NCBI GenBank assembly: GCA_026398415.1
Contig: JAPLSY010000087.1
Coordinates: 17,826-81,825 of the forward strand
Source of the DNA: Kiritimatiellota bacterium
Lineage (GTDB): Bacteria; Verrucomicrobiota; Kiritimatiellia; JAAZAB01
Direction of reading: 5' to 3'
DNA length: 64,000 nt
Shown: positions 1 through 64,000 of the stretch, piece by piece
How the letters are laid out: every line of letters starts with the position of its first letter
How positions within the stretch are numbered: position 1 is the stretch's first letter
The notes under the pieces: model-generated
What the model was told of the DNA's origin: nothing
The model's database searches: none
The model's input: the letters and a program-made list of their open reading frames with translations, nothing else
Made by a program: the position numbers and the translations under genes

Positions 1-1
1 A

Positions 2-700
2 TTGTTGTGGATCGCCACTTGGCTTTGGGACGGACTGCCGGATCAGTGGTGTGTGTTTCGCGACGGGATAAAGCTTGTTGCCGATCCCACAAATTCCGAG
101 TATCTGGACTACATCCGTCGGCAGGTTGCCGTACTGCTTGGATCTGATGGCTATGACGCGGACGGGTTCAAGATAGACCAACTGTCGTACAGTCCCAATG
201 AGCGGCATCCGTGCGGCGGATCCAGGTTCGGGGACACGCGGTTTTACGAACCGGGCACCCGCCCAATGCGTCTTGCCGGGGACGGCTGGGGGTGCGAATT
301 GCTGTACCGTTTACAAAAAACAATTTACAATGCCGCCAAAGCCGCCAAACCCGACGCGCTGGTCACCAGCAGTACTGTGCATCCCTATTTCCACGACACT
401 TTTGACATGGTCCGCCTGCACGATACCGGATTTGTGAAAAATGGCGACATTATGTCCGCCATGAAAGTGCGCGCGGACCTTGCCCATGCCACGTTGCCGG
501 CCAAGCCGATTGACACCGACAACTGGATAAGCGTTGATTACGCCGGATGGCTTAAATATACTTCCAACAGCCGGTGCATTGGAGTTCCCTGCATTTTTTT
601 CGCTGAGCGGTTCATGCTGAATTGGGCCGCAGAGCCTACTACGCAACTGATTCCAATGCAGGATCTCCAACGGATTGCCGAAAGCTGGCGGCGCTCGTAA
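2..700 (+). CDS. hypothetical protein, 5'-truncated at window edge (C-terminal 232 aa)
   Basis: Open frame runs from the window start to a stop at 698-700. No family recognised. Its position at the head of the glycan-degradation-like set suggests a related hydrolase. Confidence 0.4.
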   Translation: MLWIATWLWDGLPDQWCVFRDGIKLVADPTNSEYLDYIRRQVAVLLGSDGYDADGFKIDQLSYSPNERHPCGGSRFGDTRFYEPGTRPMRLAGDGWGCELLYRLQKTIYNAAKAAKPDALVTSSTVHPYFHDTFDMVRLHDTGFVKNGDIMSAMKVRADLAHATLPAKPIDTDNWISVDYAGWLKYTSNSRCIGVPCIFFAERFMLNWAAEPTTQLIPMQDLQRIAESWRRS

Positions 701-726
701 TTGCCTTAAAAAACAAAGGGGGCGGC

Positions 727-3102
727 ATGATATCAATGCGGATTGAAAAGGTTATTACGTGTGTGGCGTTGGCGGCGGCGCTCGTCGGATGCGGTATGGT
801 AAAGCCACCTAAAACCATGGATAAGGCGACGGCATTACCCCCGGAAATCATTATAGACGTGGATTTTTACGATCACGTCATCTGGTCGCCGCGCGGGCTC
901 GGGGTGGAGTACTTCGGGCCGAAGGAAATAGACGATATCTTCAAAAACTGCAAGGCGTCCGGGGTTTCTGTTGTTTACTGGCGGGCGTATTGTCAGATAG
1001 CGAATTATCCCTCGAAACTCACCTACAATATCGCGGATATGGAAGTCATCCGCTCGTCGCCGGACGACCGCAGGTCGGAAGGCGCTTTTTCCGCACGTGT
1101 CGGGGTGAAGACGACCGTTTCCGGCGGCGGCATAGTTCAGGACGTAAACGCTGCCGGCAAAGGAAAATATGTTTTTTCCTGCGACCTAAGCGCAGACGCC
1201 CCCGGGGCCTTTCCGGCGATCATCAACCCGATTGACCGGAAAATAATTCTATCTGGACAACCCGTGATATCCGGGAAATCTTTTCAGAAAAGCGAGCTCA
1301 GGTTCGAGCATGACGGACCGTTCGCGGCCGCCGTCCTCTCGAAAGGGAGCGCCAACATCAGCGTATTCATCGCCGACAACCTTTCGCTGAAGGATTCTGC
1401 GGGAAAGGAGTTGCTCGAAAACGGCGGGATGGAGATTCCCGACATGCTCCAACCGGTGGCCTGGAAGCCGTTCAACGCCGCGTTTCTTGTCCTCAACGGC
1501 GATTACAGGGCCGCCGGCCCGGAAATAAAAAAGAAATATTTGCCGAACGCCAAGGCGTCATTCGATCAAAGTGACCGCCCATATGAGCGCAAACTTTTCA
1601 GGAAAACTATGGCTTCCTGCGACACGTTAGCGGAGGCCGTCAAGAGCGCCAGGAAGTACGGCATCAGGATTTACGCGTGGACGGATCCGATAGATGACGG
1701 CCGGATGACACTGCCACCGTCATCGGCATGGGCTTCGCGATTTCTTGAGGAACACCCGGAATACCGGCTGGTCAACAAGCAAGGCCGGACGCGCTGGGGT
1801 ATGCTCTGTTTCGGTTATCCCGAGGTCAGGCGATACAAGACGGAGGTCGTGAAGGAGCTGCTCAGCTACGGCGTCGATGGCGTGGCATTGAAAATGAGTT
1901 ACCAGCATAACAAGGTCTGGGATGGCAATGATTACGACTACAAGGATTTTCTTTATAACGACATCGCCCTTGAGGAGTATCGGCGGATAAAAGGCGAGCC
2001 CGCCGACGGTAAATACGACACCTTGTTGCTTCGGATGATCTACGGGGAATTCTTTATTCAGTGGCTGCGGGAATTGCGGCCGGTCATGGAGGCGTCGGGG
2101 AAAAGACTCTGTCTCTTCCAGGAACCGTCGAAATATCTCGATCAGGGCGCTTCGGCCTGGAAGATCGATCCCGTGAAAATCGTCAACGAGAAACTCATCG
2201 ACGACCTTCTGCTGGAACCCCGCTGGAACGAGCCGTACAAGGATCACTTCGCCATGCTCGACGCGGTCAATGGGTATTCCGAGGCCTGTCGCCGGAACGG
2301 CATCAAACTCGGCTATGACTTCTGGCTCAACAGCCTGTTTAACAACGCGAACACGAATGTCGTGGATAAAGACAAAGGGCCGTATATGAAGGCGCAGCTG
2401 CTGGCCATTGCCGAGGAGCCGGTGGATTTCGTCGGCATCTACGAGTGCATTCATCTTGACGGGCCGCGGAAACTCTGGCCCTATGTCAAGGAGTTTTCGG
2501 AGGCACTGAAGAGCCCGGCGTTCAAAAGGAAAAATGTCGGCGCCGGCATGCCGTTCGCTGACGCGATGAAGGGGAAGAAGAACATCGCCGCCTATGAGAA
2601 CGGCGCGAAGGCTTATGTCGCTTTCCTTGACGGCAGAAAGAAAGACGCGCTGGACCTGATCGACGGCGACATTTCCGACAGTTCCGCCTACATGGCTGAG
2701 GAAACGCCGTTCGACGTAGAAATAAAATTTCCGGCGCCGGTAATGGTCGACGCCCTGAGGATTTATACGGGCGTGGTCGGATACTCCGGCACTCCCAGCG
2801 GCGAGAGCGGCATGGCATCGTTCGCGGCGGAAGGTTTCGCGGACGGCAAATGGTTTCCGTTGTTCAAGCCGGTCGCGGACATTTCCAGGATCAATCCCGC
2901 AGAGAAGAACAGAGCCAAGAACATGGTCTGTTATAATCTGCTTTACAGGTTCCAACCGGTCGCGCTGGAGAAGGTCAGGATCCGGGTGACCGGGACCACT
3001 GACACCGGGCGCCGCATAAGATCTCCCGATAAACCGATCGTCGCAGAAAAGAATAGAGCCACGTTCATCCGGGAATTGGAGATTTTTAAGGCGGAACAAT
3101 AA
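727..3102 (+). CDS. glycoside-hydrolase-like TIM-barrel lipoprotein (GHL-type), function unknown
   Basis: ATG at 727 is preceded by AAAGGGGG. N-terminus MISMRIEKVITCVALAAALVGCG is a lipoprotein signal with a lipobox Cys. The central region (YAWTDPIDDG ... GVDGVALKM) resembles that of the CDS at 7299-9608. Confidence 0.55.
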   Translation: MISMRIEKVITCVALAAALVGCGMVKPPKTMDKATALPPEIIIDVDFYDHVIWSPRGLGVEYFGPKEIDDIFKNCKASGVSVVYWRAYCQIANYPSKLTYNIADMEVIRSSPDDRRSEGAFSARVGVKTTVSGGGIVQDVNAAGKGKYVFSCDLSADAPGAFPAIINPIDRKIILSGQPVISGKSFQKSELRFEHDGPFAAAVLSKGSANISVFIADNLSLKDSAGKELLENGGMEIPDMLQPVAWKPFNAAFLVLNGDYRAAGPEIKKKYLPNAKASFDQSDRPYERKLFRKTMASCDTLAEAVKSARKYGIRIYAWTDPIDDGRMTLPPSSAWASRFLEEHPEYRLVNKQGRTRWGMLCFGYPEVRRYKTEVVKELLSYGVDGVALKMSYQHNKVWDGNDYDYKDFLYNDIALEEYRRIKGEPADGKYDTLLLRMIYGEFFIQWLRELRPVMEASGKRLCLFQEPSKYLDQGASAWKIDPVKIVNEKLIDDLLLEPRWNEPYKDHFAMLDAVNGYSEACRRNGIKLGYDFWLNSLFNNANTNVVDKDKGPYMKAQLLAIAEEPVDFVGIYECIHLDGPRKLWPYVKEFSEALKSPAFKRKNVGAGMPFADAMKGKKNIAAYENGAKAYVAFLDGRKKDALDLIDGDISDSSAYMAEETPFDVEIKFPAPVMVDALRIYTGVVGYSGTPSGESGMASFAAEGFADGKWFPLFKPVADISRINPAEKNRAKNMVCYNLLYRFQPVALEKVRIRVTGTTDTGRRIRSPDKPIVAEKNRATFIRELEIFKAEQ

Positions 3103-3265
3103 AAAACTTTTCCCGGAAGCGACGTGAGGCAGCAGGCGGGAACGAATTCAGCAAATATTGTTTTTTCTTGTTGCATCCGGAGTGGGGCAAACTACTGTCT
3201 ATCCGTAAGTGGCATCAGGAGATGCCTGAGCAGTTGCGAAAATAAAGCAAAATGAAGGAGCGAAC

Positions 3266-5185
3266 ATGCATGGAAAGATGGAAATAGCACGCGGTGGGCG
3301 GACTGATTATGCGATCATCACAAACACGAATGCCACCGCCGCCGAGCAATTCGCGGCACAGGAGCTGAGCGATTATCTGGCAAAGGTTACCGGCGCCCAT
3401 TTTAAGGTCATGTCCGAAACTAATCCGGCCCTGCCCGCGCGTGCGATCTATGTCGGCTGGACAGACTTTGCCAGCAAGCAGGGGATTGACGTTAAAAGTC
3501 TCGGGGCGGAAGAATGGATCATTAAAAGCTTCGGGGAAAATCTGGTCCTGACCGGCGGACGGCCACGCGGCACGCTTTATAGCGTCTACGAATTTTTGGA
3601 GCAGGAAATCGGATGCCATTGGCTGGATGAGTTTACGGAAATCGTGCCTTCAAAACCGGAACTCAAACTGAACAATCTTAATATCAAAGATCGGCCGCTG
3701 TTCTGGGACAGGCACTTAGGCACGGGGTTCGGATGGACATGCGTCGACGGGACATATTCTACCCGTATCGACGGAAAACTGATGTGCCTGTTTGATGCAC
3801 GTAATAAAGAAACTTCATACCATAAGGAAAATTTAGCCTATTCAGCCCCGTACGGATTAGTCGTCGAGCCAAGTATCGGATCGCCTTGCGCCTGTCATAC
3901 TTTTTATGCTTATTCCGAGGACTGGCAGACCAATCATCCGGAATATCTGGCAATGAACGATAAAGGCGAAAGGGTGCGCTCCACCAGTGGCGCCGGCCCC
4001 GGCCAGATTTGCCTTACTAATCCGGAAGCAAGGAAACTGATGCTGGCAAAACTGCGCCAATATATCGTCATGGATAAGGAGAAAGCATCAAAAAGAGGGG
4101 TTACGGCTCCGAAGATTTACTGTATTGAAACAAATGACAACGAACTGACCTGCCAGTGTCCAGGATGTCAAGCACTTATCGAACGGGAAGGCGCGAACGC
4201 CGGAGCGATGGTCGACCTCGCCAACTTCCTGGCCGACGGGATCAAAGACGAATTTCCGGATGTACTGGTTGATACTTTCGCCTATCTGCAGACCCTCACC
4301 CCGCCTAAAACGATCCGGCCGAGGGACAATGTCATCATCCGCATTGCCCAATTAAACGCCCGTCCTTTTCTGGATGGCAAATTCGGAAACAGGCTCGAAG
4401 AAAGGCCTGATTATTTTCGCCCCATGGCCCATCCGGTTAACCGCTCATGCTGCGAGACGTTTCTGGCCTGGTCAAAGATTGCCAAACATATAAGTTGCTG
4501 GGATTATTGGGTTCAATATGCGGACAAATTCAAAACACCGTATATCAATCTTGCCTGCATCAAGCCTGACCTGGAACTGTTTCTGGACAGCCACGTTGAA
4601 ACCATGTATGTGGAGTGTGAATACGCGGAAACATCAAGTTTCTTTGCCTTGAAACGCTGGCTGGGCCTGAAACTGATGCAGAATCCCCGTCAACCGGCCG
4701 AACCATTGATTGCAATCTTCATGTCCGGTTATTACGGGCCGGCTTCGTCAAAAATGAGCGCGTATTTGGCATATATGGAACAACGTATTAATGCTTTTCC
4801 CGAGACGGAGAAGCTTTCCGTGCTGGAAGAGCAAAATCGTCCTTACCTGGATCTGGATTTCTACGTAACCAGCAACAGGCTTTTAGACGAAGCGGAAGCC
4901 ATGTGCGGCACAAACAAGCAGGCATTGTTACACGTGCAGAGAGAGCGCATCACGGTTGATTCCGGTTTGCTGGGCATGTGGGCGCCATTGCAGGCTAAAC
5001 TTCCGGCCGGGAAGACAATGCCGTTCGACCACGAAGCCATTTTTAAGCGCTATGAAGCCCTGCGCCTGGCACAGATGGAGGCGGTTTACTCCAAAGACCA
5101 ACTGCCCAGGGGCAAAGCGGAGGTGGAAAAAGAGATCCGTGATTTTCGGGTAGGGTGTAAAACCTCTTATCAGATAACCGTATGA
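3266..5185 (+). CDS. DUF4838 domain-containing protein (GH-like, alpha-glucuronidase-like N-domain)
   Basis: AAGGAG RBS 6 nt upstream of ATG. N-terminal region YAIITNTNATAAEQFAAQELSDYLAKVTG...YVGW is the characteristic DUF4838 start. No signal peptide is detectable. Confidence 0.6.
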   Translation: MHGKMEIARGGRTDYAIITNTNATAAEQFAAQELSDYLAKVTGAHFKVMSETNPALPARAIYVGWTDFASKQGIDVKSLGAEEWIIKSFGENLVLTGGRPRGTLYSVYEFLEQEIGCHWLDEFTEIVPSKPELKLNNLNIKDRPLFWDRHLGTGFGWTCVDGTYSTRIDGKLMCLFDARNKETSYHKENLAYSAPYGLVVEPSIGSPCACHTFYAYSEDWQTNHPEYLAMNDKGERVRSTSGAGPGQICLTNPEARKLMLAKLRQYIVMDKEKASKRGVTAPKIYCIETNDNELTCQCPGCQALIEREGANAGAMVDLANFLADGIKDEFPDVLVDTFAYLQTLTPPKTIRPRDNVIIRIAQLNARPFLDGKFGNRLEERPDYFRPMAHPVNRSCCETFLAWSKIAKHISCWDYWVQYADKFKTPYINLACIKPDLELFLDSHVETMYVECEYAETSSFFALKRWLGLKLMQNPRQPAEPLIAIFMSGYYGPASSKMSAYLAYMEQRINAFPETEKLSVLEEQNRPYLDLDFYVTSNRLLDEAEAMCGTNKQALLHVQRERITVDSGLLGMWAPLQAKLPAGKTMPFDHEAIFKRYEALRLAQMEAVYSKDQLPRGKAEVEKEIRDFRVGCKTSYQITV

Positions 5186-5198
5186 CGAGGTAAAGTTG

Positions 5199-7142
5199 CT
5201 ACCCGGAAAGCTTGTTGCCTGTCAGGCGTTGCCAAAATCGCCAAAATTTCCCGTCAGGTTTTTCGCATCTTTTAACCGTAATTTCCCTGGTCAGAATAGT
5301 TTTCCGTTCCAGGCCGTCGCTGCCCTTGTAGCGGAAATTGGAGTAAGCAATCAGGAACTTGTCGTCTCCAGTGGCCAGCAGCGAGGTGTAGCCGCAGGAA
5401 TCCGCCTGCCGGTCGCTGGATGTCAGGGGTACCAACTTGTAAGGTTCCGTCCAGGTCCAGCCGTTGTCCCCGGAAAAGCGCACTTCCACGCCGGGCCGCC
5501 CGTAGGCCAGGACCATGACGCCGTTTTTCAACGTCAGCATCATCGGTTTTACGCCGTAAGGGTTGAACACCTTCGGCTTGGACCAGGTTTTGCCCATATC
5601 CTGGGAACGGCTGACATACAACGGGCCTACCCCTACTCCGGTATCCGTCCGGATAAAACAAACCATGGTACCGTCTTCGGCAAACTCAAATCCCGGTTCA
5701 TCAAAACCGTCGCGCAGCATGGCCATAGCGTCCGCATCGGTATCAGGTATGTAGGGAATAGTGCCCTGCGTAATGGTGCCCGGCGTCCGCCATTTCCGAC
5801 CGTTATCGGTCGAACGCAGGAAGATAACCCGCCGAAACCGTTCCGAGCCGAGATGCTGACGGGGGAAATAGATATAATATCCCGTCTTGGCTAGCATAAT
5901 GGAATTGTCCGGCGCGACTTCCATGTTGAACCAGTCGCCGCCAAGCAGAGGGAACAAATCTTTATACGCCATCCTTACGCCAAGATACTCGTTGACTTCC
6001 GCAATCTCGGTCACCCATTTATCAGTGTCTTTGTAATAATGGCTAAAACGCATATTCGCCAGTTCCGGGGGCAGGTCCTTGGCCCGGTAAAGCGAAAGTT
6101 TCGACCCGTAGGTTTCGGTCCACTGCCCCACCGGTTCAGGGAGTTTAAGATCGGCAACCTTGAGCGAAGGCGGTACACTATGGCTTAAGCGGTCGCCGTT
6201 TGGCAACAGCAATCCTCCGCCGCTTGATTTGCCGGTGGGAAGCTTCCACGTATTTCCGTCAAGAACAAAATGGCTGGGATATGACGTTTGCCCGGTGCCG
6301 TAAGCGCTTACGCTGTCTTCGCAAATATTAAAGCCGATTGAGATTGCGGGTTGCGTGCGGCTAAGACTCGGGAACTGCCAGTACCCCCAGCGTTTTTCTC
6401 CAACCGGCGCCTGCGCGACCACCAGCGGTTCGGCAATGGTTATCTTGAGTTCTTCTGTTTTTCGGGGATCACTTGTGCTGGCGGCTTTTCGGCTTGCTTT
6501 GCCGGCTTGAGGGATGGTGGCCCAGCGCACATATTCCCACGATGCTTCGCCGAGGCCCGAGCTGCTGGCCGCTCCGAACCCCAGGGCATTGCGGCCTTCA
6601 TATTCCATGACTTCATTGTATTTGCCTTTGCCGTCCAGCTTCAGTTCGCCGTCGGCATACAGCTTGAAATCGTTATTCCTGATTACAACCCGGTACACGT
6701 GAAAATCATTCGTGGTATTCATCTGGCAGGTCAGGTTGCCGTACTGCGCACGGATCCTGTCCGGGTAAAACTCGAAAACCTCCGTGGATATGCCGTTGCA
6801 CACCACTATGCCGCAGAATCCCGACTGGAGCTTCATTTTGGCTTCCGCGATGGTTTCGTCCTCGGCCTGCACCGCCCAGGGATAAGAGAAGAAAAGATAC
6901 TGGCCTTTGTCCGTGCCCCGGTCGGCAATCGACAGGGCGCCGTCCTTTACTTCCGCGACACAGTTGGTGAGGCTTTCCAGGGGGATATCGTATTGCGTGG
7001 CCCAGGGCGTTTTGGGCATTTCGGTTCCCCGGTAGGTTACATTCCATTTCATTGCCTTTTCCTGGGCGTATAACCGCCCGACGGTCGCTACCAGAAAGCA
7101 ACAGCCCAAAATCAAAATCAGCCGCAATTTTCCAAAGTCCAT
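5199..7142 (-). CDS. secreted BNR/Asp-box (exo-alpha-sialidase-like) protein with N-terminal ConA/LamG-like domain
   Basis: GGAGGA RBS precedes the start. Signal peptide MDFGKLRLILILGCCFLVATVGRLYAQ. Several SxDxGxTW Asp-box motifs are present (STDNGRKW, SRSQDMGKTW, SGDNGWTW). It is a paralog of the CDS at 59437-61152. Confidence 0.7.
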   Translation of the reverse strand: MDFGKLRLILILGCCFLVATVGRLYAQEKAMKWNVTYRGTEMPKTPWATQYDIPLESLTNCVAEVKDGALSIADRGTDKGQYLFFSYPWAVQAEDETIAEAKMKLQSGFCGIVVCNGISTEVFEFYPDRIRAQYGNLTCQMNTTNDFHVYRVVIRNNDFKLYADGELKLDGKGKYNEVMEYEGRNALGFGAASSSGLGEASWEYVRWATIPQAGKASRKAASTSDPRKTEELKITIAEPLVVAQAPVGEKRWGYWQFPSLSRTQPAISIGFNICEDSVSAYGTGQTSYPSHFVLDGNTWKLPTGKSSGGGLLLPNGDRLSHSVPPSLKVADLKLPEPVGQWTETYGSKLSLYRAKDLPPELANMRFSHYYKDTDKWVTEIAEVNEYLGVRMAYKDLFPLLGGDWFNMEVAPDNSIMLAKTGYYIYFPRQHLGSERFRRVIFLRSTDNGRKWRTPGTITQGTIPYIPDTDADAMAMLRDGFDEPGFEFAEDGTMVCFIRTDTGVGVGPLYVSRSQDMGKTWSKPKVFNPYGVKPMMLTLKNGVMVLAYGRPGVEVRFSGDNGWTWTEPYKLVPLTSSDRQADSCGYTSLLATGDDKFLIAYSNFRYKGSDGLERKTILTREITVKRCEKPDGKFWRFWQRLTGNKLSG

Positions 7143-7298
7143 TGGATTTCCTCCGTATCTTACAGGTATGTTAATTGCAAATCCCTGTCGTTTGATTATT
7201 GAATATGCTAAATTTTTATGTTTAATTCAAGTCCTATATTACGAACTCTTGGTGAGCAAAAGGAAATCCTGCCACAAAATCAGGAAGGAATAAGCACA

Positions 7299-9608
7299 AT
7301 GGAAATTAAACCATTGAATCGCGGAGGTGCAAGCGGACCAGGCCTTAACCAAAAACGGAAAGCATTGCGCAGAATATTCACGATTTACCTGGGGACTTTG
7401 GGCGGCCTGGCGCTGCTGATCGGCGGCTGCCAGAATCTGGGAGCTTCCGCCAAGGATAAGGCCGATGCCAAGGCTTTGATGACTTTGCGGGCGGAGCGCC
7501 GGGAAATGGCGCATCGGCCCCGTCGGTTGATCTTAAACAACGACGGGGACGATCAAATTTTTGCCAAGGCACCCACGCGGGAAGCGTTCTTGGAAGTGCG
7601 GACCACGCCCCTGGCCGATTCCCAGGTGGACACCATCATTTACTGCACCTCGCTGCCCTTCGGCCTGTTCGCCCACCGGTCGCAGGAAGGCGAGATCCTG
7701 ACCCTGCGGGAATTCCCCAACGGCAAAGGGGGCATGTACCGGAGCATAGTGGCTGACTTCCTGGAGCAGGGGACCGATCCGTTGCAGGTGATGGTCGAGT
7801 GGTGCCGGGCACATGGCCGGGAAATCTTCTGGACCATGCGGATGAACGACGTCCATGACACCTATTACCCTTACTTACTCCCCAAGTTCAAACGCGAGCA
7901 TCCGCAATACCTGCTGGGCACTTCCAATAAACCTCCATGTCACGGCAACTGGACGGCCGTAGATTACGGCGAGCCGGAAGTCCGCGACCGGCTCGTGGGC
8001 TACCTGCGCGAGATCTGTCGGAACTACAATGTGGACGGCATCGAGATGGATTTCTTCCGGTCCCTGGTGTTTTTTCGCCCAGTCGCCGAGGGGGGCGAAG
8101 CGGGGGATGCCGAACGCGGCATGATGACCGACATGGTTCGCAAGGTGCGCCGGATGACCGAGGAGGAGGGACTGCGCCGGGGCCGCCCCATTCTGGTGTC
8201 GGCCCGTACACCCGATTCGATCGAATTCTGCCGGGCTATTGGACTGGACCTGGAACGCTGGATGCAGGAGGGGTTGCTGGATATCTGGGTGGTCGGCGGC
8301 GACTTTCGCCTGAACCCCTGGCCTGAAAACGTTGCGTTGGGCCACCGGCACGGTTTGACGATCTGGTGCGACCTGGATCCGGTCGTCCACAATGCCGCGG
8401 GTCGCTGGAACCGCAACGCGATCGAGAGCATGCGGGCCCGCGCGCTGGAAGCCTGGAGTGCCGGGGCCGACGGGGTATACTTTTTCAACTTCTACGATCA
8501 ACCGAAGGATCCAATGTGGCGGGAATTGGGCGATCCCCGGACCCTGGCAAAGGCCGACCAGGTGATCTTTGCCAACGTCATGGGTCGCACTGGGTTCATG
8601 TCGGCCGACGGAGCGTTGGCGGAGGGGCATCGGTTCGAGACTGTGAGCATGGTCCACCCGGATAACCCCATGCAATTGCGGTCGCATCAAACGCAGCGTG
8701 TCCTGGTGCCGGTGGGCGCCGATCCGCAGGCCTCCTCCAATGGGGCGGCCGACGTCGAGGCACGTTGTCACCTGTTGCTCAACGGCGTGAATGAGGCCGG
8801 CGAATTGCGGGTGAGCCTCAACGGCAAGGTTCTGGATGGAGGCGTCCTGGTGAAGGATTGGTGGGAGGCCCCTGTGCCGCCGGGCCTGCTGCGCGGTGGC
8901 ACCAACGCTTTTGACATTGTTTATACCCCGCCTTCGGATAAGGGCGTAGGCGCCGGCAAAAATACGAACGAGACTTGGAACGTGGTGTATCGCGGCGATC
9001 ATGTGATGCAGTACCCGCAACAGTTGCCCTGGCGCCGCTTGACCGACTGCAAGCAGTACGTCGAGGAGATTCGCAACGGGGCGCTTTACCTGGCCGACCT
9101 CACCGCGGGCGACGCGCAGATGATCAACCTGGCCTATCCCTGGATGGTCAGCCCGGGCGAACGGATCGTTGTGGAGGCACGGGTGAAAGTTTTGGCGTCG
9201 GACGATCCCACGGCCGTCTGTCTGCGGATGGCCGACGGGGCATCCGTGGAAATCCTGGCGTTGGAGAAGGACGGTGTCAGGTTGCTCCACGCGGGGTTGA
9301 AGCATGGTATGAATACAACGGACGCCTTTCACACGTACCGGGTCGAGATCCTCGGGAAGGATATCCGCGTATACGTGGATGGTGGCGTGGCGCTGGACGG
9401 GGCAGGGCGTTTCACGGCCCCCGTTACGGACAAAGGCAACGAGATGCCGTTGGGGTATGGACTGCGGTATTGGAACCGGTGCAGTTTGCTATGGGGATCG
9501 GCCAGCGGCCCGGGCCGGGGCGAGGCGCTCTGGGAGTTCGTCCGGTTCCGCCAATCGGGCGTGCTGTTGCACGACGTGGTCTTGACCCTGCATCATCGCG
9601 GAAAGTAA
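7299..9608 (+). CDS. glycoside-hydrolase-like TIM-barrel lipoprotein with C-terminal ConA/LamG-like domain
   Basis: ATG at 7299 with CAGGAAGGA 10 nt upstream. Lipoprotein signal ...LALLIGGCQ. The C-terminal ~190 aa (FHTYRVEILGKDIRVYVDGG...ALWEFVRF) are homologous to the N-domains of the two sialidase-like proteins. Confidence 0.6.
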   Translation: MEIKPLNRGGASGPGLNQKRKALRRIFTIYLGTLGGLALLIGGCQNLGASAKDKADAKALMTLRAERREMAHRPRRLILNNDGDDQIFAKAPTREAFLEVRTTPLADSQVDTIIYCTSLPFGLFAHRSQEGEILTLREFPNGKGGMYRSIVADFLEQGTDPLQVMVEWCRAHGREIFWTMRMNDVHDTYYPYLLPKFKREHPQYLLGTSNKPPCHGNWTAVDYGEPEVRDRLVGYLREICRNYNVDGIEMDFFRSLVFFRPVAEGGEAGDAERGMMTDMVRKVRRMTEEEGLRRGRPILVSARTPDSIEFCRAIGLDLERWMQEGLLDIWVVGGDFRLNPWPENVALGHRHGLTIWCDLDPVVHNAAGRWNRNAIESMRARALEAWSAGADGVYFFNFYDQPKDPMWRELGDPRTLAKADQVIFANVMGRTGFMSADGALAEGHRFETVSMVHPDNPMQLRSHQTQRVLVPVGADPQASSNGAADVEARCHLLLNGVNEAGELRVSLNGKVLDGGVLVKDWWEAPVPPGLLRGGTNAFDIVYTPPSDKGVGAGKNTNETWNVVYRGDHVMQYPQQLPWRRLTDCKQYVEEIRNGALYLADLTAGDAQMINLAYPWMVSPGERIVVEARVKVLASDDPTAVCLRMADGASVEILALEKDGVRLLHAGLKHGMNTTDAFHTYRVEILGKDIRVYVDGGVALDGAGRFTAPVTDKGNEMPLGYGLRYWNRCSLLWGSASGPGRGEALWEFVRFRQSGVLLHDVVLTLHHRGK

Positions 9609-9802
9609 TCGTAGATGCTGCAACATGGGGTTTCTGTATGTGTGCGGCATGCACAGGTGTCTTGATAATATCAATTGATTGGATTGGTTCAAGACAACGC
9701 AAAGAATAATTCAAGTCTTTACAATCTATCTGTAAATAACAATAATTTGTCTTCGCCGGGCTAATTTTTACGGCCACGGACTCCGGATAAAACCATGCCA
9801 AA

Positions 9803-11230
9803 GTGCGACGCACGATGAAAACGCAACACCTGCAACGGATGTTGATCGGGTTGGGGCTAATAATGGCCTTGGCGACGCCCCGGGCGTTTGCCACGGACTG
9901 GTATGTGACCACCAACGGCACCGGCGACGGGTCGGCGAGCTGGGCAAATGCCACAACTAACCTGCAGGGCGCGATAAATTCGGCAACCGACAGCGAGACA
10001 GTCTATGTGACCAACAACGCCACCTATTACCTCACGAATCAAATAACCGTCAGCTACGCTATTACGGTGCGGAGTTGGGGGCCGGGCGGAATACTGGACC
10101 CGACCAACACGATCCTGGACGGCAATTATCCCACTACGACCAACCGGCATTTTACGCTTAACAAGTACGGAGCTACGCTGGCTGGTTTTACGCTCACGAA
10201 CGGATGGGGCGAATCCGATGGTAATTCCAATACGGCCAGTGGCGGGTCAATCTATTTATCACGCGGAATAGTGACAAACTGCATTGTCATGTATAACTAT
10301 GCGTTAGGCACGAACAATGGCGGTTGGGGGGGTGGCGGTATATTGTTGATTACCGGCAGCGGGGGTGTGTGGAATTGCACAATTAGCGCTAATTCGTCAA
10401 GACAATTGGGCGGTGGCATCTACGCCAAAAACGGTGGCCCTTGGAAGATTGCAAATTGCATGGTCGCCAATAATGATTCGCGCTCAGAAGGAGCAGGAAT
10501 TAATATGGGAGCATCGGGAACGATTATCAGCAATTGTTGGATTGTCTCCAATTCCACATTTGGGAGCGCTGGCGGAGTTCGTATGAGTGCCGGAATCGCA
10601 GGGCAATGTGTTAATTCCTTTATCATAGGTAATACTGCCCGTGGCTCCTGGTCTCCCGGCGGTGGCATTCGGCCAAACTCGGGCTTGATCAGAAATTGCC
10701 TGATTGCCAGTAATGTGTCGCAATATGGAGCTGGATTAGCTATTGGCAATGCGCCGACGGAAAGTAGTTCAATTCAAAACTGTACGATTGTCGGCAACAT
10801 AGCCACTAATGGCGAGGGAGGCGGATTCGATTTAGCGGATTACAATGGTTTTGCAAAACTCGAAAACACCATCATTTGGGACAATAGCACACTCAAGGCA
10901 GGCACTATTTCCTCTAATTACTACATTAATCGCTCTGATCCGGCACTTGCGTTTGCTACCTTTACTAACTGCTGCACCTCGCCGCTAATTGTCAGCACTT
11001 ATGCTTCCGAGGTCAATACCATTACCAACGATCCGCGATTTGTGAAAACCGCAACCGATAATTACCAGTTGCAACCGGATTCGCCCTGCATCAATGCCGG
11101 CGTGAATCGGGCCTGGATGGAAGGTGCTCTGGATGTTTATGGCCATCGGCGCATTGATAATTTCCGCAGAACCGTTGATATCGGCGCCCATGAATACCTT
11201 GGTAAAGGCACAGTGTTCAGATTCCAGTAA
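9803..11230 (+). CDS. secreted right-handed beta-helix (pectate-lyase-fold) protein
   Basis: GTG start (VRRTMKTQ). The paralog at 61195 has the same GTG frame, with synonymous substitutions in the first codons. Signal peptide, then beta-helix-type repeats (N/S/T/G-rich coils: NCTI, NCIV, NCWIV, NCLIA). The C-terminal ...CINAGVNRAWMEG...DIGAHEY motif is shared with the paralog. Confidence 0.65.
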   Translation: MRRTMKTQHLQRMLIGLGLIMALATPRAFATDWYVTTNGTGDGSASWANATTNLQGAINSATDSETVYVTNNATYYLTNQITVSYAITVRSWGPGGILDPTNTILDGNYPTTTNRHFTLNKYGATLAGFTLTNGWGESDGNSNTASGGSIYLSRGIVTNCIVMYNYALGTNNGGWGGGGILLITGSGGVWNCTISANSSRQLGGGIYAKNGGPWKIANCMVANNDSRSEGAGINMGASGTIISNCWIVSNSTFGSAGGVRMSAGIAGQCVNSFIIGNTARGSWSPGGGIRPNSGLIRNCLIASNVSQYGAGLAIGNAPTESSSIQNCTIVGNIATNGEGGGFDLADYNGFAKLENTIIWDNSTLKAGTISSNYYINRSDPALAFATFTNCCTSPLIVSTYASEVNTITNDPRFVKTATDNYQLQPDSPCINAGVNRAWMEGALDVYGHRRIDNFRRTVDIGAHEYLGKGTVFRFQ

Positions 11231-11351
11231 GGAATAGACACCATGCGCATTATCGGTGAGTGGAACAACGATTGATCCCCCTTTTGCATCGCTAATGAAG
11301 TAGTGTTTATTACAAGAACGGTACGAAAGTTAATCAAACAAGGAGCTCATC

Positions 11352-11786
11352 ATGAGCTGGGTCCAGGAGTTCAAGCAGTTCGCCATGCGGGGTAATGTGA
11401 TGGATATGGCGATTGGTATCGTCATCGGCGCCGCGTTCGGCAAAATCGTATCTTCGCTGGTCGCGGATATCATGATGCCGCCTATCGGAAAACTGATGGG
11501 CAACGTGGATTTTTCCAGCCTGTTCATCGTGCTGGGCGCCGGCACTTATCCTTCGCTGGCGGCCGCCAAAGCGGCCGGCGCCGCGACACTTAATTACGGC
11601 CTCTTCATTAATACGGTTATCGATTTCATCATCGTGGCTTTCGCCATCTTTCTGCTTGTGAAAGGCGTGAATACCATGCACCGCAAGGAGGAAACCAAGG
11701 TCGCGCCGCCTATGCCGCCGACGCCTTCAGCGGAAGAAAAACTTCTGGCTGAAATCCGGGATCTGCTGAAACATAAAGCGGTCTGA
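11352..11786 (+). CDS. mscL: large-conductance mechanosensitive channel MscL
   Basis: AAGGAG RBS. Sequence [46 protein letters not shown] is the textbook MscL N-terminus. Length is 144 aa. Confidence 0.9.
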
Positions 11787-11815
11787 CCGCCCCGCGTTAA
11801 AACATAAGGAACGGA

Positions 11816-12460
11816 GTGACCCATTGTCCAAAGTGCGGAGTGCCTGTTGACCAGGGGACCCGATTCTGCCCGGCGTGTGGAACGCCGGCCGGCGGCGCCG
11901 GCACACCTCAGCCGCACCGGTCCGGGCGAGCGCTGAAATTGTGGGCCTTGGCCGGACTGGCGTGTTTTGCCTGCCTCATCATCATGGCAATCAATTTCAA
12001 CCTGTTCCTCCGGCTGGTGGCAATTGGCGGAACAGTCCTGTTTATGCTTTCAATCGCGATGATGTTCCTGACCTTCCGGAAAGCAAAAAAGATAGCCCCT
12101 GCCCCCCTGGTCATTTCAATAATCATGAGCCTGCTTACCCTGTGGGTTTATGCGCTCTTCCTCGGCATCCATTTCAGCGGCACGGTGAAATTCATGGGGC
12201 TCCTTTCCGGCATACTTGTAGGCATCGGGTGGGCGCTGACCACACCCGTCCGGAGCAACAACGGCATAGTTGAAAGGGAAGGAAACGTCTGGTACCTGGT
12301 CGTCTGGGGCCTGGTTTTCGCGATCAACCAGCTTGCCGCTGCCATCACCGGCCGGCCGCCGCACATTGCAATGGTGCTCCTGCTCCTCGGCACGGGGATC
12401 GTGCTCGGCACCAGCGGAACTTTCATCGCAAGGTATTACTCAATGAAGGCCAGGCATTGA
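11816..12460 (+). CDS. zinc-ribbon domain membrane protein (N-terminal CPKCG...RFCPACG ribbon + ~4 TM helices)
   Basis: GTG start with AAGGAACGGAG upstream. It lies 30 bp after mscL. A CxxCG-x8-RFCxxCG zinc ribbon is followed by hydrophobic helices. Its stop (TGA 12458-12460) is 1 nt from the next gene's ATG. Confidence 0.6.
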   Translation: MTHCPKCGVPVDQGTRFCPACGTPAGGAGTPQPHRSGRALKLWALAGLACFACLIIMAINFNLFLRLVAIGGTVLFMLSIAMMFLTFRKAKKIAPAPLVISIIMSLLTLWVYALFLGIHFSGTVKFMGLLSGILVGIGWALTTPVRSNNGIVEREGNVWYLVVWGLVFAINQLAAAITGRPPHIAMVLLLLGTGIVLGTSGTFIARYYSMKARH

Positions 12461-12461
12461 C

Positions 12462-15400
12462 ATGAAAAACAGGAAATCCGGACTGCGTTCCATGTGCGGA
12501 CGATTGCTGGCGGTAATATTTCTGGCATCGTTTGCCGCATTGCCGTCCAGCGCCGAATCTTTCCTGGTGCGCTGCGGAATAGTCGGTGAACACGGTGGTT
12601 ACTGGGTCAACTACGACGGAAATCCCAAGGGGAACGGCATCAAGTTCGGGGGGGACGACAAGCTTAATTATTACTCGACAACCTGTTTTGTGAAACCAGG
12701 CGAGACCGCACGGGTGCTTATAAACCCGTATGCCGAGAGCAAGCCGATAGCAGGGCGATTCGGAGCAGGTTCCTGCGATATTGTCTTTACGGTCAATAAC
12801 GCCGTGTACGAGGGCAAGCAAGATGATAAACGGCGGGGAGACGGGTGGAAATTGCCTGTCAAGCCCGGCTGGAACAAGGCCGTGATCAAGGTCGATGCCT
12901 ATGCATATAATAACGGCAATGTGCAGCACATCGGCTCAATGAGCCAGGAAGTATCCTTCTTTGTGTTCGTCATACAGGTCGAGCGGGCAGGGCAATTAAG
13001 GTCACCGTTTTCGGGTTATCCTGAAGTCAATTCGGGATACATGATGCCGTCGCATGATGGGACGGTCTATGCCTGCCTGACCTGCTTTACGAGGCCGCGC
13101 GGCGGCGGAAGCAAGTACGCCCTGGTGCACATGGAGCAGAGCGGCCGCATAATTAAGATTTACGCGATACATCCCGATGTTTCTTCCAGCCCGGTGGCAT
13201 ATGATTCGGAAGGCGGGCTGTATGTGAATGTCATGGAAAGGATAGTCAGGTTCAATCCGGACGGGTCTTTTGACAGGTCCATTGTTTCTTTTAATGAGAA
13301 CTATGAAGAAGAAATAACCGGCCGGCATCTGGAGGAAAAGGTTTATCCGACAACAGTTAATGGCAAGAAAACGCTGACGCCTGCATACCCGGACCTGCAT
13401 CCATCTGCGTCATGCAGCGAAATGGCAGTAAACGGCAAATATGTTTACCTGGTGGCAGCGCAAAGAAAGAATTCCAGTAATTACGATGATGTTCTTTGCC
13501 GGCTTGACCTTGAGTCCGGTAAAGTTGATGTTCTTTCGCAGGTAAATGTGCTGGACGGCCCTGTTCCTGGTCCCAACGGCCTGGTGTACATGCGCTCGAA
13601 ACCCGTCAACAAAGGAAAGTCGCCGCGTGGCACGACGATGTGTGATGTCCTTGGTTTTGATGCCAACGGGCGGCCGTCGAGCAGTTTCACAATAGCCAAT
13701 GCGGGATACGATCTTGACGGATTTGATGGAGCCGGCTGCTTATACAATAGCTGTGTTGTCTCGCAGGATGGACTCAGGGAGTCGACATATATACCGGAAG
13801 GACGCCTGAGGCATGTCCGTCTATCCTCGCCTACAAGATATATCGATCTTGTGGGAGGACAGGAAGTCAAGGATAACACGCTTCAAGCACAGGGCGGTCA
13901 CTGGATGGATGGCGGGTCTTATTATTGCTTATACCGAGAGGATGGTAATATTGCCAGGTTTACTTCATTGTTCCCGGGAACCGGCAGTGTGCCACAACCG
14001 CAGCCGGCAGTCGTCAAGCTTGGCAAGAAGGGATTCTTTTCCGGAAAGGATACAGGCGCAAAGGAATCACCTGCCGAGAAAAAGCCGGCAGTCAAATCTG
14101 ATCCTGGAAACAATGCGCCGGCGGATGAGGAAAATGCCGTGGAGCAGATTCCGTCTTCCATAGGCAACGAGTGGACTCCCGCCCAAACAGATAACACATC
14201 AAATGAAGGCGGGGCAAATGCTGATAATACGGCAGGTAATGCTGCCGGAGCGGCCGCGGCAGGCGCAGGCGTGGTCGGAGCGCTGGGCGCGTTCGGGGCA
14301 TACCTGATGATGAAGGCCAACAACATGGGCCTCAAGGATGTGATCGATGGCGTGAAGGACCTGTTTGAAACCGCGAGTGCGCCGGAGCCCGAAACGCCGC
14401 GGATCCTGTTCCAGGAGCCGCCGCATAAAGATGGCGAGGTTAACGACCGGGACGAGGTGTGGAGCGACGAGGATCGCGGCTGGGTGGGCAGGAATCTGTA
14501 CGAGCAGGAAAAAGAGCGAAGAAAGAACATTGACCTGGTCAACGAAGAAGCCCTGCGCACTTCGGACAAGTCGGTAAAGGAAGCCTTTGACCAGTGGCAG
14601 GAATCGAAGAAGAAACTGGAAGACATGCGAGCGTACCAGCTGAAGGAACACAAGATTGAAGCGATGAGGCTGGAACTCGATCGCAGGCAAAGAGAATCGG
14701 ACCGCGGTGCGAGCTGGACGGAAACCATAAGCGACAACCTGGAGAGGGACTGGAAGGAATTGAAGGAAGACTGCGGGAAACTCTACGATGCGGCCACCGA
14801 CGCCAACACCTACAGCAAGATCTACGAAGGAAGCAAAGGGCTGCGAGGCAAGATCGCCGAATACGCCTGGGAAGCGGGCTCGCATCCCTGGGATACCACC
14901 ATCAAGGTGTTTTCAGCCACAGGCAAGGTGCTCGGAGAGACGGCGGCCGCCGTGTATGAAAAGCCGGAACTGATGTTCATAGCCGCAGGCAAACTGATTG
15001 AGGCTGGAATCGTTGATCCGATACTTGCCGTGACCGACAAGAACAAGCGCTTGTCGGACAGATTGCTGGCCGTGGCCAAACTTGAAGTTGATTATGCCCT
15101 CATGCCGTGGGCAACAACGAAAGTGCTGGGCTTGGCCGGTTCGATCGGAAGCAGGGTGATTGAGACGGTTGGACAGACCGGCGGCAGGATAATGAAGGTG
15201 GCTGGCAAGGCTGGTGAAAACCTTGTGGAAGGCCTGCGTGGTCTCGGGCTTGGCGAAAAAGTTGCCGAAGAAGGCGCAGAACAGATAGCAGGCAAGGGAT
15301 TGAACCCGGCACTGAGTGCCACGGAAAAACGGCTGGCGTTCCTGGAGTCGAGCGATACCCTGGCCAGGAAGGCAAAAATGATGGAGAACCTGAACCAGGT

Positions 15401-16271
15401 GGCCGACGCGCCGGAAGGCATGCGCATGTTCATGTTGAACGAGGTGCGCAAGGAAGATCCTGCTATTTTCAACCTTGTCCGGAAGGAGTTACACCCTGAG
15501 ACGGCCGCGAAAATCGGCCAAACCCTCGAGGGGTTCAACCAGGAAGCATTGAGCAAGACATCGCAGGCGTTGACCAGTAACGGTTACGTGGTTAAAGAAG
15601 TTAAACTGGCCGGAAACGTCCGCGGCGCCGACTGTGATTCCTACTGGAAGGTAGTGAAAGACGGACGCGTACTGTCCGAGGCCGAGACGCGCAAGGTGGT
15701 GGACAGCGCTAGAAAGGGCGTGTTCCAGGATGAATTCGGCCACCTCCGTTCAACGCCGGATGAACTGGGGCACAAGACCATGAACGCCAGTCCCGAGAAG
15801 TTCGCGGCCGAACCAGGTGACCTTGGCATCCAGGAAGTGACTATAAAACCCAAGCCCGACGGGACACTTGACTTTGACCAGGCCGTGAAGGCCGGACCGG
15901 ATCCGGCCAGGACAAGGGGCGTCGCACAGGCCGAACTTATGTCCGACAAAGTGGCAACTCCGGAAGTGGTGCACTCTGTCGGAGAAGTTCTGAAGACAAA
16001 AACGGATCACTTGAAAGGACTCGGGAGGCCGGCGACCACCACAGAGTTGCGTGACATGGCCAGGGAAATAACTAAAACCGGCACTCGAACGGTGGACGCC
16101 CTGACGGAAAAGACCGGGGCATCAATGACCCCGGACTACCAGGCTCTGCGGAGGCAGCTGGCGCTGGTGGCGGCCGGGGATGCGAAGGGCGGGATACTGC
16201 CAACGCTGGATAAGATAGACGCGATTCTTGCGGGACAAATAAAAGTGCTTCAAAATGCAGTTGCCAGGTAA
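12462..16271 (+). CDS. giant bitopic hypothetical protein (1269 aa): signal peptide, ~560-aa extracytoplasmic domain, single TM (~aa 600-625), ~640-aa charged coiled-coil C-terminal domain
   Basis: Uninterrupted ORF, translationally coupled to the upstream zinc-ribbon gene. N-terminus MKNRKSGLRSMCGRLLAVIFLASFAALPSSAES is signal-like. Gly/Ala-rich hydrophobic segment AGAAAAGAGVVGALGAFGAYLMM. The C-terminal half is charged and coiled-coil (EQEKERRKNIDLVNEEALR...). No known family recognised. Confidence 0.65.
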   Translation: MKNRKSGLRSMCGRLLAVIFLASFAALPSSAESFLVRCGIVGEHGGYWVNYDGNPKGNGIKFGGDDKLNYYSTTCFVKPGETARVLINPYAESKPIAGRFGAGSCDIVFTVNNAVYEGKQDDKRRGDGWKLPVKPGWNKAVIKVDAYAYNNGNVQHIGSMSQEVSFFVFVIQVERAGQLRSPFSGYPEVNSGYMMPSHDGTVYACLTCFTRPRGGGSKYALVHMEQSGRIIKIYAIHPDVSSSPVAYDSEGGLYVNVMERIVRFNPDGSFDRSIVSFNENYEEEITGRHLEEKVYPTTVNGKKTLTPAYPDLHPSASCSEMAVNGKYVYLVAAQRKNSSNYDDVLCRLDLESGKVDVLSQVNVLDGPVPGPNGLVYMRSKPVNKGKSPRGTTMCDVLGFDANGRPSSSFTIANAGYDLDGFDGAGCLYNSCVVSQDGLRESTYIPEGRLRHVRLSSPTRYIDLVGGQEVKDNTLQAQGGHWMDGGSYYCLYREDGNIARFTSLFPGTGSVPQPQPAVVKLGKKGFFSGKDTGAKESPAEKKPAVKSDPGNNAPADEENAVEQIPSSIGNEWTPAQTDNTSNEGGANADNTAGNAAGAAAAGAGVVGALGAFGAYLMMKANNMGLKDVIDGVKDLFETASAPEPETPRILFQEPPHKDGEVNDRDEVWSDEDRGWVGRNLYEQEKERRKNIDLVNEEALRTSDKSVKEAFDQWQESKKKLEDMRAYQLKEHKIEAMRLELDRRQRESDRGASWTETISDNLERDWKELKEDCGKLYDAATDANTYSKIYEGSKGLRGKIAEYAWEAGSHPWDTTIKVFSATGKVLGETAAAVYEKPELMFIAAGKLIEAGIVDPILAVTDKNKRLSDRLLAVAKLEVDYALMPWATTKVLGLAGSIGSRVIETVGQTGGRIMKVAGKAGENLVEGLRGLGLGEKVAEEGAEQIAGKGLNPALSATEKRLAFLESSDTLARKAKMMENLNQVADAPEGMRMFMLNEVRKEDPAIFNLVRKELHPETAAKIGQTLEGFNQEALSKTSQALTSNGYVVKEVKLAGNVRGADCDSYWKVVKDGRVLSEAETRKVVDSARKGVFQDEFGHLRSTPDELGHKTMNASPEKFAAEPGDLGIQEVTIKPKPDGTLDFDQAVKAGPDPARTRGVAQAELMSDKVATPEVVHSVGEVLKTKTDHLKGLGRPATTTELRDMAREITKTGTRTVDALTEKTGASMTPDYQALRRQLALVAAGDAKGGILPTLDKIDAILAGQIKVLQNAVAR

Positions 16272-16325
16272 CATGGTCGGCAGGTGGAAGGAAACAATCC
16301 AGCAGACTGCCGGGGAGGATGAGCG

Positions 16326-17417
16326 ATGTTTAGAATTGGCATGACAATATCAGGGTTTCTTGGAAGTTGCGAGAAGGCCGGGCTCAAACCGTCGGCGTTA
16401 TCTCCGGCAAAATTACTCCTGGATCAGTTCGGAAAGGGAATGGAACCCGATCGGAGCGATTTCGCCTTACCCGTGCCGGCTGAGGAGTTTGCGAAGACCA
16501 TGCAAACACTGCTCCAGCCGGATCATGTCATTGCCGCGAGATATGGCGGGCATATGGCTGATCCGCAGGAAGTGCGCTTTGCTTTCGCAAGGATCGAAAC
16601 CGCCGCACATATTGCGGCGATCTCGCCACTGGCGCCTGCCAGGGTATTCATTGAGTCTTTTGACGGCACGGACGGATGGATGGAATGGATCCTGGACCGT
16701 GTGGATCCTCTTAGACTGGCCGCAAGTAGAGGTCAGGCCGCAACGGGTAAACTGACCTGGGTTCAACTCCTGTATTTTCTCCATTCCGTCGACATGTACA
16801 GGAGATGCTACTACCGGTCGATGCTGGATCAGGCGCCGGTGGACGAGTTTGAGTTCTCGGAGACGGAATATCTTGAGGATCTACAGAATTCTGTTTTGTC
16901 GGCGGACTGGCGCTGGCTTGTGCCTTGCCTGATGAGCATGGTTCCCAGGGCCGTGCCTGATTCGGTTCTTGGACTGAAAAACCAGTTCGACTGTTTGAAA
17001 GAATACGGGGTGATAACCGGATCCAAATCGGGGCTCATGAAATTCACCGACCACGGGCAGAATCTCGGGCTGGAATTCATGCTTCAATGGGTGTCCGCGC
17101 TCGGGCTGGAGATATGCAGGGGAGACGGGAAGCAGGCGGAGGAAAGCAGGCTTTTCGTATTGGGCACGAACAAGGGGGCGCACCTGTTTGAATTTGAGAA
17201 GAATGAAATCAGCTACACGGTCGCAGGCGGGCAAGGAGTAAAGGAGTGCCTGAATAGACTTCTGAACAGGTTGGGCCCGCTGCCCAAAGCCGCGGCCGTG
17301 AAGCAATCCACACCGCCGCCCCTTGAATCTGTGCCCGACAGACAATTCTGTTCGCAGTGCGGAAAGCCGCTCGCGCTAAAGGGCCGCTTCTGCCCGGCCT
17401 GCGGTGCCGCGGCCTGA
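16326..17417 (+). CDS. hypothetical cytoplasmic protein with C-terminal zinc ribbon (CSQCGKPLALKGRFCPACG)
   Basis: GGGGAGGA RBS 6 nt upstream. 54 bp after the giant gene. The C-terminal CxxCG-x7-RFCxxCG motif matches the ribbons of neighbouring proteins. Confidence 0.55.
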   Translation: MFRIGMTISGFLGSCEKAGLKPSALSPAKLLLDQFGKGMEPDRSDFALPVPAEEFAKTMQTLLQPDHVIAARYGGHMADPQEVRFAFARIETAAHIAAISPLAPARVFIESFDGTDGWMEWILDRVDPLRLAASRGQAATGKLTWVQLLYFLHSVDMYRRCYYRSMLDQAPVDEFEFSETEYLEDLQNSVLSADWRWLVPCLMSMVPRAVPDSVLGLKNQFDCLKEYGVITGSKSGLMKFTDHGQNLGLEFMLQWVSALGLEICRGDGKQAEESRLFVLGTNKGAHLFEFEKNEISYTVAGGQGVKECLNRLLNRLGPLPKAAAVKQSTPPPLESVPDRQFCSQCGKPLALKGRFCPACGAAA

Positions 17418-18587
17418 TTATTCGGTCGATTTCTCTGTCGCGGTGAACCGAAAAGTGCCGATCAGGTGGACCATCACAAAATAGTATTTCTTGAACAGCT
17501 TCTTCGGCGCGGTATAGCTGATCATGTAATAATACGGCTCACGGTCGATTATCGCCTGCATCTGCTGGAATGCCTGTCCACTTGGCATCTCAAAACGGGC
17601 GACCATGTAAAAAGCCTTTTTCCCGCTCAAGTCGCCCTGGTCGGTCTTGTCCAGCTCGAACTCATCCATGGTTTTCCATTGCGACAGTATTTTATCGGCT
17701 TCGCTTCTGACCGTGCTGCCGGGTTTCTTGTTGATGATCTGGAAATTAACCGTAGTGTCATATTCTTCGGTGCCCTTGGCCCCGCAAAAGATATGCGCGT
17801 TGTCCTTGACCTCCGATTCCCAGTGCGCCGGAAGCTCGGCAACAAACCCGAACTTCTTATTCACGTACTTATCGTACTTGAGCCCCGCGGGGCCGGCAGC
17901 GGCCTCTTCGCCCGATTTAGGATTCCAATCCTTCAGGGGCGACCCTGCCGGATAATCCTGCTTATCCATTCCGGAATTATTATTTGCGGTTCCTGACCCC
18001 ACCCCGGCGGAAACGTCCTTCCCGGGTAGCTTGAGGTCAGGCAGTTCCGCCCCCGGCTTGGGACTAACCGGGATATCTGTGTTCACCAAACCATTAATAT
18101 CCCGCTTCTTGCCGTCGCCGGATGACCCGATGATGGCAAGGATAATGATTATGCCGAGGACACCTAACGCAACCAGCACAAGCGGCAGGCATCCCTTCTT
18201 CCGCGCAGGCTTCCCCGCTGAAATCGCATCCTTCACCGGCGCCCCGCATCCAGCACAGAATTTGGCGCCCGGCTTGATTTCCGCTCCGCAGGCGGAACAC
18301 TTGTTTACGGACGGCTGCCCGCAGGGCGCCCCACAGCTGCCACAGAACCTGGCGCCAGGCTTAAGCGCGGCTCCGCATTTCGAGCAGGCAAGGGCATGGC
18401 CGGAGGTATGCCCCGTTACCGCCGCCACGGCATTCTTGATGTCCTGTTTGGTTACAAGCTCCTTGTCCGCATTGTAAACGCCATCCATCAGGAATTCCGC
18501 AGGCATGTCCTTCGCACTCGTGTAAGTCCCCGTCTTGGTGCCAAACCTGAGGATTCCGAGTTTTCTAAGAATATCGATAAAACTCAT
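17418..18587 (-). CDS. double-zinc-ribbon membrane protein with C-terminal extracytoplasmic (PsbP/DcrB-like?) domain
   Basis: The N-terminal cytoplasmic part carries two tandem ribbons (CSKCGAALKPGARFCGSCGAP; CSACGAEIKPGAKFCAGCGAP). One TM follows (LPLVLVALGVLGIIIILAIIG), then a ~220-aa C-terminal domain. Its stop abuts the stop of the convergent gene at 17417 with zero spacer. Confidence 0.6.
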   Translation of the reverse strand: MSFIDILRKLGILRFGTKTGTYTSAKDMPAEFLMDGVYNADKELVTKQDIKNAVAAVTGHTSGHALACSKCGAALKPGARFCGSCGAPCGQPSVNKCSACGAEIKPGAKFCAGCGAPVKDAISAGKPARKKGCLPLVLVALGVLGIIIILAIIGSSGDGKKRDINGLVNTDIPVSPKPGAELPDLKLPGKDVSAGVGSGTANNNSGMDKQDYPAGSPLKDWNPKSGEEAAAGPAGLKYDKYVNKKFGFVAELPAHWESEVKDNAHIFCGAKGTEEYDTTVNFQIINKKPGSTVRSEADKILSQWKTMDEFELDKTDQGDLSGKKAFYMVARFEMPSGQAFQQMQAIIDREPYYYMISYTAPKKLFKKYYFVMVHLIGTFRFTATEKSTE

Positions 18588-20611
18588 ACCTGCTCCTTTG
18601 CCTGCAATGCGATTAAATCAGGACAATTGGCGCAGCATCATCGCCAAACGACGATGCCACGTTCTTAATTTCTGCATGCGGTTTGCTGCGCCAGAAGCTT
18701 CTTCAACCCCGCCAGGCATTTCTCGGCGGAGCCTGGCCGGTTTTGAAATAATTACACTTCACACACTAAGCCGACAGCACTCTCTTTAATAGCCTCCTCT
18801 TTTCTTATCGTTTGTCAAGATGGCAATGGATTTTCAACCGGCGGAACTTGGCAAACTGACGAACGAGATAATATCCCGGTTGACCCTTTGCCGGGACGGG
18901 TATAGCATTAAACTTTAAAGGAATAATGCCGGCTAAGTTCGTACTGCGTTGTTTCTAAACTGGTGTCATTGTTCGGAAAACAAAGCGACGTAATATTAGT
19001 GCTTTGTTACCAGAGGAGGGCGTTATGCGGCCGCGGATGCTGCCAATCATTGTGGGCGCCGCCGGGTGGCGGGCGCTTGCCGCACCGGGACTATCCCTCC
19101 TGCTCACCGTGCCCCTTTTGGCCCAGACCATGAACCCGCGGTATTATAACCCCGGCACGCCTACGCTCACGGATATCTGGGTCGACCCACTTAACGGAAA
19201 CGACGGCCATTCCGGTGCGAACCGCAGTCAGGCCTTGCGCAGTCTGGAAGCCGCGTGGAACAGTATCCCCAACGACGCCACACTCACAACGACAGGCTAT
19301 CGCATCCAGTTGGTCGCAGGCATCTACACAGCCGACTTGATTCCGAATTACATGGAACGGCATTACGGCACGTATGCCTGCCCGGTAATCATTCAAGCTG
19401 TCGATGGCCAGGGCACGGCCACGCTGTTGCATGACCTGAATATCTTCGACTGCCACTATCTGTACCTTGTTGATTTTAACATTACCGCGGGGGCCAACAA
19501 CCTGATCCACGGCGAGGCCTGCACCAATCTACTGATGCACGGCCTGACCCTGCAGGGCGATACCAATGCAACGCAGGAAACCATCAAGATGAATCAGTGC
19601 CAGTATATTTACCTGGAAGACAGCGATGTCTCCGGCGCCTTTTGGATGGCCGTGGACTTCTTCGCCGTCCAACATGGCCACATTGTGGGCAACCGCCTGC
19701 ACAATGCCGACTGGGTCGCTTATCTCAAGGGCGGCTCGGCCTATTTCCGAATTGAAGCCAACGAGATCTATGACGGCGGCACAATCGGGTTCACGGCCGG
19801 CCAGGGCTCCGGTTTCGAATTTATGGCATCTCCGTGGCTACACTATGAAGCATCGGACATTAAATTCATTAATAACGTCGTCCACGACATCGACGGCGCC
19901 GGCATGGGTGTTAACGGCGGCTACAACATCCTCCTGGCGCATAACACCCTCTTCCGTGTCGGCCGTCGTTCACATGCGATAGAAGTCGTCTTCGGTGAAC
20001 GCAGTTGCGATGGCAACACAGGGCGCTGCGCCGAACTACTGGCCGCCGGCGGTTGGGGCACGGTGAACGCTGGCGTCTCTGAGCCGATCCCCAATTGCCA
20101 TGTCTATATCTACAACAACATCCTTTATAACCCCGCCGGCTACCGGAGCGCAGACAGCCACTTGGCGGTCTATGCCCCGCGTACTCCCTCCATCGGCTCA
20201 AACATCCCTTCCCCGGCGGAGACGGATACCGACCTGCGCTTTCGCGGTAACATCTTCTGGAACGGGCCGCCGGATCTTGCCCTGGGCATCGGTGACAGCG
20301 ACCAAGGCGGCCAGCCATCAAACCCCACCTGCAACCCAGCGCAATTCCTCGCGGATAACACCGTCAACAGCCTTGAACCACAACTCATAAATCCGACCGG
20401 CGCAGACTTCCGGCCGCTCATCGGCGGCAACGTATTTTCAACGGCGACGTATGCCATTCCGGATTTCACGGGAACAGATCGCCCGGCCCCGCCGGCGGAG
20501 CCGCAAGGCAATCTGCTCAACACCGTTGAGCGCGATTATTACGGCTATCCCCGTTTATCCTCCAGCCCGCCGGGCGCCTTTGCCCAAGCCAATACAAACA
20601 CAACGCCCAAT

Positions 20612-21305
20612 GACTACGATGGCGACGGCAAGTCTGACCTGGCCGTGTACCGTAACGGCAATTGGGCCATCCAAACGATGGCGGGTAACGTTATCGCTTA
20701 CGGCTGGGGCGAGCCGGGCTGGATACCAGTGTCAGGGGATTATGACGGCGATGGCAAGTCCGACCTGGCCGTGTACCGTGACGGCAATTGGGCCATCCAA
20801 ACGATGACGGGTAGCGTTATCGCTGACAGCTGGGGCGAGCCGGGCTGGATACCAGTGTCAGGGGATTATGATGGCGACGGCAAGTCCGACCTGGCCGTGT
20901 ACCGTGACGGCAATTGGGCCATCTGTACGATGGTGGGTAGCATTATCGCTCGTGACTGGGGCGAGCCGGGCTGGATACCAGTGCCAGGGGATTATGATGG
21001 TGGGTAGCATTATCGCTCGTGACTGGGGCGAGCCGGGCTGGATACCAGTGCCAGGGGATTATGATGGCGACGGCAAGTCCGACCTGGCCGTGTACCGTGA
21101 CGGCAATTGGGCCATTCACACGATGGCGGGTAGCATTATCGCTGGCGGCTGGGGCGAGCCGGGCTGGACTCCCGTGTCAGGGGATTATGATGGCGACGGC
21201 AAGTTTGACCTGGCCGTGTACCGTGACGGCAATTGGGCCATCCAAACGATGGCGGGTAACATGATCGCTGACAGCTGGGGCGAGCCGGGCTGGACTCCCG
21301 TGCCG
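20612..21305 (+). repeat. tandem ~120-bp (40-aa) FG-GAP-like coding repeats, ~5.7 units, ~90% nt identity
   Basis: Repeated gattatgatggcgacggcaagtccgacctggccgtgtaccgtgacggcaattgggccatc... units are directly visible. Confidence 0.85.
20934..21067 (+). repeat. perfect 67-bp direct tandem duplication (2 x tgggtagcattatcgctcgtgactggggcgagccgggctggataccagtgccaggggattatgatgg)
   Basis: Exact character-by-character match of 20934-21000 and 21001-21067. 67 is not a multiple of 3, so the duplication causes a +1 frameshift and an immediate TAG. Confidence 0.9.
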
Positions 21306-21799
21306 TAACGCCTGAGTATGCGTGTCATTCTGGAAGCTAATATGCGCCGGTAAGTACAATGTTTGGCGGACAAGATTCTAGGTAAGGTCTCCAGTGATTT
21401 TCACCACGCCGGTTTAATTGTCGCTTGAACTACAGAATTATCTCCCCACGCCTGTCTGATCTGGCTGGCAACACCCTCCACAAAATATTTAAGAATGCCT
21501 AAATAACTCCAAAACGTTCCAAAGGCATTCCTATCACCCAAATTCGCCAAAAGGTTCAAAATTAAAGTCGGTTTGGTCGCCAACGCTGATAAAAATATTG
21601 GCCATCCAAGCCGTTCCGACATGTTTTATGCATGATTATTCTCGTCAAGCCATCGATAATCCAGTATTGACTTGAAGGTTCCCTTAAGCTTGGAAAACTA
21701 TGGCTTCAGAATACTAAAGCTTAAAAATTGATCGCAAAATGGCGCAGCCATCGCAAAACTTATTGCTAAATGGTCGCCCGCCTGAAAACAGAGGAAAGA

Positions 21800-22051
21800 T
21801 CAAAAATGCTTTTGAGCAAAGGCACGGCCGGAATGAGATTTGAGGTAGTTCTCAAAGTCAAGCGCCTGTTGCCTATCGGAGAATGCAATATATGTTTTGA
21901 TTTGCCAAGGGCGGAATTTGGCCGTGTGTGGACATTCTCCATCGTTGTGCTGACGAATGCGGTCAGTCACATTTTCCGTAAAACCGGTATAGTGCTTTCC
22001 GGGATGGGAAAGGCTTCCAAGCATATAAACGCAATAGAAGCGCGTTTCCAT
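21800..22051 (-). CDS. GIY-YIG nuclease superfamily small protein
   Basis: FYCVYMLGS...HYTGFTENVTDRIRQHNDG...RPWQIKTYIAFSDRQQALDFENYLK matches the GIY-YIG (URI) motifs, as in the YhbQ/UPF0213 family. Such genes are typically found beside tRNA genes. Confidence 0.7.
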   Translation of the reverse strand: METRFYCVYMLGSLSHPGKHYTGFTENVTDRIRQHNDGECPHTAKFRPWQIKTYIAFSDRQQALDFENYLKSHSGRAFAQKHF

Positions 22052-22243
22052 GATTGGCGTTTAGTCTGACTCGGCTTCGTTACCAATATGACTTAGCCAA
22101 AACTGGCGTCCGGCTTCGTCTGGAGACCACGCCGTGACTGGCGTGCCAAGGCGTAGCTCGCAGACGGTTTATGAGTAAATAGCCCGGCTTCGTTAAGAAC
22201 TTCGCCGTGGCAGGCTTCGCTCTTGTTGACACTGCGAGCGAAG

Positions 22244-22316
22244 CCTGGAGCGGAGGAGATTCGAACTCCCGACCCCCACGTTGCGAACGTGGTGCTCTAC
22301 CAACTGAGCTACCGCC
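22244..22316 (-). tRNA. tRNA-Ala (anticodon CGC)
   Basis: The reverse complement folds as a cloverleaf. Acceptor stem GGGGCGG/CCGCTCC has the G3:U70 Ala identity pair and an A73 discriminator. D-loop AGTTGGTA. Anticodon loop TTCGCAA. T-loop TTCGAAT. CCA is not encoded. Confidence 0.85.
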
Positions 22317-22463
22317 CCATTTTGAAGAAGACACCAGAGGTCAGACGCCAGCCTGCCTACCATAGCGCTCGGGCAACGGCAGACGACAAGAGATCAGACA
22401 TCGAAAGTCGAGGTCAGGGAAAACCTCAACCATCGCAAGCCGAACAAGTTCACGCCAACAACT

Positions 22464-22598
22464 TTACGGCGCTGGTGATGGCGCCAGGCTGGATTGCTTG
22501 GCCATCTGCTTCATTTTTTTCTTCTGTTGTTTTTCCTGGATCGAAAGTTTCGGCTTGTTGTTACGACCGGTATTGCCTTTATCCATGCTTTTTCCCAT
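22464..22598 (-). CDS. small lysine-rich hypothetical protein (44 aa, MGKSMDKGNTGRNNKPKLSIQEKQQKKKMKQMAKQSSLAPSPAP)
   Basis: A perfect TAAGGAGG RBS sits 6 nt upstream of the ATG, between the tRNA and the DMT gene. No family recognised. Confidence 0.45.
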   Translation of the reverse strand: MGKSMDKGNTGRNNKPKLSIQEKQQKKKMKQMAKQSSLAPSPAP

Positions 22599-22683
22599 GA
22601 CGCGCCTCCTTATTTCAAGAATCTCCAAGGAACTTGCTTTTCTGACCGGCAATTATCCTCGCCGGGGTTCGTCTGTCAAAACA

Positions 22684-23610
22684 TTATTTTTGTTCGCTCG
22701 CTCCCGCATTAGGACCGCGGGAGGCGAAGAGATGACCGCTCACGGTAATCATCAAGCCGCCCAAAATGAGCGCACTGCCCAGTAGCATGAATCGGTTGAT
22801 GTGCTCGCCTAACACCAGGACGGCCAGCACAGAGGCCATCACAGGCTTGAGAAAAAACATCATTGAGGCCTGGAAAGCCGTGCCATGGCCAAGCCCGTAA
22901 TAATAGAGCCCGTAAGCCAGTGCGGTGCCCAGGAGCGCCACATACAGGGTCGGCGCCCAGGCGTTCGCCAAGCCGGCCAAGCCTTGGTGAGCCGTTACCA
23001 CCAACGCGAACGGCAGCACCATCAGACTGCCGAACAGCGCGGAAAAACCCGTGAGCACAAATACGCCATAGCGGATAATTACACGCCGGACGATACAGAC
23101 ACTGAGCGCAAACAACATGGCCGCCATCAGCATGAGACTGAGCGCCGCCAGGGATTGGCGCGTGAAGGCGCCCGATTCCCAGGCGAAACAGGCCACCCCC
23201 ACGATGCCGGTCACCATGGCCGCCCATTTCGGCACGCTCCAGGATTCGCGGTTGACAAACCGCGCAAAGAGCAGGACAAAAATCGGGTTGGCACTGAACA
23301 CCACGGCGCAGGAAGCCGCCTTTTCAAATACCAGGATTGCGGCATGGAACAGCACGAGCGCGAGCGCAAACCCAATGCCCCCATTGAGCGCAAACACGCC
23401 ATAATCGCGCGAACCCAGGGGTACCGACCGCTTGCGCAGAGCCGGCGCCGCCAGGGCCAGCAGGATGATCCCGGTCAGGAAAAAGCGGATGAAGACCATT
23501 TGCAGGGGATGAACCCGCGCCCCGACAAGCTTGCTGGCCACCTCAACCGTGCTGAACAAGCCTACACCGGCAAATAGCGCCAGAAACCCAATGACTTTTT
23601 CATGACGCAT
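22684..23610 (-). CDS. DMT-superfamily (EamA-like) transporter
   Basis: ~10 hydrophobic helices in an EamA-type duplicated pattern. Start chosen at the internal ATG (MRHEKVIGFLALFAG), because the longer ORF adds non-hydrophobic residues. Confidence 0.65.
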   Translation of the reverse strand: MRHEKVIGFLALFAGVGLFSTVEVASKLVGARVHPLQMVFIRFFLTGIILLALAAPALRKRSVPLGSRDYGVFALNGGIGFALALVLFHAAILVFEKAASCAVVFSANPIFVLLFARFVNRESWSVPKWAAMVTGIVGVACFAWESGAFTRQSLAALSLMLMAAMLFALSVCIVRRVIIRYGVFVLTGFSALFGSLMVLPFALVVTAHQGLAGLANAWAPTLYVALLGTALAYGLYYYGLGHGTAFQASMMFFLKPVMASVLAVLVLGEHINRFMLLGSALILGGLMITVSGHLFASRGPNAGASEQK

Positions 23611-23768
23611 AGCAGGAACCCGATTGGGAGGGAAGGCCGGATGACAGACGACAGACAACGGACGACAGACCTTCCTTCGTCCAAGCGCTCCGGAGGGCAA
23701 GCGACAGATTTATCCCGCATTGTGCGCGGGAGGGCGGACGGCCGAAGACACGACAGAAAAGAGACCTA

Positions 23769-25175
23769 CTACGCTTGTGAAGGCGGCTTATAAGATTTCT
23801 CGATCTTGGCGGCCACATCCTTGTAGCCGATATCCACCTGGTAGATTTCTTTGTAATATTGATTCACCGCCGTCGCGATATCGCCCTGGGCTTCCAAGGT
23901 TTCACCCAACTGGTAGAAAATATCCTTCTTCAACTCGTCCATTTCGGTCAATTCGGCGGCGGCTTTCTCCAGTTGATCGCGCGCCATATCGAACTGCTGT
24001 TTCTGCTTGAAACACCGCGCCATGTAATACAGCGAACGCACCCGGTTGCGCGGATTGCGCTGGGCCATCTGGAACTGCTGGATGGCTTCGTTCAACATGT
24101 TGCGTTCGAACAGAAGCACACCATAATCATACCGCAGGGGCAAATCGTTGGGATACCGCTCGATGCGCGCCTCGGTGTTCTTGAACACAAACTCATTTTT
24201 GGCGGCTTCCTTGGTTTTCACCCCGGCCAAATCGCCGTTTTCACGGCACTGGGCAATCTCAAAATCGAATTGCTTCAATTGCACCGTCGCCAGCATCTGA
24301 TCAAGTTGCGGGTCCGCCGCACCGCCGAGGCGCTTGGCTTCATCAATCGTGTGCTTGGCGTCGTCAAACCGCGTCGCCTGCATATACAGATTAGCCAGGG
24401 CGCGGCGGTAATTGACGTTTTCAGGCTCGTGCTTAACGCGCCCTTCCAGGTCATGGATCAGCAATTCCGCACTTTTGCCGTCCTTAACCGCCATGGCTTC
24501 TTTCTCCAGCATGGACGCTTCCTTGACGTCCTTGATAACGCTCCGGTAGCCTCCCCCACCCTTGGCCGCCTCGTCCCAGCCGCCCTTGGCCATTGTTTCG
24601 CGGGCCATGGCATTCTTCAGCATCTGCATGGCCTCGCCATCGTGGGGCTTCAGGTTGACAACGGCCTCGAAACATTCCTTGGCATCCTGGGGCTGGTCCA
24701 TTTGCATATACAGGTTGCCCAGCCAAGCCAGGAACTCGGCATCCTGCTGAAAATATTCGCGCACCATGGCCAGCGTCAGGGCGGCCACTTCCGGCATCTC
24801 CGCCGCCTCGGCCATCTTGCACAGGAAACGGATAAAGGTCGGATTCAGGGGATCTTTGCGAATAAGTTCTTCGCCCAGGCGCAGGGCTTCTTGCGACTTC
24901 CCGGCGCGCATGGCCAGCCAGCCTTTGATCAATTGTGGCGCGGCGCTGATCGTGGTCATGACGCGTGCCGTTTGGCCGCTACCGGCTTCATTGAACTGCT
25001 TCAGGGCGGTCGCCCGCAGAAATTTCCGCGCCCGCAAAAAATGAGGTTCGATATCCAGCGCCGCCATGAACATATCCATTGCATAAGGCAGGTTGCCATG
25101 CTCCGTGGCCACCAGACCCTTGTCAAACAACTCACGTGCCCGCTTGGGCACATTGGCTTCAGATAGATCCGCCAT
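23769..25175 (-). CDS. tetratricopeptide-repeat (TPR) protein
   Basis: AGGAG RBS. Repeated 34-aa A/L/Y-rich helical units (e.g. ALANLYMQATRFDDAKHTIDEA, YYMARCFKQKQQFDMARDQLEKA). Confidence 0.65.
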   Translation of the reverse strand: MADLSEANVPKRARELFDKGLVATEHGNLPYAMDMFMAALDIEPHFLRARKFLRATALKQFNEAGSGQTARVMTTISAAPQLIKGWLAMRAGKSQEALRLGEELIRKDPLNPTFIRFLCKMAEAAEMPEVAALTLAMVREYFQQDAEFLAWLGNLYMQMDQPQDAKECFEAVVNLKPHDGEAMQMLKNAMARETMAKGGWDEAAKGGGGYRSVIKDVKEASMLEKEAMAVKDGKSAELLIHDLEGRVKHEPENVNYRRALANLYMQATRFDDAKHTIDEAKRLGGAADPQLDQMLATVQLKQFDFEIAQCRENGDLAGVKTKEAAKNEFVFKNTEARIERYPNDLPLRYDYGVLLFERNMLNEAIQQFQMAQRNPRNRVRSLYYMARCFKQKQQFDMARDQLEKAAAELTEMDELKKDIFYQLGETLEAQGDIATAVNQYYKEIYQVDIGYKDVAAKIEKSYKPPSQA

Positions 25176-25223
25176 GGAAAAAACTCCTGTTTTTTTCTAT
25201 TCTTTAAGATTACACTTACGCAC

Positions 25224-26324
25224 TTGTGGATGTCAATAGGCAATGAACACCAAAATCCATGTAATATGAACTTACCGTCTTATTACAGGTTGAAAAAATC
25301 TGCTGCCCACCGGGCATTCGATGCCAGCCGAGCATTCGGCGCCGGCCGAGCATTCGGCGCCGGCCTGCTTGTAGGCGTCTGGCTGGCTGCGGAGGCGGCT
25401 TCTGCGGCCAGTTTCATCATGGGCGATGCCGTCTCATTGTCCCAGTTATCCCATCGTTACAACTTCCTCGCATACACCGTCCAGGGCAAGAACCTCGAAC
25501 TGAGAACCAAGTTCAATACTTTCACCTTCGAAGGCGATACCCGTAAGGTAGAATTCAACAACATCCTCGTCTGGTTGAATGCGCCGGTCGCCCGGCATTG
25601 GGGCTCATGGACCATTCGGGACCTGGATGTGGATAAAACCATTTTACCGCTGATCCATCCCTCTCAGGCGCTCAAATCGGAAAGCTGGCGTCTGGTGATC
25701 CTGGATCCGGGCCATGGCGGCCAAGACCCCGGTGCCTCAGATCTGCGCCGAAATCTGGAAGAAAAACGCATTACCCTGGAACTGGCCCAGCACGTCCGAA
25801 CCATCCTGCAGAAATACAATGTGGACGCGCGCCTGACGCGCGGCAGCGACCAAACCACCGATCTGGACCAGCGGTGCCTTTTGGCCAACCGATTTGGAGC
25901 CGACTTGTTCGTCAGCATTCACTTGAATGCAGCGGCAAATTCGGAATCTTCCGGCATCCAGACCCACATCCTGCCACCGGCAGGCTGTCCCATCACTGAG
26001 AGCGCTTTTGTCAGCTCCCGTGACCGCGTGGCGTTTCCCGGCAACCGTCACGACGAAGCCAATATGGTCCTGGGCTATTACCTCCAAAAAAGTCTGATCA
26101 AGTACACCCGCTTGGAAGATCGCGGCGTACGGCGCTCCCGGTTCTACGTGATCCGCAATGTGGCTTGCCCAGCCGCCTTGGTGGAATGCGGGTTTATATC
26201 GAGCCGCAACGACAGGACCAAAATAATGACTTCGGCCTATCGGGATAATGTTGTCCGGGGCATTACCGAAGGCATCCTGACCTACCTCAATATGGTTAAA
26301 CGCGCCCAGGCGCTTAATCCCTGA
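25224..26324 (+). CDS. N-acetylmuramoyl-L-alanine amidase (Amidase_3 family)
   Basis: Motifs LVILDPGHGGQDPGA and DLFVSIHLNAAANS, plus the C-terminal GFISS motif. N-terminal signal/anchor. Start is uncertain (alternative ATG at 25266). Confidence 0.75.
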   Translation: MWMSIGNEHQNPCNMNLPSYYRLKKSAAHRAFDASRAFGAGRAFGAGLLVGVWLAAEAASAASFIMGDAVSLSQLSHRYNFLAYTVQGKNLELRTKFNTFTFEGDTRKVEFNNILVWLNAPVARHWGSWTIRDLDVDKTILPLIHPSQALKSESWRLVILDPGHGGQDPGASDLRRNLEEKRITLELAQHVRTILQKYNVDARLTRGSDQTTDLDQRCLLANRFGADLFVSIHLNAAANSESSGIQTHILPPAGCPITESAFVSSRDRVAFPGNRHDEANMVLGYYLQKSLIKYTRLEDRGVRRSRFYVIRNVACPAALVECGFISSRNDRTKIMTSAYRDNVVRGITEGILTYLNMVKRAQALNP

Positions 26325-26419
26325 GGAACCCCCGTGCGCGTCCCGTGTGGGAATCCGCTTGCTTCCTGACCCTGATATTCTCATAATGCCATTTTGCTTG
26401 GCAAAATTTAAAGGCACCA

Positions 26420-27571
26420 ATGAAAGTTCCTTTGCTTGATTTGAAGGCCCAATATGCGCCGCTTCGCGAGGAAATCCGCGCGGCCATGGACGAGGTGTGC
26501 GACGCCCAGCAGTTCATTCTCGGCACACGGGTCCAGGCATTTGAGGCGCATGTGGCCGCTTACTGCGGCGTGCCATATGCCGTCGGCCTATCCTCCGGCA
26601 CCGACGCCCTGTTGGCGGCGCTCATGGCCCTAGATATCGGACCAGGTGACGCCGTTGTCACGTCCCCCTTCACTTTTTTTGCCACGCTCGGCTCCATTGT
26701 GCGGCTGGGCGCTTTTCCGCTCATGGCCGATATTGATCCGCTGACGTTCAACCTGAGCCCGGCCGGCGTGCGCGTCTTGCTGGAGAACCCGCCGCACCGC
26801 TTGAAGAAACACCTCCCCAAGGTACTTCTGCCGGTGCACCTGTTCGGCCAGTGCGCCGATATGGACCCGCTTTTGGACCTGGCGCGGCAACACGGCCTGC
26901 ATGTTGTCGAGGACGCGGCCCAGGCCATCGGCGCGGAGTATCCCGCGCGCACCGGCATCTGTAAGGCGGGCACACTGGGGGACATCGGCTGTTTCAGCTT
27001 CTTTCCTTCCAAAAACCTGGGCGGCTTCGGCGACGGCGGCATGGCCGTAACTCGCGCCGCGACGCTGGATACGGCCCTGCGCACCATTCGCGTGCATGGA
27101 TCGACAGAACAATACCGACACGAGCGGCTGAGCGGCAATTTCCGCTTGGACGCCCTGCAGGCCGCCGTGCTGGACGTCAAATTGAAACACCTTGAAAACT
27201 GGCATGCGGCGCGGCGTGCGCACGCCGAATTATACGACCGCGCTTTCCGAGGCTCAGCGGTACAGACCCCACGGGCAGCCTACGCAGACCACACCCTGAC
27301 GAATCATCACATTTACAACCAATACGTGATCCGCGTGCCGGAGCGCGACCGGGTGCATGCGGCTTTGCAAAAGGCCGGCATCGGCTGTGCCATTTACTAT
27401 CCCGTGCCCATGCACCTGCAACCCTGTTTCCGCGACCTGGGTTACCGCTCCGGCGATTTCCCGGAAAGCGAGCAAGCCGCCAGTGAAGTTTTGGCCTTGC
27501 CCATTTACCCGGAATTAACGGAAGCCATGCAACAGGCCGTTGTGGATGAAGTGCTGAAGGCCGTAGGCTGA
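26420..27571 (+). CDS. DegT/DnrJ/EryC1/StrS-family PLP-dependent sugar aminotransferase
   Basis: VPLLDLKAQYAPLREEI...FILG..V..FE...A.Y.G..YAVG.SSGTDAL is the family N-terminus. A downstream PLP-lysine-region motif (FSFFPSKNLG) is present. Confidence 0.8.
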   Translation: MKVPLLDLKAQYAPLREEIRAAMDEVCDAQQFILGTRVQAFEAHVAAYCGVPYAVGLSSGTDALLAALMALDIGPGDAVVTSPFTFFATLGSIVRLGAFPLMADIDPLTFNLSPAGVRVLLENPPHRLKKHLPKVLLPVHLFGQCADMDPLLDLARQHGLHVVEDAAQAIGAEYPARTGICKAGTLGDIGCFSFFPSKNLGGFGDGGMAVTRAATLDTALRTIRVHGSTEQYRHERLSGNFRLDALQAAVLDVKLKHLENWHAARRAHAELYDRAFRGSAVQTPRAAYADHTLTNHHIYNQYVIRVPERDRVHAALQKAGIGCAIYYPVPMHLQPCFRDLGYRSGDFPESEQAASEVLALPIYPELTEAMQQAVVDEVLKAVG

Positions 27572-27585
27572 ACCCCATCTTCCCA

Positions 27586-28305
27586 ATGAAACCAACGCAC
27601 CAAAACCAGGTTCCGCGGCATGTAGCCATCATCATGGACGGCAATGGGCGCTGGGCAAAACAGCACGGGGTGCCCCGTCTGAAGGGCCACGAGGAAGGCA
27701 CTCAATCGGTGGAAGCCGTCCTGCGCGCGTGCAAGCGCTCCGACATCCAGTACCTTACGCTGTACGCGTTCAGCACCGAAAACTGGGTGCGCCCGCCCTC
27801 GGAAATCAAAGGCCTGATGCAAATCCTGGCACAGTTCCTTAAAACCCGCGAGACCGATATGCTCCAGGAAAAAATCCGGTTGCGCGCCATCGGACGCCTG
27901 GATGACCTGCCCCGTCCGGTACGGAACGAACTCCAGCGCGTCATGAAGGCCACGGAACATTTTACCCAGCGCCAGCTGATCCTGGCCTTGAGTTATGGCG
28001 GTCGGGATGAAATCACCCAGGCCGTCCGCGCCATTGCCCGGCGTGTCCAGGACGGCAAGTTGGCTGTCCGGGATATTGACGAGGCCCTGGTTGCCCGGCA
28101 CCTGTTCGCGCCCGATGTTCCGGACCCCGACTTGCTGATCCGAACCAGTGGCGAGATGCGGCTCAGCAATTTCATGTTATGGCAGGCGTCCTATACCGAA
28201 CTTTATATCACGGAAACGCTCTGGCCCGATTTCCGTGAAGACGCTTTCGCCGAGGCCTTGGCGGTTTACGCCCGCCGACAGCGGCGCTTCGGTCAGGTCA
28301 GTTAA
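27586..28305 (+). CDS. uppS: isoprenyl transferase (undecaprenyl-diphosphate synthase)
   Basis: Motifs HVAIIMDGNGRWA and LTLYAFSTENWVRP, plus the C-terminal RRFG motif. Confidence 0.9.
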   Translation: MKPTHQNQVPRHVAIIMDGNGRWAKQHGVPRLKGHEEGTQSVEAVLRACKRSDIQYLTLYAFSTENWVRPPSEIKGLMQILAQFLKTRETDMLQEKIRLRAIGRLDDLPRPVRNELQRVMKATEHFTQRQLILALSYGGRDEITQAVRAIARRVQDGKLAVRDIDEALVARHLFAPDVPDPDLLIRTSGEMRLSNFMLWQASYTELYITETLWPDFREDAFAEALAVYARRQRRFGQVS

Positions 28306-28322
28306 ACTGTCAAGGAATCAGC

Positions 28323-29201
28323 ATGACCGTATTGAACAAACGCATCGCGAGCGGACTGTGCCTCGGAGCGGCCTTCCTGCTGGTCGCCAACTGGGCGCCA
28401 TCCATCACCGTCTGCGCACTGCTTTGTGCCATAGTGACCATTGCGGTGCTGGAATTCTACCAATTGCTCGATGCCATGGTAATCCCCAATTTTCGGATCA
28501 TGGGCGTTGTCGCCAGTATCCTGCTGATCGCCGGGACCTGGCTCTCGTTCACCTTAAAAACAACGGCACTGACCGGCGAGCACGAGTTGATCATTTTGTT
28601 CGTCACCATCATTGCAATTCTCATCCGGCAGTTTCCGCAGAAAAACAACGACCAGCCCCTGGCCACCATGGCCTGCACGCTGTTCGGTATTCTGTACGTG
28701 CCGTTCCTGTTCAATTACTTCACCAAGCTGGCCTTTTCCTGGGAATGCCCCTCCTGGCTGAACCCCATCGGGCCAACGGGCCGATGGCTGGTGTTCTATC
28801 TGATCGCGGTCATTAAGAGCACGGATATCGGCGCCTTCGTCATCGGCAGTCGGCTGGGGCGGCACAAACTGATTCCGCGCATTTCACCGGGTAAAACCTG
28901 GGAAGGATTTTTCGGCGGCGTGGCAGTCGGGTTGCTGGTCAGCCTTGGCGTATACTTCCTGGCTGGCGGACATTTCGGCGTTATCACCATGAGTATTTAC
29001 GACGCTATTATCCTTGGCATTCTTTTACCAGTTCTGGGCACGGTGGGCGACTTGACCGAATCCATGCTCAAGCGCGCCGCAAACAGCAAGGATGCCGGTC
29101 ATCTCTTGCCCGGCATGGGCGGCGCACTGGATGTGCTGGATAGTCTCCTGTTCGGCGCACCGGCACTGTACATGTATATCAAAATTTTGCTGGCGTTTTA
29201 A
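28323..29201 (+). CDS. cdsA: phosphatidate cytidylyltransferase
   Basis: Multi-TM protein with the CdsA signature PGKTWEGFFGG...DLTESMLKR. AAGGA RBS. Confidence 0.85.
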   Translation: MTVLNKRIASGLCLGAAFLLVANWAPSITVCALLCAIVTIAVLEFYQLLDAMVIPNFRIMGVVASILLIAGTWLSFTLKTTALTGEHELIILFVTIIAILIRQFPQKNNDQPLATMACTLFGILYVPFLFNYFTKLAFSWECPSWLNPIGPTGRWLVFYLIAVIKSTDIGAFVIGSRLGRHKLIPRISPGKTWEGFFGGVAVGLLVSLGVYFLAGGHFGVITMSIYDAIILGILLPVLGTVGDLTESMLKRAANSKDAGHLLPGMGGALDVLDSLLFGAPALYMYIKILLAF

Positions 29202-30361
29202 TGAGCAACACTCCAAAGAATATCGTCATCCTGGGCAGTACCGGCTCCATCGGGGAAAGCGCGCTGCGCGTAGTGGCCGCGTTTCCGGACCGGTTCCGGA
29301 TCATCGGCCTGGCAGCCCAAACCAAGGTGGAGCGCCTACTGGAACAGGCGCGGCTTTTTTCTGTTGAGCGCGTGGCCGTGACCGATCGCGAAGCGGCACG
29401 CCACGCCACGCAACTGGCCCCGGCAGGCCTGACCGTACTTGCCGGGCCGGAAGGTCTGGAGGAGTTGGCCGCGCTTCCCACCGCCGATATTGTGCTCGTG
29501 GCCGTCGTGGGCATGGCGGGCTTAAGTCCCGTACTGGCGGCCTTGCGTCAGGGTACGGACGTGGCGCTGGCCACCAAGGAAGTCCTGGTGGCGGCCGGCC
29601 AAAAAGTAATTGCCGTCAGCCGTGCCTTGGGCGCACGAATTTTGCCGGTAGACAGCGAACACAGCGCCATATTTCAGTGCCTGAACGGCCAGGGCGCGGA
29701 TCGCGTACGCCGCCTCATGTTGACGGCCTCGGGTGGGCCGTTCGCGCATAACCCGCGCCTGGACTTGGAAAAAGTAACCGTGGCCGAAGCCCTGAAGCAT
29801 CCCCGCTGGAACATGGGCCGCAAGGTAACGGTGGATTCGGCCACCATGATGAACAAAGGACTGGAAATCATCGAAGCCCACTGGCTATTCGGCGTGCCCT
29901 TCGACCGCATCGAGGTTGTAATTCACCCGGAAAGCATCGTGCATTCCATGGTCGAATTTCAGGATGGGAACGTTCTGGCCCAGCTCAGTGTTTCCGACAT
30001 GCGCTTCGCCATCCAGTTGGCGCTCACCTGGCCGGAGCGCCTGGATGGCGGTCTGCCGGCCCTCGATTTGGCGCGGCTTGGAACGCTTCATTTTTCAGCG
30101 CCGGACGACGCGCGGTTTCCCTGCCTGAGCCTGGCCCGCGCGGCGGCCCGGGCGGGCGGCACCATGCCGGTCATCCTGAACGCGGCCAATGAGGTAGCTG
30201 TGCAGGAATTTCTAAATGGCAAATTGTCCTTCCCCGGTATCTGGCGCACAGTGGAACAGGTGCTGGGGCGGCATACGGCGCTGGCCGACCCGGACCTGCC
30301 GGATATTCTGGCGGCCGATCGCTGGGCACGCGCGGAAGCCGGCCGGCTGATTCGGGAATAA
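29201..30361 (+). CDS. dxr: 1-deoxy-D-xylulose-5-phosphate reductoisomerase
   Basis: Motifs IVILGSTGSIGESAL and LPVDSEHSAIFQ, plus the CLSLA motif. ATG overlaps the cdsA stop by 1 nt. Confidence 0.9.
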   Translation: MSNTPKNIVILGSTGSIGESALRVVAAFPDRFRIIGLAAQTKVERLLEQARLFSVERVAVTDREAARHATQLAPAGLTVLAGPEGLEELAALPTADIVLVAVVGMAGLSPVLAALRQGTDVALATKEVLVAAGQKVIAVSRALGARILPVDSEHSAIFQCLNGQGADRVRRLMLTASGGPFAHNPRLDLEKVTVAEALKHPRWNMGRKVTVDSATMMNKGLEIIEAHWLFGVPFDRIEVVIHPESIVHSMVEFQDGNVLAQLSVSDMRFAIQLALTWPERLDGGLPALDLARLGTLHFSAPDDARFPCLSLARAAARAGGTMPVILNAANEVAVQEFLNGKLSFPGIWRTVEQVLGRHTALADPDLPDILAADRWARAEAGRLIRE

Positions 30362-30378
30362 TAAAATTGAGGAAATAA

Positions 30379-32007
30379 ATGGATTCTATGATTTTCCATG
30401 GCATTTATGTAACCGTGATCGTGTTGCTCTTGTTCGGTGTATCGATCTTTGCCCATGAACTGGGCCATTTCATCACCGCTCGTCTGTTCGGCATGGTCGT
30501 GGAAGTATTTTCGTTAGGCTTCGGACCATCCATCTGGAAAAAGAAATATCGCGGTACCCTTTACAAGATCGGCATTTTCCCCATTGGCGGGTATGTGGCC
30601 CTGCCCCAGATGGATCCGACCGATGCCTTGCCGACCGTAAAGCCGAAACAAACCGATGCGACCACAGGAACATCGGCCCAGGAACCGGCGACTCCGCCGC
30701 CTAAACCCTGGTCGCCTATGGCGCCGCCGGAGGCGGGTAAACCCTGGTCGCCTATGGCGCCGCCGGAGGCGGGTAAACCCTGGTCGCCTATGGCGCCGCC
30801 GGAGGCGGGTAAACCCTGGTCGCCTATGGCGCCGCCGGAGGCGGGTAAACCCCTGCCACCGGTAGCGCCCTGGAAAAAAATCATTGTGGCGGCGGCCGGC
30901 GCCGCCGGTAATATGGTCCTGGCCGCGATCATCGCCTGGATTGTCTATTGGGGCGGCAAGCCTTCCACGCCGGGCGAGCGTTGCGCCGTTATTGGATTTG
31001 TGGACACCAATTCGGTTGCCTACACCAGCGGCCTGCGCCTCGGCGATGAAATTCTTGCCGTAAACGATGTCCCGGTTGCAACGTGGAACGATGTCATCCA
31101 GGAAAATACACGCTTTGAAACTGTCCGCTTCGCCGTCCGAACACCGGCCGGCACCAATATGATCACGGTGCCGACGGAAAAGAACGCGCTGGGTTTCCGG
31201 ATGGTGGATGGCCTGCGCGAAATCACGCTATGCAAGGTCATGGCCGTGGAGACAGAGTCCAGCGCGGCCCAGGCCGGCGTTCATCCGGAAGACGTGATTT
31301 TAAGGTTCAACGACGTAACCGTGCTCAGCATCGAGCACCTGGTCACGCTCGTGTCCGCGCGGCCGGACCAGCCCACCCCGCTCGCCGTGGAACGCGGAGG
31401 GCAAATCCTGGCCCTCACCGTCTCGCCGCAGCTTGACTCGTCCCTAGGGCGCGCGCGGATCGGCATCCGCTTCGACCCGATGGCTGTGGATTACGACAAA
31501 GTGGTTCACATCCCGCCCAGCGTTCAACTGAAGGGCCATGCCACCATGATCCTCAGGGTGGTCCGCGCACTCCTGACCCCGAAGGAAGCCAAACACACGT
31601 CCGAAGGACTCGGCGGTCCGCCCATGATTCTTTACATGATCCAGGATGCCGTGCGCAAAGGCATCATGATCGCCCTGTGGTTCATGTGCTTCCTTAACGT
31701 GAACCTGGCCATCATTAACCTCCTTCCGATCCCGGTGCTCGACGGGGGTCACATCATGTTTTCCCTGTGGGAACTGGTCACCCGGCGTCCAATTCACCCG
31801 AAACTGATTGCCTGGATTTACCAGGTTTTCTTTTTCCTGTTTATCGCGGTATTCATTCTGCTCTCGGGGCGGGATTTTCAGCGACTCTATCAACTCCACC
31901 AGCTATCGAAAACGGTTGCCCGTCAGATGGCCGTCACCAACGTCGTCACGAACGCGGTTGCCGGCACCGCTCCGAGCGCGGCTACGAACGAACCCGGAAC
32001 GCCGTAA
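30379..32007 (+). CDS. rseP: RIP metalloprotease RseP (site-2 protease) with an inserted proline-rich tandem repeat
   Basis: HELGHF zinc motif in TM1. PDZ region. C-terminal LNLLPIPVLDGGH motif. GAGGA RBS. A 4 x KPWSPMAPPEAG insert is present (see repeat feature). Confidence 0.85.
   Translation: MDSMIFHGIYVTVIVLLLFGVSIFAHELGHFITARLFGMVVEVFSLGFGPSIWKKKYRGTLYKIGIFPIGGYVALPQMDPTDALPTVKPKQTDATTGTSAQEPATPPPKPWSPMAPPEAGKPWSPMAPPEAGKPWSPMAPPEAGKPWSPMAPPEAGKPLPPVAPWKKIIVAAAGAAGNMVLAAIIAWIVYWGGKPSTPGERCAVIGFVDTNSVAYTSGLRLGDEILAVNDVPVATWNDVIQENTRFETVRFAVRTPAGTNMITVPTEKNALGFRMVDGLREITLCKVMAVETESSAAQAGVHPEDVILRFNDVTVLSIEHLVTLVSARPDQPTPLAVERGGQILALTVSPQLDSSLGRARIGIRFDPMAVDYDKVVHIPPSVQLKGHATMILRVVRALLTPKEAKHTSEGLGGPPMILYMIQDAVRKGIMIALWFMCFLNVNLAIINLLPIPVLDGGHIMFSLWELVTRRPIHPKLIAWIYQVFFFLFIAVFILLSGRDFQRLYQLHQLSKTVARQMAVTNVVTNAVAGTAPSAATNEPGTP
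30703..30850 (+). repeat. 4 perfect tandem copies of a 36-bp unit (aaaccctggtcgcctatggcgccgccggaggcgggt; KPWSPMAPPEAG) plus a partial fifth, inside rseP
   Basis: Direct inspection. In-frame, so it does not disrupt the ORF. Confidence 0.9.
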
Positions 32008-32172
32008 ACCAGACGGAGCGAGTTTTGTTGCGCAACGACCTAAAGGCCGCGCCTGATGACTGCCGTCGAGCGAACCGAAAAAATGAATAATCTATTTATT
32101 TTACGACCTTAATTATGTGATATTTTGGGCGCCTGATGGTCAATAACGAAAGCCGCGAAAAAGGGAAATACC

Positions 32173-33174
32173 ATGAAATGCAAGCCGGACTATGCAACGC
32201 TAACGGTTAGGCCGTATCAGCTTCTATGTATCGTTTGTGCACTTGGCGAAAACGACTCGGCCCCAAGTGACCCCCGCCTTAAGGAACTCCTCGAAAAGAT
32301 CCGGAGCAACCCCGACCTGCCCATCGCCCTGCGCTGTAACACGGCCGACGAATTCAGTTATCAAGCCGTGGGCACCCAGGACGACACGGGCGAAGGCCTG
32401 GAATTCAATCGCAAGCGCGACATGGATATACTTCTGCAGCTGGATCTCGCGCCAGGATCCATTTTGCCGGCGAGAATTATTTTTGGGCGGTTACTCAAAG
32501 CGATTTCTTCCGTTTCAGGAATCTGCGGTTACGCTACGGTAACATCCGAAGCGTGGCACGGATGTCCACGCGCCAAGAACGGGCGCTACGAGAAAGGTCA
32601 CGCAAAGGGCATCAACGCCATCATTCCACCCCGCGACACGGAGGAGATGAAACGGGACAAGGACACCTCCATCAAGGACATGTTCGCGTCAAAAGCGATC
32701 AAAATTCGCCCGCACATCCTCTTGTGTGCCGTCGCCCAATATGGCGGAGGCACCCGGCCGCCCTTCGCGGCGGACAACCTGCCCGAGATGATTCAACATA
32801 TTCTCAAGAATCCCGATACGTCTATTACGCTCGTATCGGGCGCAGATTGGATGATGTGCGGTCCCTGCCCTAGCCGTGTTGCCCAGCTTAATGCCTGCGT
32901 ATGTGGCGCCATCGGCTCCGGCGGACTCTACAACGAGATGAAGGACCTGAATGTGCTCCAGGCCTTGGGCCTGACATATGGCACCACCATGAACGCAAGG
33001 GCATTATACAAGTTGATCTTCGAACGGATTCCGAAAACGGGCGGCGTCTGTGCGTTGGATATCCGTATCGCCCAGCTCTCCGTGTGGTGTGACAGCTGCG
33101 GCAAAAATCCTGCTCCTTGCCCCGACTACGAGAAGGGCCGGGAGATGCTCATGAAAGAGTTCGCCAAGGCCTGA
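32173..33174 (+). CDS. Cys-rich protein with two tandem DUF1284-like domains
   Basis: Internal duplication: RPYQLLCIVCALG...LLEKIRSNPDLPIAL versus RPHILLCAVAQYGG...IQHILKNPDTSITLVSGADWMMCGPCP. The second half matches the DUF1284 pattern (HHLLC...NP...I.IV.G.D.IC..CP). Confidence 0.5.
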   Translation: MKCKPDYATLTVRPYQLLCIVCALGENDSAPSDPRLKELLEKIRSNPDLPIALRCNTADEFSYQAVGTQDDTGEGLEFNRKRDMDILLQLDLAPGSILPARIIFGRLLKAISSVSGICGYATVTSEAWHGCPRAKNGRYEKGHAKGINAIIPPRDTEEMKRDKDTSIKDMFASKAIKIRPHILLCAVAQYGGGTRPPFAADNLPEMIQHILKNPDTSITLVSGADWMMCGPCPSRVAQLNACVCGAIGSGGLYNEMKDLNVLQALGLTYGTTMNARALYKLIFERIPKTGGVCALDIRIAQLSVWCDSCGKNPAPCPDYEKGREMLMKEFAKA

Positions 33175-33227
33175 CGAGTTACCCCGCCTGCCGCAACGCC
33201 AAATTAAGGGAATAATTTATTCAGGTC

Positions 33228-34370
33228 ATGAGTATTGCATCTCCATCCATCCTGGCGCGGCGGCGGAAAACCCGACAGATTCATGTCGGCCCCGTAGCGG
33301 TGGGCGGCGGAGCGCCGGTGACGGTCCAGACCATGACCAAAACCGACACGCGCGACGTCCGCGCCACGATCGCCCAGATCCGCAACCTGGAACGCGCGAG
33401 CTGCGACATCATTCGCGTGGCCGTGCCGGACGAGGATGCCGCCCACTCCCTGGCCGCCATTCGCCGGGCAATCCATATTCCGCTCGTGGCCGATATCCAC
33501 TTTAATTACCGCCTGGCCCTCCAGGCACTGGCCTCAGGCGTGGACGGCCTGCGGATTAATCCCGGCAATATCGGTTCCATCGCCAACGTGCGGGAAGTGG
33601 TCCGCGCCGCGCGTGAGCGCAAAGTTCCCATCCGCATTGGCGTCAATGCCGGCTCACTGGAAAAAGAAATTTTGGCAAAATACGGCGGCGCCACGGCCAA
33701 AGCGCTCGTGGCCAGCGCCCTGAAACATGTGCGCATCCTGGAAAACCTCAACTACCGCGAAATCAAAATTTCGGTGAAAGCCTCGGACGCGGCGCGCACG
33801 GTCCAGGCCTACCGGCTCCTGGCGGCAGCCACCGATTACCCCCTGCACTTAGGCGTAACCGAAGCGGGCACCCTGCTCACCGGCACGGTGCGCTCGGCCA
33901 CGGCCCTAGGCATCCTGCTGGCAGAGGGTATCGGCGATACGCTCCGCGTTTCACTGACGGAACACCCTTTGCGGGAAGTGAAAGCGGGGTTGGAGATTCT
34001 GCGCGCGCTCGCGCTGCGGCCGCCCGGCCCCAGCGTTATTGCCTGCCCCACCTGCGGACGGGTTGAACTTGACGTCATCGCGCTCGCCCACCGGGTCGAA
34101 GAAGAACTGGACAAGCTCTCGCGCAAATTTCCCGGCGCCCGCCAGCCGGCGGACTGGCCGGTAGTGGCGATCATGGGCTGCATGGTGAACGGTCCCGGTG
34201 AAGCCCGCGAGGCGGATATCGCCATCGCCGGCGGCAAGGGTAAAGCCGCGCTTTATGTGGGTGGAAAGTATAAGACTACGGTGAAGGAAGGGAGCATTGT
34301 GGCTACGGTTGTCCGACAGGTGCGCGCATTTCTTCCGCCTTCGCGAGGTCGCTTCCCCCTTCGCTCATAG
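33228..34370 (+). CDS. ispG: 4-hydroxy-3-methylbut-2-en-1-yl diphosphate synthase (flavodoxin-type IspG/GcpE)
   Basis: N-terminal RRKTRQIHVGPVAVGGGAPVTVQTMTKT. C-terminal CPTCGR...GCMVNGPGEA [4Fe-4S] cysteines. Confidence 0.9.
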   Translation: MSIASPSILARRRKTRQIHVGPVAVGGGAPVTVQTMTKTDTRDVRATIAQIRNLERASCDIIRVAVPDEDAAHSLAAIRRAIHIPLVADIHFNYRLALQALASGVDGLRINPGNIGSIANVREVVRAARERKVPIRIGVNAGSLEKEILAKYGGATAKALVASALKHVRILENLNYREIKISVKASDAARTVQAYRLLAAATDYPLHLGVTEAGTLLTGTVRSATALGILLAEGIGDTLRVSLTEHPLREVKAGLEILRALALRPPGPSVIACPTCGRVELDVIALAHRVEEELDKLSRKFPGARQPADWPVVAIMGCMVNGPGEAREADIAIAGGKGKAALYVGGKYKTTVKEGSIVATVVRQVRAFLPPSRGRFPLRS

Positions 34371-34387
34371 AGCTTCGGCGGACACGT

Positions 34388-34419
34388 CGGCGGGACAAGC
34401 CGCCGCGCACGTCCCGCCG
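34388..34419. terminator. GC-rich hairpin between convergent ispG and kamA-like genes (cggcgggac-N14-gtcccgccg)
   Basis: 9-bp perfect inverted repeat in the 61-bp convergent intergenic region. No T-tract, so it is only a candidate bidirectional terminator. Confidence 0.3.
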
Positions 34420-34431
34420 TATGATACAGAA

Positions 34432-35601
34432 CTACCGCGTGACCGGAGAGGGCATCACCGTGATATCGGCGGGTTCTTTCCGCCTGTGGGTCTGTTCCTT
34501 CAGGGCCCAAGCTTCCATCGGCGTGGGAACTTTCGCTTGCGGCGCCACTGGCACGCTCTTGGTTTTGACCTGTTTATACACGAACACCTTGCCTTCGTAA
34601 TTGCGCAGAACCACTTCCTTATCGGTCATGGATGCCACGTAATCGGGCAGAAGCGGCACCTTGCCGCCGCCGCCCGGGGTGTCAATGACAAAGTGCGGCA
34701 CCGCCAACCCCGACGTCCATCCCCGCAAACCTTTGATGACTTCCAGTCCCTTGGCCACGGTCGTGCGCAGGTGCTCTGTGCCGGCAACCTGGTCGGCCTG
34801 GTAGATGTAATACGGCCGCACGCGGCAGGCCAGCAGTTTCTGCATGAGCGAACGCATCACGGCCGGATCATCGTTGACGCCCTTCAGCAGGACAGTCTGG
34901 GTCCCGAGCGGGATGCCGACATCGGCCAGTCGGTTAAGGGCCTTGGCCGACTGCGGCGTAACTTCGTCCGGGTGATTGAAATGCACGTTCATGAAGAGCG
35001 GGTGATATTTTTTCAGCATCCGCACCAGCTTGGCGGTCACACGCTGGGGCAATACGCACGGCACGCGGGTCCCGATACGGATAATTTCCACGTGGGGAAT
35101 CGCGCGCAATTCCCTGAGAATGCCTTCCAGGCGCTCATCGGAGAGCAGGAGCGGATCGCCACCCGATACGATCACATCGCGGATTTCCGAATGCCGGCGG
35201 ATATAGGCCAGCCCGTTCTCGATGAATTGCGGATGCATTTTGTGGAAGTCACCGACCATGCGCTTACGGGTGCAGAAGCGGCAATAGGAGGCGCACTCGT
35301 GCGAGACCAAGAACAGAACGCGGTCGGGGTAACGGTGCACAATCCCCGGCACGGGCGAATCCTGGTCCTCGGCCAGCGGGTCCTCCAATCCGCAGGTACC
35401 CTCCAGCTCGCGGGCATCGGGCACCATTTGACGATACAAGGGATCCCCCTTGGCCTTGATCAGGCTCAGGTAATAGGGATTGATGCGGATGCGGAACACG
35501 CCGGCCACCCGGCGGATTTCATCCACCTTGAGACCGAATACCTCGGCCACTTCTTCCGCGGTCGTCAAACTCTTTTGCAAAAGCTTTTGCCATCGTTCCA
35601 T
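34432..35601 (-). CDS. KamA-family radical SAM aminomutase (lysine 2,3-aminomutase-like)
   Basis: CASYCRFCTRKR (CxxxCxxC) motif together with KamA-type N-terminal and C-terminal regions. ATG at 35601 follows the GNAT stop as TAAcATG, with GGAGGG 9 nt upstream. Confidence 0.8.
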   Translation of the reverse strand: MERWQKLLQKSLTTAEEVAEVFGLKVDEIRRVAGVFRIRINPYYLSLIKAKGDPLYRQMVPDARELEGTCGLEDPLAEDQDSPVPGIVHRYPDRVLFLVSHECASYCRFCTRKRMVGDFHKMHPQFIENGLAYIRRHSEIRDVIVSGGDPLLLSDERLEGILRELRAIPHVEIIRIGTRVPCVLPQRVTAKLVRMLKKYHPLFMNVHFNHPDEVTPQSAKALNRLADVGIPLGTQTVLLKGVNDDPAVMRSLMQKLLACRVRPYYIYQADQVAGTEHLRTTVAKGLEVIKGLRGWTSGLAVPHFVIDTPGGGGKVPLLPDYVASMTDKEVVLRNYEGKVFVYKQVKTKSVPVAPQAKVPTPMEAWALKEQTHRRKEPADITVMPSPVTR

Positions 35602-35602
35602 G

Positions 35603-36091
35603 TTAAGCACCCTCCGGCTTGAGATACTTGCAGTAAATCAAGAGATCGTCGCCGGGGCGGTAGAAATCGCGAATGCGCGCGTTTTCCACATAGCCCAGGC
35701 GCTGGTAAAAATTACGCGTGGTTGCGTACTTGTCCCTGGATGAAGTTTCGATCACGATCAACCTCCCCGTTTTTTTATGGACGTCTTTTTCCAACCATTG
35801 AATCAAGGCTTTGCCATAGCCCTGCCGGTGCTTGCCGGGATGAACGGCCATCCAATATAAATCTACGACACCTTCGGTCATGGGCGTGGGTCCATAGCAC
35901 ATGTAGCCCACAATGGCGCCCTGCTCGTTTTCAATCACAACAACGACATAATCCTGCTGGCCGGGCTTGGCAAGGCAGACGTCGATCACCTCCGCCGCCA
36001 CCCGCTCTTCTTCCTTCGTGAACATGCCGGTCAAATGAATTACCTCTAGAACCGCTGGACGATCCTTCTCGATTATCGGTCGGATTTTCAT
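35603..36091 (-). CDS. GNAT-family N-acetyltransferase
   Basis: 162 aa with an acetyl-CoA-binding-like motif (HRQGYGKALIQ). Sits 9 nt after the upstream ATP-grasp stop. Confidence 0.7.
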   Translation of the reverse strand: MKIRPIIEKDRPAVLEVIHLTGMFTKEEERVAAEVIDVCLAKPGQQDYVVVVIENEQGAIVGYMCYGPTPMTEGVVDLYWMAVHPGKHRQGYGKALIQWLEKDVHKKTGRLIVIETSSRDKYATTRNFYQRLGYVENARIRDFYRPGDDLLIYCKYLKPEGA

Positions 36092-36100
36092 GATTGGCTT

Positions 36101-37108
36101 TCATTTTTTCTTCAGCGCCAGGCGCACCTGGCTCCGCCAGAAATTCTCGTAGGCAATGCCCTCCGCCGCCAATGACCGTGCCAGACCTGCCTCACGCGAT
36201 GTATCGGGATTGGGATTCACCTCCAGGATGTACGGGCGCGCGCGCGCATCCAGCCGGAAATCCACGCGCGCATAGCCGCGCAACTTCAATACCCGATAGG
36301 CCTGCAGGGCAAAGCGCGTCAGACGACGCGCCAAAGCCGGCAAGACTGGCGCCGGGCATACCGGTACCGTGCCCCGGTAGGTCGGATGCGCGGCCTGCCA
36401 CTTGGCGTCGTAGCCCACAATGCGCGGCAAGCCGGCGGGATAGTGCTGAAACAAAATCTCCGAAAGCGGCAGGACGCGCGGCGCGGACTCCTCCACAATG
36501 GCCGCATTGATTTCCCGGCCATCCACAAAACTCTCGACCAGCGCCGGTTGGTCATAGGCGGCCAGCACACGGGCCACCTGCTTGCGCAAGGCCATCCGGG
36601 TCCGTACCACGGAATGGGGGTAAATCCCGATGCTGGCGTCCTCACAGTTGGGCTTCACGATCAGCGGAAATCGAGCCGCGGCGGGCAGTTGACGCTCATC
36701 CTCGACGAGCCAGCTCGGCAGGGTCGGCAGTCCACAGGCCTTCAGAATGGCATTGGTCCTGAATTTGTCGTGACATTGAAACAGCGCGTGCGAACTGTTG
36801 CCGGTAAAGGGAATGTCCAGCAGTTCCAGCAGGCCCGCCACCTGCGCCTCGTAGGCCGAATGACCGCGGAATCCCTCGCACAGGTTGACAATTACCGCGG
36901 GACGTAGGCGGCGGATCGGCGCTACAATTTCTTCAATGCAATTGCGAACGGGAATCCACTGGAGACGATACCCGAAAGACAAGAGCGCCGCCCCCGCCTG
37001 CCGGGCGGCAGTTTCCAGGGCACGCTCGGAGAGCGTTTCCTTCGGCCGCACCAAGCGCGGCTCGCAGACATTGTATAAAATACCTACGCGTATCGAACGG
37101 GCATTCAT
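36101..37108 (-). CDS. D-alanine--D-alanine ligase-family ATP-grasp protein (paralog 2)
   Basis: N-domain IRVGILYN...VIVNLCEGFRG...LLELLDIPFTGNSS parallels Ddl. C-terminal ATP-grasp motifs are present (EVNPNPD). ATGA overlap with the upstream paralog. Confidence 0.7.
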   Translation of the reverse strand: MNARSIRVGILYNVCEPRLVRPKETLSERALETAARQAGAALLSFGYRLQWIPVRNCIEEIVAPIRRLRPAVIVNLCEGFRGHSAYEAQVAGLLELLDIPFTGNSSHALFQCHDKFRTNAILKACGLPTLPSWLVEDERQLPAAARFPLIVKPNCEDASIGIYPHSVVRTRMALRKQVARVLAAYDQPALVESFVDGREINAAIVEESAPRVLPLSEILFQHYPAGLPRIVGYDAKWQAAHPTYRGTVPVCPAPVLPALARRLTRFALQAYRVLKLRGYARVDFRLDARARPYILEVNPNPDTSREAGLARSLAAEGIAYENFWRSQVRLALKKK

Positions 37109-38172
37109 TTCAGCAGGCCATGGCGCCGCAAAGCGATCGCGGCCACTTTCAAAATCAGGTTAGCGTAACAATACCCCGCCGCACGCGCCGCCGCCGGCAA
37201 GGCCGAATTTTCACCGGGGTCCGGCAGGATGCCGGGCAAGGGATTCAATTCCAACAGATTCGGGTTGCCTTCCGCATCCAGCCGCAGGTCCACTCTGGCC
37301 CAGTCCCGGACGCCCAGGACATCCAACGTCCGGCCGACCAGCGCACGGATACGTTTGTCAAGCGCGGCAGATATTTTGGCGGGACAGACCAGAATCGGCA
37401 GGGGCTTGGCCGGATCGTCCCACACCCACTTAGCCTCATACCCATAGACGTGGTTCGCGCCCTTCGGGAGCACGCTGTGATCGATCTCCACCAGCGGCAG
37501 AATCTCGTAATCCGGCGCGTTGCCCAGCACACCCACGGTAAATTCACGGCCGGGCAGGAATTCTTCGACCAGCGCCGGCTGATGATACGCACGGTGAATC
37601 TTGCGGACGCGTGCACGCAACTGGGTGCGGGTCCTGACCAGACTGTCGTTGCGGATGCCCATGGAAGAGCCTTCGCGCAGGGGCTTAACCATCGCGGGCA
37701 AACGGAAAGAAGCAAGCTTGCTGGCGGATGCGCCCGGCGCCACAACCGCGAACCGCGCCGTGGGGATCTGGTGATACGCCATGATTTCCTTGGTGCGAGC
37801 TTTATCGAGGCAGATACCGAGCGTCAAGGCATCCGACCCGGTGTAAGGCAATCCCAGAATTTCGCAAAGAATAGGGACATGGGCTTCACGGTTCGGCCCC
37901 GCAAATCCTTCGGAAATATTAAAGACCAGATCGGGATGCAGTTTACGCAGGCGCGCATAGGCCCGGGTATCGCCTTCCACGCGCGTAACACGATACCGCT
38001 GTGAAAGGGCGGCGGCTACCGCGGAGATGGTCTCCTCGGTATCGTATTCCGCCAATAAGTCCGGCGGTTCATCGTCGTCCACCACCAACTCGTCAGGACG
38101 ACGAACAACCGACATCTCCTGTGCCTTTTTCTTGGATGTAAAAACCAACGCGACGTGCAATGCTGAGTTCAA
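37105..38172 (-). CDS. D-alanine--D-alanine ligase-family ATP-grasp protein (paralog 1)
   Basis: VFNISEGFAGPNREAHVPILCEILGLPYTGSD is Ddl-like. C-terminal ELNPLPG motif. The ORF starts with TTG at 38172; an alternative ATG is at 38115. Confidence 0.65.
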   Translation of the reverse strand: MNSALHVALVFTSKKKAQEMSVVRRPDELVVDDDEPPDLLAEYDTEETISAVAAALSQRYRVTRVEGDTRAYARLRKLHPDLVFNISEGFAGPNREAHVPILCEILGLPYTGSDALTLGICLDKARTKEIMAYHQIPTARFAVVAPGASASKLASFRLPAMVKPLREGSSMGIRNDSLVRTRTQLRARVRKIHRAYHQPALVEEFLPGREFTVGVLGNAPDYEILPLVEIDHSVLPKGANHVYGYEAKWVWDDPAKPLPILVCPAKISAALDKRIRALVGRTLDVLGVRDWARVDLRLDAEGNPNLLELNPLPGILPDPGENSALPAAARAAGYCYANLILKVAAIALRRHGLLK

Positions 38173-38302
38173 CCGTCAGACCCCTTCCAGGTCTTTTTTC
38201 CGATTATTCTTTTTGCGCCGTTCGGTTAAACCGACACCTCCCGAACCGGTGGTCTCACAATCAGAACTTCGAAAAAAACCACAAGCTGTTGTGGTTGTTA
38301 GT

Positions 38303-38330
38303 AAAATATACAACCACCTGTAGTTGTCAA
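38303..38330 (-). promoter_or_regulatory. candidate sigma70-type promoter for the ATP-grasp/GNAT/KamA operon (TTGACA ... TATTTT/TATATT)
   Basis: Exact TTGACA (minus strand, 38330-38325) followed by an AT-rich -10-like hexamer 14-16 nt downstream. This would leave a ~130-nt leader containing the palindromes ccacaaGCTGttgtgg and ggttgt-N11-acaacc. Confidence 0.3.
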
Positions 38331-38399
38331 CACCTTTTTCAAAAAAATGTCAAATAGGTACCAGTATCGGGAATAGGGGCTCCCTGCCGCCCGTCGCGA

Positions 38400-39410
38400 T
38401 TAAAGGGCGAAGCCCTCGGCAAACGGATCTTCCGGGTCGATAACAAACCGGTGAAATCCTGTCAGGAACGGCCGGCAACTAATCCTGGGAATGATGGCGG
38501 GGATGTCGCCCACCTGGGTTTCAGCGATGATTTCCCCTTTAAACACCGAGCGAATGGAACTCTCGTGCCGGAACGGCTGGTTCAAGCGCAATCGCCCCTT
38601 GCGGTGCAGGACCGCCATGCGCGCGCAGGTGCCGGTGCCACAGGGTGAACGGTCCGCCTGGGCTTCGCCCAGAATAACGATGTTGCGCGCGTCGGCATGC
38701 GGACCTGACGGCGGCGCCGTGATCATGCAGATGTCGATGGTTTGGATATGCCGCTGGACGGGATGTTGAACCTGAATCTGCCGGTTGGCGGCCGATCGAA
38801 TCGCGATTCCCAGTTTGATCAGTTCGTTCGTGTGTTCCGGGTCGATGCTGGTGACGCCCAACTGCGCCGCTTCCACAATGACGAAAAAATTACCGCCGAA
38901 AGCGATATCCACGGTGATCGAACCGTGGCCAGGCAGGTCTATCTGCGAATCCACCGTCCAGGCGAATGACGGGACATCCACGAGGCTGACTTCCTTCACA
39001 CAGCCTTCCGGATCGGTCGTGACCGTACCTTCCACTATGCCTGCAGGCGTCTCCAGCTTGACAACCGTGTATGGCGGCGTCGCCGCGATGCGCCCGGTTT
39101 CCACCATCATGGCGCAAATACCCAGCGACGCATGTCCGCACATGTTGTAATACAGCCCGCCGTCCATATAAATCACCGCAGCGTCCGCACGCGGGTCCAG
39201 GGCCGGCAAAAGAATGCCGCCAAACATATCCCGATGCGCCCGGGGTTCGCGCATAAGCGATTTTCTCAACCAGTCCATGTTACTCGCCAGATAACGCATG
39301 CGTTCGGCCATGGTATGGCCTTTGACCGGCGGAAACCCGTCCACGATAATCCGCGTCGGTTCACCGGCGGTATGGGAGTCAACGACACTGACCATTTGTT
39401 TGAAGCGCAT
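38400..39410 (-). CDS. proline racemase-family enzyme (Cys/Cys type: proline racemase or 4-hydroxyproline 2-epimerase)
   Basis: Motifs DSHTAGEPTR, NMCGHASL (first catalytic Cys) and DRSPCGTGTCA (second catalytic Cys retained, unlike the Thr in T3LHyp dehydratases). Confidence 0.8.
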   Translation of the reverse strand: MRFKQMVSVVDSHTAGEPTRIIVDGFPPVKGHTMAERMRYLASNMDWLRKSLMREPRAHRDMFGGILLPALDPRADAAVIYMDGGLYYNMCGHASLGICAMMVETGRIAATPPYTVVKLETPAGIVEGTVTTDPEGCVKEVSLVDVPSFAWTVDSQIDLPGHGSITVDIAFGGNFFVIVEAAQLGVTSIDPEHTNELIKLGIAIRSAANRQIQVQHPVQRHIQTIDICMITAPPSGPHADARNIVILGEAQADRSPCGTGTCARMAVLHRKGRLRLNQPFRHESSIRSVFKGEIIAETQVGDIPAIIPRISCRPFLTGFHRFVIDPEDPFAEGFAL

Positions 39411-39427
39411 GGCGGTTAATTCGTCAG

Positions 39428-40405
39428 TTACAACGGGAGCCGGACACCGGCGCCGGTCTTGACCGCGCGTTCATAAAGCACTTTTGCCGTGACCATGTCG
39501 TCCACGGCAATACCCATGTTCATGGCGAAGATTTTTTCGCGGGCATTGGTACGCCCTTTTTTCTTTCCCGCCGCCAGTTCGCCCAGGTCGGCGTAAATCT
39601 TTTTCGGAATGCCGCTGAAATAGACACCATGCTCCTTGATGGAGAGCATCTGGCCCACGTCATCGGTGCAGAACTTGTCGCATTCCTTCATGGCGGCGCT
39701 GGTCCAGGCAGAGTCATAATCCAGCGACACGCCCAGGCCGCCGGCTTTAAGCATTCCGGCATCCAGTGGCGGTTTCGGCTTGGTGACAAGAGCGATGGCC
39801 GAAAAAACCACGTCGGCGTCCTTCATTATGTCGGCGGGCTTATCGCAGGGAATTAATTGCAACTTCGGAAACAGCTTGCCCATCTCGTCCATGAACCGCT
39901 TGGCGGCCGCCGGGAACACATCGCAACAACGGACTTCCTTGAGCTGAGGAAGGGTTTCGACCAAGGCCATCAAGCTCGTACGCGCCTGTACGCCGCAACC
40001 GAGGATGCCGGCCGTGCAACTGTCCGGGCGCGCCAGGTACTTGGCGGCGATCCCGGCACTGGCCCCGGTGCGCATGGCGGTGATCCACGCACAGTCCATG
40101 ACGGCGATGGGGATGCCCGTGGCGGGATCGTTGAGCACTAGCAGCCCCGTGATGTAGGGCAAACCCTTGCCCGGGTTGGAAGGATAGCCGCTGACCCATT
40201 TCAGGCCGGCCGCCTCGACCTCCTGCACGTACGCCGGCATGGCATGAATAAAGGCGTTCGGCCGGGGATGAATGCCGGGCTTGGGAGGCATCTCGGTCTT
40301 GCCGAGCCCTTTGAGCCGAAAGCCGTTATCCACGGCGGCCAGTACGTCCTTCATGGTCATATGCAGGTCTTCGACATCCTTGCGACTGAGATAAATCAGT
40401 TCCAT
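39428..40405 (-). CDS. ornithine cyclodeaminase/mu-crystallin-family protein (possible pyrroline-carboxylate reductase or cyclodeaminase)
   Basis: Rossmann GCGVQA motif and OCD-family length. Start set at the second ATG (MELIYLSRKD), which has AAAGGA 6 nt upstream. Confidence 0.7.
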   Translation of the reverse strand: MELIYLSRKDVEDLHMTMKDVLAAVDNGFRLKGLGKTEMPPKPGIHPRPNAFIHAMPAYVQEVEAAGLKWVSGYPSNPGKGLPYITGLLVLNDPATGIPIAVMDCAWITAMRTGASAGIAAKYLARPDSCTAGILGCGVQARTSLMALVETLPQLKEVRCCDVFPAAAKRFMDEMGKLFPKLQLIPCDKPADIMKDADVVFSAIALVTKPKPPLDAGMLKAGGLGVSLDYDSAWTSAAMKECDKFCTDDVGQMLSIKEHGVYFSGIPKKIYADLGELAAGKKKGRTNAREKIFAMNMGIAVDDMVTAKVLYERAVKTGAGVRLPL

Positions 40406-40530
40406 GGGAATTCCTTTCGTTACGGGTTCATTCGAATACATAATTTATGGTTTATGATATTGCCTCTCTGCAAAACAGTATCTATATTGCACATTAAATG
40501 TAATTGCAACCATAGAAAACGGAGGAACCC

Positions 40531-40986
40531 ATGAGCAGCCCTGAAGAAAATATCTTTGCCTTGCTGAAGGAACGCCAGACCCCGCATGAGGTGATTGAAC
40601 ATACCCCGGTGTACACCAACGCCGCCATGGCAGAAGCGCTGGGCATACCCTTAGCCGACACTGTCAAAAATATAATGCTGGAAACCACCGAAGGCGAAAT
40701 CATTTTGGTGGTCCTTCCGGGAGACCAGCGCTTCGACTCGAAACGGCTGACGGCCAAGGCGGGGACCAAGCGGGTAACCTTCGCCAAGCCGGAAAAGGTG
40801 CTGGAATTCGCGGGGTGCGAGGTGGGCTGCGTGCCGCCTTTCGGTCACGTCAAGCCTGTGCGCGTTTTCCTCGATGGCGCCCTGTTGTCAAAGGGCCAAG
40901 TCTATTTCAATCCCGGTTCGCACACGAAATCGGTGAAGATCGAGGCGGCGCGCCTGCCGGAGCTGGGCGCGATGATCCAGTTCTGA
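40531..40986 (+). CDS. YbaK/ProX-family aminoacyl-tRNA deacylase (trans-editing domain)
   Basis: ACGGAGGAA RBS. 151 aa. Conserved ...VKNIML...GCEVGCVPPFGH region of the YbaK/ProRS-INS fold. Confidence 0.7.
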   Translation: MSSPEENIFALLKERQTPHEVIEHTPVYTNAAMAEALGIPLADTVKNIMLETTEGEIILVVLPGDQRFDSKRLTAKAGTKRVTFAKPEKVLEFAGCEVGCVPPFGHVKPVRVFLDGALLSKGQVYFNPGSHTKSVKIEAARLPELGAMIQF

Positions 40987-41024
40987 CGATCTGTTGGTAC
41001 GGCAACATTGAAATCTCAGCGCCG

Positions 41025-41990
41025 TCAGCGCGCGGGTTCCACGATGGACACCTTGCACAGCAGCGCGCCGACAACCACCAACACCCCGGCTACCCATAGA
41101 TTGAGACCGATGCCGATGTGCAAATAAAGTCCGTTAATCAGGATCGCTATAAGCGGCGTGAAATAAGCGGCCAGTGAAACCAGGGTGATATTGCCGCGGC
41201 GCATGGCAACACTCCAGCACATATTGGCCAGAAGCGCCACAAACAGGGCAATGAAGATGAATTCCCCTGCGGCCCGCGCCGTCCAGACGGTCGTTTCATG
41301 AAAGAGATATCGCAGGGGCATCATGGCCAGGCCCGTGCCCAGCAGGAAGAACGGCAAGGTGGAACCATCTATCGTCGAGCTGAATTTGCGGCTCAGGTTG
41401 GAATACATTGCCCAGGCAAAGGCGGCGATTGCCATGACGAGGTAAGGCGCCCAATGGGTTTTGATATTGAGGACTAATAGCTCAGAGGAAAATGCGCGCC
41501 CATTTTGCTGCAATAGCCCCAAGGCGACACCGCTCAAGGTCAACAGCATGCCGGGAATCAGCCATGGGCGCGCGCGCCGCCGCAGGATCGGCACCGAAAG
41601 CGCCAGCGTCAGACCGGGCCACAGGTAATTAATCAGCGTCATTTCCATGACCTGTTGGGAGTTCGAAGCCCATCCCAAGGCCGTGAAAAATCCGAAATAA
41701 TACAAAATAAAACAAAAACCGCCACCCAGCCAGTAGGCCGGTGGAATCGACCTCCAGGCCTGCGGCCGCTTCCGTCGTGCCAGCAGCTGAGCGGCCAGAC
41801 CTATCGCGCCCGCCGTGGTGTAAATCATGGCCGCAGCCGTCATTGGGCCGAGCTGGTTCTGCAGACTTTTGCATACGGCCACACTGCTGCTCCAGAGCAG
41901 GATCGCCACCAATCCCAGCAGTGTCGCATTGCGAGCGGCCCGATCAGGGTTATGCACGGATTGAGACGGCATCGACAGATTCATTTTCAT
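41025..41990 (-). CDS. DMT-superfamily (EamA-like) transporter
   Basis: 10 predicted TM helices. Start placed at an internal ATG to avoid a 35-bp overlap with the upstream gene; the start is uncertain. Confidence 0.6.
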   Translation of the reverse strand: MKMNLSMPSQSVHNPDRAARNATLLGLVAILLWSSSVAVCKSLQNQLGPMTAAAMIYTTAGAIGLAAQLLARRKRPQAWRSIPPAYWLGGGFCFILYYFGFFTALGWASNSQQVMEMTLINYLWPGLTLALSVPILRRRARPWLIPGMLLTLSGVALGLLQQNGRAFSSELLVLNIKTHWAPYLVMAIAAFAWAMYSNLSRKFSSTIDGSTLPFFLLGTGLAMMPLRYLFHETTVWTARAAGEFIFIALFVALLANMCWSVAMRRGNITLVSLAAYFTPLIAILINGLYLHIGIGLNLWVAGVLVVVGALLCKVSIVEPAR

Positions 41991-42000
41991 CAGGAGCGCC

Positions 42001-43125
42001 TCAGGGTTGCGTGCTCGCCGACGGTTCGGCGTCAAGCCCTTCTTCCTGCTCCGTCAGAACACTGATGACGTAATACCCGATCGGCACGCCCACCACCATG
42101 CCCCAGATACCGAAAAACCGCTCACCGACAAGAATCAGGATCAGGACCAGGATCGGGTGGACGTGCAGAACTTTGGCCGTAATCCGCGGGTTGAGGACAT
42201 AGGCCTCAAACGAGTGGACGATCATGATAAGCACAACGAGCTTGAAGACAAGCAAAAGTCCACCAACTTGAACGCCGAAGAGCAGGATCGGAATGGAGCT
42301 TAGAAATGTTCCGAGAATGGGGATGAAGCCGCAAAAGAATACGATGGTCGAAAGCAAGGCAATATTCGGCACGCCGAAGAACCAAAGCCCTATGGCAGTC
42401 AACACCGTATTGCAGACCGCAATGATCGCCTGGGCGCGGAGCGCCTTACCCAGGACATCGGCAAAAGCAATGAGATGCGGCGCGGCCCCCAGATAGAAGG
42501 TACGGACCCGGCTCCGCTCCAAGTCCTTCATTTTCCCAACGATCCTTTGCCAATCCATGACCAGGATGAAGGAAAAAATGATGGCCAGGAACAGCGAAAT
42601 CAGGATGTGCCAGCCAATTTTGACAAAGCGGAGAATGAAAGCGAGCACATGCGGCAAGGCGGCTTTGACGGCCTTAGCAACCTCGCCCTTAGCGGAATCC
42701 ATCATGGCCGCATATTCCCCCGATTCGATGACGGCCTGGGCTTTTTCTTCGCCCATGCTTTTGACCACGATCTTCTCGACAAATCGGTTGATCTTCTCCT
42801 GCGTTTGCTGCTCGCCTTCGCCGGCAAATTCCAACAACACCTGGTTGGACTCGGCCATCAGTTGCGGCCCCACCCAGACGCCTACCGCCCCTAACAGGCT
42901 CACAAACAGCACAAAAACGGCCGCCGCCGTCAACCGGTAACTAAGATTCGTCCGATGCACAACCCATTGAACGACACCCTTCGTGATATAGACGATCAGG
43001 AAGGTCTCAAAGATCAGCAGGAAAAACGGTTTCAAGAGATAAAAGAGCCCGATGAGAATCGTCCAAAGCACCATCTGCTCCCAGTGGCTCTCAAAGAATT
43101 TCTTAACCCCGGAACTTGCGGGCAT
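42001..43125 (-). CDS. AI-2E-family (PerM/YhhT-like) transporter
   Basis: CAAAGGAGA RBS before the ATG at 43125 (MPASSG...). Typical AI-2E hydrophobic profile and C-terminal region. Confidence 0.7.
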   Translation of the reverse strand: MPASSGVKKFFESHWEQMVLWTILIGLFYLLKPFFLLIFETFLIVYITKGVVQWVVHRTNLSYRLTAAAVFVLFVSLLGAVGVWVGPQLMAESNQVLLEFAGEGEQQTQEKINRFVEKIVVKSMGEEKAQAVIESGEYAAMMDSAKGEVAKAVKAALPHVLAFILRFVKIGWHILISLFLAIIFSFILVMDWQRIVGKMKDLERSRVRTFYLGAAPHLIAFADVLGKALRAQAIIAVCNTVLTAIGLWFFGVPNIALLSTIVFFCGFIPILGTFLSSIPILLFGVQVGGLLLVFKLVVLIMIVHSFEAYVLNPRITAKVLHVHPILVLILILVGERFFGIWGMVVGVPIGYYVISVLTEQEEGLDAEPSASTQP

Positions 43126-43330
43126 GTTTATCTCCTTTGCATTTCGCATTATTATTGCATGCCAAATATCATGCGCACCTGAATGACGGACAGGCTACCG
43201 CCAATCGGCCCAACCAGCCAGTAAATAAATAGTTGCATAGTCGGAAAAGATAACATAAAAGAGCTATGCGCCAAACCACTTGACCTGACATGTGCGGTCA
43301 TTATGCCCAAACAAAAAGGAGAAGGAAATC

Positions 43331-43720
43331 ATGTTACACAATCCTGACGATTTAAAATATACAAAAACGCATGAATGGGTCCGAACGAAAGACGAGGAGA
43401 TTGAAGTCGGCATCACGGATTTTGCCCAGCACCAGCTTTCCGACATCACCTATGTTGAACTGCCGGAACTGAACCGGCACCTGGATGCCGGCGAGGAAGC
43501 CGTCGTGGTGGAATCCATCAAGGCCGCCTCCGACGTCTATGCACCCATCGCCGGGACCATTGTGGAAGTCAACGAAGCATTGGCTACCACGCCGGAGGTT
43601 ATTAATTCGGATCCCTTTGGCGCCGGCTGGATTTTCCGGATGAAGCCGGACCATGCGAACGATGTGGACGCCCTGCTGTCGTCGGAAGCATACGAGGCCA
43701 GCCTGCCGGCTGAACACTAA
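43331..43720 (+). CDS. gcvH: glycine cleavage system H protein (lipoyl carrier)
   Basis: GGAGAAGG RBS. YTKTHEWVRTKDEEIEVGITDFAQ..LSDI.YVELPE.G matches GcvH. Lipoyl-lysine context ESIKAASDVYAP. Confidence 0.9.
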   Translation: MLHNPDDLKYTKTHEWVRTKDEEIEVGITDFAQHQLSDITYVELPELNRHLDAGEEAVVVESIKAASDVYAPIAGTIVEVNEALATTPEVINSDPFGAGWIFRMKPDHANDVDALLSSEAYEASLPAEH

Positions 43721-43809
43721 GCCGGACGGCGGACGACAGAGGACAGACATCAGGGGTCAGTAAGACGGTCTGAATATTCCAGTTTACGGTCTACAGGCCA
43801 CGGTCTGTT

Positions 43810-45183
43810 TCAGTTCCTCAGACTCTGGATCGGCGCGGGAATGTGCCCGCCGTGGCGGACGAAATCGGCACTGCCGGATGAATTATTGACCGGTATCACC
43901 GTGCCGGAGCCAAAGAGCCCGCCGAAATCAATCCTTTCGCCGACTTTCTTGCCTGGCGCCGGAATGAGCCGCACCGCCGTAGTTTTTTGATTATAAATAC
44001 CGATGGCGGCCTCATCCATGATAATCCCACTCAGGGTAACACTGCTGATATCGCCCGGCACTAGAATCATGTCCAGGCCGACCGAGCAGACGGCGGTCAT
44101 GGCCTCCAATTTTTCCAGCGTCAGGGTTCCATCTGCCACCGCCTTGGCCAGGACGTGATCTTCCATCACGGGAATAAAGGCGCCGGACAAACCGCCCACC
44201 GACGATGACGCAAAGGCGCCACCTTTCTTGACCGCATCGTTCAGGAGCGCCACCGCCGCCGTGGTACCCGGCGCGCCGATCACCTTGACACCCATGGCCT
44301 GATAAATCTCCCCGACACTGTCGCCGACGCGCGGGGTCGGCGCCAGGGATAGATCCAGCACACCGAACTGCATTCCCAGCATTTCCGCCACTTCGCGCCC
44401 GATGAGTTCACCGGTACGCGTGACCCGGAAGGCCGTGTGCTTCACCTCTTCCGCAATCTCGTCGAGCGTACAGCGGGGGTACTGTTCCACCAGCCGTTCG
44501 ATGGCGCGCTTGACGACCCCCGGGCCGCTCACGCCAACATTGATGACACATTCCGGCTCGCCGGCGCCCAGGAACGCGCCCGCCATGAAAGGGTTATCCT
44601 CCGCGGCATTGGCAAAGACCACGAGCTTGGCACAACCGAACCCGTGCGCCTGTTTCGTGGCCTCGGCAATCTTCAGGAGCGTTTCACTCACCAGCAAGAT
44701 GGCGTCCACATTTATGCCGGCCTTGGTCGTGCCGATATTAACCGAGGCACACAGCCGCTGGGTCTGGCTTAGAACCTGCGGCAACGATTCGATCAGCAAG
44801 CGCTCGCCGGGCGTCATGCCTTTATGCACCAGGGCGGTAAACCCGCCGATCAAGTCCACGCCCACTTCCGCCGCAGCCTGATCCAGCGCATGCGCCAGGC
44901 CCAGCGCCGCTTCCGGGGTATGCCCTTCCAGGAGCTGACTGGCCGGCGAGACCGCGATGCGCTTATTGATGATCGGCAGGCCATACTTGGTCGTGAGCTG
45001 GTCGCAGATACGCACCAGGTTGCCGGCCTTGCGTTTAATCTTGGCGCGCACGGCCTTCGTGACCACCGCACTGTCGCGGCCCGCGCAATCGAGCAGATTG
45101 ATGCCCATGGTCACGGTGCGCAAATCCAGGTTTTCCTGCTGGAGCATGCGCACGGTATGCAAAATATCATCGGTCCTGTGCAT
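43810..45183 (-). CDS. UPF0210/DUF711-family protein (PFL-like fold, function unknown)
   Basis: Near full-length match to the conserved UPF0210 pattern (NLDLRTVTMGINLLDC ... KLVVFANAAEDNPFMAGAF ... GGHIPAPIQSLRN). Confidence 0.8.
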   Translation of the reverse strand: MHRTDDILHTVRMLQQENLDLRTVTMGINLLDCAGRDSAVVTKAVRAKIKRKAGNLVRICDQLTTKYGLPIINKRIAVSPASQLLEGHTPEAALGLAHALDQAAAEVGVDLIGGFTALVHKGMTPGERLLIESLPQVLSQTQRLCASVNIGTTKAGINVDAILLVSETLLKIAEATKQAHGFGCAKLVVFANAAEDNPFMAGAFLGAGEPECVINVGVSGPGVVKRAIERLVEQYPRCTLDEIAEEVKHTAFRVTRTGELIGREVAEMLGMQFGVLDLSLAPTPRVGDSVGEIYQAMGVKVIGAPGTTAAVALLNDAVKKGGAFASSSVGGLSGAFIPVMEDHVLAKAVADGTLTLEKLEAMTAVCSVGLDMILVPGDISSVTLSGIIMDEAAIGIYNQKTTAVRLIPAPGKKVGERIDFGGLFGSGTVIPVNNSSGSADFVRHGGHIPAPIQSLRN

Positions 45184-45204
45184 GACTGGTTTCTTCCGCC
45201 TTAA

Positions 45205-45771
45205 TCAAGGTTTCAGCAAACGCCGGATGGAGCCTACTTCGTTCGTGGCCCGGAACAGATTTTCGTGCTGCAGACCGATCACCAGGGCAAAGGGCGCCAT
45301 GACAGCGCGCAGTTCGTCCTGGACCTGCTTGAGGTCTAAATGCGCGGGCACGGTCACTTCCCCAATGTGGGTGACCTGTTCGCCGACGATCCGAAAGAAC
45401 AGATCCTCGACATTGATCTTTTTCTCGGCCAGATATCCGGTGAGCGCCTTCAGAATGCCCGGCCGGTCTTTACCGGACATGGTAAGAATATAGCGGCCAC
45501 CATCGCAAGGCACGCAGGAGCGCGGGGTATATGGCCGAACGAGCACAGACGCCTCGTCCTTGTGGAACCGGTTCTGGATGGCGCAGCGAATGGCTTCCTC
45601 GCCGACTGCCTGCGGAAACGCCACGGTCATGATGACGGTAAAATAGCCCTGCACAACCGTCTGGCTGATCCCCTCAATATTGGCGCCCAAGTCCGTCACG
45701 CCCGAGGTGATCGCGCTCAGGATACCCACGCGGTCGGCAATCAGGATGGAAAGAACATAACGATGGTCCAT
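45205..45771 (-). CDS. tandem ACT-domain protein (UPF0237-like partner of UPF0210)
   Basis: GAGGA RBS before the ATG at 45771 (MDHRYVLSILIADRVGILSAITS). Two ACT-like halves are present (GRYILTMSGKDRPGILKALT). Canonical adjacency with UPF0210. Confidence 0.7.
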   Translation of the reverse strand: MDHRYVLSILIADRVGILSAITSGVTDLGANIEGISQTVVQGYFTVIMTVAFPQAVGEEAIRCAIQNRFHKDEASVLVRPYTPRSCVPCDGGRYILTMSGKDRPGILKALTGYLAEKKINVEDLFFRIVGEQVTHIGEVTVPAHLDLKQVQDELRAVMAPFALVIGLQHENLFRATNEVGSIRRLLKP

Positions 45772-45794
45772 ATTAATCCTCGCGCTGTAAAAAC

Positions 45795-46610
45795 ATGGAG
45801 AATGTAACGCAAAGCCGCTCAGGCGCAAAGCAAATATTTGATGATAGAGGTGCCGACTCCTTCCTTGACATACCAAAAACGGCTGTATTTAATGCGCTCA
45901 TGACCGCCTGGGCCATCACAATTGATACACCGCTACCTTATGATGATGGTGTTCGCCTGCAGATTGCACTGGTAAATGCCCGCATCGCCGAGACCATTCC
46001 CGATACGGTTTTGTTCCTCGAGCATACTTCCGTCATCACACTCGGTGTGCGCGCCCAGGATAGTCATGTCCTGCTGTCGAGTGCGGACCTGAAACAACGG
46101 CACATTGATCTTTACCACTCGTCGCGCGGCGGCGACGCAACCTGGCACGGGCCCGGTCAGCTTGTGATGTATCCCATTATCCGGCTGGGCGAGCAGGAGG
46201 CCGATGCACACGGCTACTTGCACAACCTGGAAGAAATCGCCATCCGCACCGCCGGAGATTTTGGCGTCACGACCTATCGCCGAGCCGGCCTCACGGGCGC
46301 CTGGACCCAGACCGGCAAGTTGGCGGCCATCGGCATCCGACTCAAACGCTGGGTAACGTTTCACGGCATGAGCTTCAACGTCAAGCCCGACCTCGCCGGG
46401 TTCACCACCATCATCCCCTGCGGCCTGGCGGGTGAGGCCGTCACCTCGCTCGAAAAGCTCCTCGGCGCAACCTGCCCTACCCTGGCGCAGGTCCGGGAAC
46501 ATATGGTCCGGCATTTCAGCAATGTTTGTCGCCGGGAGCTGAAATGTGCCGGTCCTGCGAATCGCCTGCCGGAGGAACTGGAAAAGATTCTCAAGGCGCA
46601 CGCACCGTGA
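45795..46610 (+). CDS. lipB: lipoyl(octanoyl) transferase LipB
   Basis: Motifs RGGDATWHGPGQLVMYPI, KLAAIGIRL and IIPCGL. Start is uncertain (ATG 45795 or 45900). Confidence 0.75.
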   Translation: MENVTQSRSGAKQIFDDRGADSFLDIPKTAVFNALMTAWAITIDTPLPYDDGVRLQIALVNARIAETIPDTVLFLEHTSVITLGVRAQDSHVLLSSADLKQRHIDLYHSSRGGDATWHGPGQLVMYPIIRLGEQEADAHGYLHNLEEIAIRTAGDFGVTTYRRAGLTGAWTQTGKLAAIGIRLKRWVTFHGMSFNVKPDLAGFTTIIPCGLAGEAVTSLEKLLGATCPTLAQVREHMVRHFSNVCRRELKCAGPANRLPEELEKILKAHAP

Positions 46611-46762
46611 ATATAAACCAATATTCCCCGGTAATCCGTCAGCGCATGACATCGGCACGCGAAGCAAAGTAAGTCAAAAAAAGGTGTCCTGGACTCATAT
46701 CGCTTTCAATAGTCAAACGAAACACTTTCGCAATCTGCTAAACAATAAGGAGTTATAATAGC

Positions 46763-47539
46763 ATGATCAACAAACTAACCGCATGGCTGTTCATTCTTAT
46801 GGGAGGCATCGCAATTATGACTGCAGGCGCACGGCAACGCGAAAGCACCGAATGGGTGAATATAACCTCGTATAACGCAAATGACAATAAACTCCCGCGC
46901 GTATTGCTTGTTGGTGATTCCATCTGTAACCAATATCAGTCATTCGCAAAGGACGAACTTGCCGGTAATGCGTACGTTTCTTTCTACGCCACTTCAAAAT
47001 GCGTTACCGACCGTTCGTACCTTAAGGAACTCTCATATATTCTTGAAGAATATGATTATACGGTGATTCATTTCAACAACGGACTTCACAGTCTCACTAC
47101 TGATCCGGCGGAATGGGAGGCGGGGCTACGCGCGGCGTTCAAACTACTCAAGGAAAAGGGTGGGAATGCTAAAATTATCTGGGTCTCATCAACACCCCTC
47201 AAAGATCCCGCGCTTACCGAAAAGGCAAAAGCGCTCAACGCCATCGGCGCTCGTCTGGCGGCCGAAAACGGATTTCCTGTGAACGACCTCTTCGCGCTCA
47301 TGGATCCGCTCGATCGAAGCATCTACTGGGCAGACACGTACCACTTCACCAACGACGGCAAGAAAATGCAGGCAAAGAAAGTTGCTGCCATAATACGCGC
47401 GGTGCTCGGTACAGAGAAAGCGAACGTTGTTGCCAAGGCGGCAACGGATACTGGGTCGGACGGTAAACTCGGACCGGCAAAGTCTGCGGTGACAACAAAT
47501 GCCGCGACTAATCCGCAGCAGAATCAGGGGAAGCATTGA
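46763..47539 (+). CDS. SGNH/GDSL-family hydrolase (secreted)
   Basis: AATAAGGAG RBS. Signal peptide. GDSL block LLVGDSICNQ with later SGNH blocks. C-terminal low-complexity tail. Confidence 0.7.
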   Translation: MINKLTAWLFILMGGIAIMTAGARQRESTEWVNITSYNANDNKLPRVLLVGDSICNQYQSFAKDELAGNAYVSFYATSKCVTDRSYLKELSYILEEYDYTVIHFNNGLHSLTTDPAEWEAGLRAAFKLLKEKGGNAKIIWVSSTPLKDPALTEKAKALNAIGARLAAENGFPVNDLFALMDPLDRSIYWADTYHFTNDGKKMQAKKVAAIIRAVLGTEKANVVAKAATDTGSDGKLGPAKSAVTTNAATNPQQNQGKH

Positions 47540-47594
47540 ATTAGGGTGAAATGCCGTGCCAAACGAGGGGCGTCAAGGAAAACCGTCATTCCGA

Positions 47595-48569
47595 TTAGGT
47601 CGGCGGCAGTTTCCCGGCAAAATGACAGCGGCTCGTATGGCCCGGACCGACCGCGCGTTCGTCCGGCAGTTGCGCGCGGCACAGATCCATGGCGTAGGGA
47701 CAGCGGGGATGGAAGGGACAACCAGCAACTAAAGAGCTGGCCGTCGGCACTTCGCCTTGCACGATTTCCCGGCGTACACCCGCGGCACGCGCGCGCAATC
47801 CTTTTTCCACGTCCGGCACGGCACTCAGCAGAGCCTGCGTGTAAGGATGCGAGGGGCACGCAAACAGCGCGTCCACCCCCGCCGCTTCGACAATCGCTCC
47901 GGCATACATGACCAGCACCCGGTCGCACATATAGCGGACAACGGCCAGGTCATGGGCAATGAACAGGTACGCCAGGCCCCGCGCCTGCTGCAGGTCCTTC
48001 ATCAAGTTCAGGATTTGCGCCTGCACGGAAACATCCAGCGCCGAAACCGGCTCATCGGCCACGACAAAAACCGGATCCAGCGCCAGTGCACGGGCAATGC
48101 CGACGCGCTGGCGCTGGCCGCCGCTGAACTCGTGGGGATAACGCGCGGCATAATCGGGATCGAGCCCGACCGTCTGCAACAGGTCGCGCACACGCCGCTT
48201 GCGTTCCGCACGGTTGCCCAGCCGGTGCACGGCCAGGCATTCCTCGATGGCCGCGCCGATCGCTATGCGCGGATTGAGCGAACCGTAGGGATCCTGGAAA
48301 ATCATTTGCGACCGGCGCCGGTAGTGAAAAAGGTCCCGGTGAGCGAGCGTCAGCACATCTTGATCTTCAAACCGAACGGTCCCGGCCTGCACCGGCACCA
48401 GACGCAGGACGGCATTGCCCAGCGTGCTTTTACCGCACCCACTCTCACCCACCAGGCCGACGCTTTCACCTTGTTCGACGGCCAGCGAAACGCCATTGAC
48501 CGCGCGCACTTCGTGACCGTGCCCGGCACTGAACCGAACATGCAGATTATTTATTTCCAAAAGTGACAT
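47595..48569 (-). CDS. ABC transporter ATP-binding protein (peptide/nickel Opp/Nik-type, F/E subunit)
   Basis: Walker A GESGCGKST, signature LSGGQRQR and Walker B FVVADEP. C-terminal oligopeptide-type extension. Confidence 0.85.
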   Translation of the reverse strand: MSLLEINNLHVRFSAGHGHEVRAVNGVSLAVEQGESVGLVGESGCGKSTLGNAVLRLVPVQAGTVRFEDQDVLTLAHRDLFHYRRRSQMIFQDPYGSLNPRIAIGAAIEECLAVHRLGNRAERKRRVRDLLQTVGLDPDYAARYPHEFSGGQRQRVGIARALALDPVFVVADEPVSALDVSVQAQILNLMKDLQQARGLAYLFIAHDLAVVRYMCDRVLVMYAGAIVEAAGVDALFACPSHPYTQALLSAVPDVEKGLRARAAGVRREIVQGEVPTASSLVAGCPFHPRCPYAMDLCRAQLPDERAVGPGHTSRCHFAGKLPPT

Positions 48570-49510
48570 CGCACCCTATGGTCCTCTGTTATGATTGTTT
48601 CAATCGGGTCCTCCTGACGGCATAACGCCTGGGCCTTCGGACAGCGCGGATGAAATGGGCACCCGGTGGGCAGTCGCGCCGGATTGGGCACGGCGCCGGG
48701 AATCCCGATCATGCGCGTCTTGCCGCCGCTTAAGCGCGGCACGGCGGCCATGAGTCCGCGCGTGTAAGGATGCGCACTTTGGCCCAGAATTTGCTCGACC
48801 GGCCCGCGTTCGACGATGCGGCCGGCATACATGACGTTGACCCGCCGGGCCACACCGGCCACCAGGCCCAGGTTATGGGTAATCAGTAATATGGCCATGC
48901 CCAGTTCCTCCTGTAAACGGACTAACAGGTCGAGAATTTGCGCCTGGATCGTGACATCCAGGGCAGTGGTAGGCTCATCGGCCACCAGCATGCGGGGACG
49001 ACAGGCCAGGGCCATGGCGATCATAACGCGCTGTTGCATTCCGCCGCTGAGCTCATGGGGATACGCGTTGAGACGGCGTTCGGGATCAGGCAAGCCGACG
49101 CGGTTCAATAGACTGATAACTTCCGCCCTAACGGCAATGCCCGCTCGGTGCAACTTGAGCGCCTCGGCAATTTGCCAGCCGACACGGAATACGGGGTTAA
49201 GCGAAGTGGCCGGTTCCTGAAAAATATAGGCAATTTCCGCGCCGCGCATCTGGCGCAATTGGGCCGGGTCCATGGCCAGCACATCGCGGCCGGCAAACCG
49301 GATATTGCCGCCAGCCACGTAACCGGGCTTGGCCACCAGCCGGGTCAGGGCCAGCGCGGTGACACTTTTGCCACAGCCGCTCTCGCCCACCAACGCAACG
49401 GTTTCACCCGGCGCCACGCTGAACGATACGCCGTTCACCGCCCGGACCGGTTCCGTCCGCGTCCGGAAGAAAACGCTGAGTTGGTCCACATTAAGTAAAT
49501 TATCTTCCAT
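48551..49510 (-). CDS. ABC transporter ATP-binding protein (peptide/nickel Opp/Nik-type, D subunit)
   Basis: AAGGA RBS. Walker A GESGCGKSV, signature LSGGMQQR and Walker B LVADEPTTALD. Confidence 0.85.
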   Translation of the reverse strand: MEDNLLNVDQLSVFFRTRTEPVRAVNGVSFSVAPGETVALVGESGCGKSVTALALTRLVAKPGYVAGGNIRFAGRDVLAMDPAQLRQMRGAEIAYIFQEPATSLNPVFRVGWQIAEALKLHRAGIAVRAEVISLLNRVGLPDPERRLNAYPHELSGGMQQRVMIAMALACRPRMLVADEPTTALDVTIQAQILDLLVRLQEELGMAILLITHNLGLVAGVARRVNVMYAGRIVERGPVEQILGQSAHPYTRGLMAAVPRLSGGKTRMIGIPGAVPNPARLPTGCPFHPRCPKAQALCRQEDPIETIITEDHRVRCHFWK

Positions 49511-49513
49511 TTG

Positions 49514-50155
49514 TTACTTGTGATCCTTATGCGCTTTATTACGACTACGATTAAACCGGTCAATAATATCGGCAACTTCACCCAGCGTGCCGACCACAAA
49601 ATCGGCAGGCGGATCAGGACGCCGCGTGGTGAGGTGACTTTCCAGAAAAACCGTGGGAGCACCGGCACGCTGGCCGGCCTCGATGTCATACCGATAATCA
49701 CCCACCATCAGCAGGGCCGCGGCCGGCACGCGCAGGCGGCGGGCGGCCAGCAGAACCCCTTCAGGATCAGGCTTGGGACGTTGAACATGGTCGCGGGTAA
49801 TGATGACGTTAAAATCCGCCAGGCGCACATGGGCAAAGTTCTTGAGCGCCGTTTCCACCGAGGCGCGCCGGTTACGCGTGAGAATACCCCGCCGGATATG
49901 GCGCTGTTTCAGGAATCGGACAAGTTCCTCGGCACCTTCGTTGGGATGGGAGCACCGGGCAGCGTGATCTTCAAACTGCTCCAGGACCAGCCATGCCTGA
50001 CGTCGGTCCGCTACAGACGGCAGGCCCTCGATAAACTCCAGAATGGGCACATCGCCCGGGCAGCGGATCGCTTTTTTGATCCCGGCAAAGTCAATGCTTC
50101 CCGGCAACGTCAGCGTGCCGTCAAAATCAAATAATACTGCGCGAATGGAATTCAT
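49514..50155 (-). CDS. HAD-superfamily (subfamily IA) hydrolase
   Basis: N-terminal LFDFDGTLT motif I. Later motifs ILTRN and MVGDYRYDIEAG. Confidence 0.75.
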   Translation of the reverse strand: MNSIRAVLFDFDGTLTLPGSIDFAGIKKAIRCPGDVPILEFIEGLPSVADRRQAWLVLEQFEDHAARCSHPNEGAEELVRFLKQRHIRRGILTRNRRASVETALKNFAHVRLADFNVIITRDHVQRPKPDPEGVLLAARRLRVPAAALLMVGDYRYDIEAGQRAGAPTVFLESHLTTRRPDPPADFVVGTLGEVADIIDRFNRSRNKAHKDHK

Positions 50156-50190
50156 TGAAAATTTACCTGAATTTCATATCATCCAAACCC

Positions 50191-50523
50191 ATGACCAACC
50201 ATCCCGCATCACCCGGCGCCTGCGTCCGGTGCGGCGCCTGTTGCCGCAAGCCGGGCGACGTGCGCCTGCAGAACGACGAAACCGAAATCATCGCCCAGTT
50301 TCTGCACCTGACGATCCACGACTTCACCGCCGCCTATACCCGCCTGCGCACCAATCGCTCCGGGCTCATTCTGGCCGAAGCGGCCGATGGCGCCTGCATA
50401 TTCCTGCAGGACAACCAATGCCGCATCCAGAACGTTAAACCCCGGCAATGCCGCGATTATCCCGAGACCTGGCATATCCCCGGGGAGGAGCAATTTTGCC
50501 GCGCCCGGCACGGTCCAGCATAA
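50191..50523 (+). CDS. YkgJ-family cysteine-cluster protein (UPF0153/CxxCxxCC)
   Basis: CVRCGACCR near the N-terminus and CIFLQDNQCRIQNVKPRQCRDYP downstream. On the opposite strand, inside the transporter operon gap. Confidence 0.6.
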   Translation: MTNHPASPGACVRCGACCRKPGDVRLQNDETEIIAQFLHLTIHDFTAAYTRLRTNRSGLILAEAADGACIFLQDNQCRIQNVKPRQCRDYPETWHIPGEEQFCRARHGPA

Positions 50524-50598
50524 CACAGGCTGGCCGGCGTTTGCTTTGTTCTTTTCCGGCTGTCACGTCATCCGTCGTCTGTCCTCCGTCGTCCATCT

Positions 50599-51645
50599 TC
50601 AGCGCTCGCTGGTTCTTAAGCGCGGGTCGAGGGCATCCCGCAACGCATCGCCCAGCAGGTTAAACGCCAGCACAATGAAAAAAATCGCCGCGGTCACAAA
50701 GGTCATTTCCCACCATACACCCTGCCACAGGCGCAGGCGGGCGTTGCTGATCATGATCCCCCAGGAAGGTTCGCCCTGCACGCCGATCCCCAGGAAGCTC
50801 ATGAATACTTCCGTGGAAATGGCCGCGGGGAACCGCAGGGAAAAGGTGATGATGACGATGTGAAACACATTAGGCAGAATGTGCCGGAACATAATCCTGA
50901 AAGGCCCCAGCCCAAGCGCATGGGCCGCCTGCACGTAAGGACGCGTCTTGTGTTTCATCACCTCGCCCCGGATTAACCGGCACAAGTTGACCCAGGTCGT
51001 CAGACCAATGCCCAGGTACACGCCCAGCAGACCCTTGCCGACCACCATGGCAATGGCCAGGATAAAGAGCAGGCCGGGGATGGACGAGAAAGTGGAATAT
51101 AACCAGACGATGAAGTCATCCGTTTTGCCCCCGAAATATCCGGCCAGGCATCCCAGGATGACGCCGATGGGAATGGCAATGCAGGACGTGATGATCCCGA
51201 CCTGGAAGGCGATCCGCGCGCCCTGGACCGTGCGCTCAAACACGTCGCGCCCCAAGTTGTCCGTGCCGAGCGGATGATGGGCCAGCGTACGCAAGCCGAC
51301 GCGGAAACGTGCGGCAACACTTCGCGCCGCCGGTTGGCCACGATAATCAATAGCCGGGGAACTGACTGCGCCAGGATTGACGCGAGGGATCATCGCAAAC
51401 GGATGCCGGAATACGCTCGGCGCGAGATATTCCTCCCGTAAATTGGTCTGCTGGTAGGGCGGCGCCATGTCCTGCCAATGGAAATACCAGAACACACCCT
51501 CGCCATAGAGCGCCATTGCCAGGTAGATGACAATGATCCAGAAGGATGCCACGGCGATCCGGTCGCGGCACAATTGCCGCCACGCATCCCCCCAGAGAGA
51601 GGAAGAAATTGAGCGATTCAGTGATTCAGTGATTGAGTGATTCAT
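50599..51645 (-). CDS. ABC transporter permease (Opp/Nik C-type)
   Basis: BPD_transp_1 signature region (conserved EAA-loop region) and TM profile. ATGA overlap with the upstream permease. Confidence 0.8.
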   Translation of the reverse strand: MNHSITESLNRSISSSLWGDAWRQLCRDRIAVASFWIIVIYLAMALYGEGVFWYFHWQDMAPPYQQTNLREEYLAPSVFRHPFAMIPRVNPGAVSSPAIDYRGQPAARSVAARFRVGLRTLAHHPLGTDNLGRDVFERTVQGARIAFQVGIITSCIAIPIGVILGCLAGYFGGKTDDFIVWLYSTFSSIPGLLFILAIAMVVGKGLLGVYLGIGLTTWVNLCRLIRGEVMKHKTRPYVQAAHALGLGPFRIMFRHILPNVFHIVIITFSLRFPAAISTEVFMSFLGIGVQGEPSWGIMISNARLRLWQGVWWEMTFVTAAIFFIVLAFNLLGDALRDALDPRLRTSER

Positions 51646-53036
51646 CCTATTTTTACCCGCGGATCAAAGAGCGCGTAACAGAGATCGGTCATCAGGTTCG
51701 CAATCACATACAGGATCGAGCCGATCAACACGATGGCACGGATGACGTCCACGTCGGAATAATTAACGGCGTTAATACCCATATTGCCTAGGCCGGGAAT
51801 GCCGAAGAAACCTTCCAGCAGCAGGCTGCCGGTATAGAGGAAGGGAATGGCAATTACCACGTTGGTCAAAATCGGGATCATGCCGTTTTTTAAAACATGT
51901 TTGAACAGGACCCCCGGCCGGCTCACCCCCTTGGCAAAGGCCGTGCGCACGTAATCCCGATACATCTCGTCCAGCATAATGGTGCGGTAAAACCGGACAT
52001 TTTCACCCAGGCCGCTAACTACGCCGATCAACACCGGCAGGAGCAGAAAAGTCCACGATTCGAACCCCCATAAGGGGAACCACCCCCAGCGGTAGCCCAG
52101 CACATATTGTCCGAAGATAATCCAAACGAGGTAATTCACGCTCATCAGCACCACCGCGATCACCACGATCAAACGGTCCACAAAAGTGTTCCGAAAGAAC
52201 GCGCACAACAGGGCAATGCTGACCGCCACGACCAGTTCGACAATGAAAATCGGCACGGTCAGGCAGAGCGAGGGACCGATGCCGTCTTTCAGCATCTGCG
52301 CCACGCGCTGATTGCTAAAATTGGATTTGCCAAAGTCAAGCCGCGCAATCTGCGAAAGGTAAAACACGAATTGGGTATCGAACCAATTTGCGTTTTGCCG
52401 CCGTAGCTTGAGCGCGCAGATTTCCAGCACCCCGTCCTCGATATGTAGCGTTAGCTTCAGGGCCGTTGGGTCTGCCCCGGCAGTGAACGTAATCTTGACC
52501 GTTTGCCAAGCGCTGTTCGTAGTCAGTAATCGGGTTTGGCACTCAAAGCCGCTGACGCCCGCCAACGCCGGTTTTGTTCCCGCTACATCACCGGGCTGAT
52601 GACCCTGCTCGGTATTGAACGCTGCCGTGCCCGAACGCAGGCGATATTTTATTATCCACTGGTAAGTCCTTTGCGGCTTCAGCTTGAAGGCCAGCGGCAG
52701 GGCATAGTCCTTGCCGGGCGCCAGCGTGATCAGACCGGGTTCACGACGCTGAGGCGCCGTATAGGTGACGCCCTCAACCTGTCGCCAGGGACCGGCATTG
52801 CGGACAAAGGTCGTATCCTCGTACGCCCGCGTAGCGCTCCAATGGCCCAGCAGGAGCGGCTTGTTGAAGCCGCGCTGTTCATCATATTCCTCCAGCGCCT
52901 TGGGCGAAATATTCTTGCCGAGCGTCATGGCGGCTGGACTGCCGCCCACGATATTGAATAGAATAAAAGTGATCACAATGACCCCGAAAACGGTCGGGAT
53001 CATCTGGAAGATGCGGCGTATGATATAGCGAAACAT
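51642..53036 (-). CDS. ABC transporter permease (Opp/Nik B-type) with enlarged (~200 aa) first periplasmic loop
   Basis: AAGGA RBS. N-terminal TM1, then a long hydrophilic segment (aa ~35-235), then the canonical 5-TM core with an EAA-like loop. 464 aa versus ~310 for typical OppB/NikB. Confidence 0.75.
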   Translation of the reverse strand: MFRYIIRRIFQMIPTVFGVIVITFILFNIVGGSPAAMTLGKNISPKALEEYDEQRGFNKPLLLGHWSATRAYEDTTFVRNAGPWRQVEGVTYTAPQRREPGLITLAPGKDYALPLAFKLKPQRTYQWIIKYRLRSGTAAFNTEQGHQPGDVAGTKPALAGVSGFECQTRLLTTNSAWQTVKITFTAGADPTALKLTLHIEDGVLEICALKLRRQNANWFDTQFVFYLSQIARLDFGKSNFSNQRVAQMLKDGIGPSLCLTVPIFIVELVVAVSIALLCAFFRNTFVDRLIVVIAVVLMSVNYLVWIIFGQYVLGYRWGWFPLWGFESWTFLLLPVLIGVVSGLGENVRFYRTIMLDEMYRDYVRTAFAKGVSRPGVLFKHVLKNGMIPILTNVVIAIPFLYTGSLLLEGFFGIPGLGNMGINAVNYSDVDVIRAIVLIGSILYVIANLMTDLCYALFDPRVKIG

Positions 53037-53081
53037 TTATCGTTTTCCTTCAGCCTACAGCCCACGGTCCACGGCCACGCT

Positions 53082-54392
53082 TCAGTCTTGTGCAAACGGC
53101 ACTACCGCCATCGCTTCCGGCATTAGATAATACGTCGGCCGCTTTATTCCCGCCCGCGCCAGTTCATCGAGCGTCAAGCGGATGGCCGTCTCCTGGTCCG
53201 GCGCCGCCGCGATCCTCAAGTCAGCTACATCCCGCGCACTCAATTGTGTGACCAGCATCGCGCGCGCGCCACGGATGCGCGTTGAGAGCGCCGTCTGACC
53301 GTTGACTTCGGGGCTTTGCCGCAATCCCCGGTAAATTTCGGCCAGCGTCGGCCGCGTAACCCAGTATCGGAAGCGCTCATTACCAAGTCCTTCCGGACAC
53401 GGCGCAAGCAGAATGATGCGTCCATTCTCCTGGACCGCCCGCGCAGCGTTGAACAAGGCCTTATGGGCCTGAATCCAGTTGTCGGCGCCGCCGGCATTGG
53501 CCACGACAAAATCCGCTTTCTTGCGGATATCCACCCGGTCAATTTGCCCCACCAGTTCGCAAGCGGCGCGATGGGCCAGGTCCAGATCTCCTGCAAAGAC
53601 CCCGGCCAATTGTCCATCCGGCGTAAGCACCGTGTTGACGATGAAATCCGGAGGATGCAGACGCGCGCCTTCCAGCATTTCTTCCGACACGGGATTCAAG
53701 TCTAACCGGCCAATTTCAACCCCGGTTCGGATGCGATCCTGCTCCGGATCGAGCGTCAGGCTGTGGTTATAGGCAATCGTGACGCGCCCGGCCAGGCCGG
53801 GAATGAGCGACTTGCGTCCACCGCCGAACCCGGCGTGGTAATGATAGGTCGCCGTACCAAGCAGAACAAGGCGGTCGGCTTCCACCGCCCGCCGGTTAAG
53901 ACGCACCTCGTGACCGCGCCGGGTTTTGCCGATGGATACCAGGTTGACCGCGTCATCAGGATCATGGATGAAAATCCGGTTTTCAAATATCCGGGCCATT
54001 TGCGCGCCGAGAATGCGCTGAATTTCCTCCGCCGTCGGTGGGCGGTGAATACCGGTCGCCACCAGGATAAAAAAATCGGCTGTGCGGCAACCCCGTTCCT
54101 GCAAGCCGCGCAACAGCACCGGCAGGATGCGGTCCACTGCCGTCTTACGGGTCTGGTCGGAGACCACCAGGCAGACGGATTCGCCGGGCTGAATTCGATC
54201 AAACACGGTCTGGCCCCTCTTATCCGGCCAGAGCGGATTCCGGAGCGCCGCGCTGATATCCTGGTCGGCTAACAGCTTGGCGCAGTCGGCGCAAACCAAC
54301 TCGCCCAGACATTCGGCCTGACCGACAGGAATGGAAACAGAAAGGGGCATATTTAGTGCGGGCAGTATAGTGGCGACCAGGTCGGGCGTCAA
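53082..54392 (-). CDS. LarA-family (lactate racemase N-terminal domain / DUF2088) protein
   Basis: Conserved LarA N-domain layout (…GIHRPPT…, HYHAGFGGGRKS, ANAGGADNWIQ). The ORF begins with TTG; the first ATG is at 54350. Confidence 0.65.
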   Translation of the reverse strand: MTPDLVATILPALNMPLSVSIPVGQAECLGELVCADCAKLLADQDISAALRNPLWPDKRGQTVFDRIQPGESVCLVVSDQTRKTAVDRILPVLLRGLQERGCRTADFFILVATGIHRPPTAEEIQRILGAQMARIFENRIFIHDPDDAVNLVSIGKTRRGHEVRLNRRAVEADRLVLLGTATYHYHAGFGGGRKSLIPGLAGRVTIAYNHSLTLDPEQDRIRTGVEIGRLDLNPVSEEMLEGARLHPPDFIVNTVLTPDGQLAGVFAGDLDLAHRAACELVGQIDRVDIRKKADFVVANAGGADNWIQAHKALFNAARAVQENGRIILLAPCPEGLGNERFRYWVTRPTLAEIYRGLRQSPEVNGQTALSTRIRGARAMLVTQLSARDVADLRIAAAPDQETAIRLTLDELARAGIKRPTYYLMPEAMAVVPFAQD

Positions 54393-54498
54393 TGTCCGCT
54401 TCCCGGATGTGAACCAAGAGAATCATTTCCTTTTTCCGGTATTCTGGCATACTCATGCCGCTGGAAAGCGCGAACAACTAAACCAAGGAGCAAACACC

Positions 54499-55431
54499 AT
54501 GGATTCTAAAGTATTCGTCAACGAGCAGATCGAGGAGATCCGCAAGACAGTCGGCAAGGGCATTGCCATTAACGCGCTGAGTGGCGGCGTGGATAGTTCG
54601 GTGGTGACGCTCCTGGGTCATCGGGCACTGGGTGCTCAAATGAAAACATTTTTTGTGGACAATGCCCTGATGCGCGCGGGCGAGCCCCAGCGCATTGTGC
54701 AACTTTTCGCCAGCCTGGGTATTCCCGTGCAGAATGTGAACGCACGCCAGGAATTTCTGGCGGCCTTAAAGGGGATCAGCGATCCAGAGAAAAAGCGACA
54801 GGCCATTACCGACACCTTCTACGCCAAGGTGTTTGTGCGCCTGGTACGCGAGACGAAGGCGCATTTCCTGATGCACGGCACCATCTTGACCGACATCGAG
54901 GAAACCGTGGCCGGGATCAAGCGCCAACACAATATTCTCTCCCAAATAGGCATCAAGCCGGAAGAAGCCTACGGCTACGCGGTGCTCGAGCCGCTAAAGA
55001 CCCTGCGCAAAGACGGAGTCCGGGCCGTGGCCGCCGAGCTCGGCCTGCCGAGCGAAATCGCCCGGCGCATGCCATTCCCCGGCCCCGCGCTGGCCGCGCG
55101 GATCGTCGGCGACGTGACCGAGGAAAAACTGGATCTCGTGCGCCGCGCCACGGCGATCGTCGAGGAGGAACTGGCCGACTGTGGCGCCTTCCAGTACCTG
55201 GCGGTGCTCTTGAACGATTACGCCACCGGCATCCGCAACAACAAGCGCGAGTTCGGCCGGATCATCGTCGTGCGTTGTATCGAGAGCACTGACGCCCGCA
55301 CCGCCACCGTTACGCGCCTGCCCTGGGAAAAACTTGAAAAAATCTGCCGGCGCATCACGGATATCCCGGGCGTCAATCGCTGTCTCTACGACCTGACTCC
55401 CAAGCCCCCGGCCACGGTGGAATACGTGTGA
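54499..55431 (+). CDS. GMP synthase ATP-pyrophosphatase (PP-loop) domain protein, lacking a glutamine amidotransferase domain
   Basis: AAGGAG RBS 8 nt upstream. PP-loop SGGVDSSV. C-terminal GMP-synthase dimerisation motif RRMPFPGPALAARIVGDVTEEKLDLVRRA. 310 aa; no GATase domain upstream in frame. Confidence 0.7.
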   Translation: MDSKVFVNEQIEEIRKTVGKGIAINALSGGVDSSVVTLLGHRALGAQMKTFFVDNALMRAGEPQRIVQLFASLGIPVQNVNARQEFLAALKGISDPEKKRQAITDTFYAKVFVRLVRETKAHFLMHGTILTDIEETVAGIKRQHNILSQIGIKPEEAYGYAVLEPLKTLRKDGVRAVAAELGLPSEIARRMPFPGPALAARIVGDVTEEKLDLVRRATAIVEEELADCGAFQYLAVLLNDYATGIRNNKREFGRIIVVRCIESTDARTATVTRLPWEKLEKICRRITDIPGVNRCLYDLTPKPPATVEYV

Positions 55432-55504
55432 TGGGCAGAAAAGCGCCGGATGGTGTTTCACGATAATTGACTCGTGCGCCACCACCCGCTCAGACGACAC
55501 TTAA

Positions 55505-56383
55505 TCAGGCCATCGCCATAATCTTTTTCAGCTTGGCGACGGTGTCGCGCGCCAGCGGCATATCCGGCAGAACCATATCCGGCAGGCGGCTGAAGGGAAT
55601 CATTTCGGCCGTGATGGGGCCCTTGTATTTGATCTTGGCCAGCGCGGCCAGCACGGCCTTCCAGTTGACGTCGCCTTTGAGCAGGTCGTCACCAAACCCG
55701 TGGATCCCGCCGCCGCAATCCTGCCGGGCAAAGTTTTTAAAATGCACGGCGGCAACACGCCGTCCCAGGATTTCAATCCAGTGTTCGGGGTAACCGTTAA
55801 TCAGACAGTTACCAACATCCAGATAGACGCCGAGGCGCCGGCTCTTGAACTGGTCCATGAAGCGCTGCATGGCCATGGGATCGGTCAGGAACCAGCCCCA
55901 GACGTTTTCCAAGGCAATGGTTACCTTCTGTTTTTCAGCTTCCTTGAGACAAGCCCGGAGAGAGGCCGTCGCGTTTTTCCAGGCCGCCGCATACGGCACA
56001 ACCGGCTTGGAGGGATCCCAGGGCACCGCCACCGCGCCCGGTAGAACCAATACGGTTTTGGCGCCAACCCAGGCGGCGACACGCAGATATTCCTTGGTAA
56101 ACTCGATCGCCTCACGCCGGGTGGCGGCATCCGGCGAGGAGAGTGGCTTGTCCCAGTAATACCCCGTCGCCAATGTTTCAATCCGCATCTTCAACTGGGC
56201 GGCCTTGGCACGGATCGCACGGCATTGCGCCTCGGTGATACCGCGCGGGAACTCGCCCGCCCCATAAGTCAATTCAAGGCCACCAAGCCCCATGGCCGAG
56301 GCTTCTTCCAATGCCTGGACCACGGGCTTCTTGCCCTCGAATCCGCCCAAGGTCCAATAATTAATCTGTAGAATGTTGTTCAT
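55505..56383 (-). CDS. sugar phosphate isomerase/epimerase (xylose-isomerase-like TIM barrel)
   Basis: GAAGGGA RBS before the ATG at 56383. AP-endonuclease-2/xylose-isomerase-like TIM pattern. Confidence 0.65.
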   Translation of the reverse strand: MNNILQINYWTLGGFEGKKPVVQALEEASAMGLGGLELTYGAGEFPRGITEAQCRAIRAKAAQLKMRIETLATGYYWDKPLSSPDAATRREAIEFTKEYLRVAAWVGAKTVLVLPGAVAVPWDPSKPVVPYAAAWKNATASLRACLKEAEKQKVTIALENVWGWFLTDPMAMQRFMDQFKSRRLGVYLDVGNCLINGYPEHWIEILGRRVAAVHFKNFARQDCGGGIHGFGDDLLKGDVNWKAVLAALAKIKYKGPITAEMIPFSRLPDMVLPDMPLARDTVAKLKKIMAMA

Positions 56384-56527
56384 GAAACAATCCCTTCGTA
56401 ATGTGATCCCCATGGCCTCAGCCCGCCTACAACGCTATGCGTAGCATTGCGGGCAGGCAAGCTGAGGCCCTACGTAGGGCGCGACCTAGTGTCGCGCCAT
56501 TTTACCTATTCGCGTATCGGAGACATG

Positions 56528-57547
56528 TCATCCTTTGAATCGCACGATTTTCCCCGAACGGGCCGATTTGACTTCCGCCTCGATGAGTTTGACGCTTTGC
56601 ATGGCCGATTCCGGCGGCACCACCGGCGATGCGCAGTTCCGGCGGATGCAATCCAGGAAATGCTGCAGTTCATGGAAATAGCCGTCGCCCTCCGCAACCG
56701 CCACCGGCTGGGCCGGACCTTTGGCCGGGCAAAGCCGCAGTCCATGCGCGTCGAAAACCAGGCTCGCCTTTTCCAAGGCGATCCGGAACGCCATGGAGAA
56801 CGGGAAGCCGGCGTTATATTCCCAAGCGCCTTCAGCCTGGATCAGCGTGCCCGGCGCATAATTATAAAAGGTGGTGATGTGATCCAGGGCGCCATTTTTA
56901 CTTTTCATGGCACGGCTCAGGACCGAGCGCGGCTGGCCAAACATATAGAGCACAAAATCCGCGTCGTGGATGTGCAGATCGAGGGCGCAGGCGCCGCTCT
57001 TGCGCGGGTCCTGCAGAAAGCCCTGCCAGCTCCAGGTCGGCCGCGGACTCACGCGGGTAAATACGGCACTGACTACCTTGCCGAATTTTTTACTCTGCAC
57101 CAACTCGCGGGCCTTGGCATAGGCCGGCCAGAATCGAATGCACTGGGCAATAAACAGCCGACGGCGGGCCGCGCGGGCGGCCGCGATCATGGCGACAGCC
57201 TCGGCTGATTTCAAGGCCATCGGTTTTTCGCAGATAACGTGATGGCCGGACTTTAGCGCCTTGATGGCCCAGCGGGCATGGAGATAAGTCGGCAGGGTGA
57301 TATCCACGATATCCACCGCCGGGTCTTTCAGCATGTCGGCGGCGTCCTCATAAAGATGAATGCCGCGCAGGTCCTGGCGCTTGCCCGCCCCGCCGATGTT
57401 ACCGCCAATACTCGACCAATCCCCGGAGCGCTTGCGGACATCCACGTCGGCAATGGCCGTCACCTTGGCGCCCTTTATGTTGGCGTAAGTATTGAAATGC
57501 ATCTTGCCCATGAACCCCAGCCCAACGATCCCAATGTTCAGACTCAT
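56528..57547 (-). CDS. Gfo/Idh/MocA-family NAD(P)-dependent oxidoreductase
   Basis: GGAAGGAG RBS. N-terminal Rossmann IGIVGLGFMGKMH and Gfo/Idh/MocA C-domain. Confidence 0.8.
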   Translation of the reverse strand: MSLNIGIVGLGFMGKMHFNTYANIKGAKVTAIADVDVRKRSGDWSSIGGNIGGAGKRQDLRGIHLYEDAADMLKDPAVDIVDITLPTYLHARWAIKALKSGHHVICEKPMALKSAEAVAMIAAARAARRRLFIAQCIRFWPAYAKARELVQSKKFGKVVSAVFTRVSPRPTWSWQGFLQDPRKSGACALDLHIHDADFVLYMFGQPRSVLSRAMKSKNGALDHITTFYNYAPGTLIQAEGAWEYNAGFPFSMAFRIALEKASLVFDAHGLRLCPAKGPAQPVAVAEGDGYFHELQHFLDCIRRNCASPVVPPESAMQSVKLIEAEVKSARSGKIVRFKG

Positions 57548-57737
57548 GCTATGACTCCTTCCGGTTTTAGATAACAGCCGTTAAAACTACGCAGTTGCTT
57601 TATATGGCAGATGGCATGAGACTACAATAAAAAAATGGCGCCATCTGACACTTCCGGTCTTGTGCAGAGGGAACGAAATTCCTACACTCCAATCACACCG
57701 TCGCGTTCTGATCGAATAAATGCGGAAAGCGGGAATT

Positions 57738-59228
57738 ATGCGCATTGCCGTCGTCTCTGATATCCACGCCAATCTGCAAGCCTGGAATGCGGTCTGGCTG
57801 GATATCCGCAGTATGGCTGTGGACCAAGTGGTGAGCCTGGGCGACGCCATCGGCTACGGCCCGAACCCGGCTGAGGTTCTCGAAGCGCTCTATACCTCGG
57901 TGGATTATTTCGTGCTCGGCAACCACGATGCCGCCATTTGCGGCAAGATTGACCCGGCGCTGTTCAGCAACACGGCCCGCGTCCTGATAGGCTGGACGGC
58001 AGACCACCTGGGACCCCGCGCGATTCAAGAGTTGAACACTTGGCCATTGACGCTTGCCGGCCCGAATTTCCGATGCGCGCACGGTGAATTCGGCAATCCC
58101 GAATACTTCCACTATGTCTTTGATCCCGCCGAAACCGAGCCCAGCTGGCAGGCCGTGCCGGAGCCCCTGCTGTTCATCGGGCACACTCACCAGCCCTGTC
58201 TTTATGTCATCGGCGCCAGTCTCACACCCCACGCGTTAAGCCCGCAGGATTTTATGCTCGAACCTGGCAAGCGTTACCTGGTCAACACCGGATCTGTGGG
58301 CTATTCCCGCGATGGTGATCCGCGGGCCAGTTATTGCATTTACGACACCGTGGAGGGTTCGGTGTACTGGCGTCGCATTCCTTTCGATCTCGATGCTTAT
58401 CGCGTCGCGCTGAATGGCGCGGGGCTCCCCATTGAGGCCACCGCCCTGCTCGAGTCCGATCCGCGCAAGGACCGACCGCCCCTGAGGGAACTGATTACAT
58501 TCCACCCACCCGATCGTCCGGAGCAAGCGGTTAAAAACACCATCGAGGTTCAGCATGTTGACGCACTGCGCCGGCGTGTGCGGCGTTGGCAACTGCTGGC
58601 CGCGGGAGCGTTGACATTCCTGACAGCGCTGCTGGCCACCGCTGGCGTGCTGGGCTGGCGTTATGCGCACCGTGAATTGGATATCGTCGGCGCGACTTTG
58701 TCCGCCCGCACCCCGGATTCAGAGCCCGACAACAATCTGCTGGTTTTCCCCGAAGCCCCCGTGCCTGCTTATCAACCGGTCCCAGGCTGGCACATTCACT
58801 TGGGCAACCGCTACCGCCAGATGGTGGCTTGGGACTTGGCGGACGGACGGCCCGGATGGAATTTACAGTCAAGCAGGGCAAACGAACTGTGGATTGCCTC
58901 GCCCTTGATTTCGGTGGCGCCGGACATGAAATTCACCCTGCAAGGCCGCGTCTGGAAGAGTTCCGATTTCAAGGGATCCCTCGCCGTCGTCGTCTCGCTC
59001 GTGCGGCGCATCGAAATCGGACCCGAGACCTCGGGACGCCCCGAGGTAATCGAACGCTTCGTGGTTAAAGAACCCACCCGCGTCCGGACCGATGGATGGT
59101 CGCTGATCAAGCAGACGTTCGAAATTCCCGCCCGCGCCGAGGCGATCAGCGTCCAAATCCGCGGCCGCTTTCAAGGCGCCGCGTCCCTGTGCGACCTCAG
59201 CCTGGAACGGAAGAACAGTAATCAATGA
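57738..59228 (+). CDS. membrane-anchored metallophosphoesterase (calcineurin-like) with ~190-aa C-terminal extracytoplasmic domain
   Basis: Motifs MRIAVVSDIHAN, LGDAIGYG, GNHD and GHTH. TM helix WQLLAAGALTFLTALLATAGVLGW. C-terminal domain of unknown function. Confidence 0.7.
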   Translation: MRIAVVSDIHANLQAWNAVWLDIRSMAVDQVVSLGDAIGYGPNPAEVLEALYTSVDYFVLGNHDAAICGKIDPALFSNTARVLIGWTADHLGPRAIQELNTWPLTLAGPNFRCAHGEFGNPEYFHYVFDPAETEPSWQAVPEPLLFIGHTHQPCLYVIGASLTPHALSPQDFMLEPGKRYLVNTGSVGYSRDGDPRASYCIYDTVEGSVYWRRIPFDLDAYRVALNGAGLPIEATALLESDPRKDRPPLRELITFHPPDRPEQAVKNTIEVQHVDALRRRVRRWQLLAAGALTFLTALLATAGVLGWRYAHRELDIVGATLSARTPDSEPDNNLLVFPEAPVPAYQPVPGWHIHLGNRYRQMVAWDLADGRPGWNLQSSRANELWIASPLISVAPDMKFTLQGRVWKSSDFKGSLAVVVSLVRRIEIGPETSGRPEVIERFVVKEPTRVRTDGWSLIKQTFEIPARAEAISVQIRGRFQGAASLCDLSLERKNSNQ

Positions 59229-59258
59229 TTAGTGATCAGCGAAGAAGTCCGGCACCCT
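59193..59258 (+). repeat. left copy of a ~60-bp direct repeat flanking the sialidase-like/beta-helix cassette
   Basis: ctgtgcgacctcagcctggaacggaagaacagtaatcaatgattagtgatcagcgaagaagtccgg matches 62652-62710 at ~85% with one 7-bp indel. It overlaps the last codons of the phosphoesterase gene. Confidence 0.75.
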
Positions 59259-59436
59259 GGGCAAGCACTTTCGCTGATAAATAAATTATCTGGACAAGCA
59301 ACAGAAAAACAAGAAAATGACAATCAAGAACAATGCTATTTTGGCACGTGTAGTATAATTGTTTCCAAACTGGCCAGGCTCCGCCCAGGCGAGCGCCATT
59401 GTTCGAAAAACAAAAGCGAAGGAAAGGTGAACGGCA

Positions 59437-61152
59437 ATGAAAAAAGTCCTTTTCATGATCTTTGGGATCTTTGTTCTTGCAGCGGCTTTTGCCGCAGAGG
59501 AAAAATGGATATACGTGATTGATGACAAAGGATTGGCCAAAGGCATCGTCGGTTGGACGGGGGCACAGACTTCAAATGAGGCCACCGCGGAAGGCCTGAG
59601 GATCATGGATCCGTCTACGAATAAAGGCAGCGGACGCCTTTACTCTGTCAACTGGAATATTGATCCGGCGGCCGGCGCCATTGTTGAAGCCGGCATGAAA
59701 ACCATTAGTTGTTCCGGCGAGTCCGGTAATTGTTTAGGCGTTTCGGACGGAGTCCATGGAGGTTCTTTCACGTTTTTCCCCAATCGAATTGTGTTCTCCA
59801 GGCCTTCGGCCGAAGTTTCCTTCCAGACCGACGACGCGTTTCACACTTATCGCATCGAAATAAAAGGCGAAGATATAAAATTCCTTGCGGACGGAACACT
59901 CCTTTGGGATGGGAAAGGCCAGTTTAGCCAACCGGTCGCTGACAACGGCAACAGTGTGTATTTTGGCTCCGGTTCTTCGGCCGCCACAGGCGAAGCCATA
60001 TGGAAATTTGTTCGTTTTAAAATTTCAGGTACTGCCAAGGAAGAAAAGGTTGTAATTCCAGAAGCCCCGGACCTGGAAATCAGTCTGGGCAAGATGGTAA
60101 CCATCGTTCCCTCTGATGCGTCGGAATTCATTTCTTTCTTCCGCTATAAAGACGGCCGAATGGTGGTCTCCGGCAACTGGTCGGAAGATGGAGGGAACAC
60201 CTGGAACAAACGAAATCAGTCCAGTCCGGGAATTAGCGCCGTAGAGCTTCCTGACGGAACGATTATCCAGCCGGGTTGGACAGCCAATTATGTATCCCCT
60301 GGCGTATACGAAGCTGACCTTGCCACATGGACGCCTGACGGGAAACTTTCGCAGGAAAAAGCCAAAGCCTTTATTCCCGATGGTGCCGGGGGGGTTAAAG
60401 ATGATGCCGGGGTTTATCATAAATCGACAGGTGTTTTTGACCATGGCACCGTCCAGCTTTCCGATGGCAGCCTATTATCCGTCATATACGGTAATTTTAA
60501 GGATGACAAGGTCCAGATTCCTACCTATGACTTTACAATATACAAAACTCGCGTATGGGTAATGCATTCAACGGACAAAGGCAAGACTTGGAATTATCTT
60601 GCCACGGTTGCCTATGATCCGGAAATCGGATTGGAAAGTTTCTGTGAACCGGGATTACTCCAACTCCCGGACAAGGATATTCTCTGTTTTATGCGTACCG
60701 GCGGCAAGGGCTGGGCTGGGGCCAAATACACACCTTTATATCTGTCGCGTTCCAAGGATGAAGGCAAAAGCTGGTCAAAACCCGTTCCCATTGCTGATTT
60801 TGGAGTGTATCCCAATGCGGCGCGCGCTGCAAATGGCGTTTTAGCCGTGGTTTACGGGCGGCCACATCACGAGGTTGCTTTCAGTGCAGACAACGGCAAG
60901 ACATGGCAGGGCCATTTTAAATTCAGCGGTGGGGGTGGTAGTTTCTATGATTTTATTGCCGCCGTGGACAAAGATACCTTTCTCGTGATTTACCCCAGGA
61001 AAGGAAGATTAGACGTTGAACAAGGAAAAATCGTAGACGATGCGGTTGGGAGATTTATCACGGTAAAGCCGAAAGTAAAACCATCCAACTGTCCCGTGGT
61101 GCGTGCTTTTCAAAGTTTCCGTAATTTTGTGCGAGCAAAGTTGCATTTTTGA
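59437..61152 (+). CDS. secreted BNR/Asp-box (exo-alpha-sialidase-like) protein with N-terminal ConA/LamG-like domain (paralog of 5199-7142)
   Basis: GAAGGAAAGG RBS. Signal peptide MKKVLFMIFGIFVLAAAFA. Asp-box motifs (STDKGKTW, SRSKDEGKSW, SADNGKTW). FHTYRIEIKGEDIKFLADG...IWKFVRF domain. Confidence 0.7.
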   Translation: MKKVLFMIFGIFVLAAAFAAEEKWIYVIDDKGLAKGIVGWTGAQTSNEATAEGLRIMDPSTNKGSGRLYSVNWNIDPAAGAIVEAGMKTISCSGESGNCLGVSDGVHGGSFTFFPNRIVFSRPSAEVSFQTDDAFHTYRIEIKGEDIKFLADGTLLWDGKGQFSQPVADNGNSVYFGSGSSAATGEAIWKFVRFKISGTAKEEKVVIPEAPDLEISLGKMVTIVPSDASEFISFFRYKDGRMVVSGNWSEDGGNTWNKRNQSSPGISAVELPDGTIIQPGWTANYVSPGVYEADLATWTPDGKLSQEKAKAFIPDGAGGVKDDAGVYHKSTGVFDHGTVQLSDGSLLSVIYGNFKDDKVQIPTYDFTIYKTRVWVMHSTDKGKTWNYLATVAYDPEIGLESFCEPGLLQLPDKDILCFMRTGGKGWAGAKYTPLYLSRSKDEGKSWSKPVPIADFGVYPNAARAANGVLAVVYGRPHHEVAFSADNGKTWQGHFKFSGGGGSFYDFIAAVDKDTFLVIYPRKGRLDVEQGKIVDDAVGRFITVKPKVKPSNCPVVRAFQSFRNFVRAKLHF

Positions 61153-61194
61153 ACTGGAATGGTAATTTAGGACAACGATGGACATCTTGACAAA

Positions 61195-62592
61195 GTGAGA
61201 CGCACTACGAAAACTCAATACTTGCAACGGATGTTGATTGGATTTGGGCTGGCGATGGCCTTGGCCGTGCCCTGGGCATCGGCGACGAATTATTACGTAG
61301 TGGCGTCGAGCCAGCAACCGTCGCCGACATGGCCCTGGACCAATTGGGCATGGGCCCATACCAACCTGATCGAAGTCGTTGCCGGCGCCCGCGACACCGA
61401 CGTAGTGTATGTGACCAACAACGCCACCTATTGGCTCACGAATAAAATAACCGTCAGCTACGCCATGACGGTGCGGAGTTGGGGGCCGGGCGGGATCCTG
61501 GACCCGACCAACACGATCCTGAGCGGCAGATATCCCAGTGCAATCAACCGGCATTTTACGCTTAACAATGCCGGGGCCACCGTGGCGGGATTTACGCTCA
61601 CAAAGGGGTACGAGAGTTCCGGCGGGTCAATTTATTTGCAGAATGGAATGGTGACGAACTGCATAATCGTGAGCAACGTTGCCTATTCCTCTTCCGGAGG
61701 TGGTGTGCATATGCTAACCGGTACTGGAGGCGTGTGGAATTGCACAATTAGAGGCAACATAGCATCAAACACTTCGGGGTCGGGCGGAGGGCTTTGGACC
61801 CAGTCCGGGGGACCGTGGTGGATTGCAAATTGTACAATCTCCGCCAATTCTACTGGATACGGTTGTGAAGGCGGGGCGATCACGGCCGTTGCCGCGTCTA
61901 CGATTATCAGCAATTGCTGGATTGTATCCAATGTAGGATCATGGAGCGCCGGCGGAATACGTCTGGCGGCCGGTGCGGCATGCTATAATTCCTTTATCAT
62001 GGGCAATTCAGCGGAATGTTATCCCGGCGCAGGTTTTGGTTTTGGGGGTGGCTTGCGTATGATCGGTGACGGTGCCTTGATCAGAAATTGTTTAATTATT
62101 AACAATCATTCGTCTAGTCATGGTGGTGGAATCAAAGGTGATTGGAGTCTTAAAATTCAAAACTGTACGATTGCCAGCAACGTAGCTGTAGGAAGCGGAG
62201 GCGGATACGCTTACGAACAAAGCGTTGGTTCCCCGGCAATTGAAAACACAATAATATGGGGCAATAGCGGAAGCGGAATTTATTCTAATTTGTACATAAC
62301 TGTGGGTACAAATACATTTACCAACTGCTGCACCTCGCCGAGAATTGTCGTCAATTCTTATGTCAGCGATGTGGTCAATACCATCACCAACGATCCGCGG
62401 TATGTGAATATCGCAACGGGCGATTTCCGATTGCAATCGGATTCGCCTTGTATCAATGCCGGGGTAAATCGGGAGTGGATGGATGGTACGCTGGATTATT
62501 ACGGCAATCGGCGTATTGATACTTTCCGCAAAATCGTCGATATCGGCGCCTACGAGTATCTCTGTCCCGGCACAGTGTTCATCGGCCATTAA
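61195..62592 (+). CDS. secreted right-handed beta-helix protein (paralog of 9803-11230)
   Basis: Conserved GTG start frame (VRRTTKTQYLQRMLIG). Signal peptide. Beta-helix NC.I repeats. Shared C-terminal CINAGVNREWMDG...DIGAYEY motif. Confidence 0.65.
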   Translation: MRRTTKTQYLQRMLIGFGLAMALAVPWASATNYYVVASSQQPSPTWPWTNWAWAHTNLIEVVAGARDTDVVYVTNNATYWLTNKITVSYAMTVRSWGPGGILDPTNTILSGRYPSAINRHFTLNNAGATVAGFTLTKGYESSGGSIYLQNGMVTNCIIVSNVAYSSSGGGVHMLTGTGGVWNCTIRGNIASNTSGSGGGLWTQSGGPWWIANCTISANSTGYGCEGGAITAVAASTIISNCWIVSNVGSWSAGGIRLAAGAACYNSFIMGNSAECYPGAGFGFGGGLRMIGDGALIRNCLIINNHSSSHGGGIKGDWSLKIQNCTIASNVAVGSGGGYAYEQSVGSPAIENTIIWGNSGSGIYSNLYITVGTNTFTNCCTSPRIVVNSYVSDVVNTITNDPRYVNIATGDFRLQSDSPCINAGVNREWMDGTLDYYGNRRIDTFRKIVDIGAYEYLCPGTVFIGH

Positions 62593-62651
62593 GAAATAGA
62601 CGCCATTCGTATTATCGGCAAGTGGAACTTCACATTCTGCCTTTCGGTCAT

Positions 62652-62710
62652 CTGTGCGACCTCAGCCTGAAACAGAAGAACAGTAATCAGTGATCAGTGC
62701 AGAAGTCCGA
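62652..62710 (+). repeat. right copy of the ~60-bp direct repeat flanking the cassette
   Basis: ctgtgcgacctcagcctgaaacagaagaacagtaatcagtgatcagtgcagaagtccga. See the left copy. Confidence 0.75.
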
Positions 62711-62725
62711 TGTCCGTTGTCTGTC

Positions 62726-63967
62726 TTATTGCACGCCGCGGGAAATCATGGCCTGGACAATCTTTTCCAGGGCGATGCAATAGGCCGCCTGGCGGAAGGA
62801 CACTTTCTTGGCGCCGGCCATTTCCTTGACACCGGCATAGGCCTTGCGCAAACGGTTGAAGAGCCGGGTATTGACGTCCTCTTCCTCCCAATAAAACCCC
62901 TCGCGGTTTTGTACCCACTCGAAGTAGGACACGATCACGCCACCGGCATTGGCCAGAATGTCAGGCACCAGCACAATTTTGTGGGATGCCAAAATCTTGT
63001 CGGCCTCCGGCGTGGTGGGCCCGTTGGCGCCCTCAACGATCAGCTTGGCCTTGACGCCCGCCGCATTCTCCGCCGTGATCGTGTTTTCCTTGGCACAGGG
63101 CAAGAAAACATCACACGGATAGGAAACAATATTATCCGCCAGCGGCTTGCCGCCGGGGAAGCCTTCAATAACACCGGCCTGATCGCGGTGTTTAAGCAGT
63201 TCGCGCACGTTCAATCCTTCGGGATTGCAAGTTCCACCCGTGATATCCTGAATGGCGACGACCTTGAGACCACGCTCAAAACAATCCATGGCCGCATGTG
63301 CACCCACGTTGCCGAATCCTTGTACGGCCACCGTGTAATTTTCCAAGCCGACATCCTTAACCGCCTCCAGCATGGTGCAGACCACGCCACGGCCGGTAGC
63401 TTCCTTGCGGCCCAGCGAGCCGCCCAAGGCGATCGGCTTGCCGGTGACTACGCCGCGGGCAACGTCGCGATATTTGCGATATTCGTCATAAATCCAAGCC
63501 ATTTCCCGGGCGCCGGTACCCATGTCGGGCGCGGGAATATCGATGTTGGGCCCAATGTCATTTACCAGGCGGGAGGTATATTTGCGCACCAGCCGTTCCA
63601 GTTCCGTGATCGAAAGGGTTTTTGGGTCCACCGTAATCCCGCCCTTGGCCCCGCCGTAGGGGATGCCGACCAGGGCGGTTTTCAACGTCATCCACAGGGC
63701 CAACGCTTTGACTTCATCCAAGTCCACGTCGGGATGGAACCGGATACCACCCTTGTAACAGCCCAGCACATCGCTGTGCTGGATGCGATAACAGTTAAAC
63801 ACCTTCAGGCCGCCGCGGTCGAGTTGGACCGAGGCCCGGAACATAATCACCTTATCCGGAATGCGCAGACGTTCCATGATTTCCTGCCCTGGGAACCGCT
63901 TGCTGAAGTTCAGGATATCGGCCGTTTTCTGCACTAGACCGATCGCATTCTCCAAGACATTTGCCAT
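62726..63967 (-). CDS. gdhA: Glu/Leu/Phe/Val dehydrogenase-family glutamate dehydrogenase
   Basis: AAAGGAG RBS. Catalytic region KGGIRFHPDVDLDEVKALALWMTLKTALVGIPYGGAKGG. Rossmann GFGNVG. 413 aa. Confidence 0.85.
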   Translation of the reverse strand: MANVLENAIGLVQKTADILNFSKRFPGQEIMERLRIPDKVIMFRASVQLDRGGLKVFNCYRIQHSDVLGCYKGGIRFHPDVDLDEVKALALWMTLKTALVGIPYGGAKGGITVDPKTLSITELERLVRKYTSRLVNDIGPNIDIPAPDMGTGAREMAWIYDEYRKYRDVARGVVTGKPIALGGSLGRKEATGRGVVCTMLEAVKDVGLENYTVAVQGFGNVGAHAAMDCFERGLKVVAIQDITGGTCNPEGLNVRELLKHRDQAGVIEGFPGGKPLADNIVSYPCDVFLPCAKENTITAENAAGVKAKLIVEGANGPTTPEADKILASHKIVLVPDILANAGGVIVSYFEWVQNREGFYWEEEDVNTRLFNRLRKAYAGVKEMAGAKKVSFRQAAYCIALEKIVQAMISRGVQ

Positions 63968-64000
63968 GACACGCTCCTTTTGCTTTTCTTATTTATATCG

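Follow-up and report, generated by a model that had tools for sequence, protein, structure and literature searches.

A rare, mosaic membrane protein at the center of a horizontally scattered zinc-ribbon gene module

The gene at positions 12462..16271 of the 64-kb stretch of DNA analyzed here (the window) encodes a real single-pass membrane protein of a very rare, unannotated bacterial family and lies at the core of a four-gene membrane module that is horizontally scattered and has not been described before. Its 1,269-aa product, referred to below as the big protein, is listed at NCBI as a "hypothetical protein" of a Kiritimatiellota metagenome-assembled genome (MCX6993993.1) and had no match in Pfam, NCBIfam, PADLOC, or PHROG. 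We tentatively propose that the module is a polymorphic transmembrane sensor-effector whose enzyme domain would be controlled by a cognate zinc-ribbon partner. Coordinates below are window positions on the + strand unless stated otherwise.

Architecture and membrane topology

The gene begins with ATG and runs for 3,810 nt without frame interruption. From N to C terminus, the protein consists of a signal peptide, a beta-rich ectodomain of ~490 aa, a Gly/Ala-rich transmembrane (TM) helix, and an inside part of ~650 aa, a layout that had been proposed in an initial annotation and was borne out by sequence analysis. The signal peptide (aa 1 to 31; 12462..12554; Kyte-Doolittle [KD] hydropathy, 1.74), read from the sequence, is Sec-like, with K2, R4, K5, R9, and R14 followed by LLAVIFLASFAAL and then PSSA|ES, cleavage being predicted after SSA; relative P0001 has an equivalent N terminus.

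The ectodomain (aa 32 to 520; 12555..14021) is rich in Gly, Asp, Tyr, and Val, confirming the Gly/Asp/Tyr-rich composition first noted for the outside part, and holds 11 of the 14 cysteines, the others lying in the signal peptide (1) and the 651-aa inside part (2). A segment resembling a beta sandwich makes up its first ~145 aa; after it come roughly six "D..G.LY" units, 47 to 75 aa apart, that may form a propeller. On the propeller question, Pfam DUF5122 gave an E value of 0.051, which falls short of its cutoff, a profile search of the ectodomain against PDB gave no match, and an AlphaFold model built from two sequences only had a pLDDT of 29. Ectodomain identity was 52 to 61% to P0001, 33% to P0014, and 23 to 32% to P0003, P0004, P0006, P0008, P0009, P0034, P0041, and P0046, with the G..Y units conserved in the alignment of this last group. 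A low-complexity, acidic linker of Ala/Gly/Asn/Pro composition follows (aa 521 to 594; 14022..14243; net charge of −5 over aa 521 to 595).

A single Gly/Ala-rich TM helix had been expected near aa 600 to 625, and KD hydropathy located it at aa 595 to 617 (AGAAAAGAGVVGALGAFGAYLMM; 14244..14312; KD 1.58), followed by K618 and sitting inside a 29-residue stretch without charge (aa 589 to 617). With 8 Ala and 6 Gly, the hydrophobicity of the window copy is marginal. A helix occurs at the equivalent place, 32 to 87 aa N-terminal to a conserved motif, in 36 relatives, in which the 15 residues flanking the helix contain a mean of 0.67 K+R before and 2.36 after, a positive-inside bias that fits an N-out/C-in orientation. 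Large parts on both membrane faces, as originally suggested, are thus supported by the signal peptide, the helix, the charge bias in these relatives, and a partner with a Cys4 zinc ribbon, necessarily cytoplasmic. If the helix spans the inner membrane, the ectodomain would face the periplasm and the enzyme-like domain the cytoplasm.

A subgroup at loci L006, L007, L008, and L011, including that of the cultured Cohaesibacter celericrescens, has a signal peptide and no TM helix. In these proteins the "cytoplasmic" half should be exported, a misfit with an NTP-using cytoplasmic effector. The four loci lacking the helix are exactly the four lacking a Cys4-ribbon partner, and this co-occurrence probably represents a single evolutionary event, not four.

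The inside part was initially described as a charged coiled-coil domain of ~640 aa, a description that does not hold, since only aa 669 to 768 are highly charged and a compact alpha+beta domain lies at the end. Four sections can be distinguished: a juxtamembrane motif, a charged helix of ~100 aa, a Gly/Ala-rich helical region, and a globular domain of 330 aa. The conserved juxtamembrane motif (HKDGEVNDRDEVWSDEDRGWVGRNLYEQEK), which defines the family, spans aa 655 to 687 (HKDGEVNDRDEVWSDEDRGWVGRNLYEQEKERR; 14424..14522) and was detected in 37 of 55 sequences compared (the window protein and 54 collected relatives), with D657, G658, V666, and W674 invariant in a 23-sequence alignment. The motif falls within the only DNA-level match of the gene to locus L018 (14430-14621; 72.6% identity). 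The charged helix or coiled coil (aa 669 to 768; 14466..14765) is 48 to 50% DEKR, with a weak Rad50 coiled-coil match at aa 681 to 804 (E = 2.9e-4). The Gly/Ala-rich helical middle region (aa 769 to 940; 14766..15281; G+A, 22 to 30%) is common to P0069, P0007, P0011, and P0020 and contains all three copies of "KV.G" (aa 822, 887, and 912).

An enzyme-like C-terminal domain

The last section (aa 941 to 1269; 15282..16268), a "type A" globular domain, is a candidate enzyme. AlphaFold modeled it as a compact alpha+beta fold (pLDDT, 89.7; pTM, 0.84). The initial annotation recognized no catalytic motif, a statement that needs revising: across 14 relatives that are 27 to 72% identical, G1051, G1055, D1057, D1059, N1108, E1112, K1180, E1202, K1205, T1206, and R1209 are invariant. 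Residues G1051 to D1059 form an invariant G-x3-G-A-D-x-D hairpin, with D1057/D1059 encoded at nt 15630-15638.

Structural searches of this model with Foldseek against PDB and BFVD returned nothing at an E value of ≤0.001 (best match, E = 0.05; TM-score, ≤0.35), and a sequence-profile search against PDB gave no match. Nucleotidyltransferase-fold enzymes recur in the weak list (ANT(4''), AAD(9), DrrA, CdnC, MNT, and CapRel), none significant (E, 0.11 to 0.9; TM-score, ≤0.35). Like minimal enzymes of this fold (ANT(4'), AAD(9), the DrrA/GlnE AMPylators, MNT, and AbiEii/MenT), the domain combines a two-lobed alpha+beta structure with a helical bundle, has a Gly-preceded DxD pair where a beta-strand begins, and carries invariant Lys, Arg, and Glu on helices of the second lobe. 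Unlike them, its Gly-to-DxD spacing is 5 to 6 residues rather than the classical 9 to 13, and the model has no helix between the two strands. Pfam NTP_transf families matched no member of the big-protein family. The motif and the weak hit list suggest that the domain is possibly nucleotidyltransferase-like. Class D relatives carry a textbook GS-x12-SDIDF motif, and profile comparisons gave no link between class A and class D C-terminal domains; F-class relatives have a conserved Cys...His...Asp pattern.

Zinc-ribbon partner genes

Three genes accompany the big gene. Partner 1, upstream (11816..12460), encodes 214 aa with an N-terminal zinc ribbon (CPKCG...FCPACG; Pfam Zn_Ribbon_1, E = 8.4e-8) and a multipass membrane domain; 1 nt separates its stop codon from the big-gene start. 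Homologs adjoin the big gene in L001 (45% identity), L018 (60%), L004, L009, and L012, and the N terminus of P0036 is a partner 1 homolog (46% over 202 aa). The "fusion" proteins P0036 and P0024, both from indel-rich assemblies, carry little evidential weight. Partner 2, downstream (16326..17417), is a 363-aa cytoplasmic protein with a C-terminal Pro-rich linker and the zinc ribbon CSQCGKPLALKGRFCPACG (nt 17349-17402; Pfam DZR/Zn_Ribbon_1 at aa 339 to 361). Partner 3, convergent (17418..18587, − strand), has 389 aa, with a conserved motif at the N terminus, a double zinc ribbon, a single TM helix, and an ectodomain resembling DcrB (Pfam Zn_Ribbon_1, E = 9e-13; DZR, 8e-10; DcrB, 0.0039, weak); it is 48% identical in L015, with similar genes in L021, L004, L009, L010, and L012.

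All four canonical zinc ribbons in the window lie within this one four-gene module, and zinc-ribbon proteins flank the big gene in all related loci examined except L019 and the truncated L002. Together, the window count and these flanks strongly support the co-occurrence with zinc-ribbon neighbors raised by the initial annotation. A protein with a partner 2-type terminal ribbon lies 3' of the big gene in about 20 loci, and the body of this protein varies with the big protein's C-terminal type. Without the ribbon, partner bodies of different classes are unrelated: class C partners (TPR-like) matched only one another, the window partner matched that of L004, those of L009, L010, and L012 matched one another, and E and F partners were unique. 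TM-containing members without a partner were found at L019, L032 (gene 2), and L017.

Distribution and mosaic makeup

Among 1.84 billion representative proteins, 53 relatives were found, scattered over at least five phyla, and 12 loci were found in 185,579 species genomes. The loci belong to Kiritimatiellota/Verrucomicrobia, Planctomycetota, Gemmatimonadetes, and Alpha- and Gammaproteobacteria; a search of viral contigs found no relatives. Flanking genes are mostly housekeeping, and a consistent defense island is absent. Only L015 is placed between GmrSD and type I R-M genes, and the window neighbors include MscL and polysaccharide hydrolases.

The outside and inside halves recombine independently at the conserved TM/motif joint. 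P0001 shares aa 11 to 690 with the big protein at 52% identity and has no similarity beyond, and P0069 is 63% identical over aa 535 to 1267, with similarity concentrated from the TM helix onward and an unrelated ectodomain. The family comprises at least six classes of C-terminal domain and several of ectodomain. In L012 and in L016, tandem genes differ in their ectodomains but agree in C-terminal class and have a single partner, an arrangement of several sensors with one output. Compared with the orthologous locus L018, the window is 88.7% identical in MscL, 84% in the DZR protein (partner 3), and 60% in the 4-TM protein, whereas the big protein falls to 29% identity in its first ~770 aa and cannot be aligned further on, and the downstream-partner body is unrelated. 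The big gene and its downstream partner are a hypervariable island between conserved flanks.

Alternative readings and likeness to known systems

The initial annotation suggested trans-envelope signaling or scaffolding. The transmembrane layout stands, the enzyme-like globular domain at the end of the inside half leaves scaffolding without support, and plain housekeeping signaling fits poorly with the rarity, mosaicism, and divergence. A housekeeping single-pass receptor that relays a periplasmic cue to the cytoplasm or organizes an envelope complex, its zinc-ribbon neighbors being structural subunits and, in one variant, its C-terminal domain producing a nucleotide second messenger, is somewhat unlikely. 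The receptor-compatible topology, the coiled-coil segment C-terminal to the TM helix, the housekeeping neighbors such as MscL and the hydrolases, and the well-conserved DZR partner favor it, but housekeeping receptors are less rare and less patchy, do not drop to 29% identity beside flanks of 84 to 89%, and do not exchange whole ectodomain and cytoplasmic halves between lineages. Moreover, no known signaling output domain (kinase, GGDEF, HTH, or cyclase) was found. Single-pass bacterial receptors with cytoplasmic enzymatic output include receptor Ser/Thr kinases of the PknB type. The big protein resembles these in combining an ectodomain with a single TM helix, a juxtamembrane segment, and a predicted cytoplasmic catalytic domain, and its Gly-rich helix and coiled coil would suit signaling by oligomerization; it differs in its reversed orientation (an N-terminal ectodomain behind a cleaved signal peptide), an output domain unrelated to kinases, polymorphism of both halves, and zinc-ribbon partners that appear obligate.

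A Sec-exported polymorphic toxin, with the C-terminal domain as toxin and the downstream zinc-ribbon protein as immunity, appears quite improbable. Here the variable ectodomain would bind a target-cell receptor, with translocation across the target membrane aided by the Gly/Ala helix and the Gly-rich helices. The family shares with polymorphic toxins (CdiA-CT/CdiI, Rhs, and colicin/pyocin; Zhang et al. 2012, PMC3482391) a conserved backbone on which enzyme-like C-terminal domains are interchanged (here of DxD classes and a Cys-His-Asp class), a directly downstream gene that changes with the C-terminal domain, and a patchy, horizontal-looking distribution with strong divergence between otherwise similar genomes. 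Variable binding-type N domains (PAN, Big_1, and DcrB-like), the marginal helix of the window copy, and the TM-less subgroup, which should be fully exported, also agree with a toxin. However, the charge bias fits a stop-transfer anchor that would leave the variable domain in the cytoplasm, P0011, P0020, and P0045 have polytopic membrane N termini that make release impossible, and no supposed immunity gene accompanies the TM-less forms, which would be exported. The N-terminal half is swapped too, and tandem genes pair differing N domains with a common C terminus, the opposite of orphan toxin cassettes, of which there were none. Downstream proteins, mostly of one family, share a single constant zinc ribbon, which sets them apart from immunity proteins; Pfam toxin families gave no match, the protein has no secretion or trafficking domain, and secretion-system genes and known trafficking domains are absent nearby.

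That the gene is an artifact, either a decaying pseudogene or a pair of genes joined through misassembly or a frameshift, is effectively refuted, because despite the metagenomic source and the indel-rich contigs of P0024 and P0036, the frame stays open, the identical sequence was found on five contigs, the C-terminal domain gives a confident fold model, and the continuous architecture recurs across dozens of independent assemblies, among them that of an isolate.

Membrane anti-phage systems such as Zorya and Kiwi are likewise patchy multigene membrane modules, thought to sense envelope events. Unlike these, the module proteins had no PADLOC match, only the generic RDD membrane domain of PD-T4-6 being found in a neighbor at some loci, and neither a consistent defense-island context nor relatives on viral contigs were found.

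Proposed function

In the sensor-effector reading that we prefer, the ectodomain would recognize an external ligand, with phage, a competitor's product, or a kin signal as candidates, and the signal may pass through the oligomerizing Gly-rich helix and the coiled coil. At the C-terminal domain it would reach the putative effector, a metal-dependent (DxD) enzyme that is possibly nucleotidyltransferase-like. The cognate partner may bind and restrain this domain or hand it substrate, and would be docked to the membrane complex by its own zinc ribbon and those of the two membrane partners. No module component compared had a characterized homolog.

Extreme rarity, mosaic makeup, and divergence to 29% identity between flanks of 84 to 89% identity are features that suggest a module under diversification for conflict or recognition. 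Half-swapping and zinc-ribbon neighbors are typical of conflict or recognition systems, not of housekeeping scaffolds, and the best reading of these patterns is that the big protein may follow the toxin-antitoxin-like logic of a polymorphic receptor-effector conflict or recognition module rather than serve as a structural scaffold.

Architecture and membrane topology

The open reading frame at 12462 to 16271 (+) encodes 1,269 aa, exactly as the initial annotation stated, and its product is identical to MCX6993993.1, a "hypothetical protein" from a Kiritimatiellota MAG at NCBI. The protein was found on five contigs, and an artefactual gene fusion can effectively be dismissed as its origin. A typical Sec signal peptide (five basic residues, LLAVIFLASFAAL, and then PSSA/ES) is followed by approximately 490 residues with a high Gly, Asp, Tyr, and Val content and 11 of the 14 cysteines, an acidic low-complexity linker, and a hydrophobic helix, AGAAAAGAGVVGALGAFGAYLMM (aa 595 to 617), which lies inside a 29-residue uncharged stretch with Lys directly after it. 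The overall architecture first proposed, an outside domain joined by one helix to an inside half, was upheld by this layout, and the description of the inside half as one charged coiled coil was not. A charge content near 50% is confined to aa 669 to 768, aa 769 to 940 form Gly/Ala-rich helices in which the three "KV.G" segments are located, and aa 941 to 1269 form a separate globular domain.

The idea that the outside domain is a propeller is left tentative. Six conserved G..Y units are present, and the Pfam match to DUF5122 (E = 0.051) scores 14.3 bits against a cutoff of 27. An AlphaFold model of the ectodomain from a two-sequence alignment was unusable (pLDDT 29), and a profile search of the ectodomain against PDB returned no match.

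Analysis of hydropathy and charge predicts a single-pass type I membrane protein, with a signal peptide, a marginal stop-transfer helix (KD 1.58), and positive-inside flanks. Among the 36 helix-bearing members of the family described below, the 15 residues N-terminal of the helix contain a mean of 0.67 K+R and about four acidic residues, and the 15 residues C-terminal of it, often starting with GVGRRE, contain a mean of 2.36 K+R. This bias, combined with the N-terminal signal peptide, predicts that the ectodomain is outside and the C-terminal half is inside the cell. A second indication, independent of charge, comes from a subgroup of relatives (P0033, P0035, P0037, and P0043) from which the helix has been cleanly deleted, as seen by comparing P0037 with P0040. 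The four loci of this subgroup (L006, L007, L008, and L011) are exactly those lacking the downstream partner with a Cys4 zinc ribbon, a fold that can form only in the cytoplasm. Because this joint loss probably reflects a single evolutionary event, its support for the predicted topology is suggestive rather than statistical. In this subgroup the otherwise cytoplasmic half should be exported, having a signal peptide and no anchor, and this is the main unexplained observation. The same four loci, from Cohaesibacter and Roseibium, retain the signal peptide without the Gly/Ala helix or downstream ribbon partner, and instead have upstream genes for a DcrB-like exported protein and for a ZnR-RDD membrane protein that matches PADLOC PD-T4-6 through its RDD part.

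A rare family with a common core

Neither the protein nor its relatives matched any family in Pfam, NCBIfam, PADLOC, or PHROGs, and the family was revealed by exhaustive rather than word-indexed searching. One relative came from searching 5.8 billion clusters by word index with the single sequence, two close relatives and no others came from a word-indexed class A profile (the C-terminal domain, aa 941 to 1269), and none came from a word-indexed profile that took in the Gly/Ala/Pro-rich segments, whose candidate list was probably crowded with low-complexity words. Exhaustive HMMER comparison with 1.84 billion representative proteins yielded 53 relatives, 30 of them at E ≤ 1e-10 and 19 at E ≤ 1e-30. 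The matched part of the query varies: most relatives align only around the transmembrane helix, and others align to the ectodomain or to the C-terminal 320 aa.

What is common, judged by reading and aligning the sequences, is a core consisting of a Gly/Ala-rich hydrophobic helix, a motif, and a charged helix. The motif, [H][RK]DG[ED]VN..G[ED]VWS.ED.GW[VI]GRNLY[ED]QE[KR], begins 32 to 87 residues past the helix and occupies aa 655 to 687 of the window protein; as a regular expression it matches 37 of 55 sequences (54 relatives gathered up to that stage, with the window protein added). Outside the core, the ectodomain may be the large beta domain of the window protein, an approximately 250-aa DcrB-like domain, an "LP..YWP.GFAWH" domain, or PAN or Ig-like modules, and in certain members polytopic membrane N termini take its place. 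Sequence and profile searches of PDB with the cytoplasmic half, class A, class D, the core motif, and the ectodomain gave nothing below E = 0.1, and no description of such a module was found in the literature. Relatives occur in Verrucomicrobia/Kiritimatiellota, Planctomycetota, Gemmatimonadetes, Alphaproteobacteria (Cohaesibacter, Roseibium, Nitratireductor, Xanthobacteraceae, and Beijerinckiaceae), and Gammaproteobacteria (Thiothrix and Thiotrichaceae), including one member in the cultured marine bacterium Cohaesibacter celericrescens H1304; a scan of viral contigs found none.

Interchangeable C-terminal domains

At least six classes of C terminus lie behind the common core. Class A, that of the window protein, is marked by LAG..GGADxD..W ... 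GHK.MN.SPEKFAA, class B by FRTPGKK.S.INTDRDFRV, class C by KIGADRDVTYSIYD, class D by ENTGSHARKG.NYRG..SDIDF, class E by SGSGKPGEPGVDLDMYP, and class F by ...RC...NH.A.RVILPDGRRY.LDYWE, with conserved Cys, His, and Asp. Homology between classes is supported for B and C alone (hhalign, 97.7%); the link between A and C is weak (E = 0.0018), and D and E are unlinked.

AlphaFold2 modeled aa 941 to 1269 from 14 class A sequences with a pLDDT of 89.7 and a pTM of 0.84. In model numbering (add 940 for the protein), long helices at 13 to 99, including one at 72 to 99, precede a beta hairpin (103 to 110 and 118 to 126) and a helix at 133 to 151, followed by short strands and a four-helix C-terminal bundle. 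The residues invariant within class A are G1051, G1055, D1057, D1059, N1108, E1112, K1180, E1202, K1205, T1206, and R1209, of which G111, G115, D117, and D119 of the model lie in or just past the hairpin turn. In this model, the acidic pair and the basic residues of the helical lobe form a plausible candidate site for binding metal and phosphate.

The arrangement invites comparison with Pol beta-like nucleotidyltransferases, in which the acidic pair lies on the second strand of a small mixed sheet with helices on its flanks and a third carboxylate lies on the next strand. In the class A model, D117 and D119 are at the start of strand 118 to 126 in a hairpin flanked by helices 72 to 99 and 133 to 151, the invariant E172 is just past the short strand 164 to 166, and there is no helix between the two hairpin strands. 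The nucleotidyltransferase signature hG[GS]-x9-13-[DE]h[DE]h differs from the window sequence, LAG1051NVRG1055AD1057CD1059, where the spacing is 5 to 6 residues. Class D relatives do fit the signature (GSHARKG.NYRG..SDIDF), without detectable homology to class A, and no significant structural similarity was found between the class A domain and any solved member of the nucleotidyltransferase fold.

A conserved zinc-ribbon gene module

The 64-kb window contains four canonical zinc ribbons, all within the three genes that flank the large gene. Upstream, a ZnR-multi-TM protein (11816 to 12460) has a stop codon ending 1 nt before the large gene starts; downstream is a 363-aa cytoplasmic protein (16326 to 17417) with a Pro-rich linker and terminal ribbon; and a convergent gene (17418 to 18587) encodes a 389-aa protein with a double ribbon, one transmembrane helix, and a weakly DcrB-like ectodomain. 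The ribbons noted initially in these partners were confirmed by matches to PF13240/PF12773 (E = 8.4e-8 upstream, 3.6e-4 and 1.1e-4 downstream, and 9e-13 for the convergent protein). A scan of window positions 11 to 19 kb for promoters and terminators was uninformative. The N-terminal ~45 aa of the double-ribbon protein (17418 to 18587, minus strand) contain a conserved LRKLGI(L/I)RFGTK(T/S)GTY....P.EFLMD motif that recurs in the distant loci L018, L015, L021, and L010 (4933 to 5274) and has no family match.

Related loci were drawn from species genomes, from metagenomes, and from the contigs on which individual relatives lie. In about 20 loci, the gene directly downstream of the large gene encodes a protein with the same C-terminal ribbon as the 363-aa partner, a count that includes related genomes and so is not one of independent cases. 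Among flanking genes the commonest Pfam family is Zn_Ribbon_1 (13/113), followed by RDD (4), and the others are ordinary transport and metabolic genes. A defense-island setting as a general rule was rejected, as flanks are mostly of this kind and the PADLOC matches are to generic domains: PADLOC-DB v2 gave no match for the four window proteins of the module and six relatives, and in neighboring genes at other loci it matched solely the RDD-domain part of PD-T4-6. The exception is L015, the locus of P0024, placed between GmrSD (type IV restriction) and type I R-M genes (1 to 999 and 16272 to 18631) on an indel-rich assembly where dnaX is split over several ORFs. The fusion proteins P0036 and P0024 were downgraded as Rosetta-stone evidence, since both contigs are indel-rich and carry frameshifted genes.

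Elsewhere in the window, a cluster at 622 to 9608 encodes large exported DUF4838/GHL10-like and BNR/sialidase-like proteins (polysaccharide degradation), and a 475-aa exported Gly/Asn/Ser/Thr-rich repeat protein (9803 to 11230) has the look of a right-handed beta helix and no Pfam match. At 20618 to 21304, a 126-bp tandem array encodes 42-aa FG-GAP units with about 90% matches. A perfect 67-bp duplication within it (20929 to 21067) breaks the frame, leaving ORF 19004 to 21007 (beta-helix plus FG-GAP, 667 aa) and ORF 20868 to 21308 with the same repeat; the break probably stems from a frameshift, from slippage during assembly, or from duplication in the very recent past.

Mosaicism and covariation of the partner

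Two relatives each match a different half of the window protein. P0001 is 52% identical over aa 11 to 690 and unalignable afterwards. P0069 is its mirror image, 63% identical over aa 535 to 1267, with similarity concentrated from the transmembrane helix onward and an unrelated ectodomain. The window protein is thus a mosaic joined at its helix/motif core.

The orthologous locus in a related genome, L018 (the contig of P0008), shows the scale of this divergence. It contains DUF4838 hydrolases, the 4-TM gene, the large gene, the zinc-ribbon partner, the convergent double-ribbon gene, and MscL. Protein identity between the two genomes is 88.7% for MscL, 84% for the double-ribbon protein, and 60% for the 4-TM protein, and falls to 29% over the first ~770 aa of the large protein, beyond which the C-terminal class differs; the partner bodies are unrelated. 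At the DNA level the flanks are 86 to 89% identical, and alignment within the large gene is limited to nt 14430 to 14621, beginning at the core motif. On the basis of two or three genomes, the large gene and its partner therefore form a hypervariable island in a conserved neighborhood. MscL (window 11352 to 11786; L018 12078 to 12512) adjoins the module on opposite sides in the two genomes, indicating local rearrangement around it. DUF4838 genes flank the module in L018 and are also found in the window cluster at 622 to 9608.

When partner bodies were compared without their ribbons, those from loci of class A, B, or D formed one divergent family whose subclusters largely follow class (164 bits between the window and L004, 225 to 380 bits among L009, L010, and L012, and 97 bits between L003 and L005). 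Class C partners (L018 and L021) are TPR-like proteins of ~200 aa matching each other only, the class F partner is a 150-aa GYF-like protein, and the class E partner (L013) is unrelated to all others. An exception is L020, a class A locus with a different middle region, whose partner is nearer those of class B. The constant element of the partner is thus its C-terminal ribbon, and its variable body tracks the cytoplasmic half of the large protein, as would be expected of a protein whose body binds the C-terminal domain and whose ribbon docks to some invariant component.

Tandem family members were present in three loci. In L012 (5537 to 11770) and L016 (3528 to 9482) the ectodomains of the copies differ and the C-terminal class is the same; in L032 (1 to 7243) the C-terminal regions differ and the helix/core region alone is common (66% identity over ~225 aa).

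Interpretation

At the level of sequence, these features in combination are characteristic of diversifying conflict or recognition systems and not of scaffolds with a housekeeping role. That reading draws on rarity, a patchy distribution across phyla, halves that are each shuffled independently, and extreme divergence within conserved flanks, and also on enzyme-like C termini (including the Cys-His-Asp class), a covarying partner, and the tandem genes of L012 and L016. The account we favor, while holding it at somewhat less than even odds, is that the large protein is a transmembrane sensor-effector in which a cognate zinc-ribbon partner controls the cytoplasmic enzyme. An ordinary signaling receptor, in line with one of the two roles guessed initially, is a weaker contender, to which we give about one chance in four.

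Less probable still is a Sec-exported polymorphic toxin with its immunity protein. Such toxins share with this family interchangeable C termini, here on a common helix/motif core (P0001 and L018 have the window-type ectodomain and other C termini). They also have an immunity gene directly downstream that is unrelated between toxin types, a place that might be taken here by the downstream gene with a body that tracks C-terminal class. The exported, helix-less subgroup also suits this reading, yet the partner is missing in exactly those forms, and the charge bias around the helix, the polytopic variants, and a constant ribbon on the supposed immunity proteins all fit it poorly. Partners from loci of class A, B, or D belong to one family, however, and all partners carry the constant C-terminal zinc ribbon. 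Polymorphic toxins also have a secretion or trafficking module, whereas the large protein has a Sec signal peptide only; no T5, T6, T7, or other trafficking domain was found in it or its relatives, and no orphan C-terminal or immunity cassette was seen in the >25 loci examined. The other initial guess, a scaffold, is disfavored by the shuffling, divergence, rarity, and enzyme-like C termini.

In a more specific and more speculative form of the sensor-effector account, the family would be a new class of bacterial polymorphic receptor-effectors, single-pass membrane sentinels with an extracellular recognition half and a cytoplasmic enzymatic half that are shuffled independently at the conserved transmembrane/juxtamembrane joint. 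A cognate partner would restrain each enzymatic half, and the common zinc ribbon would tether this partner to a few zinc-ribbon membrane proteins, giving a membrane-spanning, toxin-antitoxin-like immune or kin-recognition system with a previously unseen effector fold. Because a member occurs in the cultured C. celericrescens H1304, this hypothesis is partly testable directly.

If correct, it would describe a new coupling of outside recognition to a swappable inside enzymatic effector, with a new effector fold, the conserved membrane joint acting as a recombination hinge, and zinc ribbons serving as a common docking device. It would also offer a possible role for the very common, unexplained "zinc ribbon plus membrane" proteins, in a family wholly missed by current catalogs of defense systems and toxins. 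The family, along with its motif, mosaic organization, and conserved gene module, is descriptively new whether or not the mechanism holds.

Follow-up and report, generated by a model that had tools for sequence, protein, structure and literature searches.

The gene described here lies in a 64,000-nucleotide stretch of a Kiritimatiellota metagenome-assembled genome (MAG), hereafter the window, and encodes a protein in which a signal-peptide-like segment is followed by a beta-helix domain and an array of FG-GAP repeats (Table 1). The long open reading frame (ORF) opens with a TTG at position 19004, has its first ATG at 19025, and ends at the TAG at 21005-21007. An earlier note on this DNA had described a large beta-helix/FG-GAP gene, and the domain searches agree: PF13229 (Beta_helix), PF01839 (FG-GAP), and PF13517 (FG-GAP_3) all score above their Pfam cutoffs, the first marginally (27.4 bits, cutoff of 25.9) and the two repeat models with 75.7 bits (cutoff of 22.1) and 54.4 bits (cutoff of 26.9), respectively. 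The neighboring genes encode zinc-ribbon proteins, an EamA transporter, a TPR protein, and an amidase_3 protein, all unrelated, and we saw no functional link between the gene and its genomic neighbors.

Table 1. Features of the beta-helix/FG-GAP gene and of the duplication within it (positions are those of the window)
Feature	Position(s)	Strand	Description or basis
Signal-peptide-like segment	19025..19126	+	MRPRMLPIIVGAAGWRALAAPGLSLLLTVPLLAQ, hydrophobic; putative, read by eye
Right-handed parallel beta-helix	19160..20584	+	PF13229, AF2, Foldseek; family uncharacterized
FG-GAP array, 5 units of 126 nt (42 aa)	20612..21308	+	TRF, PF01839, PF13517, AF2, Foldseek
Unit 1 (U1)	20612-20737	+	Full 126-nt unit
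Unit 2 (U2)	20738-20863	+	Full 126-nt unit
Unit 3 (U3)	20864-20989	+	Full 126-nt unit
Unit 4 (U4)	20990-21000 and 21068-21182	+	Broken by the extra copy
Unit 5 (U5)	21183-21308	+	TAA included
GATGG microhomology	20929..20933	+	Pentamer also ends each copy (20996-21000, 21063-21067)
Duplication, copy 1	20934..21000	+	Second half of unit 3 and first 11 nt of unit 4
Duplication, copy 2 (extra DNA)	21001..21067	+	Its removal restores the 738-aa ORF
Truncated CDS as present	19025..21007	+	660 aa and TAG
Premature TAG	21005..21007	+	Product of the frameshift
Untranslated rest of gene	21008..21308	+	Rest of copy 2 (repeated blade-3 part), rest of unit 4, unit 5

From the signal-like N terminus, we infer that the protein is secreted; residues 1 to 33 are modeled by AlphaFold with a pLDDT of <50. 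The beta-helix domain is modeled by AF2 as a stack of short strands (pLDDT of 85.5, pTM of 0.87), and all of its Foldseek matches in the PDB are beta-helix enzymes, at TM scores of 0.3 to 0.4 and 9 to 14% identity. The best-matching folds are those of GH136 lacto-N-biosidases, PL6 chondroitinase B and alginate lyases, PL9 pectate lyase, and mannuronan epimerases, a set that suggests, by predicted fold, a polysaccharide-active enzyme. Membership in GH136, PL6, or PL9 is not supported, as the similarity is confined to the level of the fold: no PDB sequence matched the domain with an E value of <0.7, nor did any NCBIfam model. The roughly 500 N-terminal residues are strongly conserved across phyla, with about 80 invariant columns in an alignment with 29 homologues at 42 to 91% identity.

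The FG-GAP array consists of five units with a period of 126 nt (42 aa) according to both TRF and unit alignment, rather than the 120 bp claimed earlier, and whole units are 79 to 94% identical in pairwise comparisons. When the array is repaired to five uninterrupted units, AF2 yields a confident model (pLDDT of 95.3, pTM of 0.89) with a strand pattern that repeats with each 42-aa unit, and Foldseek matches the repaired domain to beta-propellers, including virginiamycin B lyase, the integrin-like PVL lectin, and Vibrio cholerae Bap1 (TMq of about 0.6). Each unit is thus modeled as one blade of a beta-propeller. Pairwise comparison of the units of the window's array gives 69 nonsynonymous and 30 synonymous differences; the nonsynonymous ones cluster at eight codons of the unit (21, 24, 26, 27, 30, 31, 38, and 41), and the DxDxDG loop and the core aromatic residues are invariant across units.

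The C-terminal part of the protein differs sharply among relatives. The closest relative (90% amino acid and 91.6% nucleotide identity over the beta-helix) has one FG-GAP unit and stops there, the next ones carry an unrelated C-terminal domain, and relatives at 42 to 50% identity bear about seven diverged FG-GAP units. Elsewhere in the window, a search for the unit found no donor copy; it is present in this array only. Judged from these sequence comparisons, the array is young and dynamic in this lineage, and in-register gain of units clearly occurs.

Within the array lies a duplication of a second kind. Direct comparison confirms the earlier observation that positions 20934-21000 and 21001-21067 are perfect back-to-back copies: the two 67-nt segments are 100% identical, head to tail, with nothing between them, and TRF reports a period of 67 over 20929-21067 with 2.1 copies and 100% matches. 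The segment begins with TGGGTAGC and ends with GATTATGATGG, such that the junction between the copies reads GATTATGATGG followed directly by TGGGTAGC or, in a longer form, GGGGATTATGATGG followed directly by TGGGTAGCATT; the normal exit specific to unit 3 reads GTGCCAGGGGATTATGATGG followed by CGACGGC. Taken as a 19-mer, the junction (GATTATGATGGTGGGTAGC) has no second occurrence in the window with up to 3 mismatches. The identity between the copies continues leftward for 5 nt (GATGG, 20929-20933) and rightward for 0 nt. Because the corresponding 67 nt in the remaining full units (units 1, 2, and 4), compared in the same register, agree with the duplicated segment at only 58 or 59 of 67 positions, the perfect 67/67 match represents a separate event, much younger than the array itself.

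Since 67 equals 3 × 22 + 1, the extra copy shifts the reading frame, and translation ends five bases into copy 2, after "...WIPVPGDYDGG." The ORF stops where the earlier note had placed the premature TAG, and its further claim that the downstream repeats remain open to 21308 also holds, in that the other frame is open from 20868 to the TAA at 21306-21308 and encodes regular FG-GAP repeats from the junction onward. Removing one copy in silico yields a single continuous ORF to 21308 that specifies 738 aa with five regular units. The truncated product retains the signal-peptide-like segment, the complete beta-helix, and three of the five blades, and blades 4 and 5 are missing from it; it is 100% identical to the 660-aa MCX6993996.1, deposited as [quoted passage not shown] and encoded on a contig of 107,459 nt.

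Propellers require all of their blades for closure, and the C-terminal module of the truncated product is therefore probably unable to close and nonfunctional, while its beta-helix may still fold. Past the stop, units 4 and 5 have kept all conserved repeat residues and have acquired no further stop or indel. Because the copies are identical and units 4 and 5 have not decayed, the event is either very recent or not real. The earlier suggestion of a very recent pseudogenization thus stands in its first part, on the identical copies, the GATGG at the junction, and the undecayed units, and fails in its second: "pseudogene" is too strong a term because the gene still encodes the entire beta-helix and three blades.

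Two ways in which the distal units might still be translated were considered and rejected. Programmed +1 ribosomal frameshifting at GGG-TAG was assessed by eye; the Shine-Dalgarno-like AGGGGA precedes the GGG codon by 10 nt, which is not a prfB-like spacing, and the product would bear an aberrant 22-aa partial blade, leaving this route unsupported. Reinitiation at the in-frame ATG ATG (20994-20999) would give a 104-aa fragment lacking a signal peptide, and no feature was found to support it.

We looked for the array in independent assemblies and sequencing runs. With the repaired protein as the query, GTDB representative genomes returned relatives at ≤78% identity only and no second copy of the array; exact patterns from the 3′ flank and from the unit 3 core gave 0 matches in JGI metagenomes; and in a collection of 5.8 billion proteins, the sole 100% match was the deposited truncated protein, again with no second copy of the array. 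An exact look-up of the truncated protein returned nothing on record. Exact look-ups of neighboring proteins, however, located the strain, at 100% identity, in Logan contigs from three run series (SRA runs SRR20698638, SRR20698650, and SRR20698651, together with SRR25046532 and SRR25046533; ENA runs ERR15302166, ERR15302169, ERR15302179, ERR15302197, ERR15302223, and ERR15302224). When compared with the window, 9 of 12 such contigs are 100% identical over 2.4 to 9.3 kb, and two others have one mismatch each. At the array, the k=31 contigs of the strain end at 20659-20684 on the left and at 21275 on the right, and a k=31 graph simulated from the window's array first branches where the Logan contigs end. 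The outer units of the array are therefore corroborated in independent samples and the Logan contigs are silent on the junction; no junction-spanning independent assembly was found among GTDB genomes, JGI metagenomes, the protein collection, and Logan contigs.

One rival explanation is an assembly artifact. In that event, the true genome would contain one 67-nt copy and an intact 738-aa gene, and two contig ends, or a contig and a gap-filling patch, overlapping by 67 to 72 nt within the array would have been joined end to end without being merged; a long-read polishing step could have had the same outcome. The source is a MAG, the lesion falls inside a 126-nt array whose units share exact stretches of 35 to 64 nt at which short-k graphs break, and removal of the copy leaves a perfectly regular five-unit gene without any other defect. 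Errors of this type are documented: Chen et al. 2020 describe in MAGs duplicated sequence at unmerged joins, wrong repeat numbers, artificial concatenation of identical sequence, and local errors in repeat-bearing genes (PMC7111523).

Several properties of the junction nevertheless argue against an artifact. The junction is novel sequence, for which a pure de Bruijn assembly should have needed supporting reads, and the join contains no Ns, none of which were found anywhere in the window. The 5-nt microhomology at the end points would have to be a coincidence of 0.6 to 2.5%. To our knowledge, none of the metagenome assemblers in common use has a default final k of 67 to 72 nt. The 64 kb contain no second duplication of this kind; the sole further perfect tandem repeat, 36 nt in 4.2 copies, is in frame and lies in another gene, so there is no pattern of join artifacts.

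The specific form of the artifact also matters. Once the array is repaired, the core of unit 3 is seen to be flanked by an exact 64-nt repeat with a spacing of 126 nt, and an assembler that took this loop wrongly would insert 126 nt rather than 67. Together with the novel junction sequence, this spacing makes a plain de Bruijn loop or collapse unlikely as the simple explanation. The earlier note's alternative of an assembly artifact in a repeat is accordingly narrowed to the joining or merging of overlapping ends, which we regard as an unlikely, though still substantial, possibility.

On balance, we consider the duplication probably real. The account that we prefer, at only slightly better than an even chance, is a one-off duplication by microhomology-mediated slippage that occurred very recently and removed two of the five blades. 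GATGG (usually as GATGGCG) occurs twice in each 126-nt unit, once at the unit boundary (GAT TAT GAT GGC) and once in the middle (ACG ATG GCG), such that GATGG sites within the array lie 59 and 67 nt from one another; the duplicated segment starts immediately after the mid-unit GATGG in unit 3 and extends through the GATGG at the boundary of units 3 and 4. During replication, a nascent strand that had reached the end of the GATGG between units 3 and 4 would have re-paired with the GATGG in the middle of unit 3, 67 nt upstream, and the 67-nt stretch would then have been copied again, giving the tandem duplication by microhomology-mediated slippage or template switching.

The pentamer at the end points favors such a templated slip over a blunt abutment of ends, to a moderate degree. 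Microhomology of at least 5 nt for a 67-nt duplication is available at 2.5% of the positions in the array and at 0.6% of those in the window. The argument is suggestive and, at most, of moderate weight because longer out-of-register microhomologies exist in the array, namely, of 8 nt (at 30/96 nt) and 7 nt (at 59/67 nt). Inverted repeats were sought in 20850-21150 and none were found, which speaks against hairpin-promoted slippage. A further consideration counts against the slippage account: for a frameshift allele to be the population consensus would require drift, hitchhiking, or a tolerated loss. On the slippage account, the assembly would record a one-off spontaneous mutation captured in that consensus.

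The same end sequence could have been reached in two steps, through an in-register 126-nt duplication of unit 3 followed by a 59-nt deletion between GATGGs. The arithmetic fits (126 − 59 = 67), GATGG recurs at the 59/67-nt spacing in every unit, and in-register gain of units is clear in the lineage; yet this route calls for two recent events in place of one, with no substitutions between them, and is the less parsimonious. It predicts the same present sequence as a one-step slip, and we consider it very improbable.

Returning to the one-step slip, the copies it leaves are perfect and adjacent, and exact undoing by a reverse slip is therefore possible. Precise reversion would be expected to be RecA-independent and far more frequent than formation. 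In tetA assays in Escherichia coli, template switching that does not depend on RecA frequently removes one copy of a 101-bp tandem repeat (PMC8378479).

The earlier note listed, as one of three alternatives among which it did not choose, on/off switching (phase variation) of a surface protein by slipped-strand or recombinational events. Under that proposal, the duplication would be a reversible contingency switch for the propeller module, cells would gain and lose the 67-nt copy at useful frequencies, and the population would mix full-length and truncated alleles. Precisely revertible, perfect tandem duplication within an ORF is the mechanism found at cap3A: according to the passage of PMC11163986 that cites Waite et al. 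2001, spontaneous tandem duplications in this type 3 capsule gene of Streptococcus pneumoniae switch the capsule off and on. High-frequency deletion is documented for tandem repeats of about 100 bp (PMC8378479), and the target is secreted and probably faces the surface or a substrate, with a fast-evolving array (1 unit in the closest relative versus 5 here, with unit differences concentrated in 8 codons).

The locus itself offers little else in favor of a switch. Over 18.4 to 21.8 kb, TRF found no short-unit (1- to 10-nt) tract, and in the gene it returned only the periods 126 and 67 (with multiples); the locus thus lacks the hypermutable tract of a classical simple-sequence-repeat contingency locus. 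There is likewise no invertible element, and there are no inverted repeats or hairpins to promote slippage. We have a single instance, with no second example among the relatives and no other allele in the databases searched. Formation through a 5-nt microhomology should, moreover, be rare, and therefore only the "off to on" direction would be fast. On/off switching is thus not borne out; in a gene lacking a simple-sequence tract, what is left is the generic revertibility of any perfect tandem duplication.

A population that mixes both forms through such a switch seems to us quite improbable. That the duplication is one state of a reversible switch of the propeller, a putative binding module, in this uncultured and widely sampled Kiritimatiellota strain is a shade less credible again, and the same low standing applies to its joint extension, in which the 126-nt array would be a hot spot for both in-register changes (in blade number) and out-of-register changes (on/off). 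Were both alleles to turn up in the reads, the locus would be a rare example from nature of a gene switched by duplication in a nonpathogen.

Setting the switch aside, the locus presents either a well-known kind of mutation in an uncharacterized, ordinary secreted repeat protein or an assembly error. It bears on annotation, since the 660-aa MCX6993996.1 is probably a shortened form of a 738-aa protein consisting of a beta-helix and a five-blade propeller. With one blade in the nearest relative and five here, plus an out-of-register slip, the gene would also provide a clean, datable case of the evolution of a young coding array.

Among known systems, the N-terminal 500 residues resemble the beta-helix enzymes of CAZy (GH136, PL6, PL9, and mannuronan C-5 epimerases) in predicted fold. 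The domain is likewise secreted, to judge from its putative signal, and its homologues bear variable C-terminal binding or anchoring modules. It differs from those enzymes in having no sequence-level relationship to them, the similarity being limited to TM scores of 0.3 to 0.4.

The C-terminal module shares with the FG-GAP/VCBS propellers of integrin alpha, the Psathyrella velutina lectin (PVL), and Vibrio cholerae Bap1 its Pfam matches and a DxDxDG loop in every unit, and its AF2 model has four-stranded blades like those of propellers in the PDB. Propellers of this class usually comprise seven or eight diverged blades, whereas here there are only five, which are short (42 aa) and nearly identical, with TM scores of about 0.6 to the solved structures. 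Similarly, the gene has in common with surface proteins that vary by in-frame minisatellites (VNTRs) a young coding array whose copy number changes between close relatives (1 versus 5). In classic VNTR variation, whole units change and the frame is kept; the 67-nt event described here, by contrast, is out of register, and the frame is lost.

The likeness to pneumococcal cap3A lies in a perfect tandem duplication within an ORF that cuts off the product, exact loss of one copy restoring it. At cap3A, however, switching has been demonstrated experimentally, with many independent duplications and measured reversion, in the account that PMC11163986 gives in citing Waite et al. 2001, whereas here there is one static instance, known from a metagenome assembly alone. 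The targets differ as well: here a C-terminal binding module is hit instead of an essential pathway step, and only the two C-terminal blades are lost. Were the switch to be true, cap3A-type switching would extend to an environmental bacterium of the PVC group. Closest to the account that we prefer are the 101-bp repeats of the E. coli tetA assays (PMC8378479); the mechanism here is read from the junction, and both cases involve perfect head-to-tail copies with a short direct repeat, here GATGG, at their end points.

The gene's nearest relative, on contig L005, is 91.6% identical to it in nucleotide sequence over the beta-helix and carries one FG-GAP unit (L005 2104-2238), versus five in the window (20612-21308); the array thus arose by recent amplification of units. 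The genes that flank the L005 homologue are not those that flank the window's copy, and the gene thus lies in a different context. In pairwise comparisons of these five units, most differences are non-synonymous (69, versus 30 synonymous), and the differences are concentrated at eight codons of the 42-codon unit, with scaffold residues unchanged in all five; this pattern would fit a blade of constant structure that bears variable loops.

Three separate run series (SRR206986xx, ERR153022xx, and SRR250465xx) have yielded Logan contigs of the window's strain. When L006 to L017, the twelve such contigs, were compared with window positions 11418-20684 and 21275-25826, nine were 100% identical to the window across 2.4 to 9.3 kb, and two more had one mismatch each. 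Where they reach the FG-GAP array, the contigs stop at the positions where its k=31 graph is predicted to branch. Judged from these sequences, the strain is a widespread, near-clonal population.

Upstream of the gene lies a convergent pair of genes whose ends are back to back and whose products both contain zinc-ribbon or double-zinc-ribbon motifs; another zinc-ribbon protein is encoded farther upstream (see the table below), and the 1,269-amino-acid ORF between it and the pair has no Pfam match.

Zinc-ribbon genes upstream of the beta-helix and FG-GAP gene (window coordinates)
Feature	Position	Strand	Remark
Zinc-ribbon gene	16326..17417	+	zinc-ribbon / double-zinc-ribbon motif
Zinc-ribbon gene	17418..18587	-	zinc-ribbon / double-zinc-ribbon motif
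Zinc-ribbon protein	about 11816..12460		called in Logan loci

Elsewhere in the window, ORF 30379..32007 (+), which encodes an RseP-like site-2 protease with Peptidase_M50 and PDZ domains, contains a perfect, in-frame tandem repeat of 36 nt (4.2 copies; 30702-30852) whose product is KPWSPMAPPEAG four times over. The repeat is inserted after the first membrane segment, which bears the HExxH motif, and before the next one. Because its copies are 100% identical to each other, it is either very young or of uncertain copy number in the assembly. Neighboring ORFs of similar size occur on the minus strand at 36101-38172 and at 47595-49510; in each region, the adjacent ORFs have in common stretches that are 71 to 76% identical, at spacings of 1,031 nt and 923 nt, and are probably tandem paralogues.

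The beta-helix domain itself (19160-20584) is an uncharacterized, highly conserved module. Across its homologues (P0002 to P0120), the C-terminal partners are many different modules that vary across phyla; among them are DUF4215 cysteine-rich repeats, Ig-like domains, T9SS sorting domains, SLH, and FG-GAP. Megabase contigs in assemblies of the green algae Chlorella sorokiniana, C. ohadii, and Micractinium encode the domain too, at 42 to 47% identity, which hints at its transfer between bacteria and algae.

Follow-up and report, generated by a model that had tools for sequence, protein, structure and literature searches.

A two-gene segment bracketed by copies of a metallophosphoesterase gene end, a probable insertion at a gene-gain hotspot of Kiritimatiellae

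In the window, as we call the whole 64,000-nucleotide stretch of DNA analysed here, which belongs to an uncultured Kiritimatiellae bacterium, a 3.4-kb sugar-degradation segment separates a metallophosphoesterase gene (MPE) from the converging glutamate dehydrogenase gene gdhA, and we regard it as very probably an insertion at a hotspot. A BNR_2/sialidase-like gene and a beta-helix gene are exactly bracketed by a direct repeat that overlaps the MPE 3' end (Table 1), and related genomes show either an empty site or unrelated genes at the same position. The MPE-gdhA junction is a lineage-wide gene-gain hotspot, and the segment is very probably an accessory-gene islet gained after the lineage had split from the sampled relatives.

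Table 1. Features of the MPE-gdhA region, with positions in the window.
Feature	Position	Strand	Evidence or description
Metallophosphoesterase (MPE), target gene	57720..59228	+	Pfam Metallophos_2 1e-16, Metallophos 4e-13
Left repeat copy (R)	59187..59251	+	Final 13 MPE codons with the stop, and the 23 nt after it
Heptamer tract CAGTAAT CAATGAT TAGTGAT CAGCGAA	59216..59243	+	Read from sequence
Left end of inserted DNA, non-coding leader of the BNR gene	59252..59436	+	No Rfam match
Cargo gene 1, secreted BNR/sialidase-family protein, 571 aa (MCX6994036)	59437..61152	+	Pfam BNR_2 2.6e-15
Cargo gene 2, right-handed beta-helix protein with choice-of-anchor-Q C-terminal domain	61195..62592	+	NCBIfam choice_anch_Q 7e-8
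3' flank of 36 nt in common with paralog flank 11231-11266	62593..62628	+	30/36 identical
Last 23 nt of inserted DNA, to right junction J2	62629..62651	+	Paralog-flank similarity stops at 62628, repeat begins at 62652
Right repeat copy (R')	62652..62709	+	Non-coding MPE 3'-end relic, -39 to +23 around the MPE stop
gdhA (glutamate dehydrogenase), convergent right neighbour	62726..63967	-	Pfam ELFV_dehydrog 1.9e-75

The two copies of the repeat match at 54 of 58 aligned bases, with 4 mismatches and one 7-nt gap, which corresponds to 83% identity over 65 alignment columns (gap included) and to a substitution difference between R and R' of 6.9%. Within the window they pair at a BLAST E of 2e-13, a 38-mer allowed up to 3 mismatches hits just the two repeat sites, and none of 100 shuffles matched it. 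A reading made earlier from the sequence only had described a ~60-bp repeat of ~85% identity with one 7-bp indel, bracketing exactly the two cargo genes, and both statements were borne out. The dispersed genome-wide motif which that reading had named as an objection was rejected, as the repeat occurs only twice in the 64-kb window and in relatives is confined to the MPE-gdhA locus. An assembly artefact is unlikely: the copies are non-identical, two independent Logan runs (L023 and L024) gave the same left junction, and the unrelated assemblies L001 and L007 share the architecture.

The last 42 nt of MPE form the left part of R, which encodes the MPE C-terminus LCDLSLERKNSNQ followed by the stop, and the C-terminal tail NSNQ with its stop is encoded by the heptamer tract. 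R' keeps the reading frame and the stop (LCDLSLKQKNSNQ followed by the stop) but has no gene upstream and is therefore a relic; 16 nt separate it from the gdhA stop, and it should be annotated as a pseudo-3'-end, not as a gene. The L009 MPE 3' end matches it in length (58 nt) and is 89.7% identical to it, without an indel. Both window copies are of a lineage-specific allele type (NSNQ plus heptamers), and the left copy has one heptamer unit more than the right. The 7-bp indel thus results from a change in the copy number of the heptamer (CAGTRAT), in a tract that trails the MPE stop in this lineage and varies in copy number among L009, L010, L011 and L022. The TCCGGC continuation after R resembles the empty-site sequence of L009, L010 and L022. 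We also considered R as a conserved dual-function site and dismissed it, having found no excess synonymous conservation (0.79 in the last 27 MPE codons against 0.757 overall, i.e. not raised), no Rfam match and, in either orientation, no consistent terminator.

The arrangement anticipated for an empty site by the sequence-only reading, in which MPE converges with gdhA as its immediate neighbour, is found in 10 related Kiritimatiellae assemblies (L002, L003, L004, L006, L010, L014, L015, L019, L022 and L025). The two genes adjoin in all of these relatives, with a spacing of 7-270 bp, the 7-nt spacing being that of L015 and L019. Every sub-lineage has empty sites, down to the most distant, L006 and L014 (62-65% amino acid identity), and the window is otherwise collinear with L002 and L003 over 49-59 kb. 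It is these 10 empty sites that lead us to consider the 3.4-kb segment as inserted. Furthermore, the composition of the cassette is atypical, with a GC3 of 0.50 in the BNR gene and 0.57 in the beta-helix gene versus 0.70-0.75 in the flanking genes. Thus, of the interpretation first proposed, insertion gained support from the empty sites and GC3, while recent duplicative transposition did not, given the old paralogs and the lack of a transposon signature.

Eight unrelated cargos occupy the MPE-gdhA junction, in the window, L001, L005, L007, L009, L011/L020, L012 and L026, four of them seen in full and four in part. They share no homology, and their Pfam matches are to ordinary metabolic, regulatory or toxin-type genes, so that the same core genes flank unrelated accessory content, as at core-gene-flanked hotspots of horizontal transfer. 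Both ends of the occupied site are visible in only three cases (the window, L001 and L007), and each of them has a relic: behind the L001 cargo stands a 79-nt MPE 3'-end copy that shares 80% identity with the working end, and behind the L007 cargo a 55-nt copy that shares 95%. The left boundaries of the three relics are all different (-81, -55 and -39). Unrelated cargos and relics at the same junction indicate that what recurs is a property of the site and not of the cassette, and the finding of other genes at this spot in relatives speaks for ordinary genome plasticity rather than for a new mobile element.

In the empty-site locus L025, the stop allele AAGGATTAA and the spacer are those that follow the L001 and L007 relics. 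The working MPE of L001 and L007 ends differently, in the "typical" stop allele AAATGA or TAATGA, the native one being GATTAA. Since the relics match the native L025 allele and the working ends differ from it, the present 3' end was imported and the native one displaced. We had initially read a four-arm test as proof that the relics were imported with the cargo (L001 and L007 relics differ by 20%, the adjacent spacer by 4%; Fisher p = 0.0015), and withdrew this reading because L025 shows an unusual conservation of the spacer among the three genomes (2-3%) and a relic divergence (9-16%) that is normal for MPE coding DNA. Two further candidates were rejected: the L001 cargo is not a degraded second AraC-MPE locus, its AraC and metallophosphoesterase being unrelated to the resident ones, and the cargo genes were not translocated from near gdhA, as relatives of the cargo ORFs are absent from the flanks of all other loci.

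The flanking core gene MPE is itself subject to homologous recombination. Its orthologs are 81-92% identical in amino acid sequence in L001-L004, L007-L012 and L019-L025 (about 92% for the sister genomes). It is mosaic: L001 and L009 are 98-99% identical at nt 76-300 and 78-79% at nt 976-1200, the nearest neighbour of the window MPE shifts along the gene, and the stop-allele types do not follow the remainder of the gene. As to timing, the substitution difference of 6.9% between R and R' compares with a 4-fold-site divergence to the nearest genomes of 18-19%.

The protein of cargo gene 1 is a 100% match to P0001, and cargo gene 2 (NT011_12965, MCX6994037) belongs to a family of at least 16 paralogs. 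The close paralogs within the window on which the sequence-only reading relied proved to be distant: the BNR gene shares 27% amino acid identity with gene 5199-7142 and has no DNA-level match to it, and the beta-helix gene shares 54% amino acid and 67% nucleotide identity with gene 9803-11230, at a 4-fold-site divergence of 0.39. Judged by these values, both in-window paralogs are ancient. The 3' flank thought to be shared over ~45 bp measured 36 nt, and the GTG-start region taken as a sign of recent copying is a near-invariant N-terminus present across at least 16 beta-helix paralogs. Within the same MAG, the closest paralogs reach 77-83% (beta-helix) and 77-79% (BNR) amino acid identity, and a near-identical source copy was not found there. 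Further copies of the cassette, which that reading had proposed to look for, do exist, with at least 3 more BNR plus beta-helix pairs in the same genome; adjacency within the pairs was deduced from protein accessions, which are consecutive for two pairs and five apart for one. Proteins MCX6992315/16, MCX6992680/81, MCX6993000-05 and MCX6993443 represent such modules on other contigs of the MAG. The pair belongs to a multicopy module family of this genome, and its conserved gene ends are a trait of the family.

As to how the cargo was inserted, we tentatively favour recombinase-independent, homology-facilitated illegitimate recombination. DNA of a related Kiritimatiellae strain, or of a different locus, would have arrived carrying an MPE 3' end followed by the cargo; its left side would have recombined homologously within MPE, and its non-homologous right end would have been joined illegitimately 39 nt upstream of the resident MPE stop. 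The working MPE would now end in the incoming copy R, and the resident 3' end, displaced beyond the cargo, would persist as the decaying relic R' beside the native spacer and gdhA. Selection would retain only events that spare both converging genes, and short relics would be the more stable ones, long relics recombining the cargo out again; for these two reasons surviving insertions would be expected to show a short gene-tail duplication. The mosaicism of MPE supports homologous exchange at the flank. A single site-specific crossover is disfavoured by the differing left boundaries of the relics, and the unraised synonymous conservation of the MPE tail also counts against it. What counts against the favoured mechanism is that duplication of a gene 3' end around a cargo is also a textbook signature of integrases, and three such duplications at one gene would suit a dedicated att site. 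In addition, laboratory homology-facilitated illegitimate recombination usually deletes recipient DNA and does not duplicate it.

The main rival is an integrase-less att-site islet of CIME- or satellite-like type, possible but in our estimate rather unlikely. The MPE 3' end would be attB and attP would mimic it, the cargo having once been on, or having been mobilised in trans by, an integrative element; integration would restore the gene with the element copy R and leave the native end as attR (R'), and the integrase module would have been lost or be encoded elsewhere. The layout is canonical for integrated elements, with direct repeats of which one overlaps the intact 3' end of the target gene, a partial 3'-end copy at the other end and unoccupied sites in relatives, and three different cargos show it. 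The allele of the relic is native and that of the working end imported in L001 and L007, as such integration would leave them. Both flanking repeats are retained, without recombination or conjugation genes, as in CIMEs, which are documented at the 3' ends of protein genes (PMC7563491), and degenerate elements and partial-tRNA relics are known in tycheposon islands (bioRxiv 10.1101/2020.12.28.424599). However, neither integrase, transposase or terminal inverted repeats nor relaxase, excisionase or fragments of these were found in any of the 8 cargos (four seen in part), and two genes fill that of the window. Neither ICE, IME nor tandem relics, and hence no origin from or tandem with an ICE or IME using the same att site, were seen at the MPE-gdhA site among 18 loci, a small sample. 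One recombinase with one crossover site would hardly explain the differing relic boundaries, and the 27 nt common to all three repeats (59187-59213; three cases only) contain no evident dyad-symmetric core on inspection. The putative attB has no excess synonymous conservation, and a phage- or element-borne attP was rejected after a search of IMG/VR with a degenerate R-core pattern returned only two chance DNA matches and one with the BNR protein no relative. We think it hardly probable that the MPE tail is a dedicated landing site for integrase-less cassettes, served by a recombinase encoded elsewhere or by an undescribed mechanism that makes 55-81-bp duplications; if true, it would make the 3' end of a protein gene an integron- or satellite-like platform for cassettes, in an uncultured phylum.

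Duplication of the target in situ, at a staggered break or through replicative switching of templates with re-entry 65 nt upstream of the exit, with selection keeping both genes whole, seems distinctly unlikely as a general account, and may nevertheless apply to the window, where the two copies share one allele type (NSNQ plus heptamers) and are only 4 substitutions and one microsatellite step apart. The variable lengths (55-81 nt) suit a non-specific process, and with MPE and gdhA as close as 7 nt in L015 and L019 only duplicating insertions would spare both genes. On the other hand, the copies in L001 and L007 carry different stop-codon alleles (AAATGA or TAATGA versus the native GATTAA of L025) and so are not simple copies of one resident sequence, we know of no bacterial precedent for target duplications of 55-81 bp, and three chance events at one gene end are unlikely. 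It is very improbable that the MPE 3' end was duplicated once in a common ancestor, with later turnover of the cargo and empty sites arising by recombination between the copies. The same spacer after the L001 and L007 relics would fit such a history, but this spacer is simply native, since in the empty L025 it directly follows an intact MPE; moreover, the relic boundaries differ, the window relic has its own sub-lineage allele (NSNQ plus heptamers, not GATTAA), and empty sites occur in every sub-lineage, L006 and L014 included. No grouping of the relics into one clade apart from the functional 3' ends is seen in the present alignment. That a resident BNR plus beta-helix cassette was recently copied here, by duplicative transposition or segmental duplication, is largely refuted and scarcely credible by now. 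The further pairs and the beta-helix paralogs in the genome speak for it, as does a promoter-like 41-nt motif of the BNR leader (59348-59388) that recurs at 18.7 kb, upstream of gene 17418-18587. Yet even the best paralogs are much older than the R/R' divergence and more diverged than the MPE of sister genomes, Pfam revealed no transposase domain, none of the 11 inverted pairs found joins the two ends of the segment, and a duplication of 65 bp (79 and 55 bp at the other two loci) is far too long for the target-site duplication of a transposon.

The locus offers a clean, dated example of glycan-degrading Kiritimatiellae gaining accessory carbohydrate genes, at one convergent junction that has been used at least 8 times and where three events left a relic of the neighbouring gene tail. 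If the recombinase-free route is true, short gene-tail duplications could be a general footprint of homology-anchored gene gain in MAGs without recognisable mobile-element genes. If instead an att-type mechanism is true, the MPE tail would count as a new target of integration, in a phylum whose mobile elements are almost undescribed.

Among known systems, homology-facilitated illegitimate recombination occurs in naturally transformable bacteria (Acinetobacter, Streptococcus pneumoniae). On the favoured reading, the case presented here resembles it in having one homologous anchor flank, an arbitrary nearby joint of variable position at the other end and no travelling recombinase gene, and differs in that classically recipient DNA is lost, whereas in this case joining upstream of where the homology ends would have preserved 55-81 bp of recipient DNA as a duplicate. 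Hotspots of horizontal transfer flanked by conserved core genes were reportedly described by Oliveira, Touchon, Rocha and co-workers in 2017. With these and with tycheposon islands the locus shares the same core pair around unrelated accessory genes, mosaicism of the flanking gene and partial copies of the target gene, although tycheposon islands lie at tRNA genes and hold integrase-bearing elements (bioRxiv 10.1101/2020.12.28.424599), and the MPE site is the tail of a protein gene without integrase. The genes fda, rpsI and rpmG carry CIMEs of 1.2-13 kb with carbohydrate-metabolism genes at their 3' ends, and CIMEs are recognised by their descent from, or tandem arrangement with, ICEs or IMEs sharing their att site (PMC7563491). 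Unlike them, the MPE site has no such ICE or IME, integrase or tandem array among the 18 loci, and its repeats are longer (55-81 bp), more diverged and differently bounded in the three cases. The likeness to the CIMEs and decayed integrative elements of streptococci (fda, rpsI, rpmG, rplL; PMC7563491) lies in a small cargo block (1-13 kb), often of carbohydrate metabolism and without integrase, in direct repeats of which one covers the intact 3' end of a gene, and in empty or differently occupied sites in related strains.

The segment between the metallophosphoesterase gene (MPE) and the glutamate dehydrogenase gene (gdhA) is an ordinary, well-resolved accessory-gene islet at a repeatedly used junction of two convergent core genes, recognisable by a displaced relic of the neighbouring MPE tail. 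The ~60-bp direct repeat with a 7-bp indel that the sequence-only reading had described is present: in a 65-column alignment the left copy (R) and the right copy (R') agree at 54 positions, mismatch at 4 and are offset by a single 7-nt gap, and they bracket the leader and both cargo genes as claimed. Within the 64-kb window a 38-nt probe (≤3 mismatches) located the repeat at these two sites only, and none of 100 shuffles matched. R holds the final 13 codons of MPE and its stop; R', with no gene upstream, preserves frame and stop (LCDLSLKQKNSNQ-stop in R, LCDLSLERKNSNQ-stop in R') and is a non-coding relic 16 nt from the gdhA stop. The gap equals a single unit of a CAGTRAT heptamer tract, which in the sub-lineage of the window follows the MPE stop, partly codes for the MPE tail and varies in unit number (window copies and the related MPE loci L009, L010/L022 and L011). 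Rfam search, terminator scans and folding of R and R' gave no consistent signal, and an IMG/VR search returned no relevant match.

Features of the junction, cargos of related MPE loci (L-numbers) and further gene pairs of the source assembly (identities to the window genes)
Feature	Position	Details
MPE	57720-59228 (+)	calcineurin-like metallophosphoesterase, 502 aa
R	59187-59251	left repeat copy
Heptamer microsatellite CAGTRAT	59216-59243 and 62681-62701	overlaps MPE stop; codes NSNQ-stop tail
Leader		185 nt, between R and BNR_2 gene
41-nt motif	59348-59388 (+) and 18722-18762 (-)	copies 85% identical
BNR_2/sialidase-family gene	59437-61152	cargo protein MCX6994036
Right-handed beta-helix gene	61195-62592	choice-of-anchor-Q C-terminus; cargo protein MCX6994037
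R'	62652-62709	right repeat copy, relic
gdhA	62726-63967 (-)	convergent with MPE
Window cargo		BNR + beta-helix
L001 cargo		metallophosphatase, 915-aa protein of unknown function, AraC
L005 cargo		GHL10-like protein, one protein of unknown function
L007 cargo		AbiEii/NTP_transf_5-like nucleotidyltransferase
L009 cargo		AraC
L011 = L020/L021 cargo		URO-D-like protein, xylose-isomerase-like TIM barrel
L012 cargo		secreted protein of unknown function
L026 cargo		class II aldolase, FGGY kinase
BNR + beta-helix pair		MCX6992681/80; 77% BNR, 83% beta-helix (partial); consecutive accessions
BNR + beta-helix pair		MCX6992316/15; 69% BNR, 66% beta-helix; consecutive accessions
BNR + beta-helix pair		MCX6993005/00; 79% and 77%; five accessions apart

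MPE relatives were drawn from species-representative genomes, JGI metagenomes and Logan/ENA assemblies. At ten loci (L002, L003, L004, L006, L010, L014, L015, L019, L022 and L025) MPE and gdhA are directly convergent across a gap of 7-270 bp, the empty site that had been predicted, and the insertion reading is thereby correct. The window is collinear with L002 and L003 over the upstream 10 kb, except for an AraC gene lost by the window. In L001 (1415-2296), L002, L010 and L022 the space separating the GFO/MocA oxidoreductase gene from MPE contains this AraC-family regulator gene, which is absent in the window (57548-57719), L009 and L011; the GFO-MPE spacer is short also in L008 and L014. GC-rich palindromic REP/MITE-like sequences (e.g. 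...GCCTTCGCCAAGGCTACGGTGGGCAGGC...) occur in the empty-site spacers of L002 (11500-11770), L010 (3395-3520) and L022 (6330-6460), thus small elements land at this junction too. In the source MAG (NCBI label Kiritimatiellaeota bacterium, locus tags NT011_) GC3 of the cargo genes is 0.50 and 0.57 vs 0.70-0.75 in neighbouring genes. R and R' differ by 6.9% substitutions, compared with 18-19% at 4-fold sites between the window and its nearest relatives; by these divergences the insertion is younger than those splits, yet not so recent that the copies are near-identical. Two independent Logan assemblies (L023, L024) exactly match the window at 56.8-59.5 kb, left junction included (from 56804 and 56942); both contigs end at 59496, 60 nt inside the BNR gene, probably an assembly break caused by conserved BNR-paralog N-termini or strain heterogeneity. 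The 41-nt motif contains a TATAAT-like box and GGCCAGGCTCCGCC; one copy precedes the BNR gene and the other a zinc-ribbon protein gene (17418-18587), with no further copy in the window and none in 16 fetched loci.

The junction is an insertion hotspot: in the window and its relatives it is occupied by eight mutually unrelated cargos, in none of which integrase, transposase, relaxase or excisionase genes were found. An MPE 3'-end relic follows the cargo in both other close relatives with two visible ends, L001 (79 nt, 80% identity to the working MPE end) and L007 (55 nt, 95%), and none was found in the more distant L005; the relic starts differ in the three cases (-81, -55, -39). A reading of the L001 cargo as a degraded second MPE locus was rejected. 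In the empty site L025 the intact MPE ends AAGGATTAA and is succeeded by exactly the same spacer as the L001 and L007 relics, while the working MPE of both carries the "typical" end allele (AAGAAATGA or AAGTAATGA). Relic plus spacer are therefore the native arrangement in L001 and L007, the current gene end having come with the insert. The spacer from MPE end or relic to gdhA (L025:1854-1994, L001:9297-9437, L007:12503-12622) is 2-4% divergent vs 7-11% in flanking coding DNA, folds strongly on the minus strand in L007 (z = -4.2) and could represent a conserved 3' UTR, a terminator or a small RNA belonging to gdhA. A "four-arm" comparison that had seemed to point to element-derived relics was withdrawn, as L025 shows the spacer to be simply unusually conserved.

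The supposedly close paralogs in the window proved distant: the BNR proteins share 27% aa identity with no match at the DNA level, and the beta-helix genes 54% aa and 67% nt identity (4-fold-site divergence 0.39 overall, 0.50 mid-gene). Their common 3' flank extends over 36 nt (30/36 identical) instead of ~45, and the conserved 5' region is a near-invariant N-terminus common to at least 16 paralogs of the same genome. The flank (62593-62628 and 11231-11266) follows the TAA stops, encodes similar in-frame peptides (EIDAIRIIGKWN / GIDTMRIIGEWN), loses its likeness abruptly past GTGGAAC in both paralogs and could be either a conserved element of the 3' UTR or the remnant of an ORF downstream. In all members of the beta-helix family the N- and C-terminal thirds are conserved and the centre variable, the first ~100 and the last ~90 aa being nearly invariant (61195-62592, 9803-11230, proteins P0122-P0149); 4-fold divergence of 0.30-0.32 at the ends vs 0.50 in the middle suggests that the ends undergo gene conversion or concerted evolution, or that the centre is under diversifying selection. 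A search for further cassette copies yielded at least three more BNR + beta-helix pairs in the same assembly (adjacency of MCX6992681/80 and MCX6992316/15 was read from consecutive protein accessions), thus the window cassette is one member of a multicopy two-gene module. With sister-genome MPE orthologs ~92% identical as a yardstick, no extant copy is similar enough to have served as its recent source. A second block of low GC3 (3266-11230), possibly a further acquired island for glycan degradation, comprises DUF4838 (GC3 0.57), a GHL10-like gene, a BNR paralog and the beta-helix paralog (GC3 0.56); a search of its flanks for direct repeats of ≥28 nt found none. Tandem repeats occur at 20551-21421 (126-nt period), at and past the 3' end of the FG-GAP/beta-helix gene 19004-21007, and at 30666-30881 (perfect, 36 nt) within gene 30379-32007.

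The imported MPE end rules out simple in-situ duplication for L001 and L007 and fits any model in which incoming DNA brings its own MPE 3' end. For the window alone, the single allele type shared by R and R' leaves a low probability for duplication in situ at a staggered break or by template switching. Recent duplicative transposition of close paralogs, as proposed from sequence, was not borne out, given the distance of the paralogs and the want of a near enough module copy, and we regard duplicative transposition as very improbable; a single ancient duplication ranks equally low. We tentatively favour homology-anchored import, in which donor DNA consisting of the MPE 3' part and then the cargo would cross over homologously inside MPE, its far end being joined illegitimately a few tens of nt 5' of the resident stop. 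This is favoured by the lack of recombination genes in all eight cargos, by the unlike relic boundaries, by a putative attB without excess synonymous conservation (0.79 vs 0.757) and by the mosaic nature of MPE itself: among sister genomes (L001-L011), identity between L001 and L009 falls from 98-99% (nt 76-300) to 78-79% (nt 976-1200), and stop-allele types are incongruent with the remainder of the gene. Selection would account for the recurring shape, since the genes lie merely 7 nt apart in the empty sites L015 and L019 and only tail-duplicating events would leave both intact, while long duplications would recombine the cargo back out. That the junction is a dedicated integrase-independent landing site for cassettes is improbable.

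Alternatively, an element could have integrated through an attP mimicking the MPE 3' end, its integrase later lost or acting in trans, which likewise predicts a native relic and an imported present end; we consider this somewhat unlikely, and homology-anchored import remains our preferred reading. The islet is a further instance of familiar genome plasticity, in a little-studied phylum; the comparison for the integrating element is with CIME-like elements (PMC7563491), and a parallel to it is offered by tycheposon islands with their att relics.
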